Positions 1-64,000 of a stretch of DNA of 64,000 bases are shown here, piece by piece (within the stretch, counting starts at the first letter, position 1; each line of letters begins with the position of its first letter). This DNA is from Eledone cirrhosa (Eukaryota). The stretch is taken from contig OZ024744.1 of NCBI GenBank assembly GCA_964016885.1, positions 33,604,001 through 33,668,000 of the forward strand, written 5' to 3'. The position numbers were made by a program, and so were the translations under genes. Under the pieces are notes generated by a model. It was not told where the DNA came from, searched no databases, and was given only the letters and a program-made list of their open reading frames with translations.

Positions 1-2787
1 ATCCTCAAAGCAACAGCAAATACGGTGAGGAACCTACTTGGTATAAAAGCGAGAGGAAACAACAGACAAGAAAGAGCAGAGCCTTGGTGGAAGAAACGAC
101 TGAGTGGTCAAATCAGGGAAATGAGAAATTATATTGGAAAGCTTGAGTCCCTACTGAATGGGACACTAAAAAACATAGACACTAAAAATAGACTGGAAAT
201 AAAGTACAAAATTAGGAGGAAAAATCTAAATATTATCATAGAGGAACTGAAGCAACGCATTGTAGCAAAGAGTGCAAAAATCAGGCGATACGAGAACAGA
301 GTCAGTCAGTATAGACAGAACCGCATGTTGGACAACAACCAGAAGATGCTGTTTGGACAGCTTGAAGGGAAAGAAAGAGGCAACGACTTGATCCTGAGGC
401 GGGACAAACTAAAACATTCTGGAGAGGAATATGGGAGCAGGATGTTAAACATAATGACCAGGCAGTGTGGATTGAGACAATACAGAAGGAGATTAGTGAA
501 TAGGCATACCAACAAACTGATTTGAGTATCACAGTTGAAACTCTTAAGGGGCAGGCCAAAAAACTAACCAACTGGAAATCACCAGGCCCAGATGGTGTGC
601 AGGGGTATTGGATTAAAAATATAACATCCCTCCACCCGAAACTGACAACCATGTTCAATGACTGATTGATGTCAGGTGAGGTACCAGAGTGGTTGACAAA
701 AGGTACCACAGTTCTGATAATGAAAGACCGAATCAAGGGTAATGATGTTACCAACTATAGACCTATCACATGTCTGTCCGCAATGTGGAAACTGTTGACA
801 AGCATTATGTCTGAGGAAATCTACCATCACCTCCACACAAACAACTTGTTACCGGAAGAACAGAAAGGATGCCGAAAGAAGTCACGTGGTACAAAGGACC
901 AGTTACTTATTGATAAGATGGTAATGAGGAATTGCAAGAGGAGACACACTGGTCTTGCCATGGGATGGATAGACTACAAAAAGGCATTTGACATGGTGCC
1001 TCATTCTTGGATCACCAAAAGCCTGGAGATCTTCAAGGTGGCAGATAACATCAGACAGTTGTTGGGCAAAAGTATGAAGTCCTGGGAAACAGAGTTAACA
1101 TCAACTGGAGAATCCTTGGGAAGCGTGAAGATCAAGAGAGGTATCTTCCAGGGAGATAGTCTGTCCCCTCTGTTGTTTGTCCTTGCCCTGATGCCCCTGA
1201 CCAGTGTACTGCGAAAAGTGAGAGCAGGATACAGGTTGGGAAAGGGAGGGCTTACCATCAATCACCTCCTCTTCATGGACGATCTTAAGCTCTTCGGGAA
1301 GAGTGAGAAGGAGTTGGATGTGCTTGTTGACACTGTCCGTATTTTCAACAATGATATATGTATGCAATTTGGTATTAGTAAGTGTGGAGTCATTGTGATG
1401 AAGAGGGGTAAGTTGAGCAGAAGTAACGGAATCCAGGTACCAACAGGTGAGATGATAAAGGAAATTGACTCTGAAGAAGGATACAAGTATTTGGGCGTTC
1501 TGGAGGCTGATGACATCAAGAACAAAAAAATGAATGAATTGATAAGAACCGAATATATTCGGAGAGTAAGGAGCGTATTAAAGTCACATCTGAACAGTAG
1601 GAATGCCATAAGTGCAGTAAATTCCCGAGCTGTGTCTATTATTAGGTACAGTGCGGGAATTCTGAGATGGAATGTTGCTGAACAAAAAGAAATGGATAGG
1701 AAGACTAGGAAGCTATTGACTATCTACAACATGTTCCACAAGAGGAGTGATGTCGATAGACTCTACTTAAGGAGATCTGAAAGTGGAAGAGGTCTTATCA
1801 GCATAGAGGACTGTGTTCAGATGGAGAAAAACAACCTACACAAATACGTGACTGATAGTAAGGAGCCAATGCTCAGAACTCTCCTGAAGGAGGGGACAAT
1901 AGGCCAGGGGATGTCCAAGGAGGAAATAACATCAAGGAGGAAGAGCAGCCTTAAGGGAAAATCCCTTCATAGTACCTTTTTTGAGAAAACTGAATTTAGA
2001 GATCCACAGACATGGAACTGGTTGAAAAGAGGAGACCTTAAAAAGGCTACAGAAGGAATGTTAATGGCTGCACAGGAGCAGGCCCTCAAAACGAAGTGGT
2101 TGAAACACCACATTTACAAGGAGGAGGCTAGCCCACTGTGCAGGATCTGTGGACAGAGAGAGGAGACTGTGGCTCACATTGTATCCGAGTGTAAACACCT
2201 AGCCCAGACTCAGTATAAGGGCTGGAGACATGATGTGATGGGCAGGGTGATCCACTGGCACCTATGCAAAGTAAACAATTTACCACATTTTGAGAAATGG
2301 TATGAGCATAGGCCAGAGTCGGTGATAGAAAACGATCAGGTAAAGGTGCTGTGGGATTTTAGGATACAGACGGACAAGAAACTTGACACAATAGACCTGA
2401 CCTGGTGGTTGTGGACAAAGAAAAAAGATCGTGCCTGATTGTGGATGTGGCCTGCCCATTCGACACGAGAGTGCAAGAGAAGGAGAGGGAGAAAATTAAC
2501 CGATACCAGGACTTAAAGTGGGAGGTAAAAAGGATTTGGAACTGCCATGAATTCAAAGTGGTCCCGATTGTCATAGGCGCACTAGGGACTATCTCAAAAA
2601 GTTTCCAGGGATGGTTAAAGAAAATTGGCCCCTTAACGCTTTTTGGAACGCTTCAAAAGGCATGCTTGCTGGGAACAGCAAGAACCCTCCGATACGTCCT
2701 GAATATCTGAGGCTGCAGGTAGTGGCTTGATATTCATTCCAACGGACTTTCCAGTTAACTAACATCAATGACTGAGACTCGAAGAGT
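1..2787 (+). mobile_element. R4/Dong-type non-LTR retrotransposon (RT + CCHC + restriction-like endonuclease), frameshifted, 5' part outside window
   Basis: ORFs 25-525, 666-2438 and 2405-2710 join by frameshifts. RT motifs [23 protein letters not shown]; zinc knuckle [14 protein letters not shown]; RHD; RLE segment IVDVACP..EKINRYQDL; ends in (TAA)n at about 2787. Confidence 0.93.
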
Positions 2788-2817
2788 AATAACAATAATA
2801 ATAATAATAATAATAAT
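2787..2817. repeat. (TAA)n tract shared by the 3' ends of the Dong-type LINE (+) and the Tx1 LINE (-)
   Basis: taataacaataataataataataataataat lies directly between the two 3' UTRs. Confidence 0.9.
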
Positions 2818-5800
2818 GAATTCTTTATTAACCACCACAAGGGTTTACATAAAGTAGACATTAAGGACAGTACAGGACAATACAGGGCGGTACAAATGGG
2901 CATTTCTGCGTGTAAAAAAAACAAGAATCAGAGGATGTAATAATAGAACAATGAAAAAAAATTCCCAAATAGGGGGGAGACTTCCGAGGGACATTGGTGG
3001 AGAAAGCCCATTAAAAAGCCACAGTGACCCTGACCACCAAGGCAAGTGCCCTCTCCCAGTTTTCCACCTTTAATTTAGAGACACATACTCAGAGAAGGCC
3101 CATTCACTCGAGCCATACTTGCTTCTCTCACCCATCTTTCAACAAAATGCTGGGAAGAGAGCACTTCCCTCTCTACCCTGATTTTCCTTTTCAAATGAAA
3201 TTTGAAAAAGTCAATCAGGGCATCACCGAAGAGGTAAGTGCTCGTCTTCAGCCCTTTCAAACGTGTCCACCATACTATCTCTTTCGCCATGGCCACCAGA
3301 CAGATAAAAACTGCCTGCCCTTCCAGGCTAAAGGAAGAGGGCGGGGCAATCCTCACGATGGACTCAGATGATAGCCGGATCCGTCCTACACGCGACAGCA
3401 GGTCTTCGACATAAACCCACAAGTCAGCAAATTTAGGACACTGGACGAGTGCGTGCAGGACGGTTTCGTCGCCCTGCGCGCATCTCGGACATGCCCGGCT
3501 GACGGCACCTCCATGCCTGTAGAGTTTATCCCGAACTGGCAAGGCTCCTCGGTAGCACTGCCAGGCCAGAGATTTCTGGAAGTTGTCCATAGGCCCCAGC
3601 CCGAAAGTTCTTTCGAAGAGATTGGCTAGTTGATTTTCGTCGACGCCTAGAGTTTCCCCAAGTACGTCGTCGCTCTTCCCCTCCACTAATCCTCTATAGA
3701 ACGCCGAGGTGGAGTTTCCACCGATCACATTGCCCGATTGGTCGAGGGCTGTGAGCGCCTGAAGACATTCCAGTCTCCAAGCGCTCCCTCTCGGTCTTCG
3801 CTTGACCCAGGACTGCAGCTCCGTCAAGGAGACGAGCTGGGGAAAGACGTGACTAGCAAACGGCGACCACACCTGATCACCGTCGAGGAAGAGGTGGAGA
3901 TGTGGTAGCCTGAGCGCGTGTCTGCGCATCATCAACCACGGCACGCCCAACCCTCCACGTAGCGGGTGTTGACTGCAGATGGACCGCCGGAGCATCGGAG
4001 CGCGTCCCTTCCACAAAAAGCGAAAGAGCAAACGCTCCAGCGCAGTCAGGCGGGGCTTAGGACAAGGTACGACTGTCAGGCGGTAGCAGATGACGGACGC
4101 GATGTACGCGTTAGCCACCTCCGCTCAACCTTTCAGCGATAGCTTCCTCTCCGCCCATTTCTGGGTGAGAGAAGCCACCCTGCTCACCTCGTCCCAGTTT
4201 TTGTCCGTCTGGAGATCCGGACCGAACCAGACCCCTAACAATTTAACCGGTCCGTCCGTCCAGCGCCTGACTACGCTGTTGGACGGCATGGCCCTGCCTC
4301 TCCAGGTGCCGAGCTGCAGGCCCACTGACTTTTCCTGGTTGATCATTGCTCCTGTCACCGCTTCGTATTCTCTTAGTGTAGTGCCGATCGCCTTGATGTG
4401 TTTGGCATTCGACACCACTACGGTGACATCGTCCGCATATGCTGACACGGATCTTCCGCATCTTAGTTCGCGCGGGACTCCCCACAACGTCTCCAGTTTG
4501 TGCATTAATGGCTCGAGAGTCAATACGTACAAGAGGGACGAGAGGAGACATCATTGGCGGACCGAGCGCATGATGTTGAATGGTTCCGAAAGGTAACCGT
4601 TAACTCTAACCACAGAGCAGATGTCGCTGTGTATGGCAGTGATCCAGGCTCTGGAGACGGGCCAAAGCCAGCCGCCTTCAGGACTGCCGCTAGGTAACGA
4701 TGGTCGACCCTATCGAAAGCTTTCGACTGATTTAAATTGATCAAGGACCCACCCGTGCCAGGTTCCCTAGCTACACTCTCTACGATGTATCGAATTGGTT
4801 TAGGTTGTCGTGGATGGATCTGTCGGAAATGGCGCATGTCTGCGCCTCTCCCACCAGACCACCAACGACAAGCGCCAATCTCTTTGCTAGCACCTTGGCC
4901 AAAATGTTGAACTCTGTGTTTATCAGAGTTATGGGCCTGAGATTATCTATGTTATCCCCCTTGTTCGGATCCTTTCTCAGCAGCGCCACAGCTCCTCGGC
5001 TCACAGAACTGGGAATTCTCCCGTTCTGTTGCCAGTTGCAGTAGACGTCCGCCAAGAGGCCTCCGAACAAGTCTGGCATTTGTACGTAAAGTTCATAGGG
5101 CAGACCATCCAAACCAGGCAATTTACCCCTTGTGCAGCCAGTCATTGCCTAACGTACTTCAGCGGCTGTTATCGGCTTTTCGCAACACTCCGCCTCAGTG
5201 GCCGAGAGCCGCGGAAGTCCGTCGAGGTAGACACTAAAGTCCATCCCTTGATTCGGCCCGCCGCTGCCCCCGAACAGCTGGGCGAAGTGTCGCTGGAAAG
5301 CTTCACACATTTGCCCGGGATCGAGTAGCATGCGCCCGTCGTGGTCGACCAAAGACCGGATCGTGGCTTTGTTGCCACGACGCGCCTCCGCCAATCGGGC
5401 CCATTTAACGGCTTTCGTCCCCTCGTGTCTGCGAGCACGCACCCTAGCTCTGACAACGCAGTCTTCGTGCTTTGCATTGAAGAATTGGTCAAGAGCCAAT
5501 TTCGCCGCAAGTACGTCGGTCGCGATGCCTTTGCTAAGCGCCTCGTCTAATTTTCTAACTAATTCTCCCTCTGCTCTATTTTTCTCTGTTGCTAAAGCCT
5601 TACTAAACCTAATGGACTCTATTCTAATCGCTCTTTTCAGAGCAAACCACCACTTGTTGTTGACGATGGCCCCCGTCAAAGCCCGCTTACTAGTTCGCTA
5701 ATCCGGTCTCTGTAGGCCTTGCGCGCTGGTAAGGACGCGTTTAGCTTCCAGTAGCCGGGTCCTCGTCTATGAAGCCTATCTAAGTCAAGCACACAGATCA

Positions 5801-8302
5801 CGAATTTGTGGTCTGTGTAGCTGACTATCTCGAATTGTGGACGGCCTATGCTAGACCTATCTATTTCCCTACAAAATACTCTATCTAGATATGATCTGGA
5901 TGACCCTATGCGATTTGTCCAAGTCCACATTAGCACATTCGGGAAATCCAATCGGTACCTGTCAGACAGTTCAAAACGCCTGAGCAAGTTGGTGAGGCTC
6001 TTGCACCCTCCTCCCCTATCCGCTGATCCCACACAGTCCCAGCGTACATCTAAGATCCCGTTCCAGTCGCCCACTAACACTAAAGAGCGGGACGTTCCAA
6101 GAAAGGTCTCCAGACGCCGGAAGAAATCAGGCCGCCCTGCTCCTGTCGGGGCATAGACGGCCACTAGCCTGAAAGCTTGCCCGTCTCCGCTGGTCACGTC
6201 CAGCCCACCAACTTACCTTCTCCGAAAAAGCACAGCAACTCCACCTCCCTATTCAGGACGGCTGAGAGATGCGTACACATCGTAGCCGTCGAAGATCGGT
6301 GCGAAGGCCCCAGCTTCGGAGATTCTGGTCTCGCTGATGGCCTCTACATCTATGTTTAGTGACCTGAGGTCGTTGAGCAGGTGGCCCTGCTTCCATGACG
6401 ACCCCAAGCCACGCGCATTTATGCTGCCTATTCTGAGTGAGGTCATGTTGAAATGGAGTGGAAAAGATGGGAAAGACCACTTACTTTACTTCTCGTAGAG
6501 GAAGGATGGTTTCTCCATCCTTTTCACTGCTTGTGGCCTCCTCCGGAAGGATGTCCTTATAAATCCCCCTGGAGAGTGCTTGTCGGAGGTCTCCGATGTC
6601 TTTGGGGAATTTTTGTTTTAGTGTCGTGTTCGTTTTCTCTGTGATGCAAATGATTTGTATGTGTGGAGGTTGTGTGAACTTTTGGGTTGTTGTGTAGTCT
6701 TTTTCTGTGATGCTGGTGTTGCGTTGGATGTAGTGTAATAATTGGTTGTTGTTCAAATTTAATGCTGTGTAATGTGTATCGTTTTGGTTGTTTTGTTTTG
6801 TTTGCGTTTGTTGTGGGTTTGTTTCTGTTTCACTTTTTGGTGACTTTTGTGGTGTTGGTGATGGTGGTGTTGGGGTTAATGATGGTGATCGTGTTGGTGT
6901 TTGTCGTGATGGGGTTGGTGATGCTGGTGTGGATGGTGGCATATCTGTCCTTGCTTTTTTGTTTGATAGTTTATTTGTTTCCCTCTGTATTTTGTTTTTG
7001 GAGGGGGAAGGAAGAGAATTTTTTCTTTTTTGGTTTCTTTTTTTCTTTTTTCCTGATACCGTTTCCCACTCCTCGTCGTCACAATCTGTCTCCAGTTGTG
7101 ATAGGCCGGGGAGTGGAAAATCCTCCACAGGCGTTGGTTTTGGTTGTGGCGTGGTGGATGGTGTAGGTGCTGGTGTTAGTTCTGGGGCGTTGGGTGGTGG
7201 TGGTGTTGGTTTGCTACTGTTGCTGGGGTTGTTGCTGTTACAGTTGCTTCTGTTGTTGCTGCTACAGTTTTTGCTGCCATCTCTGCTGCTGGTGGTGTTG
7301 ATGGTTGAGTCACTGGGGTGGGTAAGAGAGGTGACCTCAACCTTTTAGCCTGATGGCAAAAGCCCTTAGGTGGGTTCCTTCACCACAAACGACACACCTA
7401 GGCCTTCTGCCCTCGACAATTACGATGAGGTGGCTGCCGTCAGTGAGGTCTATTACCTCTGGGATCTCCTCAATGCCTTTTCGTTCCACTCGGCGCGATT
7501 TTATGTTAATTGTTCGATAAGACACGGTGCATAGGCGCCGATGCTCCATTTTATTAGGTGGGAGGGAGGGACTGACCTTGTACCCATCTTTCTTTACCGT
7601 TTTTTTTACTTCTAATTCTTCCTGAGTTACCTGAAATGCTTCGCACTGTTTTGCTACTCTGGCAAAACTCAGGGTGGTTTTCTTAATTTCATTGTTGTTG
7701 TTGTTGTTGTTATCGTTATTTTTGTTATTGTTAATTTTAGTTTCAGTTGTGGTGGTGGTGGCGTCAGTGGTGTTCGGTGTGGAAGAGTTCATTTTGGTTG
7801 AATTCATTTCGATATCACGAGTTAATTTATTTTCTCTTTTGTTTCTGTTGTTGTGGTTGTGGTGGGGGTGGTGGTTGTCGCGGTGGTGGTGGTGGTGGCG
7901 GCGGCTTTAACACCTGCAGTCATTGGTAATGGCGGGAAATGAATATCTGCCTGAGACAAATTTAAAATATTGCTACTGCTTATATTTTTAGTGTTGGCAA
8001 ACGTAGTAATATTTACAATGGTGGTGTCGGTGTGAAGTGTTAGTTTGTGAGGAAGGCTGTCAGCTTCGTGTGGCTGTGAGTCGTCCATATTTTTTTCAAA
8101 GAAAGTTTTTTTTTTATAATTATAAAAGTTTAAATTTTGGGGCCAAGGCCCCATTCTTTTTGAGTGTCCTTTTCGGAAAACGATGTATGTGCACTTATAT
8201 ACAGTTAACAATAAAAATTTTCCATAGATGGCAATTTTAAACAAACGAAAACATCAAACATTTGCGGAGCTCACGATGATACGATTTACTACGTAGGTCG
8301 CC
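2818..8302 (-). mobile_element. Near full-length Tx1-clade (L1 group) LINE, about 5.5 kb, ORF1 and ORF2 broken by frameshifts
   Basis: ORF2 pieces: APE (6446 MTSLRIGSINARGL; VYAP, GDWN, SYLDR, TDH, GYWKLN), RT (PGLDGLP, LRPITLIN, KAFDRVDH, SAYADDV), C-terminal CPRC..ETVLHALVQC. ORF1 remnant 7807-7337 with degenerate knuckle CVVCGEGTH. 3' AATAAA then (ATT)n. Confidence 0.92.
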
Positions 8303-9352
8303 AATAATAATAATAATAATGATTTCTTTATTGGCCACAAGGGCTGACATCAAGAAAAACATTACAGACGGCACAGGACGGTACGATGTGGGTTTTGTGC
8401 GTATAAATATTTTTATTATTTATATAAGAAAAGAAAAAAAAGATATCGAAACATATATATATATAAACGATAAAAATGAAAATTGAAACAATGAAAAATT
8501 CCCCAATAGGGGGGAATCCTCCGAGGGTTACTCGTGGCGAAAACCACACAAAAGACCACGGCCACCCTGACCACCAGGGCAAGCGCCTTCTCTCAATGTT
8601 TCCATCTCTCAAACTACAAACGTATATTCAGAGCGGTCCCGTTCACTCGGACCATTCTCGCTACATTCACCCACCTTTCAACAAACTTGCTAGAAGGCAG
8701 CACTTGCCTCTCCACCCTGATTTTCCTCTTCAAGTGAAACTTGAAAAAGTTAATTAGGGATTCGCTGAAGAGGAAAGTGTCTGTCTTTAACTCTTTCAAC
8801 CTTGTCCACCACACAATCTCTTTCGCCATGGCCACCAGGCAGATGAAAACCGCCTGCCCTTCCTCCTCGAAGGAAGCCGGCGAGACCATCTGCACAATGG
8901 ACTCAGTCGATAACCGGATCAGTCCTACACGCGACAGCAACTGTTCGACATAGCTCCACAAGTCAGCAATGCTCGGACACTGAATGAGTGCGTGCACGAT
9001 GGTTTCGTCGCTTTGCGCGCATCTCGGACAGGCTCGGCTGACGGCACTTCCGTGCCTGTAGAGCTTATCTCGAACCGGCAGCGCTCCCCGGTAGCACTTC
9101 CAGGCCAGGGACTTTTGGAAGTTATCCATAGGCCCTGGGCTGAAAGTTCTCCGGAAGAGAGCAAACAGTTGATCTTCTTCGACGCCCAGGATCTCTCCGA
9201 GAACGTCGTCGCTCTTCCCCTCCACTAGTCCTCTATAGAACGCCGAGGTGGATGTTCCACCGATACTAGTGCCCCGCTGGCAGAGAGCAGTGAGCGCCTG
9301 GAGACATTCCAGTTTCCAAGCGCTATGCCTCGGTCTTTTTCTGACCCAACAC
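8303..9352 (-). mobile_element. 5'-truncated second Tx1 LINE (related family), head-to-tail with the first
   Basis: ORF 8614-9225 is homologous to the C-terminal half of 3075-4118; 3' end CCCTTGTGGCCAATAAAGAAATC(ATT)n abuts the 5' end of the first copy. Confidence 0.92.
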
Positions 9353-9655
9353 TATTAATAATTATTAATTAATGCACTCGTTCAATGCCTGTGCGTGACG
9401 AATATTTTTAAAGTGAGGAAAGACTGTGCACTGAGCCAATCCAACTCCCTGAGCGACAGTAGCTATAACCCGTAAAGACGAAAAGATCAACATCATCGGT
9501 AACTACTGAGCGGCATGATTTATGTCGGAGTTAACCCACTTTCCTGAGATGCCTTCTCCTAGAAAAATGCCCTGACAAGGTCTAGGGGTTCTTCACTCCC
9601 AGTGTTTTAACTGCGCGATCGGGTATCCAGCCCGACTATTTCTATGTCCCCGCGC
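9353..9655 (-). mobile_element. Internal fragment of RTE-derived non-autonomous element, family B
   Basis: Aligns by eye with 25355-25630 and, inverted, with 40285-40520. Confidence 0.75.
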
Positions 9656-9669
9656 AAAAAAAAAAAATC

Positions 9670-10260
9670 ACTTATTGACCATAACAGACCAGATATTATG
9701 ATATGGGACAGGGAGAAGAAAGCATGCACAGTACTTGAAATTAGCTGCCCAGCAGATGCCAATATAATATCAAAGATTAGTGAAAAGGCGAATATTTATG
9801 CAGAACTGATGAGAAATCTGCAGATACTCCACCTTGATTACACTTTCAGATTTATGCATGTGATTATTGGGGCACTGGGGTATGTTAGTAACTGCCTCAA
9901 TACAAATCTTGTGAAGCTAGGCTTCACAAGAACAGAAAGAACACAAATAGTTAGGAAATTACAAGTACAATCCATTAATGGAACAGTAAAAATATGTAAA
10001 ACATTCCAAAAATGTTGCATCTAATAACTGTATATACACATGTACAGATGCAAAGCATAACACATGCACACATACAACTCAAAGCATCCACATCCACACA
10101 CACAATAACATCCATATCTACACATGCATGCGTGCATGCATACATACATATCTACCTAGTTGATGTTGTGTAAATTCCAATGAGAGAGTCTTGTGTCTAT
10201 GTTAGAAACCGACTCTCTTTCTATTGGTAAAACTTTGTGAAATTATAAAACCAGAAGAAC
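9670..10260 (+). mobile_element. 3' fragment of RLE-type (R4-like) LINE ending in (CATA)n
   Basis: ORF 9644-10024 has HNRPDIMIWD..VLEISCP..K..Y..L..VIIGALG (PD-(D/E)xK RLE). 3' UTR hairpin gagagagtc/gactctctt; terminus aaaaccagaagaac(atac)n recurs at 26099-26130. Confidence 0.85.
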
Positions 10261-10360
10261 ATACATACATACATACATACATACATACATACATACATAC
10301 ATACATACATACATACATACATACATACATACATACATACATACATACATACATACATAC

Positions 10361-10845
10361 ATGGTGGCTGCCAACTCGTTTTCGAGTACGGCCACTACTT
10401 TATATCCATGTAGGAGAACCCCTACCGATGCGCTGAACGAGTGTGACTTTTTAATCCAGCCAGCGACTTGAAAACTCTGGTACAAACACTACACTTGTGA
10501 CAATTATTGACACATAGTGCTGGTCCCATGGTACCATGTGACGACAAGCGCAGAGAGATCTCCAGATATAAAGCAATGCCTGTGCCGTGAAGCTTTTATA
10601 GTGAGCAAAGGCACTGCACAAAGCCAGTCCCACTCTCTTAACCAAGATGATATTTACCAAAAAGAAGAACAAGTCAACATCATTGGATATCATCAGGGTT
10701 GCAGGTGTTATATCAGAGTTTTCCTTCTCCTAGAATTCTGCCTTGACAAAGGCTAAGGGTCATCTCTCCCGGTGATTTTGGATGGCCACAGTCGTTAGCG
10801 ACTAAACGGGCAACCCCACCAAGGTTTCTTGGTGAGGAGAGTGAC
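10361..10845 (-). mobile_element. RTE-derived bipartite non-autonomous element, family A, with inverted 5' segment
   Basis: Highly similar to 32450-33059; 10790-10845 matches the 5' part of that copy in opposite orientation; (CATA)n on both sides. Confidence 0.8.
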
Positions 10846-11252
10846 ATACATACATACATACATACATACATACATACATACATACATACATACATACATA
10901 CGTACATGATGGCTGCCCCCTCGTTATCGAGTATGGCCATTGCACGAGAAAAAAATAAAATATATATATAAATAACAATAATAATAATAATAACAACAAT
11001 AATAATAACGACAACAACAACAATAATAATATACATATATATATACACACACACGCACACACTCAAATATATCTATACACACACACGATATAAATTAACA
11101 GTGCTGCGATCGAATGTGGCTTATTAGCCCAGCTAATGACCTAAAATGTCTTGCACAGAGTCGGCAACCAAAACATTCACTGGGAATAGTCGGCTGTGGT
11201 TGGAGTATATACATACATACATACATACATACGTACATACATACATACATAC

Positions 11253-11512
11253 ATGGTGGCTGCCAACTCGTTTTCGAGTACGGCCACTACTTTATATCCA
11301 TGTAGGAGAACCCCTACCGATGCGCTGAACGAGTGTGACTTTTTAGTCCAGCCAGTGACTTGAAAACTCTGGTACAAACACTACACTTGTGACAATTATT
11401 GACACATAGTGCTGGTCCCATGGTACCATGTGACGACAAGTGCAAAGAGATCTCCAGATATAAAGCAATGCCTGTGCCGTGAAGCTTTTATAGTGAGCAA
11501 AGGCACTTTGCA
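11253..11512 (-). mobile_element. 5'-truncated family A copy
   Basis: Same 3' end (ggcagccaccat(gtat)n on the minus strand) as the other copies. Confidence 0.85.
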
Positions 11513-11857
11513 TATATGTGTATATATATGTATATATATGTATATATATGTATATGTGTATATATATATGTATATATATGTATATATGTATATATATATA
11601 TGTATATATATATGTATATATATATGTATATATATGTATATATATATATGTATATATATGTATATATATATGTATATATATGTATATATATGTATATATA
11701 TGTATATGTATGTATATATGTATATATATATATATGTATATATGTGTATATATGTGTATATATATGTGTGTATGTATGTATATATATGTATATGTATGTG
11801 TATGTGTATATGTGTATGTACATACATACATACATACATACGTACATACGTACATAC

Positions 11858-11888
<31 letters not shown>

Positions 11889-11895
11889 CATACAT

Positions 11896-11932
<37 letters not shown>

Positions 11933-12077
11933 TACATACATACATACATACGCACGTACGTACGTACATACGTACGTACATACATACATACATACATACA
12001 TACATACATACATACATACGTACGTACGTACATACATACATACATACGTACGTACATACATACATACATACATACAT

Positions 12078-12110
<33 letters not shown>

Positions 12111-12145
12111 TACATACATACATACATACATACATACATACACAC

Positions 12146-12180
<35 letters not shown>

Positions 12181-12189
12181 TACATACAT

Positions 12190-12220
<31 letters not shown>

Positions 12221-12410
12221 TACATACATACATACATACATACATACATACATACATACATACACACACACATACATACATACATACATACATACATACA
12301 TACACACACACACATACATACATACACACACACATACATACACACATACATACATACATACATACATACATACATACATACATACATACATACATACATA
12401 CACACGTACA
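11512..12410. repeat. Compound microsatellite (TA/TATG, then CATA/CA)
   Basis: About 900 bp of pure short-unit repeats; source of the spurious YI/HT/MYVC ORFs. Confidence 0.98.
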
Positions 12411-12849
12411 TAGTAGTATGTATTAATTTTCATCTTAAAACAGATGTTTTAAACGCTTAGGTCCTTTAGTGCAAAAAAGACAAAGATTACGTTAAACAAA
12501 TTAGGAAGTTTAAATAGCTGAAATTTTGAATCATGTCTTCTTTCGGGATCTGAAATTTCATTTTTTGTTATGTATTCTTTACCAATCTTTGTATTTGATT
12601 TCTGCTTTATGATAGGACAGAGGTTCTGAAACTTTTGGGGCCACCGCCTACGCCCTTCACGTAATAACCTCGGCGCATCCCACCCCTATTTCCAGACAGA
12701 TCTGCCTATCCAAATTATAAATAATATATTATAAAATAAAATAGTGAGATTATATATTATAATAATACAATATATATTATGTATGAATATATATATTATA
12801 TTTTATTAATTCATATATAATGTTTCATTTGATATTTTATAACTGCTGG

Positions 12850-13113
12850 TAGTGACGTAGGGGCGACATACAGAGTTACTTGGACATTTAAAGCTTAGAG
12901 GAGTCCATCCTTCTCCACGTCCGAGACTACAGCAGATTTCTTCCAGATAAAAAGTGAGAAAGAGATATGGAGGAAGAATCGATCCTAGTAAATGAATGGT
13001 AGTTTTTTTTTTTTTTTCATCGACCTCGAAAGGAGGAAAGGGAAAGTTGACATCGGTGCGATTTGAACTGAGAGGGCAGAGAACCGGAACGAAACGACTC
13101 TGCCAATTCGCCT
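12850..13113 (-). mobile_element. Degenerate tRNA-derived CORE-type SINE, long-tail subfamily
   Basis: B-box-like gttcaaatc and tttcctcctttcgaggtcgat on the minus strand; tail matches 54560-54856. Confidence 0.7.
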
Positions 13114-13446
13114 ATTTCATATGTCTATTATAAAAATATTATAAATAATAAATTCATAGCGTACCCCCCCCCCCCCCCCAATCCACCGCCAAAAAAGAGA
13201 CTTTTCGAAATACGAAAATATATGCTTACTTAATGAAATAATGCATAAATTTACAAGGCATATTGGAGAAGTCGATAGTATAGCACTAAAACAGCCCATC
13301 CAGATAAGTTTTTAGGGAGGGGGTTCAAATAGAAGGATGAGTTTGGTGAAGTAAAAGTAGCCTCTCTATCTCACCCACCCACCCCTGTCCGCAACATCCT
13401 TACACTGGGAATAGAACATATCCATCCCATACTGTAAAGCGATCGT

Positions 13447-14142
13447 GTGTCACGACAAAAATCACCCAGTCCGCACTGTAATGTGGCTATGTAGGTGTCA
13501 CAACAAAAATCACCCAGTCCGCACTGTAATGTGGCTATGTAGGTGTCACAACAAAAATCACCCAGTCCGCACTGTAATGTGGCTATGTAGGTGTCACAAC
13601 AAAAATCACCCAGTCCGCACTGTAATGTGGCTATGTAGGTGTCACAACAAAAATCACCCAGTCCGCACTGTAATGTGGCTATGTAGGTGTCACAACAAAA
13701 ATCACCCAGTCCGCACTGTAATGTGGCTATGTAGGTGTCACAACACAAATCACCCAGTCCGCACTGTAATGTGGCTATGTAGGTGTCACAACAAAAATAA
13801 CCCAGTCCGCACTGTAATGTGGCTATGTAGGTGTCACAACAAAAATCACCCAGTCCGCACTGTAATGTGGCTATGTAGGTGTCACAACAAAAATAACCCA
13901 GTCCGCACTGTAATGTGGCTATGTAGGTGTCACAACAAAAATAACCCAGTCCGCACTGTAATGTGGCTATGTAGGTGTCACAACAAAAATCACCCAGTCC
14001 GCACTGTAATGTGGCTATGTAGGTGTCACAACAAAAATCACCCAGTCCGCACTGTAATGTGGCTATGTAGGTGTCACAACAAAAATCACCCAGTCCGCAC
14101 TGTAATGTGGCTATGTAGGTGTCACAACAAAAAGCACCCAGC
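13447..14142. repeat. 48-bp minisatellite, about 14.5 near-identical copies
   Basis: Unit gtgtcacaacaaaaatcacccagtccgcactgtaatgtggctatgtag, no spacers. Confidence 0.97.
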
Positions 14143-14293
14143 CCAAACAGTAAATGTGGTTGGCGATAGGAAGGGCATCCATCCATAGAAATCAAGCCAG
14201 AAACAGTCCTATATGGGCAAGACATGGGCAAGACTCAACTTGCCTGTAATGGGACAAACCGTCTAACCCATGTCGAACGATGATGATGATGAT
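14120..14293 (+). mobile_element. 3' part of an octopus-type SINE with (GAT)n tail
   Basis: aaaagcaccc...gtggttggcgataggaagggcatcc...aaaccgtctaacccatg...(gat)n resembles the abundant Octopus SINE tail as I recall it. Confidence 0.65.
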
Positions 14294-14339
14294 ATATATA
14301 AATATAAATATATATATATAACACCACTACCAGCAACAG

Positions 14340-14880
14340 CAACATCACAATCACCACCCACCACCACAACCACCACCACCACTACTAACACCACCACCAC
14401 CACCACCTCACTCCACCACCTCACTGCACCACCACCACCTCACTCCACCACCACCACCACCACTACTAACACCACCACCACCACCACCACCACCACAACC
14501 ACTACTAACACCATCACCAGCACCACCACCACCACCACTACTACTGTGATAAGTGAAACACGAAAAAAAGACATTGACAGTGGTGATATTTCTCTTTAGA
14601 CGAGGATAATGACAAAGATAAGATGTTTGGAAAGAGGAAGATTCATCACAACTCACCCCCGCCATCACCACACCTCACCCCCGCCAACACCACGCCTCAC
14701 CCTCGCCATCACCACACCTCACCCCCGCCATCACCACACCTCACCCCCGCCATCATCGCACCTCACCTCCGCCATCATCGCACCTCACCCCCACCATCAC
14801 AACACTACAGCCCCGCCATCATCGCACCTCACCCCCGCCATCACCACAACTCACCCCCGCCATCACCACAACTCACCCCT
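14340..14880. repeat. (CAC)n tract and a degenerate minisatellite of about 22 bp (cacctcacccccgccatcatcg)
   Basis: 14340-14545 trinucleotide repeat; 14645-14880 tandem units. Confidence 0.85.
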
Positions 14881-15010
14881 CCGTACTCTCTCGCCCTCCA
14901 TAAACATTCATTTCACCGACACCCATTTACATATGTGTGTGTGTGTGTATACACATATATGTACGTATGCATATATCTATGTATATATATGTATGTATAA
15001 ATGTACATGC

Positions 15011-15046
<36 letters not shown>

Positions 15047-15259
15047 CGTTTCTGAATTTGTTTAGCAAGATTCTTTATCTGAAATCGTGTGTTGAAACCG
15101 ATATTGTTATACTTTGGGAGGGTCATGTTGCCAATAAGAAACACACGCACCAGTTGCTTTCACTTCAATTTAATTTAATATATATTTATAAATTTACAAA
15201 TTTATAAATTTCTGGTTGGTTGGTTGGTTCCACAACCAGATAGTTGTTTATATATATAT

Positions 15260-15304
15260 AGTCATAGTTCTTTCGTCACACACTCTGTGACCTCTTCAGT
15301 GACT
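15260..15304 (-). ncRNA. Minimal type-I hammerhead ribozyme in pLTR
   Basis: AGTCA-CTGAAGA-G-GTCACA gagtg TGTGAC-GAAA-gaac-TA-TGACT. Confidence 0.8.
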
Positions 15305-15601
15305 GGGGATTTCTTTCTTCGTTTCTGTGTCTTTCCTTTCTTCTATCCTACGCCATTTTGTTTGTGTGTGGGTTGCGTGCTCAGTTTGCGCATGCGCCAC
15401 ATCCGGGTGTCTGTGTGTGTTTGTGTTCATTTTTCTATTTTTCTATTTATATTTGTTTGTTTATTTATTTATTTATTGTTGGTTGGTTGTTTGTTCTATG
15501 TGTGTGTGTGTTTTCATTTTGTCTTGTGTGTGTTTTCATTTTGTGTGTGTTTTCAATTGTAAGTTGTTTGTTCTATGTGTGTGTGTGTTTTCATTTTGTC
15601 C

Positions 15602-18270
15602 TTAATTGTAAGTTGTGATGTTGCTGTTCCACTCATATTTTCTATTTAATTTTGGTTTTAATTCTTTTATGCTTACTGCCTCTGTAATTTGCCTAAACAT
15701 TGCGTCTTTCTTGTGTGTGGATTCTATTTTTATTTCTATGCTCTCTAATTTACCCCTGTGTTCTATCTTAGCATGTTGGTAGAGCACAGATGATTCTTTA
15801 CTATCTTGGAGGTCTCGCCAGTGTTCATTTATTCGTTCCCCTATACTACGAGCTGTCTCACCTATGTACACTATATTTTTGTTTCTACATTGTCCTTCAG
15901 TACATCTTATGCTATATACTACATTTCTAGTTTTACAGTTAGTATGGGGGCTTATTTTACAGGTTATACATTTCTTATCTATACATGAGGGTCTTTGGAA
16001 CGGGTATGTCTTGCTAATAAGTGTTTTTACGGAGGTACCAGGTCTTTCTACTATCTTAATATTGAGATTATGTTTCTTTAGGGCCCTTCTAAATTTGTAG
16101 GCTAGTTCGCCTCTAGGGGTTGTATTGATGAACATTACACTCTGGTATTTATTGCTATCATACCATGAGTTTATTCTATTGGCCTTGTTCTTAGTTCTTT
16201 CTATTCTATTCCAAAATTTGCTCCTATACAAGGGGCAGGTCCCATTTATGTCATTATTTACCATTTTTTCCCATTTGGTTCTGGCTCCTTTATACACTCT
16301 GATTCTATCTCTCTGATTGTAGCCAGAGAACTGCATACGGTGGATGAAGTGTTGTATGTGTCTCTCTAGTTCTTCGGGGTTGCACATGCGGGACACATTT
16401 CTCATCACCCGTATCAAATCCGCAATCAGTATGTTGATTTTGGTATGGTCCGAAATGGCCGAGTTTCGGTGGATCAGATGTTTGGAAGTCATGGGTTTGG
16501 CATAATGGGAATGGAGGATTTGTTTTTGGTTGTTAATAGTATCTAACCAGAGCTCTGTGTCTAGTACAGGTAATCGATGGTTGGGGTGTCTACTTGGGTA
16601 GTCTATAGTAACTCTAATGCTCTGGTGGATGGAGTTTGCTATTTGCTGGATGCTTTCCATTGTGTTTTTCTCTGGTTCCTGACTGTTCTTTAGTGGGGGT
16701 GTCTTAACTACGATGTTTATATCATCTACGTAGCGGGAGTACATTATCAGGGTTAAGCTGTCTTCTAATTGTTCTTTAAGTTTTTGTTTAAGTCTACTGT
16801 CCCACCATACCATGAACAAGTTAGCTATGTCGCCTGCAATGCTAACACCAATGGCTGCTCCTTCCTCTTGGGCATATGTTTTACCATTAAATTTGAACAT
16901 ATGTTCCTTAAGGGTTAATTTTATGCTGGCCCCTACCGCATGTGCAATCATTTTCTTCAGTTCATCGTGGTTTTCGGGTGTCCGTATGGCTCTGGTCCAC
17001 CCGTTCCATCTATCTGTGTGGGTTTTCTTGGCCATTGAGGTAATGGTAGGTGGTCTGCCTCTTGCTGGTCTTGTAGGGCACAGGTTGCTAAGGTCATAAG
17101 TGTCTAGGTAACTATTACTATGGGTAAGCTTAAGTAGAAGTCCCAGCTCACTGGTATCAATCCCACGGAACTCAACCTTGCTCTCGCTGATCATTTCGAC
17201 GCATTTCTCCACAGCAAAATCCACGTCAATAGATGGATACAGGGACACAACATCCATACTGCCTATTATGCAGTTTGTTAGGTCCCCAGATCGGTTACCC
17301 GCGCCGATTCTGCTGAGGAGGTCCTCCGTGCTGTCACACACATCTGGGGACATCTCAATGATGGGGCGTATGATCAGGGAGAGGAAGTAGGACAGTCTGT
17401 AGTTACTAGCAATGTTAGCCCCACAGACTGGCCGTGTTGGTGGTCCCGCGACAGGGTCCCAGCCCGTTTTATGGTCTTTTCGAAGCCCATACAACGCCGG
17501 CACGTCATTGTTCCAGGCCTGGAAGTTGTTGGCAGTCCTTTTGTTGGGCTGCATTATATTTGTCCACATCACCATATGGGCATTGAGGGTTTTTTCTCTA
17601 TCCTCATGCTCCTGTGGTGTTACCTCTCTTGTGTTAGTGATGTGGGGTTGCATTGCCTGGATGTAGTTTGGCAGGCTGTCAACCGACATTCTGCCAGACT
17701 TGTCTGTTGGAAAGCATGCTATCTCTCCATTACGCGAGCGCTGCATGAGCTTACGCAAGCCATTTGCAGATTCTTCTCCCAGTTGCTGGGCCTCTATTCT
17801 ATTATGCTTCTTGCTATACTGTTCTATAATATTTCTAAGTTCGGATTTAGCTATACTAAATTGTGCTTCTGTTTGTTCATCGACCTGCGACGGCAACTGC
17901 GTGCGTTTGTTAAATGGCAAAGTCGTGGCGTGGACTCGTCGTAGGTCGAATGATTTATCGGAGGGGTTATAAAACGGAGAGTTCCAGGCTGCTGCTTTAT
18001 GTGTACTAGTGCTATTGTTAGTTGTGTTGTTTCTATTTCCACCAACAGCAGCAGCCTCAGCTTCATGGTTGTTTCTATGTCTCTCATAATTACTCCTGTC
18101 TCTTTCCACTGGCTCAATGTTGTTATCTACCCTATTTTGTGTGTCTGTGTGTTCGTCTTGGTTATTCTCTTTGTCCTTAGTCTCCCTACTCCTTTTAATC
18201 CTATTACTTTCTCTTATTTCTCTGATTTCTGTGCTACTGTCATTACTTGTTTTCTGTGTCTGTGTGTTTG
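15602..18270 (-). CDS. PLE polyprotein: reverse transcriptase + Cys linker + C-terminal GIY-YIG endonuclease (frame open up to the inversion breakpoint)
   Basis: TDKSG, RKDHK, RPVC, SMDVVSLYPSI, GAAIG, RYVDD, LPVLD, CIDKKCITC, VVYSIRC..YIGET..ERINEH; 835 aa without stop, and the frame stays open upstream of the GTG at 18109. Confidence 0.93.
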
Positions 18271-19722
18271 TTAAGATTGATAATGTACTCCCGCTACGTA
18301 GATGATATAAACATCGTAGTTAAGACACCCCCACTAAAGAACAGTCAGGAACCAGAGAAAAACACAATGGAAAGCATCCAGCAAATAGCAAACTCCATCC
18401 ACCAGAGCATTAGAGTTACTATAGACTACCCAAGTAGACACCCCAACCATCGATTACCTGTACTAGACACAGAGCTCTGGTTAGATACTATTAACAACCA
18501 AAAACAAATCCTCCATTCCCATTATGCCAAACCCATGACTTCCAAACATCTGATCCACCGAAACTCGGCCATTTCGGACCATACCAAAATCAACATACTG
18601 ATTGCGGATTTGATACGGGTGATGAGAAATGTGTCCCGCATGTGCAACCCCGAAGAACTAGAGAGACACATACAACACTTCATCCACCGTATGCAGTTCT
18701 CTGGCTACAATCAGAGAGATAGAATCAGAGTGTATAAAGGAGCCAGAACCAAATGGGAAAAAATGGTAAATAATGACATAAATGGGACCTGCCCCTTGTA
18801 TAGGAGCAAATTTTGGAATAGAATAGAAAGAACTAAGAACAAGGCCAATAGAATAAACTCATGGTATGATAGCAATAAATACCAGAGTGTAATGTTCATC
18901 AATACAACCCCTAGAGGCGAACTAGCCTACAAATTTAGAAGGGCCCTAAAGAAACATAATCTCAATATTAAGATAGTAGAAAGACCTGGTACCTCCGTAA
19001 AAACACTTATTAGCAAGACATACCCGTTCCAAAGACCCTCATGTATAGATAAGAAATGTATAACCTGTAAAATAAGCCCCCATACTAACTGTAAAACTAG
19101 AAATGTAGTATATAGCATAAGATGTACTGAAGGACAATGTAGAAACAAAAATATAGTGTACATAGGTGAGACAGCTCGTAGTATAGGGGAACGAATAAAT
19201 GAACACTGGCGAGACCTCCAAGATAGTAAAGAATCATCTGTGCTCTACCAACATGCTAAGATAGAACACAGGGGTAAATTAGAGAGCATAGAAATAAAAA
19301 TAGAATCCACACACAAGAAAGACGCAATGTTTAGGCAAATTACAGAGGCAGTAAGCATAAAAGAATTAAAACCAAAATTAAATAGAAAATATGAGTGGAA
19401 CAGCAACATCACAACTTACAATTAAGGACAAAATGAAAACACACACACACATAGAACAAACAACTTACAATTGAAAACACACACAAAATGAAAACACACA
19501 CAAGACAAAATGAAAACACACACACACATAGAACAAACAACCAACCAACAATAAATAAATAAATAAACAAACAAATATAAATAGAAAAATAGAAAAATGA
19601 ACACAAACACACACAGACACCCGGATGTGGCGCATGCGCAAACTGAGCACGCAACCCACACACAAACAAAATGGCGTAGGATAGAAGAAAGGAAAGGCAC
19701 AGAAACGAAGAAAGAAATCCCC

Positions 19723-19767
19723 AGTCACTGAAGAGGTCACAGAGTGTGTGACGAAAGAACTATGACT
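19723..19767 (+). ncRNA. Minimal type-I hammerhead ribozyme in pLTR (further copies 38772-38814 -, 39359-39401 +, 41394-41438 -, 43121-43165 +)
   Basis: Stem I AGTCA/TGACT, core CTGAAGA, stem II GTCACA/TGTGAC, GAAA, very short stem III, cleavage after TA. Confidence 0.8.
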
Positions 19768-19918
19768 ATATATATATAAACAACTATCTGGTTGTGGAAC
19801 CAACCAACCAACCAGAAATTTATAAATTTGTAAATTTATAAATATATATTAAATTAAATTGAAGTGAAAGCAACTGGTGCGTGTGTTTCTTATTGGCAAC
19901 ATGACCCTCCCAAAGTAT

Positions 19919-19949
<31 letters not shown>

Positions 19950-20064
19950 CGCATGTACATTTATACATACATATATATACATAGATATATGCATACATAC
20001 ATACATACATACATACATACATACATACATACATACATACATACATACATACATACATACATAC

Positions 20065-20477
20065 ATGGTGGCTGCCAACTCGTTTTCGAGTACGGCCACT
20101 ACTTTATATCCATGTAGGAGAACCCCTACCGATGCGCTGAACGAGTGTGACTTTTTAGTCCAGCCAGCCACTTGAAAACTCTGGTACAAACACTACACTT
20201 GTGACAATTATTGACACATAGTGCTGGGCCCATTGTACCCTGTGATGACAAGTGCAGAGAGATCTCCAGATATAAAGCAATGCCTGTGCCTTGAAGCTTT
20301 TATAGTGAGCAAAGGCACTGCACAAAGCCAGTCCCACTCTCTTAACCAAGATGATATTTACCAAAACGAAGAACAAGTCAACATCATTGGATACCATCAG
20401 AGTTGCAGGTGTTATATCAGAGTTTTCCTTCTCCTAGAATTCTGCCTTGACAAAGGCTAAGGGGTCATCTCTCCCGG
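20065..20477 (-). mobile_element. 5'-truncated family A copy in (CATA)n
   Basis: Matches 32450-32862. Confidence 0.85.
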
Positions 20478-20586
20478 ATATACATACATACATACATACA
20501 TACATACATACATACATACATACATACATACATACATACATACATACATACATACGCACACATATGTATATATATATATATATATA

Positions 20587-20653
<67 letters not shown>

Positions 20654-20793
20654 AATGAGTGAGAGTAATGAACTTAATATATGTGCGCATGAAAATATAT
20701 CTATATATAACTTTATATGCATGTGTGTATACATATATTTATATATATATATACACACAAATATATTCATATATATATATATATGAATATATT

Positions 20794-20827
<34 letters not shown>

Positions 20828-21348
20828 AATCAGGAAAGAAGGTTTACATGGTTTGCTATACAAAAAAGTTTTTAATCACATAGCTTACATATGTTTCACT
20901 GAACTGGTATGTCTAGAGATCGCTATCCGCCTAATTTTGCGTCACTCGATCGCCAATACAGAATTATAACCAGTCAGATCTTCGGAGCATGCGAGAATGA
21001 AGAAAATACACAGGCAAGAAAATAAAAGAAAATATGGAGTAGTTATGGCATTCAATTAGAACAATAACAACAACAATTATTACAACAATGCTATCAATAA
21101 ACTATTTAAGGAGACCCTCACATTACTTAGGTGGGGGGTATATAATGTATCTAATATTACGGCGTGAAAACCAGCTGTCATAAGGCAAAAAGTATCGTAG
21201 TGTGTATCAATTTTAAATTATAAAGATAAGCTAGTTTTTACAGTCTTTCTCTTCATCTTCAACAGTATACATGAGTGGGACCACTGTCAAAGCTCAATAG
21301 TTGTAGAGTTAATACAGAGGTTAACGAATTAATATACGCATATATCTA

Positions 21349-21436
<88 letters not shown>

Positions 21437-22112
21437 AATATATACACATATATGTGTACATAGACACATACATACACATCAATATACACTCGTACAAAAA
21501 TATACATACATGCAAAGAGAAAAGCGTGCTAATTGTAGTTATGGCAAAAAGAAGGTAAAGTAACATTGTAGTAGTGAAATGAGAAAAACTAGGATCTAGG
21601 ATCAAATGATTGCAGCAGCTGAGAAGGAGTAAGATTGTTGGTAGATGAGGTATTTACAGACAATTGTGTGGTATAGACTTGTGAAGGAAATAGTATACTT
21701 AATGAATATATTTCTGTGGGTAGTAGGTATCCTAATTTAAAGCTATGTTATGTTGGTTCGATTCACGGAGGTTTGAATCTTATGAATTTAGTGGCTATTC
21801 TATGTCTGCAGAAGATAGATCTTTCTAACTTATTATTAAGTAGCCTTTTAACATTTCTAAGGATATACAATAGCTCAAGATCACACAGCCCGCAATAGGA
21901 CATCCCTGTACTATAGGTTTTAGCAGCCGACAACTTCGACCAGTTGATTGTGTAGCTAGCGTTGCTGTCCTTCAATTCCCATATTTTTCTGGCGAGGGTG
22001 GTGGAACCCATAAGTGCTCGATTTTTCATTGAGTGCCTGTGCACCAACCATCTTTTCTTAAAAGAACCCGCGGTGGATCCTATGTAATTCCAGGTGGAGT
22101 TACCCGAGATGA
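20828..22112 (-). mobile_element. 3' fragment of a second PLE family (GIY-YIG C-terminus + pLTR), probably Hydra-clade
   Basis: WNYIGST..FKKR..HRHS..INWSKL..CGLCDLE..LLNNKLER..CRHR (21763-22110); 3' end joins (TA)n; same pLTR at 27958-29778. Confidence 0.85.
20879..20991 (-). ncRNA. Hammerhead variant with CCGAAGA core and long stem II (copies 28008-28120 -, 29613-29725 +)
   Basis: catgct-CCGAAGA-tCTGACTGGT...ACCAGtTCAGt-GAAA-CATATG-TA-agctatg. Confidence 0.65.
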
Positions 22113-22170
22113 CTGGTTACTTTACTCTGAGTAACCCAGCTATTCTGTATGTAAGGCCGGTAGATAGGTA

Positions 22171-22215
22171 AATATTACTGATGAGTTGTAACAACAACGA
22201 AACTAGTTCAATATT
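22171..22215 (+). ncRNA. Minimal type-I hammerhead ribozyme
   Basis: AATATTa-CTGATGA-GTTGT aaca ACAAC-GAAA-CTAG-TT-cAATATT. Confidence 0.88.
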
Positions 22216-22637
22216 CCTTGACTGGCTTTCTGGAGAATAGAGGAAAGGTGTTTCCTCGAAAACCAGTATGACTCTAAAAACCGGTTTGTCTGTGTGTTTA
22301 CATACAGAATAGCTGGGTTACTCACAGTAAAGTAACCAGTGAAAGACTTGTTACATCTACATATGTATACGTGTGTGTATTCATATACACACTAGTATTT
22401 CAGTATGCATATGTAGATGTACATTTTTAACTTAATTGTTTAAGCGTCAGTCATACAAAAGTGAGTTACAAACGAAACGAATTTTAATTTCGTTTCGTTA
22501 TTTGTTTTTATCGTCTCCGCTGAACCGGTGCGTACTCACACTCTATGCAAATTAGTCTGCCCACTACTAATTTTCATAGAAAAAGCATATAACGATATGT
22601 GCTTTTACGATTCTCCAGAAAGGCCGGTAGATAGGTA

Positions 22638-22682
22638 AATATTGCTGATGAGTTGTAACAACAACGAAACTAGTTCAATATT
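22638..22682 (+). ncRNA. Minimal type-I hammerhead ribozyme
   Basis: AATATTG-CTGATGA-GTTGT aaca ACAAC-GAAA-CTAG-TT-CAATATT; perfect 7-bp stem I, palindromic stem III. Confidence 0.92.
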
Positions 22683-23016
22683 CCTTGTCTGGCTTTCTGG
22701 AGAATAGAGGAAAGGTGTTTCCTCGAAAACCAGTATGACTCTAAAAACCGGTTTGTCTGTGTGTTTACATACAGAATAGCTGGGTTACTCACAGTAAAGT
22801 AACCAGTGAAAGACTTGTTACATCTACATATGTATACGTGTGTGTATTCATATACACACTAGTATTTCAGTATGCATATGTAGATGTACATTTTTAACTT
22901 AATTGTTTAAGCGTCAGTCATACAAAAGTGAGTTACAAACGAAACGAAATTTAATTTCGTTTCGTTATTTGTTTTTATATATATATGTATATATATATAT
23001 ATATATGTATATGTAT

Positions 23017-23069
<53 letters not shown>

Positions 23070-23649
23070 TATATACATACACACACACACACATACACAC
23101 ATACATGTATATGTATGTGTGTATGTGTGTGTATGGACACACAAACAGATATATTCATATATAAACATTTACATATATGTGTAAATGTTTGCATGTATGT
23201 TTAAATAAATAAATAAATAAGTAAAAATAAAATGATACCCACCCTCTTCCCTCCAAATGCAACAAGAACAACAAAAAACTTAAATAAAATATATAAAGAA
23301 ATAATTAAAGAAAGAAGGGACGAAAAATGAAAAGAGAAACAAGTGGAGACGATAGTAATAAAAGGATTTTGTAACAGTATTTCATAATAGAAAACTATTT
23401 TAAGAGTGTTTTCTTCTTATAGGAGGATATCCGCTTCCCGGGGCGTTGTCGCCCCATCCCTGGGTACAAATAATGAATAAAGAATAACAATAACAATATT
23501 AATATTGACGCTTGCAGAGGCAACAATAACAAAAACAACAACCACACAGCAGCAACAATAATAATGTATATATAAATATGAATAAAAAATAAAAAATTTG
23601 TGGGCCTTGTTTAATATGTCATTTTCTGTTTTTGTTTACTTTTGTCATA

Positions 23650-23651
<2 letters not shown>

Positions 23652-23681
<30 letters not shown>

Positions 23682-24560
23682 CTTCTTCTTCTTCTTCTTC
23701 TTCTTCTTCTTCTTCATTCCTGCAGATCTTCCAGCAGATCCTGTCAGAAGCAACCGTCTCCAACTGTTCCGCCTGGGTTGCCAAGCGTGACCAGCCAACC
23801 GTCTTGCTCAAGCTCTACCCCTGGGTCTCCTGCCAGTTGGTTTTGACCATAAAATATGTCCAGCAATTCTTTCCTGAGACATTCTAACCACATGTCCACA
23901 GTATCTGAGCTGTGATCTCTCAATTCAGAGATTCTTTCCTGAGACATTCTAACCACATGTCCACAGTGTCAGAGCTGTGATCTCTCAATTCAGAGATTCT
24001 TTCCTGAGACATTCTAACCACATGTCCACAGTATCTGAGCTGTGATCTCTCAATTCAGAGATTCTTTCCTGAGACATTCTAACCACATGTCCACAGTATC
24101 TGAGCTGTGATCTCTCAATTCAGAGATTCTTTCCTGAGACATTCTAACCACATGTCCACAGTATCTGAGCTGTGATCTCTCAATTCAGAGATTCTTTCCT
24201 GAGACATTCTAACCACATGTCCACAGTATCTGAGCTGTGATCTCTCAATTCAGAGATTCTATCCTGAGACATTCTAACCACATGTCCACAGTATCTGAGC
24301 TGTGATCTCTCAATTCAGAGATTCTTTCCTGAGACATTCTAACCACATGTCCACAGTATCAGAGCTGTGATCTCTCAATTCAGAGAAGTAGCAGGTCTAC
24401 CTGGAGTGACTCTCTCATCTCAGAGCTATGCACTTTATCGAGTAACGTTACTCCAAAGACCTTTCGGAGGAACCACATTTCAGCCGCTTGTATACATATT
24501 CTTTCGGTCATTACCCCTTATTCATGACCATAGGTAAGGGATGACACGAATACCAAATTC
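23652..24560 (-). mobile_element. 3' fragment of RTE-clade LINE (Expander/Rex3-like) with (GAA)n tail
   Basis: Minus-strand reading QAAEMWFLRKVFGVTLLDKVHSSEMRE..GHVVRMSQER..GRRPRGR; (TTC)n at 23652-23716. Confidence 0.8.
23866..24385. repeat. 65-bp minisatellite, 8 copies, inside the RTE fragment
   Basis: Unit attctttcctgagacattctaaccacatgtccacagtatctgagctgtgatctctcaattcagag. Confidence 0.97.
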
Positions 24561-24799
24561 AAGATAGCGGTTTGGCTGTTACACCTCCCTCCCTGCTTAT
24601 TACTGAATTAGTTTATTTATTTATTTTATTTTATTCTTTTTGTGGGGTTTTCTTTTGAAAGTTCCCGTGAACAAATATATAAGAGAATTAGAGGTAAACT
24701 CAGCCAAGTCCAACACTGAATGGCATCTTATTATATTTTTTATTAAGCAGGAAATGAGGGTGGTTACCTGAAAGATATTATACGTTTTGGGAGTGTGTG

Positions 24800-24852
<53 letters not shown>

Positions 24853-24854
24853 GC

Positions 24855-24959
<105 letters not shown>

Positions 24960-25215
24960 CGTGCGCGCGCATAATAACATAGTAAAACAGGCTGGCTATT
25001 ATCACAGAAACACGTGTATGTATACATATTGTCATCATATGATCAGGAAATATTTACATAGACATACATACATATATATGCATACATACATATATATACA
25101 GATATATATACAGATATATATACATACATATAAACATGAATACATATATACATACATATATACATGAATATATATATACATGTATACATACATATTTGAA
25201 TAGATACATACTTAG

Positions 25216-25876
25216 ATGATGGCTGGCCCCTCGTTATCGAGTATGGCCATTGCACGATATACCATTATTAATAATTATTAATTAATTCTTGAATTAATTA
25301 ATAATTATTAATAATGGTATATCGTGCAATGGCCATACTCGATAATGGTATTTCGTGCAATGCCTGTGCGTGAAGATACTTTTTAAAGTGAGGAAAGACT
25401 GTGCACTGAGCCAATCCCACTCTCTGAGGGACAGTAGCTATAACCCGAATAGAAGAAAAGATCAACATCATCGGTAACTACTGAGCCGCAGGTTTTATGT
25501 CGGAGTTATCTCAGTTTTCTGAGTTGCCTTCTCCTAGAAGAATGCCCTGACAAAGGCTAGGGGTCCGTCACTCCCAGTGGTTTAACCGCGCGATCGGGTG
25601 TCTAGCTCGACTATTTCTATGTCCCCGCGCATATATATATACACATGCACCCATGTATATACACATATAAATTCATATGTACATGTCTTTATACATATTT
25701 ACACACTTTAGGATGGCCGTTGACTCTTATGAGTTCTTCCGCCCTTTGTCAGGTTTTGTCTTTTGTCCTGCAGGGTGTCCAAAATCACCCTCCTCACCAA
25801 GTAAACTTGGTGGGGTTGCCGGTTTAGTCACCGACGACCCGACCATGCGACGCCCAGACCATGTAAGAGTGACCCA
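25216..25876 (-). mobile_element. RTE-derived bipartite non-autonomous element, family B
   Basis: 5' part homologous to family A (gactaaaccggcaacccc, tctaggagaagg); 3' end ggccatactcgataacgaggggccagccatcatc. Confidence 0.75.
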
Positions 25877-26307
25877 ACATACTTACACACATATAAACTT
25901 ACGTACATTCATATATACATACGTACATTCATATATGCATGCATACATACATATATACATTCGTACATACATAAATATATACATACGTACATACATACAT
26001 ACATATATATACATACATACATACATACATACATACATACATACATACATACATACATACATTCATATCTACATACATGCATTCATACATACGTATAATT
26101 GTGAAATTATAAAACCAGAAGAACATACATACATTACACAAACAAGCATATCTCAACACAAATACATACATTCAAACCATATACATACACACACACACAC
26201 ACTTACAGACATCTAATGTTATTATGTGGGGGGCGGGGGGCATACCTGGGTATACTTTTAGAAAATTTACACACAGCCATAGAGATATGCACATCCTCAC
26301 ACACATA

Positions 26308-26353
<46 letters not shown>

Positions 26354-26418
26354 GCTTGTATGGGAGACAGAGATAGAAAGAAAGGAAGAAAGAAAAGGGA
26401 AAAGATAGTGGGGTTAAT

Positions 26419-26600
26419 AATTGTTTCTACTTTTGGCACAAGGCCACCAATTAACAGTGTATTACTGGTACTTTATTTTATCGACCCCGTAAGGATGAAA
26501 GGCAAAGTTAACCTCGGCGGGATTTGAACTCAGAATGACAAGGGCCGTAACTCTATGCGTCAAAGCAAGGCAACCGACCCTCTACCGAATCTGCCAATCC
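26419..26600 (-). mobile_element. tRNA-derived CORE-type SINE
   Basis: A box tggcagattcgg, B box gttcaaatc, gcctttcatccttacggggtcgataaa domain. Confidence 0.85.
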
Positions 26601-26784
26601 CAGGGAAACAAAGAGAGGAGAGTGTGTAAGAAGGAGATAGAAAGAGAGAGGTAGAGAGAAGGAGAGAGGGCGAAAGAAATTGATATAGAGTGACATGAAT
26701 ACGAGGAGTGTATATATGCATGCGTGTGTGTGCGCGTGTGTATGTGAGGGTGGGTAAATTCAAGACCGCGGCGCCAAGCGGTTT

Positions 26785-26815
<31 letters not shown>

Positions 26816-26884
26816 CGTTATTCCGGGTTGAATCGGAGGTAACCACAGTAAGTAAGGTACTCAATACATTGCAGAGTATAAAAG

Positions 26885-27006
26885 TTTTAATATAGATGAG
26901 ATTCTACAGGACTAGTACTGTTTCATTCTTTAGAAATCATCAGGAATCTGATGATTTCTAAAGAATGAAACAGTTCTAGTCCTGTAGAATCTCATCTATA
27001 TTAAAA
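26885..27006. repeat. Fold-back palindrome centred beside a hammerhead-like core
   Basis: Arms of about 59 bp around gaat; the right arm begins CTGATGA-tttctaaagaat-GAAA; stem I not evident. Confidence 0.85.
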
Positions 27007-27026
27007 TATATATATATATATATATA

Positions 27027-27199
27027 TTCCAATTCCATGCCTCCCGTCTCTTCAATCTTTCTAATATCTCATTGTTTCTTCTGATACAGGACTAGCGTCC
27101 GAAACGTTAAGACCCTCTTCCTGCAATTTCAAGCGTTAACCTAATATATTCCTTTCATATACTGTACCGATTGTGTTGTTATTTCTGTTTACCTTTTAC

Positions 27200-27203
<4 letters not shown>
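27027..27203 (+). mobile_element. Solo pLTR fragment of the PLE at 61465-64000, with degenerate hammerhead at 27077-27112
   Basis: Reverse complement of about 61470-61650; core mutated to CTGATAC. Confidence 0.8.
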
Positions 27204-27232
<29 letters not shown>

Positions 27233-27369
27233 GTGGTAGAACACTGGAAGGTAATATCCGTAGTGGTAGAGCACTCAGTCCATGGGACGAGTTAGGTAGA
27301 AGTGGTTACACAGCAGTTAGTTCATACCGAGAACAATTGTTTCACCTTAGCGGATCCTCACCTCGTAAT

Positions 27370-27412
27370 TACGAGCTGAGGATCCGCTAAGGTGAAACAA
27401 TTGTTCTCGGTA
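27370..27412 (+). ncRNA. Minimal hammerhead within fold-back palindrome 27299-27441
   Basis: CGAG-CTGAGGA-tCC gctaa GGt-GAAA-CAATTG-TT-CTCG. Confidence 0.75.
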
Positions 27413-27440
27413 TGGTGAACTAACTGCTATGTAACCACTT

Positions 27441-27500
<60 letters not shown>

Positions 27501-27530
27501 GTGTGTGTGTGTATACATATATACATATAT

Positions 27531-27622
<92 letters not shown>

Positions 27623-27918
27623 AAGTTTATATATATATATATATATTGTTATAGTTTGGGAGGGTCATGCTGCCAATAAAAACACACACACCTGTTGGTT
27701 TTCACTTCCATTTATTATAAAGAATTAAAGAATCGCTGCTTTGACCCTTAACGGGATCTTCTGATTTATCAAGCCCTCTTCGGATTTTAGTCTTCACATT
27801 TATTATTATTACAATATATATATATGTATATATAAATATATATATACATATGCGTGTGTGTGTGTGTATTAATATATATGTGTGTGCATGTATATGAATA
27901 CATATATATATATAGATA

Positions 27919-27957
<39 letters not shown>

Positions 27958-27959
<2 letters not shown>

Positions 27960-28479
27960 CAGGAAAGAAGGTTTACATGGTTTGCTATACAAAAAAGTTT
28001 TTAATCACATAGCTTACATTTGTTTCACTGAACTGGTATGTCGAGAGATCGCTATCCGCCTAATTTTGCGTCACTCGATCGCCAATACAGAATTATAACC
28101 AGTCAGATCTTCGGAGCATGCGAGAATGAAGAAAATACACAGGCAAGAAAAGAAAAGAAAATATGGAGTAGTTATGGCATTCAATTAGAACAATAACAAC
28201 AACAATTATTACAACAATGCTATCAATAAACTATTTAAGGAGACCCTGACATTACTTAGGTGGGGGGTATATAATGTATCTAATATTACGGCGTGAAAAC
28301 CAGCTGTCATAAGGCAAAAAGTATCGTAGTGTGTATCAATTTTAAATTATAAAGATAAGCTAGTTTTTACAGTCTTTCTCTTCATCTTCAACAGTATACA
28401 TGAGTGGGACCACTGTCAAAGCTCAATAGTTGTAGAGTTAATACAGAGGTTAACGAATTAATATACGCATATATCTACG

Positions 28480-28513
<34 letters not shown>

Positions 28514-29173
28514 AATATATATACACATATATGTGTACATAGACACATACATACACATCAATATACACCCGTACAAAAATATACATACATGCAAAGAGAA
28601 AAGCGTGCTAATTGTAATATGGCAAAAAGAAGGTAAAGTAATATTGTAGTAGTGAAATGAGAAAAACTAGGATCTAGGATCAAATGATTGCAGCAGCTGA
28701 GAAGGAGTAAGATTGTTGGTAGATGAGGTATTTACAGACAATTGTGTGGTATAGACTTGTGAAGGAAATAGTATACTTAATGAATATATTTCTGTGGGTA
28801 GTAGGTATCCTAATTTAAAGCTATGTTATGTTGGTTCGATTCACGGAGGTTTGAATCTTATGAATTTAGTGGCTATTCTATGTCTGCAGAAGATAGATCT
28901 TTCTAACTTATTATTAAGTAGCCTTTTAACAAGTCTATACCACACAATTGTCTGTAAATACCTCATCTACCAACAATCTTACTCCTTCTCAGCTGCTGCA
29001 ATCATTTGATCCTAGATCCTAGTTTTTCTCATTTCACTACTACAATGTTACTTTACCTTCTTTTTGCCATAACTACAATTAGCACGCTTTTCTCTTTGCA
29101 TGTATGTATATTGTACGAGTGTATATTGATGTGTATGTATGTGTCTATGTACACATATATGTGTATATATATT

Positions 29174-29264
<91 letters not shown>

Positions 29265-29946
29265 GCGTATATTAATTCGTTAACCTCTGTATTAACTCTA
29301 CAACTATTGAGCTTTGACAGTGGTCCCACTCATGTATACTGTTGAAGATGAAGAGAAAGACTGTAAAAACTAGCTTATCTTTATAATTTAAAATTGATAC
29401 ACACTACGATACTTTTTGCCTTATGACAGCTGATTTTCACGCCGTAACATTAGATACATTATATACCCCCCACCTAAGTAATGTCAGGGTCTCCTTAAAT
29501 AGTTTATTGATAGCATTGTTGTAATAATTGTTGTTGTTATTGTTCTAATTGAATGCCATAACTACTCCATATTTTCTTTTCTTTTCTTGCCTGTGTATTC
29601 TCTTCATTCTCGCATGCTCCGAAGATCTGACTGGTTATAATTCTGTATTGGCGATCGAGTGACGCAAAATTAGGCGGATAGCGATCTCTAGACATACCAG
29701 TTCAGTGAAACAAATGTAAGCTATGTGATTAAAAACTTTTTTGTATAGCAAACCATGTAAACCTTCTTTCCTGATTTATTATTACTCCAAGTGTTTACAA
29801 CATAGGAATTACAGCATACCCGCAGCATCACTATGAAAACGCCTTGTTGAGTCAAACCAAGCCAAGCGTTAATATCATCCACTACCTGGAATACCATAAC
29901 TGGACTTCACCTAAGTGGACTGCATTTAACTATTATTTGTTAATCC

Positions 29947-29948
<2 letters not shown>
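27958..29948. mobile_element. Inverted pair of pLTRs of the Hydra-like PLE family, in (TA)n
   Basis: 27958-28930 matches 20828-21851; 28931-29778 is the inverted copy and extends about 170 bp further to (TA)n. Confidence 0.9.
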
Positions 29949-29978
<30 letters not shown>

Positions 29979-30222
29979 CGAGAGAGAGAAAGAGAGTGAG
30001 AGAGAAAGAGATAGGAGGGGGAGAGAGAGAAAGAGAATTAGAGAATATTTTCCCCAACTCTAACAATAACAACAACAATAATAAGGCAGTGACAGCCACA
30101 ATGTACAGTCACTGCAATGTCCAGATAACAGGCTAATATTGCCTTCTGGCAGTAACGCCCAGTCTGTAGTATTTATTCTATAGAGCCGGAAAAAAGGTTT
30201 AAATATACAACTTTTAACATAG

Positions 30223-30302
<80 letters not shown>

Positions 30303-30338
30303 GATAACGAATGGAAACTATATTTATTAAACCATATT

Positions 30339-30403
30339 TATTTCATTATACATATTTCAAGGACACCAAGTCAAATTATGGTGCGCTTTCATCAGATAAA
30401 ATA
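30339..30403 (-). ncRNA. Type-I hammerhead with extended stem II
   Basis: TATTTTAT-CTGATGA-AAGcGCACCA..TGGTGTcCTT-GAAA-TATGTA-TA-ATGAAATA. Confidence 0.82.
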
Positions 30404-30491
30404 TAATATAGATCAGTTTTATAAATAAATATTGACATACCCTTTAAGAATGCGACCATTTCTGTTGGAAGCTCCCATCACTATATACATA

Positions 30492-31755
30492 CAGGTGTTG
30501 GACAAAATAATGGAAACACCTAGCATCATAGCATCATAATTTTGAAATATGTATAAAACCGTCAGAAGCTTGTTTATTTTTATGTTTTTTTTTATTTATT
30601 ATTAGTGTTGCTTAATATATTTTGCTTAAAATTGCTGTTTCTTTTCAGATATCAGAAAAAGGTAATTAAAATTCATTAAAATGACAGGTCTATCGGACTT
30701 TCAAAGAGGTCACATTGTTGGTGCTCGTATGGCAGGCGCTAGCGTAACGAAAACAGTCGAAATGTTTGGTGTATCAAAAAGTACTGTCTCGAAAGTAATG
30801 ACAGCTTTTGAGAAAGAGGGAAAAACCTACTCGTCGAAACCAAAACTTTCAGATAGTGACCGTCGGACTCTTACGGGAATTGTTAGAAAGGATCACAGCT
30901 CCCAAGGATCACAGCTCCCAAAATTACTGCAGAGCTAAATGACCACCTCGAGAACCCAGTTTCCACAAAAACTGTTCGCCGGGAGCTGCACAAAGCCGGA
31001 TTTTACGGGAGGGCTGCAATCAGAAAACCACTACTTTCATAAACAAACGTTGCAAAGCGTTTAGAATGGAGTAAAAACCTACAGAATTGGTCCCTAGAGC
31101 AGTGGAAGAATGTTATTTTCTCGGACGAGTCAACCTTTACCTTATTTCCGACCACCGGCCGAGTATGTGGGGACAGCCAAAAGAAAAGAAGCATTTGACT
31201 CAGACTACCTTCTTCCAACTGTTAAACATGGAGGAGGATCTGTGATGATCGGGGGGGGGGGGGCTATATCTTGGAAATCCGCCGGCCCAATGGTTTCCCT
31301 TCATGGCAAAATTAATAGTCAAGACTATTTAACCATTTTATCTGACCAAATTCATCCTATGGTTGCGGAACTGTTTCCGGAGGGAAACGCAATCTTTCAG
31401 GATGATAATGTACCAATTCACACAGCTAAAGTTGTTACTGAATGGCACGAGGAACATTCTAGCGAAGTTGAACATCTTATCTGGCCACCACAGTCCCCAG
31501 ATCTCAATATTATTGAACATTTATGGTGCATTTTAGAAAAAAAAATAAGGAGCCCTCCACCATCATCACTACAAGAACTGGAGACTGTTTTAGCTGAAGA
31601 ATGGGCAAACATTCCTTTGGAAACAATTCAAACTTTGTACGAGTCCATACCTCGTAGAATTCAAGCTGTAATTACTTCCAAAGGCGGTCCTACCCAATAT
31701 TAAAATAAATTTGTTTGAAATTTTAAGGTGTTTCCCTTATTTTGAACAAGCCCTG
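30492..31755 (+). mobile_element. Tc1/mariner DNA transposon, 1264 bp, defective DD34E transposase
   Basis: Imperfect 30-bp TIRs CAGGTGTTGGACAAAATAATGGAAACACCT, TA on both sides; HTH (30681-), FSDES, FQDDNVPIH, WPPQSPDLNIIEHLW; frameshifts. Confidence 0.95.
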
Positions 31756-31786
31756 TACATACGTAAATACATACATACATATATAC

Positions 31787-33059
31787 ATGGTGGCTGCCAA
31801 CTCGTTTTCGAGTACGGCCACTACTTTATATCCATGTAGGAGAACCCCTACCGATGCGCTGAACGAGTGTGACTTTTTAGTCCAGCCAGCGACTTGAAAA
31901 CTCTGGTACAAACATTACACTTGTGACAATTATTGACACATAGTGCTGGGCCCATGGTACCATGTGACGACAAGTGCAGAGAGATCTCCAGATATAAGGC
32001 AATGTCTGTGCCGTGAAGCTTTTATAGTGAGCAAAGGCACTGCACAAAGCCAGTCCCACTCTCTTAACCAAGATGATATTTACCAAAAAGAAGAACAAGT
32101 CAACATCATTGGATACCATCAGAGTTGCAGGTGTTATATAAGAGTTTTCCTTCTCCTAGAATTCTGCCTTGACAAAGGCTAAGGGGTCATCACTCCCGGT
32201 GATTTTGGATGGCCATTGACTCTTAAGAGCTCCTTTGACATTTGACAGGTTTTGTTTTTAGTCCTGCAGGATGTCCAAAGTCCCCCTCCTCACTAAGAAA
32301 CCTTGGTGAGGTTGCCATTTAGTCGTCAACGACCCGACCATGAGACAGGTTGTACTGTGATACATGTTACCAGTAGCACCAACTGGTGACCTGACATACA
32401 TATATACATACATACATATAAATCAAAATATACATACATACACACATACATAGTGGCTGCCAACTCGTTTTCGAGTACAGCCACTACTTTATATCCATGT
32501 AGGAGAACCCCTACCGATGCGCTGAACGAGTGTGACTTTTTAGTCCAGCCAGCGACTTGAAAACTCTGGTACAAACACTACACTTGTGACAATTATTGAC
32601 ACATAGTGCTGGGCCCATGGTACCATGTGACGACAAGTGCAGAGAGATCTCCAGATATAAAGCAATGCCTGTGCCGTGAAGCTTTTGTAGTGAGAAAAGG
32701 CTCTGCACAAAGCCAGTCCCACTCTCTTAACCAAGATGATATTAGCCAAAAAGAAGAACAAGTCAACATCATTGGATACCATCAGGGTTGCAGGTGTTAT
32801 ATCAGAGTTTTCCTTCTCCTAGAATTCTGCCTTGACAAAGGCTAAGGGGTCATCACTCCCGGTGATTTTGGATGGCCAGTGACTCTTAAGAGCTCCTTTG
32901 CCCTTTGACAGGTTTTGTTTTTAGTCCTGCAGGATGTCCAAAGTCCCCTTCCTCACCAAGAAACCTTGGTGAGGTTGCCAGTTTAGTCGCCAACGACCCG
33001 ACCATGAGACAGGTTGTACTGTGATACACGTTTCCAGTAGCACCAACTGGTGACCTGAC
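31787..33059 (-). mobile_element. Two tandem full-length family A copies (31787-32395 and 32450-33059)
   Basis: About 610 bp each, same 5' and 3' ends, separated by (CATA)-like repeats; contain RTE-like 5' UTR motif ctaggagaaggaaaactct and a C2H2 remnant [22 protein letters not shown]. Confidence 0.85.
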
Positions 33060-33099
33060 ATATATACATACATACATACATGCATACATACATACGTAC

Positions 33100-34300
33100 A
33101 ACTAAGTGAGATGGATGTAGAACTCGCAAACTTCTCAGTGTTACTGGGAACTTTAACATCAATGGTGATGTGGATAGGCTATACTTCTCACGCAAGAAAG
33201 GTGGCCGGGGTCTAAATTCCATATTAACAACATATGAGACCCGGATAGTAACACTGAGGCAACACCTTCAACAGAGGAAAAAGGTTGGCAACCATTTTGC
33301 CCAGGTTTATGAGCATGAAAAAAAAAAATCATTAGAATAGCGACTGATCTGGAGGAGGGATATGGAATAAAGCCTGATATAAATCTCTCACCCAGAGGAA
33401 TCTGAAAATCCTATTCAATATTCAAACAAGATGAAATAATTGACCAAATTACAGAAAAAGTTGTGCATGGATACTTGAGACGTAAAACACAGACCATAGA
33501 AGGGATAAACCACTCAAAAAGCCTGGCATGGAGTTCCGACAAGTTTATGACATCACACCTTGTGGGATATCTCTATGGAATACAGGAACAAGAACTCCCT
33601 ACCAAATATCTGCTGCACAAAAGGGGAGGGCCAGCAGCTGACAATAAATGTAGGCTATGTAAAACAAAGATCGAGCATGTAAGCCACACTGTTGCCAGCT
33701 GCGAAAGAATGTCATCTCGCTACTACCTCCCCATGAGACACATGGGATAGCTAGAACCATCTGGAACGCACTTCGGAAAACAAAATTGACAACAAACGAG
33801 GAAGAATATATTGAGACAGATGGCACTAAGGAATACTGGTGGAACCTGAAAATAAAAACTGCCACTAAATTAAAGCACAACCGGCCTGATATTGTTGTTT
33901 GGGACCACACATTGAAAACGTGTTCTGTTGTGGAGATCAGCTGCCCACTTGATGTAAAAGTTGTCAGAAAAATACAGGAGAAGGAGGACATCTACGGACC
34001 ATTGATGAGGAGTTTACAAATCCAGTATCCAAGATACACCTTTAGCTTCATACCCATCATTATTGGAGCTACGGGTTATATACTAACCCGCTTGGACCAA
34101 AGTATGACTGAACTTGGATTTGCGGACAAAAAGCGCAGCTCCCTAATTCATAGTCTACAAATGGCTGCGATAGCTGGCACCTTCAACATTTGCAAAACAT
34201 TCTTGCGATTCAAGGGATGACAATTTCTTTTCTTTTACAACCTTGCCACCAGGAAGGTGGCCGGTCAAAAAAATATACTCGAAATTAAGAGAAAGAGATA
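33100..34300 (+). mobile_element. 5'-truncated RLE-type (R4-like) LINE in (CATA)n
   Basis: DVDRLY..RKKGGRGL, IQEQEL, CRLC..EHVSHTVASC, HNRPDIVVWD..VEISCP..EKEDIY; stops and frameshifts. Confidence 0.88.
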
Positions 34301-34420
34301 ACATATATACATACGTACATATACATCAGTATATACATACACACATACATACATACACACATACATACATACATTCATACGTACATATACACATACACAT
34401 ACATACGTACATACATACAC

Positions 34421-34768
34421 CAGACCCGCCAACCTCTAAAACACAAACGTGGATTATCATGAAAAACAGTGCCCCAAAACGAGGAGAAATGAGACAAAGA
34501 AGGGAGATTTTACATAATGAAAGCTGTAATCACAAGAAATGACATCTCTCACCTACCCCAAAATGGGTGGGAGATCTCCCCGTCTGACAGGGCCCCCAGG
34601 AGAAATGTTCAAGGCGGTAGAAGACCCCTTTCTGACCCAAAGCAGGCAAATATTTTTTTCAAAATGGATATTGCGTAGTTGCTGTGGGGCCTTCTTAGCT
34701 CTCGGGTCCCGGAACAAAGTAGCGACTGCACTCCCTCTCGTAGGCCATGAGCAGAGTTGACAGGTCTG
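34421..34768. mobile_element. MITE with CAGACCTG(C/T)CAAC terminal inverted repeats (also 35841-36033, 49642-49836; partial 35395-35492, 36907-37085)
   Basis: Five related copies, core about 190 bp, ends cagacctgccaacctct / gagttgacaggtctg; target duplication not seen. Confidence 0.7.
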
Positions 34769-34797
34769 CAATAATAGCAAAAACTGTAACAACTATA

Positions 34798-34842
<45 letters not shown>

Positions 34843-36307
34843 GCTACTACTACTACTACTACTACTACTGCTACTACTACTACTACTACTACTGCAGTAG
34901 CAGTAGTACAACTACAACAACAACAAATATAGATTACTAGCCTACAAGGACTGCCACACACATACATATGCAGACAGATTCACGTACAAACACATACACG
35001 CACACGCATACGTATACATACAGACACACCCATACACACACATACATACACAGACAGGTAAACAGATAGACACGCAGGTAACTGCAAATGACACGCTGAT
35101 ATGATCATGAGTTCAATTAACACGGCCCAATAGTAAAATGTTTCGTTTAAAAAGTGCCGCATGAATTGAGATGTAAAATATATATGATTGCTTGTTTGCA
35201 CGCCATTGGAGCCCTTAAATGTACGTATTTGTCGGTCACTTGTCACGTGATAGCACTTCCTGTCAACTTCCAACAGAGTACAGTAGAGCTATCTTTGTTT
35301 CAGTGGCCTTGCTAGAGAGGGGGCAGGGGTTACGGTTGCTCCCCCTCAGTACATTCTGTAACAGTAGCACTTCCGTTACCGTTTTCTAGCTTTCATTATA
35401 TAAAATCTCCCTATTTTGCCTCGTTTCTCCCCATTTTGGGGCCCTTTTTTCATAATACGCCGCATTTGGGATTTTAGAGGTTGACAGGTCTGGCAATATT
35501 GCCAGTCAATTTTATTGTATTTTGTGTGGGATAGACGTATTATTTTTACGTATATTTTTTCATGATTTGTTTTGTTTATGGTGTTTGTTTTTTTAGATAG
35601 ATATATCATTCTAACATTTCAAAACATTATCTTATAATATCTTTGTTACACGTTAGATGTTAGAAATTATTATTCCAAAACATTTCAAAATCATTTCTTC
35701 TGTTTGTTTAATTTTCTCGTAACTCATCTTGTTTTAATTACTTACTCCACGCCCTTGTAGATAACACTTATTTCCTTTTATTCTTTTTCTTGTTTCTTAT
35801 AAATCTTTCATAATTACATACATACCTTACACACACATTGCAGACCTGCTAACTTCTAAAAACCTAAACGGGGAGTACCATGAAAAAAAGTGCCTCCAAA
35901 CAGGGAGAAATGAGGCAAAATTGGGGAGAGTTTACATAATGAAAGCTATACCAATTTTCACAAGAGAAGACATCTCTCACCCATCCCAAAGCGTGTGGGT
36001 CTCCCCGTCGGACGAGGAGAGTTGACAGTGCTGAGATACACATACACACACATACGTACACAGACAGGTAGACAGATAGAAACACACACACACACGCAGG
36101 TAACTGCAAATAACACGCTGATATGATCATGAGTTCAATTAACACGGCTCAATAGTAAAATGTTTCGTTTAAAAAGTGCCGCATGAATTGAGATGTAAAA
36201 TATATATGATTGCTTGTTTGCACGCCATTGGAGCCCTTAAATGTACGTATTTGTCGGTCACTTGTCACGTGATGGCACTTCCTGTCAACTTCAAACAGAG
36301 TACAGTA

Positions 36308-36650
36308 GGAATGTGAAAGTGGAGAGAAGGGTACTACAACCCAGTAAATTCGCTGAAAGGTGGGTGAGTATGGCGAAAATGGCCCGAGTGAATGGGCTTC
36401 TCTGTATATAAACCTGTAGGTTGAAGAAGACAAAAGACGGAAGACGGGAACACCTACAAAACACGCTCCTGGTGTTAAGGGTTATTCTATCCATGGGGTG
36501 TAAAACAACCCATTTGTAACGTTCTCTCTATTGGGGTTTTCGATTATTCATTTAAAATGTTAACTTTGTTTATACGATTATTTGTAAAAAACCCGCTGTC
36601 ACGTCTTGTAATATCCTATTTTTTGTGCGCCCTTGTGGCAAATAAAGAAA
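36308..36650 (+). mobile_element. Extreme 3' end of a third Tx1 LINE
   Basis: KVERRVLQPSKFAERWVSMAKMARVNG, then cccttgtggcaaataaagaa terminus. Confidence 0.8.
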
Positions 36651-37269
36651 TATATCTTTGTAATTTTAACACTTTGTCATATAACGTTGTTGATGTAGTT
36701 GTTATTGTGGATATTGTTACTTTTTTTTTTATTTCAGGTCATCTCAGGTCAAGCAAAGCTATGATCACACGACGTTCCAGGGTCCGCCATCCAGCCGTGA
36801 CCATCCAAATGCGACCGTTAGAACAGTATACCCAGGACTATATTATCCAGTTAAATGTTACTTTTTTTCTTTTCAAGATCCTAAACGTGTGACTTATAGG
36901 AAACACCAGACCTGCGAACCTCCAAAACCCCAAACGGGGCATTCCATGAAAAACAGTACCCCCAAACGGGGAGAAATGAGGCAAAATGGAGAGATTTTAC
37001 ATAATGAAAGCTATACTCATTTTCATAAGATAAGACATCGCTCACCCAACCCAGAGTGAGTAGATCTTCCCGTAGGATCAGGAGATCTACTCACTTTGGT
37101 ATTGGTGTGTGCACGACGTTCCAGGGTCTGCCACCCAGCAGTGACCATCCAAGTGTGACCATTAATACAGTATACCTATGACTATATTATCCAGTGTAGT
37201 GTTACTTTCGTTCTTTCAAGATCGTAAACGTGTGATAAAAAGGTAGCATGGCTCCTATTACTAAAATCA

Positions 37270-37630
37270 GAGTTTGATGGAACTTATACACGGATGCTAA
37301 GGGCTGTACTTAATATCTCATGGACACAGCACCCCACTAAAGAACTGCTCTATGGTCCCATCCCTGATATATATGCAATATTGCGGGAACGAAGAATGAG
37401 ATTTGCAGGACACTGCTGGCGAGCAAAGCAAGAACTTGTTAGTGATATTTTGCTTTGGACCCCTCGCTGTGGTCAAAGGATGGTTGGCCAACTGGTTTTA
37501 TCTTACATAAACCAAGTATGTAGAGACACAGGTTGCTCCCCTAAAGACCCCCCCCCCAATACTTATGCTTGATCGTAATGGAAAGCGTGCTAGACTCATG
37601 AATATCCGAACGAGCTCAACCAGATAAGCA
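37270..37630 (+). mobile_element. 3' fragment of RTE/RTEX-like LINE
   Basis: MLRAVLNISWTQHPTKELLYG..RRMRFAGHCWR..ILLWTP. Confidence 0.8.
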
Positions 37631-37716
37631 TGTTGATTTATGTATTTTATACTACCTCAAGTATTGAGTACTTTGGTGCGTTATGGTCCACCTGGTTCCT
37701 TACCACATTTCCTCCG

Positions 37717-37786
<70 letters not shown>

Positions 37787-38107
37787 ATGGAGGCGGTAAA
37801 AACCAGTTAGACCATTACTCTCCAGAGTACTCAAAACTTTGGGTAGTAGAGTGGATAATATGAAAAATTTAGGACACCGACGGCTGAGCTACGGCCGTTT
37901 CAACAGGTAGATCCGGCCAGCATGGTATAGCAAGCCACATCGGACACTGGAATAGTTCCTTTATTTTCTTCGGAAGAAGAGATATTAATCTCGAAATATC
38001 AGGACATATGAATAAATTAAGGTAAAAAAAACAAAACCCTGTTTCTTGTTTTAATTTTTTTCCGCCCAAACCTGCGTTGTCGTGGCTTTCATACTTCGTA
38101 TTCTTTA

Positions 38108-38220
<113 letters not shown>

Positions 38221-38224
38221 CAGG

Positions 38225-38495
38225 TAAAATCCCCGAGATCCATCGACGAGTTCACTCCAGCGGTCTCTGTCCTTCATCATTGCCGCTATGTCCCACCTCT
38301 CCCGGTGACCAGTGTCTGTCCTTAGGACACAAACATATGTCATCCTCGGTCTCGCTCTTCCAGTGTGTCCGTGTAGGGGCTTCCACAGGAGCACTAAGTG
38401 CAATGTCAACTCTGAATGTCGGTGAGCATGTCCAGCTAACCTCAGTCTCCAGCTGACTTTCGCGAGGCTCCCGTACAGCTCTGAGTTCTTCTTCT
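38225..38495 (-). mobile_element. 3' fragment of RTE/RTEX-like LINE
   Basis: ELYGSL..RLRLAGHAHRH..VLLWKPLHG..GRARPRMTY. Confidence 0.75.
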
Positions 38496-38555
38496 TCATA
38501 TGTATATATATATATATATATATATACATATATATACATATATATATATAAATAT

Positions 38556-39617
38556 ACACTTCGTTGCTGAATTTGTTTAGCAAGATTTCTTATCTGAAAA
38601 CGCGTGTTGAAACAGATATTGTTATACTTTGGGAGGGTCATGTTGCCAATAAAATCACATGCACCTGTTGGTTTTCACTTCAATTTATTAGAAATTAAAT
38701 TTATAAACTTAAGAATTTATAAATTTCCGGTTGGTTGGTTGGTTCCACAGCCAGACGATTGTTCATATATTGTCAAAGTTCTTTCGTCACACATTATGTG
38801 ACCTCTTCAGTGACTGGGGATTCTTTTCTTTGTTTTTGTGCTTCTCTTTTGTTCTGTCCTACGCCATCTTGTTTTGTGTGCTTAGTTTGCGCATGTGTTA
38901 CATCCGGGTGTCTGTGTGTGTTTATATTTGTAAATGAACACTGGCGAGAGCTTCAAGATAGTAAAGAATCATCTGTACTCCACCAACATGCTAAAATAGA
39001 ACATAAGGTTAAATTAGAGAACATTGAAATAAAAATAGAATCTACACACAGAAAAGACGCAATGATTAGACCAATCACAGAGGCAATAAACATAAATGAA
39101 CTCCAACCAAAATTAAATAGAAAACATGAATGGAATAGCAACATCACAACTTACAATTAAGGACAAAATGAAAACGCACACATACATAGAACAAACAACC
39201 AACCAGTAACATGTAAATAAACAATAAGTAAACAAATATAAACACACACAGACACCCGGATATAACACATGCGCAAACTAAGCATACAACACACACAAAA
39301 ACAAGATGGCGTAGGACAGAACAAAAGAGAGGCATAAAAACAAAGAAAAGAATCCCCAGTCACTGAAGAGGTCACAGAATGTGAGACGAAAGAACTTTGA
39401 CAATATATGAACAATCGTCTGGTTGTGGAACCAACCAACAAACCGGAAATTTATAAATTCCTAAATTTATAAATTTAATTTATAATAAATTGAAGTGAAA
39501 GAAACTGGTGCGTGTGTTTCTTATTGGCAACATGACCCTCCCAAAGCATAACAATAACGGTTTCAACACACGTTTTCAGATAAAGAATCTTGTTAAACAA
39601 ATTCAGAATCGAAATAT
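38556..39617. mobile_element. Short inverted-pLTR insertion of a diverged subfamily of the 15-20 kb PLE
   Basis: pLTR(-) 38556-38930, GIY-YIG C-terminus 38931-39160 (+), pLTR(+) to 39617, (TA)n flanks. Confidence 0.9.
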
Positions 39618-40097
39618 ATATATATATATATAAATATAATAACTAGAAATTGATTAACATATATATAAACATGAATAATCACAGGAGATAATTTTTACAA
39701 GTGTGTAACCACACATAGCTAGGTAGGTGACTAAATAAAGTTGACCAGAACTTCAAAAATAGATACCTTATAATATGATTAATCTTCCCTGTATATATTC
39801 CATTAAAGAAATATATTTCACCAATTAATCGGATGGTAAACCACGGAAGTGGATACTTGGATTTTCAACAAGGAAGAAGTTCCAGCGATACGTGTTTACA
39901 CTTCAAGTTCAAATCAGCGACTGGCCAGGAACACGTGCTATATCTACTAGAAATACACACATCATACTAGTTATTATAAAATGCTCGGACCTACTCGTTA
40001 GAAACTTAGAGCTTATTTTGCGGGTGATATGGCGCATGTCTTTCTGGCATGACACCTATAATTTTGATTTATCTTAATTTTGGATATAGATATATAG

Positions 40098-40203
<106 letters not shown>

Positions 40204-40225
40204 GTTTATATACATACATATATAT

Positions 40226-40607
40226 GACTCATAAGAGTCAACGGCCATCTGAAATTGTGTAAATATGTATATACACATGTACCGCGCGGTTAAACTACTG
40301 GGAGTGAAGGACTCCTAGCCTTTGTCAGGTCATTCTTCCCTGGAGAAGTCAACTCAGGAAACTGGGATAACTCCGATATAAAACCTGCGGCTCAGTAGTT
40401 ACCGATGATGTTGATCTTTTCTTCTTTTCGGGTTATAGCTACTGTCGCTGAGAGAGTGGGATTGGCTCAGTGCACAGTCTTTCCACACTTTAAAAAATAT
40501 ATTCACACACAGGCATTGCACGATAGAATTAATTAATAATAATTAATAATGGTATATCGTGTAATGGACATTCTCGATAACGAGGGGGCAGCCATCATCA
40601 TCATCAT
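40226..40607 (+). mobile_element. Family B element, plus orientation, 5'-truncated
   Basis: Reverse complement of parts of 25216-25735; (CAT)n tail. Confidence 0.75.
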
Positions 40608-40704
40608 ATATATATATAGTAATAATAATAAATGTGAAGACTAAAATCCAAAGAGGGCTTGATAAGAATAAATATATATCAAAAATATAAGAACCCTAGA
40701 GCAA

Positions 40705-43330
<2,626 letters not shown>

Positions 43331-43386
43331 TATATATATCATTAAGGCTATAATAGTGAGTTTTTGTTACTCTGGAATTTCGCCTG

Positions 43387-43434
43387 TTTGTCTGATGACC
43401 CTGTAATAAGCAGGCAAAATTTCAGTGTAACAAA
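43387..43434 (+). ncRNA. Degenerate hammerhead inside fold-back 43341-43454
   Basis: TTTGT-CTGATGA-cCCTG..CAGGc-AAAA..TA-ACAAA; the mirrored left arm retains GAAA. Confidence 0.6.
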
Positions 43435-44803
43435 ACTCACTATTTAGCTTTAATAAAATTGATATTAAAACTCTACTTTGGTAAAGAGTACTCTTCTCCG
43501 TCATACTTGTTTTTAGGAAGTAATATGACGTTGAATGCTAGAAGTGAATTGCATCCTTGTATACCGAATGTATTTATCTCCCCATGCTGAACGCTTTTTG
43601 ATACAATCCAATCTGATGAACTGTGGCAAACTACACCCCAGGATACGCCAACTGTTGGGCACACCTAACGATTTACTATGGAACAAATTTCGAACGGATT
43701 AATCAGAGAACCAAAAGCAACAACTACTTCTTATTCTCCATGCAACACCCTCGGAGGCAGATCTCCTGCCGGGTCCCACCCCACTTCATATAGCCACGGA
43801 CAGCCTGTGAGGTTCACCCGGCTGCAACTGCACTTACCAAGACACCCGAAGCACTGTGTATATAACTGGCTCTCTATAACTCCCCCCACTCAGACATTTA
43901 TCACAGATTTTTCCTTTTATTTTTACCTCAATTCATTCTCTCTATAAGTCTTTTTTACCTTTATTTCTTTCTCCTTTATTTTCTTTATAATCCCCGTTTT
44001 TCCATGTTCTTCCTTACTTATTTGAATCTTTTCTTACATTTTCCCTTAAATCATCAATGTATCTTTTGTCCCCACCAGATTGTTTAATTTTTACATTTGT
44101 TTAATTTTTACATTGGTTTAATTGTTACATTCGTTTAATTTTTACATTCGTTTAATTTTTACATGTGTTAATTTTTACATTCGTTACATTAGATACTTTA
44201 AATATTAACTATCATCCACGACAAGGGGTCAGATTTTCCCATGGGAAGTCATAACAAGTTAACATCCAGCTCTGAGCCCAATCCCTAATATGAATATACA
44301 CTTTACCAGTCAGATATTATTCTTAGCATATTGACTGTTGTTTAGTTGTCTGGACTCCTAACTTTTAATTTTTAACGTCTGAAATTTCGGGTTGTGAAAC
44401 TTTAAATATTTTCTACGAGTTATATTAACCCTAGCAGAAGGGAACTTTATCGCTTTGGGGTCATCGTCTGCATATTATCCCGCCATAAACGTATAGCGGG
44501 TACAAATGCATTGAAATCCTACTGGTTACCAAAGCTAGCAGTAAATTTTGGCTGATTTGAACTCCCACTGACCATATCGAGTTGTCAGGGGGAACTAGAG
44601 AGAACAAACAAGGTTTGTAGTATTCTGGGTGTAGTTGAGTGATCAGCCCCCCCCCCCCCCCCCCTGCGACTGCGCAGGGCTGTCGGGGTGACCTGAAAAC
44701 TAAAAGGGAGCGGATAAGCTGAGCAAAAACACACATTTTCTTTTTTAGTCCGCTCCCTTCCACATAAAATTGCCTCAGAAATGTTACCTTTTAATCAATG
44801 TTT

Positions 44804-44854
44804 GCTGTCTGAAGAGATCACGATGTTTATCGTCATTGAAATATATATAATGGC
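44804..44854 (+). ncRNA. Type-I hammerhead
   Basis: GCTGT-CTGAAGA-GATcACGAT gttt ATCGTcATT-GAAA-TATATA-TA-ATGGC. Confidence 0.82.
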
Positions 44855-44986
44855 TCAATTAATAAAGGACTCTAACTTCTTCAACTTCGCATTTTCATCT
44901 TTATTAATATACTTCGTCACCCTTGTTTTTGGGAAGTAATATGACGTTGAGTGTTAGAAGTGAATTGTATCCTTGTATAGCGAATA

Positions 44987-45022
<36 letters not shown>

Positions 45023-45420
45023 AGAAAATGCGTGAGATCCGTGGTATAGTTAGGTATATTACAACTTCACTTGTAGCTGATATTCTATAATGATTTAATT
45101 TTATAATTTTATAGTTTTATAATTTTATAATTTTACTATGTAATATTTCCCCAGATTTACCTCAAAATTATTTATATATACAGCAACAAATTACAACTTT
45201 AGATCAGTTTGACAATCACCATTGACGAATGCAAGAAAGTTCTCCAGAAAACTAGAAGGGCTTTTGATATCGAAATATCAGGACATATAAATAAATTAAG
45301 TGAAGACATAACATCTTGTTTCGTCTGATTCCTTTGTTCATCATTTTCGCATTATCGTGGCTTTCAAACTTCAAAATTCTATATACCATACACAATTCTT
45401 CAAGTAAACTACAAATTCCT

Positions 45421-45470
<50 letters not shown>

Positions 45471-45510
45471 AAAAAGTATGACCCCGACGGCAGAGCTCAA
45501 TATATATATA

Positions 45511-46314
45511 CAGTTTTCACCCGGTATTCGCTGGGGTTACATTCCTCGAGTACCGGCGAAGAGTGAAAAACTGCGAATATTGGACGTGGTCAATAAATAG
45601 GCCTACAAATGTCAAAACATAACGTAAAATATAGACCGGCAAATACGGTATATCTAAACTATAATAAAGTAAGGAGTGCGGGACTGCGTACGGTTTATAA
45701 TTTTTTATCCCCTTAGTTAAATAAGTTGGATTACTTTGAATAAATAATGAATGAATATTACATAATTTATCTACTAAATTTCGTGGCTGTTCATTAAATA
45801 TATTTTATTATTTATTTAAAGGTTCACTTCTTTAAGATTTTCAAATGTCAACACTTCCGGTTAACGATCGTTTAAATAAACATACATATATTTCCGTCAC
45901 TAATTTTCTCCCAATGCAGTTTATATATAATATCATCTTTTGTTAATGTATCATGGATTACGTTACTGATTACATAAGACAGAGTAACACAGTCTTCGTT
46001 CAATTTCTGTGTATATTGTCAATTACGATTTTATTTGATCATATCTACATGTATTTATACTTGCTTATAATATCAATATACACACTACACATGCTAGCAG
46101 AAAACCACTCTTCGGGTGGGTTTCTTTTAGTTGTTATTGATAATTTAGCGTTAAAAAGGTGTGAAAAATATATATTGCCACGAAAAAAGCCATAAAAAAT
46201 ATCGTGAAAGATATTTACGATTCCGCGAAAATGCGGTGGTTTCCACGAACAATTATTAGTTAGGCTCTATGGAAAATCTCGCGAATAGCCGGGACAGCGA
46301 GTGTCGGGAGTACA

Positions 46315-46317
<3 letters not shown>
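45511..46317. mobile_element. Non-autonomous pogo/Tigger-like DNA transposon in (TA)n
   Basis: Ends CAGTTTTCACCCGGTATTCGC and (reverse complement) CAGTGTACTCCCGACACTCGC, TA flanks, subterminal GCGAATA repeats. Confidence 0.6.
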
Positions 46318-46375
<58 letters not shown>

Positions 46376-46422
46376 ATATTAACAAATGGAAACTATATTT
46401 ATAAATATATAAATATACATAA

Positions 46423-46477
<55 letters not shown>

Positions 46478-46786
46478 ATAATGTTTGACCCCGACGGCAG
46501 AGCTCAAGCCGTCTCGACGGCTAATTCTGGACAGAAATAGCTGTCGAAACGGCTTGAGCTCTGCCGTCGGGGTCTTTATGCAAACGGATGGTGCCTTGCA
46601 CCTTACTGCTGCATTAGTGCGGCAGAAACTCGAGTCCGGGAACCACTATAGGCACACGTTATCCGTGTGTTGTGTTGAAGCAAATAAGTTTGTGTATTCT
46701 CTGGGAATGCATCTTACATTACCCATTGAGTAAGCTGAGATACAACCGGTACTGGCATTGATAAATATGCTATGTCCGTCAACACC

Positions 46787-46848
<62 letters not shown>

Positions 46849-46925
46849 CAAAGCAATTGTGGTAAGGAACCAAATGGACGATAACGCATCAGAGTACTCA
46901 ATAGCTAGGGTAGTAGAGTGGGTAA

Positions 46926-47052
46926 TAGGAAAAAGTATGACCCCGACGGCAGAGCTCAAGCCGTTTCGACGGCTATTTCTGGACTCAGAAATAGTCCAGA
47001 AATAGCCGTCGAAACGGCTTGACCTCTGCCGTCGGGGTCATACTTTTTCCTA
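46926..47052. repeat. Fold-back palindrome family (also 46486-46574 and 52680-52808)
   Basis: Arms gaccccgacggcagagctcaagccgtttcgacggctatttctggac; related linear copy at 37783-37900. Confidence 0.9.
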
Positions 47053-47234
47053 TATATATATATATATGTATATATATATTTATCAAGTAAGAATATTTTC
47101 GAAACAGCGAGTGGGTTTGAAATTATTATAAATGTAAGCTATCGCCGTATTTTGACTAAAGAAATTAAAGAATTTATTTAGCCTGATAGTGGGGTTAAGA
47201 ACCCTCGGAGAAATGGAAAAAGATGAGTATTGAC

Positions 47235-47285
<51 letters not shown>

Positions 47286-47288
47286 AAC

Positions 47289-47327
<39 letters not shown>

Positions 47328-47680
47328 AACAAATATATATATCTATGTGTGTGTGTGTGTGTGTCTGTACATAGACTCATACAAAAGTTATATCAAACGA
47401 TACACCGATATACACAAATAAAATACAAAGGAAAACATGAAACAAGTGCAATAATTGACACCCGGCGCTGATATTACAAGGAGGAAGTTGGGCTTTTTAT
47501 TTTACTTTTCTGTTTTTTTATTTGTGAACTCAACCAACCAGCTATCCTCCCATTTTTTATTATTATTATGTCGTTGTGCTTTTTATTATAACACACACAC
47601 ACACACATATTTATATATATATATACATACATATGTATATATATATATGCATATATACATATCTATCTATGTATCTATCT

Positions 47681-47752
<72 letters not shown>

Positions 47753-48027
47753 ACATATATATATACACACACATATATATATGAATATATATATATATAT
47801 ATGGGGTGTGTGGGTGAACATATATATGTATGTATGTATATATGTATATATGTATATATATATATATATATATAATAGAATAAATAGAGATGATGTAAAG
47901 TATATATATATACACACCTATGCGTATAAAATATATACATATATACTTCATTATTTTTTCCGCATGAAGAGTGTTTCTTGTATGTTTCTCAGTACTGTAA
48001 TAAAATTTGTCCTTGTTTTATTATTTT

Positions 48028-49061
<1,034 letters not shown>

Positions 49062-49946
49062 TCATATAAGGCATGGCGCCATAAGTTTAAGAAAGAAGAC
49101 TCAAGAAAGAAGGGTTTTAAATTTTGCGTGTGGTGAAATCATTGATTGAATTAATTGAATTACATTGTAGTAACCCAAAAGCACTTGTGGAAATGATTAG
49201 ATCTTCCTGTCTAATGAAATGTAAAAACATCTTTAAAATATATAAAAATAAAAAATATATCAAAGTTTTTCATTTTCTTAATTAATAAAATAAATATATA
49301 AACCATTCGCATGTTTTTGAGGTGAAAGCCTAATGAGTAATAATAAGCTATGATTTAAAGGGAGAGTATGGGTGGGAGGGACGAAGGAAGTAGCGGAAGT
49401 GTTTGTCTGCCAACTAAGTAAAAAGAACTACATGGGATATCATTCAGTGTGGCGGCAATAATAGAGGTGTGGAGTGTGTGAGAAGGAGGGGTCTTGTCTG
49501 CTATATAGACAGTAAACAATCAAACAATATTTGAAAGACAACATTGACCATATTACTGCTGTCGGTACCATAGACCTTTGCAAACTACAACATGATTCAT
49601 TCGGGAGAAGCTTTACTTCATGCGACACAGCATAGCGAAGCCATACCTGCCAACCTCTAAAAATCCAAACGAGGAGTACCATGAAATAAAGGGCCCCAAA
49701 ACGGGGAGAAATGAGGCAAAATGGGGAGATTTTATATAATGAAAGCTATACCCATTTTCACAGGAGAAGACACCTGTTACCAACTCCAAAGTGGGTGGGA
49801 GATCTCCCCGTCGGACGGAGGGAGTTGACAGGTCTGAAAAGGAGGGGTCCTGTATGTTATACAGGCAGTAAACAATCATACAATATTTGAAAGACAACAT
49901 TGAGCACGTTACTGTCGTCGGTACCACAGACATTTGCAAAACCACA

Positions 49947-50340
49947 AGGTCTCACTCGGGAACACGACCCCGAAATACTTGAGCTTCTGCACCTGCTTCA
50001 GTGGAATTCCATTCACATGTGGCGTGCACATGTAGGCTTCCTTGAGAGGACGAGTGTTTCAATTTCCGCAGCAGTGATTTTTATTCCAGCCATGCAGCAT
50101 TCAGTATCAAACCTATCAAGTGTAAGTCGAAGATCATCTTCAGTCGAGTTGAGTAACACAATGTCGTCTGCAAATTACAGGCTTGGGGATCCAGCCGGAT
50201 CAGTTGGAGACGGTTGCTTCTGACAGGACCTGCTGGACGGAGTGTTTGAGGACTCTGGCCCCCACGACCCTCTCAGGAATAAGTGGGTGAAGAAGAAGAA
50301 GAAGAAGAAGAAGAAGAAGAAGAAGAAGAAGAAGAAGAAA
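49947..50340. mobile_element. RTE LINE insertion with inverted 5' segment
   Basis: 49947-50180 minus strand reads FADDIVLL..LKQVQKLKYFGVVF; 50180-50340 is the plus-strand 3' UTR (similar to 23720-23780) with (GAA)n tail. Confidence 0.75.
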
Positions 50341-50807
50341 TCAAGTTCTATTCAGGAGAAGCTCTACTTAATGAGACACAACGCAGCGAAGCTCTGTTGT
50401 ACATCAAACATCGATATCGATATACCTGCGATCAGTTTAGATTCCTTTGATATATTCTACAGAATGAAGCATACCATGCCCTCTGTCAACAGTGCACATA
50501 TGTGTAAAGTATGCAGACAGTTCTCTGTTTGACTTAGTTTAACGAGCATTTTACCAGATCCCAACTTTAATGGAATATTTTTTATATATATTTCAAGACA
50601 TAAATAAATTTGATAGACTCGACTACAGTTGAATATATACCTGTTGATGCAGCTATCATCATCACCATCATCAATATTTAGAGCAAGGTAGACTAAGTAG
50701 ACTATGACAACAGGAGAGAAGAGATAATATATAGCTAGACGTCTCTTAAATAGCGCCTCTTCATTTTTTCGTCCGTGGAATTTCCACGGGTCCTGTTAGT
50801 AAACAAT

Positions 50808-50996
50808 AATTGTTTTTACTTTTGGCACAAGGCCAGCAATTACCCAGTACATTACTGGTACTTTATTTTATCGACCCCGTAAGGATGAAAGGTGAAGTTA
50901 ACCTCGGCGGGATTTGAACTCAGACCATAAAGGGCCGTAACTCTTTGCTGCAAGGCATGGCGTCCGAGCCTCTACCGATACTGCCAATCCACCGCC
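50808..50996 (-). mobile_element. tRNA-derived CORE-type SINE
   Basis: A and B boxes and central domain as in 51259-51442. Confidence 0.88.
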
Positions 50997-51258
50997 CTGT
51001 CAATAAACAATAATGTTAGTAAGATTTTCTTTTTATTAGCCAAAACCTCACAAAACTTTGGGGACAGTAGAAAGAGTATAAACATAAAATACACACAATA
51101 ACAGTGTGAGGTTTGCATCGATTATAAGGGTGAAATCAACGAAACAATAATGGCCCATTAATATATAGTTTCCAGCGCGTCTCCCTTGCCGTCCTCTGGG
51201 GAAACGCTTTCTCCATTCTGTCCGCCGGGGCTGTGGGTGGGCCACCAATATGATGAGG

Positions 51259-51442
51259 GCGGTGGATTGGCAGTATCGGTAGAGGGTCAGACGCCATGCT
51301 TTCCAGCATAGTTACGTCCCTTTACGATCTGAGTTCAAATCCCGCCGAGGTTAACTTTGCCTTTCATCCTTACGAGGTCGATAAAATAAAGTACCAGTAA
51401 TGCACTGATAATTGCTGGCCTTTTGCCTAAAGTAGAAACAAT
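51259..51442 (+). mobile_element. tRNA-derived CORE-type SINE (OR-like)
   Basis: ggcggtggattggcagtatcgg (A box), gagttcaaatccc (B box), gcctttcatcctt..ggtcgataaaataaagtaccag. Confidence 0.88.
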
Positions 51443-53348
51443 ATGATTGACTGACTTGTCATTTTATCAGTCAACTGTTGCTATCGTTAACGTCTGTCAG
51501 TCTTTTATATACTATCCCATTTGCCTCTCTCTTCTATATGAATATTGATATTTTAAACAATTGTTGTGTCATTAAAAGTGTTTTCTATGTGTGGATATAT
51601 AGTTAGTAATCTCTAATATAGGTAGGAGGAGAAAGTTGATTATATCAACCTCCACCAGAAATATCTGACTGACGTTTTATTTTATCAACCCCAGGAGGAA
51701 AAGCAAAGTTGAACTGAATGGCATTTTAGTTAGAGAAGAAATAACACAGGTTTGAAACAGTAGGAAACTCTAAAAGGATTCTCTCTAAAAAAAAAAGGGA
51801 AAATCCACAGAGGGTGATTCTGGGACTTGCAACATATTACCACAGTTTACCACGTGATACTCCTCTTGTCAATACTTTGTGATACTCCTTGTTGAAAGTT
51901 AAGAGTCCATAATTAATGAACATCTATTTAGTCACAGCTAATTTGTTTCACCTTCCAGAAACTTTCCTGTTGGACAACAGTCCTTCTCTAAACACACAAT
52001 TCTTCCCCGGTGGTACTTGAAGAAGTGGATCAATTTTTGACAAGAGATAAAAGGAAATGTTCTAACATAAAACATTTGATCATGTTTTCTTCCTCATTGT
52101 TACCAAATACTTGAAGACTACCCAGATCAAGTAATTTTAGAAATTACTCACAATCATAGACTTTGCAGTATTCCAGCAGAGACAGTTCAGAGACTGTCTT
52201 TACCAACCACCTGGAATGTTCCTTCCTTCACAATCAACCATAATAATACATCTCGTGTGTTTGTATATTTATATATATTTCCGTCATCTGTAACTCTTTG
52301 AATACACATATACATACACATATAAATGTATTTCCTCTCTCAGTCATGTTACTATAATAAGAAGTTTGCTTTCAAGTCCCAAGCTCCCGGTTTCTAACCC
52401 TACATTTGTCCCTACAAATACTTATTTGTCTAACGTTAATCATACATATTTATTTCTGCATATATACTGAACGTATTTGTAAATATATGTTGAACATATT
52501 TGTAGATATACTCTGAATGTAATTATAGCCTCTAAAAATAAATTACTAAAATGACCGTGTCGGTCAGTAATCAACATAAACTATAGGGTATATCTTATGC
52601 AAATCATAAAATTATCAAAAGTTTGTATAGTTGTTCATATATCTAGTAATCCTGATATATATATATATATATATATATAAAAGAAAAAATATGACACCGA
52701 CGGCAGAGCTCAAGCCGTTTCGACGGCTATTTCTGGACTAAATTTCTAGTCCAGAAATAGCCGTCGAAACGGCTTGATCTCTGCCGTCGGGGTCATACTT
52801 TTTCCTATTTCCCACTCTACTACCCTAAGTATTGAGTACTCTGGTGAGTTATGGTCCATCTGGTTCCTTACCACAATTCCTTTGTTATAAATAAATATAT
52901 ATCACATCAAATGTCGATTCGAAAATTTAAATATTTTCAAAGCTATTGCCGTCATTATTGATGGCACGAGGCCTCTAGTCACCACAATACACACCAAATG
53001 ATAAGAAGCTCTCAAAAGAGCTGGACAACAGAAGCTCTTTAGAGAAGAAACCCCACCATCACCATCACCAAGCAAGTGTTTTAGCCCTTAACTTCTACAC
53101 TCTAATAAGGCTCAGCCTCATCCAGGTCATGACACCTGGGTGCCCTTCTGCTGACATTTAGCCAGTTGGATATCGGAAGCTATATGTGTATTTAAACCGC
53201 ATGAAGATTTCATTGTCAAGATCTAGCTCGAACTAGTCTCTGTTGCTTCTGCTTTCAAACTTATATTGAAACTAGTTCTACATAAATTTCCCTACTGATG
53301 TCCCACCTACCGCATTGCTTCACTTGTCCAGATGGAATGATGATAATA

Positions 53349-53525
53349 ATTGTTTCTACTTTAGGCACAAGGCCAGCAATTACCCAGTGCATTACTGGTA
53401 CTTTATTTTATCGACCCCGTAAGGATGAAAGGCAAAGTCAACCTCGGCGGGATTTGAACTCAGATCGTAAAGGGACGTAACTATGCTGGAAAGCATGGCG
53501 TCCGACCCTCTACTGATACTGCCAA
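53349..53525 (-). mobile_element. tRNA-derived CORE-type SINE
   Basis: Same family as 50808-50996. Confidence 0.88.
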
Positions 53526-54056
53526 TAATAATGACGTTCCTTTTAGTCCTTAAATAATTGTTTAAATAGAATGATGAGGACGGATAGTTTTCCCAAATTT
53601 TCTTCATAGAGCTTCCATCTAGTTTTTATAGTATTAATCACAGTAAATGTTTCGCCTTCAAGAAATATCTTCAAAACATTTCAATGATGTGGAAGATAGA
53701 TATATCGTGAAATATACAGAGGATAGAAAAATAAATGAATAGGCAACATTTTAAAAGGATAAAAAAAAAATAACAAGGGAGGAAGGAGGAAAAGAAGAAA
53801 AGAAGAAAAGAAGAAAAGAAGAAAAGAAGTTTCGGTGATTAGGGTGTTTATGATTGATTATATAGAATGAAATAGGATCAACTAAAAGTGTATATTACTT
53901 ACTATACGTACCAAGATGATGAATATGAATGAATGAATGAATATTTAAATAAATAAATAATAATAAAATAAGTAGATATATAAATAAGAGGAAATAAAAA
54001 CTTGGTGATATTAATATATATGTATGCATGTATGTCTGAATGTGAGCTTGTATATT

Positions 54057-54091
<35 letters not shown>

Positions 54092-54559
54092 ATAAATATA
54101 TGTGTGGATATCTATATAATATTATAATATTCATAAACTTGAACACGTAAACACAGATAGATGCATAAATATATACTTAACCCCTCCCCATATATATACA
54201 CACACAGATGCCTCGAAAATACATATATTCGTAAAATTAATAATAATAAAAAAGCTTCAAATTTTAAACACCACCCCCATCACCAAACGAAAAAAATAAA
54301 AACAAAAAGGTTAAGAAAATGGGAAGAAAATATAAAAATGTAGCAGGTTACCACTACGAAGAATTTCGGCCCACCAAAGCAGACTAGAAATTGATTCTCC
54401 TAAAAATAATTAAAAAAATACAATGAGAAGAATGATTGGACTTTTACTATTAGCCGGCTGGCAGCTGTTGATACCGAACACCAAAGTTATTAAAAGGGTG
54501 ATTCAGAAGATATTTCTTATATACGTTGTATATATGGTCCCGTAACTCCTGATAGAGTC

Positions 54560-54856
54560 GTAGGGGCACCGTATTAATATACGGCATTTGGAGGGTATTT
54601 TAAGCGTGGCAGAGCCCATCCCTCTCCAGGTCTGAGACTACTGCAGATTTTTTCCAGAGAAAGATAGAAAGTAAGAGAGAGGAAATGAGAAAGAGATGTA
54701 GAGGAAGAATCGAACCCAGTACTAGACAGTTTTTCTTTTATCGACCTCGAAAGGATGAAAGGCAAAGTTGACATCGGCTGGAGTTGAACTCAGAGAACAG
54801 AGAGCCGGCGCAAATGTTCTATCTGACGTTCTAACGACTCTGCCAATTTGCCGCCT
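54560..54856 (-). mobile_element. tRNA-derived CORE-type SINE, long-tail subfamily
   Basis: Head aggcggcaaattggcagagtcg, gagttcaactcc; tail shared with 12850-13113. Confidence 0.75.
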
Positions 54857-55024
54857 ACACATTACAGTTTCTAAAACATTCGCACGGATTTGAATTTTCC
54901 AGAAAGATTATGTATGACATATGTGGGTTGCAAAGAACAAGTTACATATATATATATATATATATAATTATGCCATGACTAAATTATAACCATCAGCATA
55001 GTCAAGGTATGTCAAGCATTAACT

Positions 55025-55090
55025 TATTTTATCTGATGAGGACGTACTGTTGAAATAGCTCAGTATCTCTGAAATATGTATAATAAAATA
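55025..55090 (+). ncRNA. Type-I hammerhead with extended stem II
   Basis: TATTTTAT-CTGATGA-GGAcGTACTG..CAGTATcTCT-GAAA-TATGTA-TA-ATAAAATA. Confidence 0.82.
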
Positions 55091-55134
55091 TATTTGATCA
55101 CATGAATGTCTATATTTATTAATATTTTGAAGTA

Positions 55135-55359
<225 letters not shown>

Positions 55360-55939
55360 GGGTTCAATCAGGAGTAACACAGTAAGTAAGGCACTCAATA
55401 CAAAGCAAAGTATAAATTTGCAATATGGAAATACCTTCTACAGGACTAGAACTGTTTCATTCGAAGATAATCAGCAGGAAATCACAGGGCTTGTAGAAGC
55501 CATTTCTATATTAAATAGATATATAAATAAATATATATATATATATCTATATCTATATATATATGTGTGTGTGTGTGTGAGAAAAACCACAGACCCTCCA
55601 TCTCAACTCTACTTTTGAAAAGCAGAAGAACTGCGAAACCGGTAAAGGAACCAAATAAATATATATATATTTTTAAAAATAAGACTCCAGTTGCATTTTC
55701 GATTTCTTCTCTTTTTCTTGATACTTTCACTCGTGTAGGACACCTCGGTTATTTTTCATTCTATAAAAAAAAAAAACCTCACTTTCTAATATATATATAT
55801 ATATATATATAGAAATGCGCAACAGGTAAAACTTAAAACCAAAACTGAATACTAACCAATACTATTACTAATTCTCACTTATTCCTAATTAAACTATTTT
55901 TCACTGTGAACAATTTGTCAGCATTTTCTTTTCCGTTTA

Positions 55940-56002
<63 letters not shown>

Positions 56003-56071
56003 CGGCGATGAATTAGTTTCTGGCAATATTACACAAATATGACACTCCCCAAGTATAACAATATATATATA

Positions 56072-57914
56072 TAACTTGGAATAACTTTGAAATGTTTCGG
56101 CCAGTATTGGCCCAGGCCATGTCTAACTTAATAGCACCACCTGGCGAAGTCTTTCAATTCAGGATTTGGGCACCATGGCCCATTCGAGAAGGGAATTACT
56201 GTTTGCGGAGACATATCCGGGTGTGGGTGGTTTGTCCGGGATTACTTGGAGGAATTTGACCAAAGACTTCTTGAATTTTGTGTGGTCAGTTTCTGTTTTG
56301 ACGTGTCCTGGTGTGATGTTGAAGAGAGCAGGGCCAATTGAGGTGAAATAATTGTGCCGTATTGTTGTTATGAGTTGCGATTTAGATTTTTGTTTGGGAC
56401 GGATAGCACGGGGCCCAAGCCTTGGGTGTATTTTGAAGGTGATGCCAACATCATTTGGGCAGTGCTGATGAAACATTTTCCGCATCATGCAGATAATATA
56501 ACGCTCACGGCGACGTTGGAGTGAGTAAAGTTTCAGCTTTTCTAGTCGTCCCCAGTAGTCAAGGTCTGACATGCCATCTATCTTTTTCGTGATTGCCCTT
56601 TGGGGAGCTTCAAGTTTCATGATACTTTGTTTCGTGTGGGGAGACCACAGTGGACAACAGTATTCAAGGTGTGGTCGGGCAAAAGTGGAGAAGAGAAGGA
56701 TAATGGTGTGGGATTCTCTCGACTGGAATGTTCTGAGGATCCAGGAACACATTCTGCGGGCCATGTAAACTTTGCTGCTTATATGCGTGGTCCAGCTTAT
56801 GTTTCTGTCCACGGTTACTCCCAAGTCTCTGATGTTGTTAGATGCCACGAGAGTTTCACCGGAGGGAAGGGAGTATGGGAGTTTCAGAGCATCCTCTTTT
56901 CCAAAGTGGATCAGTTCGAATTTGTCTTCGTTCAGTAACATGTTGTTCTTTTCCGCCCATTGAGTAACAGCCAGTAAGTCTGACTGAAGGCTTATCCGGT
57001 CATCCACGCCATTGACGACCTTTTGGAGCTTGGAATCATCAGCGAAAATTCTAATGTTGCTGTGTTTGATGATGTCAGTGATGTCATTAATATAGATGAT
57101 GAAGAGATGTGGGCCCAACACAGTGCCTTGTGGGACCCCACTACTGACTTTGGCTGGGCTGGATTTGACTCCTTCGACTACAACATGTTGGGTTCTGTTT
57201 GACAGGAAGCTCTTGATCCACTTCAGCAGCTTTCCAGTGACACCATTATTGGACAGCTTTCTCAGTAGAATGTTGAGATCAACCCTGTCAAAGGCCTTGC
57301 TGAAATCAAGGCAGATAACATTAGTGTTGGAACCCTCTCCCAAGGCTCTCAAAATGTCATCAAAGTGATGCAGTAGCTGCGTCAGGCAATCCCTTCCATT
57401 ACGGAATCCATGCTGGTTGGAGTTCAGCATATTGTTACTCTCAAGGAAGTGAGTCATTCGCGATCTCACCACTCTCTCAAATACCTTAATGATATGAGAA
57501 GTGAGTGAGATTGGACGGTAATTCGCGGCAAGGGATTGGTTTCCTTTTTTTAAAACTGAGACAACAGACTGGGATAGAAGGTTTTCTGGCACATATCCAG
57601 CATCCAGTGAGTTCCGCCACAGATTGGCAAGAGGAGATGCAAGTTGGTGTTGACACGCCTTCAAGACACAAGCAGGGAACCTTTATTGCAGCTAAGACAT
57701 CAGGTGCGCCAAACGTTATGTCCGATAAGGTGTAATGGGGAGTAACATCGCCGATACAGCCCAGATCGGCCATATCAGGATTGCTGAAAACAGAGCAGTA
57801 TTGTTTCTGCAGTATCTCACCCATGGTTTTAGCATTGTCTTGAAGAGTGCCATTTTCATCAATTAGAGGGCCAACAGTAGAGCCAGTGATTTTGTGTTTT
57901 TTTGCAAATGAAAA

Positions 57915-57916
<2 letters not shown>
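56072..57916 (-). mobile_element. 5'-truncated CR1-clade LINE; RT ORF 56159-57664
   Basis: NYRPISLTS, QHGFR, LDFSKAFD, SGVPQGTVLGP, FADDSK, RDLGV, RPHLEYCCPLWSP, SLQRRRER. Confidence 0.93.
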
Positions 57917-57957
<41 letters not shown>

Positions 57958-57964
57958 TATATAT

Positions 57965-60225
57965 AATTGGTTATGCACGAGTGCATTAAGGTTTTCCAGG
58001 GCACAGTGTTATGTACCGTGTAGGGGAAGGTCAGCTTACAACAGAGTGGTGCTCAACGAAATGCAGAAAATAGGTGTATATTCCAGTTTAGCTATACTCC
58101 GGGGCGTGTATAAAGAATCAAAAAGAACAGAAAGATGCAGTAAAAGAGATTTATTCGGTTCTAACGTACGTTTCAATAGACATCAATTTGCCTAGATCTC
58201 GCTGCATCTATAATATTATATAGTTAGTAGAACATTCGACATCCAATGCACTATTGATTCCATATCATCAGAGATTATATTTACCGTACCAGAATGTTCA
58301 GGTTTTTATAGGAATTCATGTGAAGTTGAAGTAGAGAAGAAGGAGGATGTGACAAAGACGAGAGAAATAGGGGGGGTTTTCATGGTTGTTGATGTAAAAC
58401 AGAGGGGAGGATAAAATACGATAATGAAGTCTAGATATGGACTAGTCCAACTGTGTGTGTGCTAGGGAGATGGTAGACGTTGATAGGTTTATGATCTATG
58501 AAAGATGGAGGCAGGGGAGATTAGGCCGAGTTACTTGTAAAGTATGTAGGAGGAGATGTTGAATATGGGAGATGTGGTCAATAGAAGGCATAGCAATAAT
58601 CCATGGGGATAGATAGAGGAGGTAGAAGGAAGATAGAGGAAAGCAGAAGTCGCAGGATCAAATCAAGCCAGGTTTGTATTTCGAGAACGTAGCCTTGAGT
58701 CTATGATTGCAATATAGAGTCCTTTCCGTTCTGTTGTTGAGAAGAGTATAATTGGATTTTAGTATGTAAAATAGCTCCATATTGCATAATCGGCAGTAAG
58801 GCTGGCCTGCACGATATGCGGAAGCACTAGAGAGTTTTGTCCATTTCAAAGTGTATTGCAGGTTACTTTCGCGCAACTGCCAAATTGTATTGGTAGTTAC
58901 GGAACGGTATTTGATGTTCTTCATCGAACTACGGTGTTGGTACGAACGAGATTTAAAAGTGGTAGAGGTACAGCCGATATAGTGCCATCTCCGGTTATCC
59001 GATTCAACGGGGCATTGATACACCATATTGGATTCCATGCATTTGTTATTCAGAGGGCAACGATCAGGTAGGTTGCAGTTGCACTTATCAGCTCCTGTAG
59101 TATTATTATCTTGTACAGGTTGCATTAGGTTTATATGTGTGTCTGCTGCAGGAGGGTTTACATTCAGTGGTTGAGAGTTTGAGGAAGTGTTAATGTAGTT
59201 TGGGGTGCTTCGTGTGGATGTGCTGACTAATCGTTTGGAGTTAAGTTTTTTAATAATTAGATCGAGATTGGGTGCTGTAGAATATGAAAACTTAATGGAC
59301 CTTAGATTTAGTATTTTAGCGTATCGATGTGTAGGAGGAAAATGTGTTTTGATTAAATTGAAGAAAAGTGAAGAAATTTTAGGAGATGTTGAGGCATTGT
59401 ATATTGGGTTGTACCAAAGGTAGCTACGATTCCGCTTTCTAGCTAGGTTGGGTTGTGTGCTTCTATTTCGACTATGCCTGTGCGGAAAGTGTATGTTGTG
59501 TATCGTACCTATATTATTGTTTATGCTAGTGCGTTGTGAGCCCTTATTTCTATATTGGTGTGCTGGATCTATGTACTCTATTTTGTCTTGGTATCCAGCC
59601 GCCTTAAGCGCGTTGTTATAGTAGTAAGCGTGCTCACTAAAGACCTGGGGGGTAGATGACAGGCGTGATATTCTAAGGGAGATGGCCCGAGGGATAGCCG
59701 TATAACCGAGGGTGGATGATTAGATTTATGGTCAACATACATAATATTTTCATTAGATTTATGGAATGGGCTGATTTCCCCCCGTCTCTAGATTAAATGT
59801 TACGTCCAAGAAATCTCCCCTGCTTCCATCTATCATAGATCATAAACCTATCAACGTCTACCATCTCCCTAGCACACACACAGTTGGACTAGTCCATATC
59901 AAGACTTCCTTATCGTATTTTATCCTCCCCTCTGTTTTACATCAACAACCATGAAAACCCCCCCTATTTCTCTCGTCTTTGTCACATCCTCCTTCTTCTC
60001 TACTTCAACTTCACATGAATTCCTATAAAAACCTGAACATTCTGGTACGGTAAATATAATCTCTGATGATATGGAATCAATAGTGCATTGGATGTCGAAT
60101 GTTCTACTAACTATATAATATTATAGATGCAGCGAGATCTAGGCAAATTGATGTCTATTGAAACGTACGTTAGAACCGAATAAATCTCTTTTACTGCATC
60201 TTTCTGTTCTTTTTGATTCTTTATA
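57965..60225 (-). mobile_element. Third PLE family (probably Hydra-clade): 3' half of RT + GIY-YIG, with inverted pLTR
   Basis: FLDVTFNL (about 59810), ORF 58658-59125 CNC-x5-C-x5-C..MVYQC..YIGCT..KW..CRLC..CNHR; 59818-60225 is the reverse complement of about 58108-58515. Confidence 0.88.
60059..60175 (+). ncRNA. Hammerhead with a stem II domain of about 90 nt (mirror copy 58159-58275 -)
   Basis: TCT-CTGATGA-tATGGAATCAAT...ATTGATgTCTATt-GAAA-CGTACG-TT-AGA; stem I only 3 bp. Confidence 0.62.
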
Positions 60226-60269
60226 TATATATATATATATATAAATATATACACACACACACACATATA

Positions 60270-60342
<73 letters not shown>

Positions 60343-60430
60343 ATGTGTGTGTTTATATACGTATATAGTAATAATAATAAATTTGAAGACTAAAATCCAA
60401 AGAGGGCTCGATAAGGATAAATATATATAT

Positions 60431-60486
<56 letters not shown>

Positions 60487-60504
60487 TTTAAATATATATA
60501 TTTT

Positions 60505-60538
<34 letters not shown>

Positions 60539-60815
60539 AAAGTTAAACAAGGTTCAATGAATACATCAAAGAATGAATTTTACAATAGATTAGAAGCACT
60601 CAACAGTAACAGGTTTTCCAGAGTTATTAATATTAATTCAAAATATTAACAAAATAGATATTCTTGTGATCAATTATATTTTATTATACATATTTCAGAG
60701 GTACTGAGTTAAGTTCAACAGTACGTCCTCATCAGATAAAATAAGATGATGCATGACATACCCTGACATAGTAGATGGTTAAGATTCAGTCATGGTAAGA
60801 TTCTACCATGAGTCT

Positions 60816-60882
60816 TATTTTATCTGATGAGGACGTACTGTTGAACTTAACTCAGTACCTCTGAAATATGTATAATAAAATA
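60816..60882 (+). ncRNA. Type-I hammerhead (mirror copy 60677-60743 -) in fold-back 60628-60930
   Basis: 8-bp stem I TATTTTAT/ATAAAATA, CTGATGA, GGAcGTACTG/CAGTACcTCT, GAAA, TATGTA, TA. Confidence 0.85.
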
Positions 60883-60922
60883 TAATTGATCACAAGAATA
60901 TCTATTTTGTTAATATTTTGAA

Positions 60923-61012
<90 letters not shown>

Positions 61013-61084
61013 AAATCGCGGTCTAGCAAATAGAGAAGGAGTTTTAAAATAAATTAAAAAAAATTCGCTGTACTTACTATATGT

Positions 61085-61166
61085 GCCTTTACCGCGGTTT
61101 CATGCTCCAGAATAAACGGAAAATCCAATCGTATTTTCATTGAGAAGGGATCAATCTTCAGAAGGC
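61085..61166 (-). ncRNA. Type-I hammerhead with long stem II domain
   Basis: GCCTT-CTGAAGA-tTGaTCC...GGAgCAt-GAAA-CCGCGG-TA-AAGGC. Confidence 0.78.
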
Positions 61167-61464
61167 TCTTCTCCTTCGGAGAATATAAAATTCCCGAGTT
61201 CAAATCACAAACTGACGCCATACAAAACCATTCCCAAATGAGAGCGGATGATGGAAGAAATAATTCTGTCTGGTGCCGTGTGCAAAGACAAAAGCAGGGT
61301 GGACAGGTCAATGTCCTGCCACTAAAATTTGCAGCAGTCCAAACGACCATAATTTTATCTCTACCTTAGGGGGAGATCAATAATAATAAAGTATGAATTC
61401 CTACGTGTAAAAAATACATATAGGGAAACAAGTATTATCCAACCGTATGCCAATGTGGTTCTAT

Positions 61465-64000
61465 ATATATATGTATGTAAAATGTAAACAGAAATAACAA
61501 CACAATCGGTACAGTATATGGAAGGTATATATTAGGTTAACGCTTGATATAGCAGGAAGAGGGTCTTAACGTTTCGGACGCTAGTCCTTCATCAGAAGAA
61601 AGAATGAGAAATAAAATAGATTAAGGGGACGGGCGGGATGGAATTGGAAAACATGTCTTTAGATAAAAATAATAGGTCCATTCATGTTGACATCTCTTGC
61701 AAAACTATTGGTGCTGGCGTTTTGCGTATGATTTGTTTTTTAGAAAAGTGGATGATGGCGCGTGTCTACCTGAAATGGAAAAAAAACTGTTTTGTAAAAA
61801 GAGCTATACTTGAGCACGTGCGTAAGCATGAGTGTTAGTGTGTGTGTGTGTATGTGGGGGGGGGGGGTTACTAGAGGTCCGTACGAAGCTAAGAAGAGAT
61901 ATGTGTGTATATGTGAGTAAAAGAGTGTGTGTGCATGTAAGTACGAAGCTATGAGCAAAGAGAAAGCGATAGGAATCTAGGGGTGTGATAATGGACGAGG
62001 TATTAGAGAAATTGGGGAGGTGAGTTGAGTCCAAGAGGGGAATAGGACCCAAGACGGTGAATCTGACTTTGTTCAGTCCTGGTGCGCGATCCATGATGTA
62101 AAAGGACACCCAGGACTGAAACATGTAGGGAAGAATAACCAGGAGAACAGAAATGACGGGCGACAGGAGTATTCAAACCGAGTCGTATGTCCCTCAAATG
62201 TTCGGCAAAACGGTCCGACATACGGTGTCCCGTTTGTCCGATATATAAAGATCCGCAAAGGGAACACTGGAGGGCATAGACAACGTGGGTGGATGTGCAG
62301 GTGAAGGAATGGTGGATACGGAAAGACCCGTTAGCGCCTGTAAGAGTGGCGAGGGTGGAAATAAAGGGGCAAATGTTGCAGCGGGAACAAGGATGAGAGC
62401 CGGGTGGAGTCGTGGGAGAGGACGAAAAGAACTACGAACCAGGGGGTCTGAGGTTTCGGGCGCGCTTAAAGGCAGTAATGGGTGGATTTGGAAAAAAGCG
62501 AGAAGTGAGGGGGTCAGAAGAGAGGATACGGAAGGAACGGAGGATATGTCGCAGGAGTGATAGGGTGTTGGAGAGGTAGGTGAGAGGGAAAGGAACGCGG
62601 GTGTTGGGAGGGAGGGGTTAGGTGAGAGGGCTGTGGTTCGGTCTGTTTCGCGGGTGCGGATGAGAGCAGCTTGGATCAGGGTGGGAGGATATCCACGCTG
62701 GATGAAACAGGAAACCATGTGATAGGGGATGGGTTTCGAAATCGTCGTCCTGGCTACAGAGTCGACGAAGACGGAGGAATTCGGAATAGGGTATGGAGTA
62801 TTCGGTGTGGGTTGGATGGGAGGAGGTGAAGTCGAGGTAAGATTGGGCGTCTGTTGGTTTAATGTAGGATGGAAGTAGAGAGGGTGTGGTGAGAGTGATT
62901 AATAGATAGAGAGATATCTAGAAAAGAGAGAGAAGAATCGGAGACGGAGGCGGTGAAAGTGAGAGCAGGATGGAAATATTGGACAAAAGATAGAAAACAG
63001 TCGAGCTGTTCTCGTGATAGAGAGGAGGTGCCGATACAGTCGTCAATATAACGACCGTATAGCTCAGGAGTCAGTCTAGCGTACTGGGAGAAGATCTGGG
63101 CTTCGGCGTAGCCAACAAACAAGTTGGCATAGTTTGGCCCCATTCTGGTTCCCATCGCTACCCCAGAGACCTGTTGATAAATTTCACCCGAAAAAGAAAA
63201 TCCATTAAGGGTGAGAACAAGCTCAGCCAGACGGAGTAGAGGGGTAGTGCTGGGGTAAGAGGTAGGGCGTAAATCTAAAATATGTTGGAGAGCGTGGAAG
63301 CCGTCATCATGAGGGATGTCAGTATAGAGAGAAGTGATGTCCAGGGTAAAGAGAAGGCGGGAGGGACCAGGAGGGAAGGAGAAAGAGTTGAAGAGTCTAA
63401 GGGCATGATTTGTATCGTGGATGTGGGAGGGGAGATTGCCGACCAACGGGGCGAGGAGGTGTCTAAATATTCAGAAATTATCTCGGTGGGGCAGTTGCTC
63501 GTAGAAACGATAGGACGGCCAGGATTATTTTGTTTGTGTATTTTGGGGAGGAAGTAGATGGTGGTTGTGCGAGGGGTGCATACAATAAAGTTGGTGGCTG
63601 TAAGGAGTAGGTGAGATGAGGAGATGAGCTGGTGAATGGTGGAGGACACGAGTTGTTGGTAGCCAGAAGTGGGGTCGGAGGATAGAGGGCGGTAAAAAGG
63701 GGTATTGTGAAGCTGGCGGATAGTCTCAGCCCTATAGAGGTTAGCGTTCCAAACCACCACAGCGCCACCTTTGTCAGCGCCACACCGAAGGTTGCGAAGA
63801 GCGGAGAGCTCAGTCCACGTGATGTTAGAGCTACGAGAATGCTGGTGGAAACGGAACCGATTCACAGTACGCCGGCAAGTATCGACAAAGGAGTCGAGGG
63901 AGCTGAACTGGCCAGAGCTCGGCGTCCAACGTGATTGCTGGCGACTGAGACAAGTGAAGTCATCCGTCTGTGTTGATGATAGCGTATCGTGAAATATATG
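61465..64000 (-). mobile_element. Fourth PLE family (Neptune-like), degenerate RT + GIY-YIG, continues beyond the window
   Basis: ADKGGAVVV, PKIHK..PGRPIVS, TLDITSLYT, GVAMGTRMGPNYANLF, RYIDD, FLDI, DRFAEHLRDI..PVARHF; many frameshifts. Confidence 0.92.
61564..61599 (-). ncRNA. Minimal hammerhead in the PLE 3' pLTR
   Basis: TCTT-CTGATGA-a-GGAC tagc GTCC-GAAA-CG-TT-AAGA. Confidence 0.85.

Follow-up and report, generated by a model that had tools for sequence, protein, structure and literature searches.

A hammerhead retrozyme of Eledone cirrhosa with the two-ended insertion signature of Penelope-like elements, and its fusion to one of them between (TA)n tracts

Copies of a 467-nt hammerhead retrozyme in the genome of Eledone cirrhosa pair a short and a long fixed end, head-to-head within (TA)n tracts, as Penelope-like elements (PLEs) do, and a PLE-type reverse transcriptase (RT)/endonuclease is for this reason its likely mobiliser. 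This family-wide signature is the robust and lasting result, while the retrozyme/PLE chimera described below belongs to a wider background of mixed junctions. The mobilisation of animal retrozymes has so far been argued from shared ribozymes, co-occurrence and pLTR homology. The two fixed ends constitute a mechanistic fingerprint, which predicts starts of reverse transcription at unit positions 285-290 and at 359; as the predicted sites are exact, the question of the mobiliser can be directly tested in vitro with the intact PLE proteins of the genome. A word of caution applies to single retrozyme/PLE chimeras, which cannot assign partners.

The host genome comprises 3.0 Gb and is rich in microsatellites. 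PLE-A to PLE-H, rz2 and rz3 are family names internal to this analysis, and the window denotes the whole stretch of 64,000 nt that was analysed.

Layout of the fusion locus

The fusion of the retrozyme with a piece of PLE-A is present in the assembly and is bounded by two (TA)n tracts, as the sequence-only reading that preceded this analysis had described; the left tract ends at 20827 and the right one starts at 22976. Between them lie a 1.29-kb 3' arm of PLE-A, a 43-nt inverted retrozyme piece and 1.77 retrozyme units (467-nt unit). The features are, with positions in the window:

20695..20827, no strand: left (TA)-rich tract, which the PLE-A arm targeted; it directly borders the PLE-A 3' end, an arrangement with 308 exact matches genome-wide
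20828..22113, minus strand: PLE-A arm, a 5'-truncated Hydra-type PLE that ends at the short end of the family (X, no tail); 98-99% identical to 29 other copies over query 48-411
20875..20995, minus strand: type I hammerhead variant of PLE-A, predicted by folding; core CCGAAGA at 20985-20979, long stem II, GAAA at ~20897; no Rfam match
21763..22113, minus strand: C-terminal 116 codons and stop of the GIY-YIG endonuclease (YIG, CxxC, CxH); 99% identical to residues 693-808 of the intact PLE-A frame; no Pfam match
22112..22154, minus strand: inverted 43-nt piece of the unit (positions 146-188), a likely fold-back patch judged by sequence match and the recurrence of such pieces; 2-nt overlaps GT and TT
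22153..22619, plus strand: retrozyme unit copy 1, 467 nt, 36% GC, longest ATG frame 20 codons
22160..22231, plus strand: type I hammerhead of copy 1, with one stem I mismatch and a private change at 22177; Rfam HH9, 27.3 bits, E 5e-4, below the gathering score
22620..22978, plus strand: second copy of the retrozyme, terminating at the long end of the family (Y, unit position 359); the junction of this end with TA has 1952 exact matches
22627..22698, plus strand: type I hammerhead of copy 2, with a palindromic stem III; Rfam HH9, 38.6 bits, E 1.2e-7, below the gathering score of 52
22904..22909, plus strand: position of the short end class of the unit (X, unit 285-290), unused in the studied insertion
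22976..23079, no strand: right (TA)n tract

The minus-strand piece 22154-22112 corresponds to unit positions 146-188 with 42 of 43 bases identical (E 1e-14), in agreement with the earlier reading. It runs, also as described there, directly into PLE GIY-YIG coding sequence without a microsatellite at the junction, and the PLE-A reading frame from VISGNSTWNYIG is open down to the stop at 21765-21763. On the minus strand, the endonuclease codons are followed by a 3' UTR, which contains a (CA)n tract, and by the predicted hammerhead variant. The plus-strand tandem was found from 22153 onward, where it had been placed, as 22153-22619 plus 22620-22978, and its two copies show 3 differences in 359 nt. 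The bases CCAGT, proposed to be common to both partners, turned out to be shared only in their last two: the sequence is ...CACT-GT-CATCTC in each of the 29 other PLE copies and ...ACCA-GT-GAAAG in the unit, which leaves GT (22113-22112). The same 29 copies match from 22113 onward and diverge upstream, and the P of 'PVISG' at the junction comes from the unit. On its other side the 43-nt piece overlaps the tandem by the two bases TT (22153-22154).

The locus is not a simple nested insertion, since the rest of the PLE is absent beyond 22978. The next PLE-A sequence, 5 kb off at 27954-29955, is a separate complete two-armed insertion with the short end on its left and the 176-nt tail on its right.

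The retrozyme unit and the PLE-A family

By its sequence features the 467-nt repeat is a hammerhead retrozyme, which upholds the earlier identification of the unit. It forms arrays of many copies, each with a type I hammerhead whose core motifs are intact; it is non-coding, with 36% GC, and folds far more stably than its shuffled versions (z -11.5). The HH9 matches at 22160 and 22627 score below the gathering threshold, at which Rfam returned 0 matches in the 64-kb window. Coding sequence was found upstream of 0 of 463 unit hammerheads, and the long end joined to TA is present in at least 1952 exact copies genome-wide. Metazoan non-LTR retrozymes, as described in PMC7229834, are likewise tandem, non-coding, low in GC and strongly self-paired and carry a type I hammerhead; their units measure 150-450 nt, compared with 467 nt here.

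An origin of the unit as a pseudo-LTR or relic of PLE-A was considered and rejected, as the two gave no blastn match and no informative profile match, and no homology of the unit to the other PLEs sampled was detected. The relatives that were detected are other non-coding hammerhead repeats, namely rz2 and, weakly, rz3, which also have two end classes at (TA)n. The homologous rz2 (468 nt, with a hammerhead) is fused to the unit twice. rz3 is a non-coding tandem repeat of ~312 nt with a hammerhead, and another non-coding tandem repeat measures ~617 nt; these three repeats were seen at L043, L415, L127, L349 and L032. A census of hammerhead motifs over the fetched loci gave at least 40 clusters.

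PLE-A is, judged by its motifs and copy identity, a young Hydra-type PLE. Its copies are 98-99% identical over the searched region, and three fetched copies have intact frames of 806-808 codons, with a single ORF and the YIG segment at the C end. Inspection of frame P0001 gave the motifs RRVRWK (RWK) and KADKTS (DKG changed to DKT). The linker CNCHLPDRC (CxCX5C) and, near the C end, CGLC (CxxC) and CRH (CxH) were read by inspection, without a reference alignment, while CCHH is absent, with one Cys only between VY and YIG. These motifs agree with the assignment of the coding piece to the Hydra type made in the earlier reading. Pfam gave 0 families for PLE-A, so that the RT and endonuclease are assigned from the motifs, and the 77 homologues found (31-46% identity) bear no clade names. 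The full element has 3473 nt with a 176-nt tail, and its ends lie in (TA)n, with 308 and 396 exact end-plus-TA matches against 0 for the reversed control. The putative variant hammerhead core folds into stems I and II and has no match in Rfam.

Craig et al. (2021, PMC8557442) describe the Hydra clade with the same RWK, DKT, CxCX5C linker, lack of CCHH, CxxC and CxH, C-terminal endonuclease and (TA)n targets. PLE-A is larger (3.47 kb, compared with generally <3 kb in the clade), its tail is longer (176 nt, compared with 30-40 nt for the PLEs in a figure of that paper), and its predicted hammerhead differs from that of the clade by a C at core position 4 and by a long stem II. The predicted variant is found at 20875-20995 (minus strand) and 29610-29735 (plus strand), with the core CCGAAGA and ~75 nt inserted in stem II; the repeat fused at L134 has a core that resembles it.

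Two fixed ends at (TA)n targets

Both the unit and PLE-A are inserted as head-to-head arms with their 3' ends facing (TA)n, and in both the ends fall into two classes. The short end of the unit lies at 285-290 (three sub-sites) and its long end at 359; in PLE-A the short end is the pLTR end, and the long end lies 176 nt further. In a non-random sample of score-ranked arrays and of position-ordered pattern matches mostly on C1-C4, with blocks that reach a locus end excluded, 133 complete unit insertions comprised 78 short+long, 1 long+long and 1 short+short (78/80 of those with two canonical ends), the remaining 53 being one-armed, truncated in an arm or joined to foreign sequence. The 160 complete PLE-A insertions comprised 89 short+long, 1 long+long and 2 short+short (89/92), although the sample also took PLE-A long ends chosen for having no exact partner and is biased against the pairing rule. 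With this comparison of the insertion-site signatures, which the sequence-only reading had called for, the PLE-like inverted layout that it noticed is borne out: head-to-head arms in (TA)n with a short and a long end. A common sequence motif at the short or the long ends of the unit and the PLE families was not evident by eye.

A PLE protein has been shown in vitro to extend both strands and to begin reverse transcription at two internal sites of the RNA, which bound the genomic tail (PMC11167929). As the in vitro starts bound the tail and the genomic ends are paired, the two ends of the unit are best interpreted as PLE-type RT start sites, a pair that the unit itself carries. That protein, of the Poseidon element PAc from Anolis (Frangieh et al. 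2024, PMC11167929), is also similar to the system described here in its AT-rich targets and in starts that lie apart from the ribozyme cut. It belongs to an autonomous element of another clade and was studied in vitro, whereas here the starts are deduced from genomic ends and the RNA is non-coding.

PLEs have been proposed as a candidate mobiliser of metazoan non-LTR retrozymes (Cervera & de la Pena 2020, PMC7229834). Li, Clavereau & Pollet (2026, bioRxiv 10.64898/2026.07.22.740005) consider retrozymes to be non-autonomous PLE derivatives, on the basis of vertebrate co-occurrence and pLTR homology, and 24 of their 57 Xenopus families matched Repbase TEs. In contrast, the unit has no detected PLE homology, and its link to PLEs is supported by the insertion signature; a 'tail' is not mentioned in the accessible part of that preprint (10.64898/2026.07.22.740005). 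Similarly, the accessible text of PMC7229834 makes no mention of an inverted layout, whereas the unit forms head-to-head two-armed (TA)n insertions with two fixed 3' ends. We found no published two-end signature in a retrozyme and no published retrozyme/PLE fusions in the mostly non-subscription literature; the supplements of Li et al. may list chimeric or inverted loci.

Within same-family insertions, the two arms start at nearly the same position (≤15 nt apart) in 12 of 90 PLE-A and 6 of 53 unit cases, for example L141, L165, L169, L179, L243, L402 and L413, which suggests that some second arms may have been copied from the first.

The 43-nt inverted piece

The 43-nt piece most likely arose when the end of the retrozyme arm folded back and copied part of itself. 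Among truncated inverted pieces of <150 nt, 7 of 8 in PLE-A begin between -21 and +85 nt from the 5' start of their own arm, in an element of 3473 nt, and 6 of 6 in the unit begin between -20 and +145. Full second PLE-A arms begin ≤50 nt from the start of the first arm in 16 of 90 cases. Binomial values of 8e-5 and 0.002 for the near starts are post hoc, with windows picked after viewing the data. The studied patch, 145 nt from the arm start, is the farthest of the 13 near cases, which counts against the fold-back reading. What follows beyond such short pieces varies between bare (TA)n (L219, L256), non-repeat DNA (L056, L157, L176, L292) and other repeats (L109, L043, L266). The pieces track the start of their own arm in both families, whatever lies on the far side, and a fold-back of the new cDNA would account for them without a second RNA.

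Self-priming was inferred earlier for Penelope (PMC3846280), from palindromes at inverted junctions. The Adineta Penelope system (Arkhipova et al. 2013, PMC3846280) is also comparable in that a PLE acts in trans and joins are made through microhomology. Its cargo is framed by the PLE's own pLTRs, whereas here the cargo has its own ends.

Fusion partners of the retrozyme

The studied chimera does not name the mobilising PLE family: fusions of the unit with four other coding PLE families are present in the genome, whereas a second one with PLE-A was not found. The claim that the chimera identifies the Hydra-like family as the mobiliser is therefore not supported. The four families are PLE-B (L137), PLE-C (L109, L223), the Hydra-type PLE-D (L232) and PLE-H (L407); PLE-B and PLE-C we take to be Neptune- or Poseidon-like from their motifs. 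The further chimeras that the sequence-only reading wished to see counted were thus found for other PLE families but not for PLE-A, of which no second fusion with the unit occurs among 159 other PLE-A and 132 other unit insertions. For the unit in other PLE-A insertions, 0/159 corresponds to an upper 95% bound of ~1.9%. Other PLE families have also kept long open frames, of 905, 779 and 775 codons.

Fusions of the unit extend to hammerhead or TA-targeted repeats (L032, L037, L043, L057, L128, L134, L250, L415), to a SINE-like repeat (L046) and to non-repeat DNA (L056, L187, L418). Arms of PLE-A, likewise, are found joined to LINE pieces, to older PLEs interrupted by SINEs and to non-repeat DNA. 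As separate neighbours parted by TA, the unit and PLE-A were found at two PLE-A loci (L187, L355). On the shared stretches of C1 and C2, where the listed end positions were compared by eye, no unit end lies within 6 kb of a PLE-A end, and a genome search for chimeras with the whole insertion sequence matched only long unit arrays.

At L223 (G000:C1:69440900-69445600) an arm from the long end of a young PLE-C is followed by a hairpin patch and then by about three retrozyme units on the same strand; this locus is a better candidate than the studied one for a true PLE-to-retrozyme template switch. L407 (G000:C1:254726400-254731000) holds a retrozyme short arm and 249 nt of the RT of another Hydra-type PLE on the same strand, followed by an inverted 3' arm of that PLE.

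Origin of the fusion

The explanation that we consider best, at about even confidence, is that a retrozyme arm was inserted beside a slightly older PLE-A copy and was joined to it with loss of the intervening DNA. An endonuclease would nick the (TA)n tract, and the RT would be primed at the long-end start site of the retrozyme and complete 1.77 rounds on a circular or multimeric RNA. The second retrozyme arm would not be made; the cDNA end would fold back via the 2-nt TT and copy 43 nt of itself, and the patched end would be joined through the GT microhomology to the adjoining PLE-A arm.

Besides the studied locus, 7 of the 13 mixed fusions with a determined end class combine short with long ends, where the classes of rare families come from few copies and short and long may differ in function across families. 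The complementary cases are L109, L232, L134, L057, L128, L283 and, tentatively, L032, the non-complementary ones L137, L043, L223, L407, L167 and L193. As this proportion equals the expectation for random neighbours, most mixed fusions probably reflect joining to neighbouring DNA. Precursors for such joining exist, since the unit and PLE-A occur as TA-separated neighbours (L187, L355), and the arms of both are often joined to apparently pre-existing DNA, which also speaks for an insertion followed by a deletion. Against it count the pairing rule, which the studied locus obeys with a PLE-A short end and a unit long end, and the private changes, 4 in 1123 nt of the PLE-A arm and 3 in 826 nt of the unit, by which the two look equally young. 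It also counts against a deletion that neither a second PLE-A arm nor an inner (TA)n tract has left a trace at the locus, and that chance deletion fusions of the unit and PLE-A would, by a rough estimate, number ~0.1-0.5 per genome. Of 13 fused partners, 5 differ by no more than 2% from another copy, compared with 24 of 142 neighbours across a TA tract (p 0.07, by a measure that favours long segments); this is no more than suggestive of fused partners being younger than ordinary neighbours, which would likewise count against a deletion.

A possible, if less probable, origin is co-integration, in which one PLE complex would nick both (TA)n strands and prime PLE-A RNA at its short-end site and retrozyme RNA at its long-end site, the cDNA ends being joined via the fold-back patch; the protein could be that of PLE-A or of another family. 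The complementary end classes and the equal private divergence of the two arms at the studied locus are consistent with this, as is a PLE protein that extends both strands and is a predicted dimer (PMC11167929). Patches are also found between the arms of same-family insertions, and six other unit fusions are complementary (L109, L232, L134, L057, L128 and, tentatively, L032). However, complementary ends are found in only 7/13 mixed fusions, compared with 167/172 same-family pairs, and the absence of the unit from the 159 other PLE-A insertions limits the frequency of such events to the bound given above. If mixed co-integration is real, each arm of a PLE insertion would be primed on an RNA molecule of its own, an unresolved step of PLE transposition. 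It is possible, though less probable than not, that animal retrozyme RNAs carry their own PLE-type pair of RT start sites and that one PLE complex can prime two different RNAs at the two nicks of one (TA)n target. The studied locus and several similar ones, with arms of PLE-A, -C, -D or another ribozyme repeat, would then be fossils of mixed complexes, and the retrozyme would be served by several PLE clades instead of a single partner.

The other version of co-integration is the one put forward from the sequence alone, namely that the RT moved from PLE-A RNA to retrozyme RNA for 43 nt, which would make PLE-A the mobilising partner. The piece does share its strand with the PLE arm and overlaps it by 2 nt, both families are young and have (TA)n as their target, and intact PLE-A frames exist (3 copies, 806-808 codons). 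Such pieces, however, recur beside the arm start of their own family in both the unit and PLE-A, the unit is fused to PLE-B, PLE-C, PLE-D and PLE-H and has no similarity to PLE-A, and long open frames are found in other PLE families too; we regard the switch as improbable. Taken together, the two versions of co-integration remain a substantial possibility, short of an even one.

Quite improbable, too, is that two insertions, each completed independently in the same (TA)n tract, were later fused by a microhomology-mediated deletion, with the 43 nt as the stump of the retrozyme's own short arm. Short arms beginning near 143-181 do exist (L241, L235), as do adjacent insertions (L355), and deletions of this kind have been described in PLEs (PMC3846280). 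Stumps would be expected to vary freely in length and position, whereas the pieces that recur measure 29-43 nt and lie near the arm start, and fusions are no commoner in the position-ordered, more diverged sample (4 among 70 loci) than in the young score-ranked arrays (10).

Least probable of all is an artificial join of two repeat copies by the assembler. Inverted repeats within microsatellites are difficult to assemble, and the lack of any spanning read or independent contig would speak for such a join. Against it, both outer ends are typical of their families, a patch plus a foreign arm is also seen at other loci (L056, L109, L043), and the right flank of the site, which is internal to a contig of 136 Mb, is unique. 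None of the sequencing runs listed contains half of the junction words, and no RNA run was among them. Contigs of four runs over 21520-22640 do not span the junction, and in them the normal PLE continues at 22113, which is neutral with respect to this allele; a second haplotype of the locus is not present in the assembly.

Other features of the window

Several other PLEs lie in the window. A two-armed PLE-B insertion at 15034-19926 has an open frame of 905 codons (18319-15605, minus strand) and hammerhead motifs at 15299 (minus strand) and 19728 (plus strand), and more PLE-B insertions are found at ~38550-39620 and 41170-43330. A fragment of another Hydra-type PLE, with 39% amino-acid identity to PLE-A, occupies 58670-59781 on the minus strand. 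Hammerhead-like motifs were seen at 26943-26948, 27376, 30395, 40776, 55033, 60735, 60824 and 61595.

Near-perfect tandem arrays are present at 23866-24386 (8 copies of 65 nt) and 13447-14141 (14.5 copies of 48 nt). A SINE-like repeat of ~620 nt lies beside (TACA)n at 10365-10788, 20069-20477 and 31791-33063, in the last case in tandem. Open frames resembling LINE RTs were found at 666-2435 (plus strand), 3078-4124, 8617-9351 and 56162-57682 (all minus strand) and 62183-64000, with a further PLE-like fragment at the end of the window.
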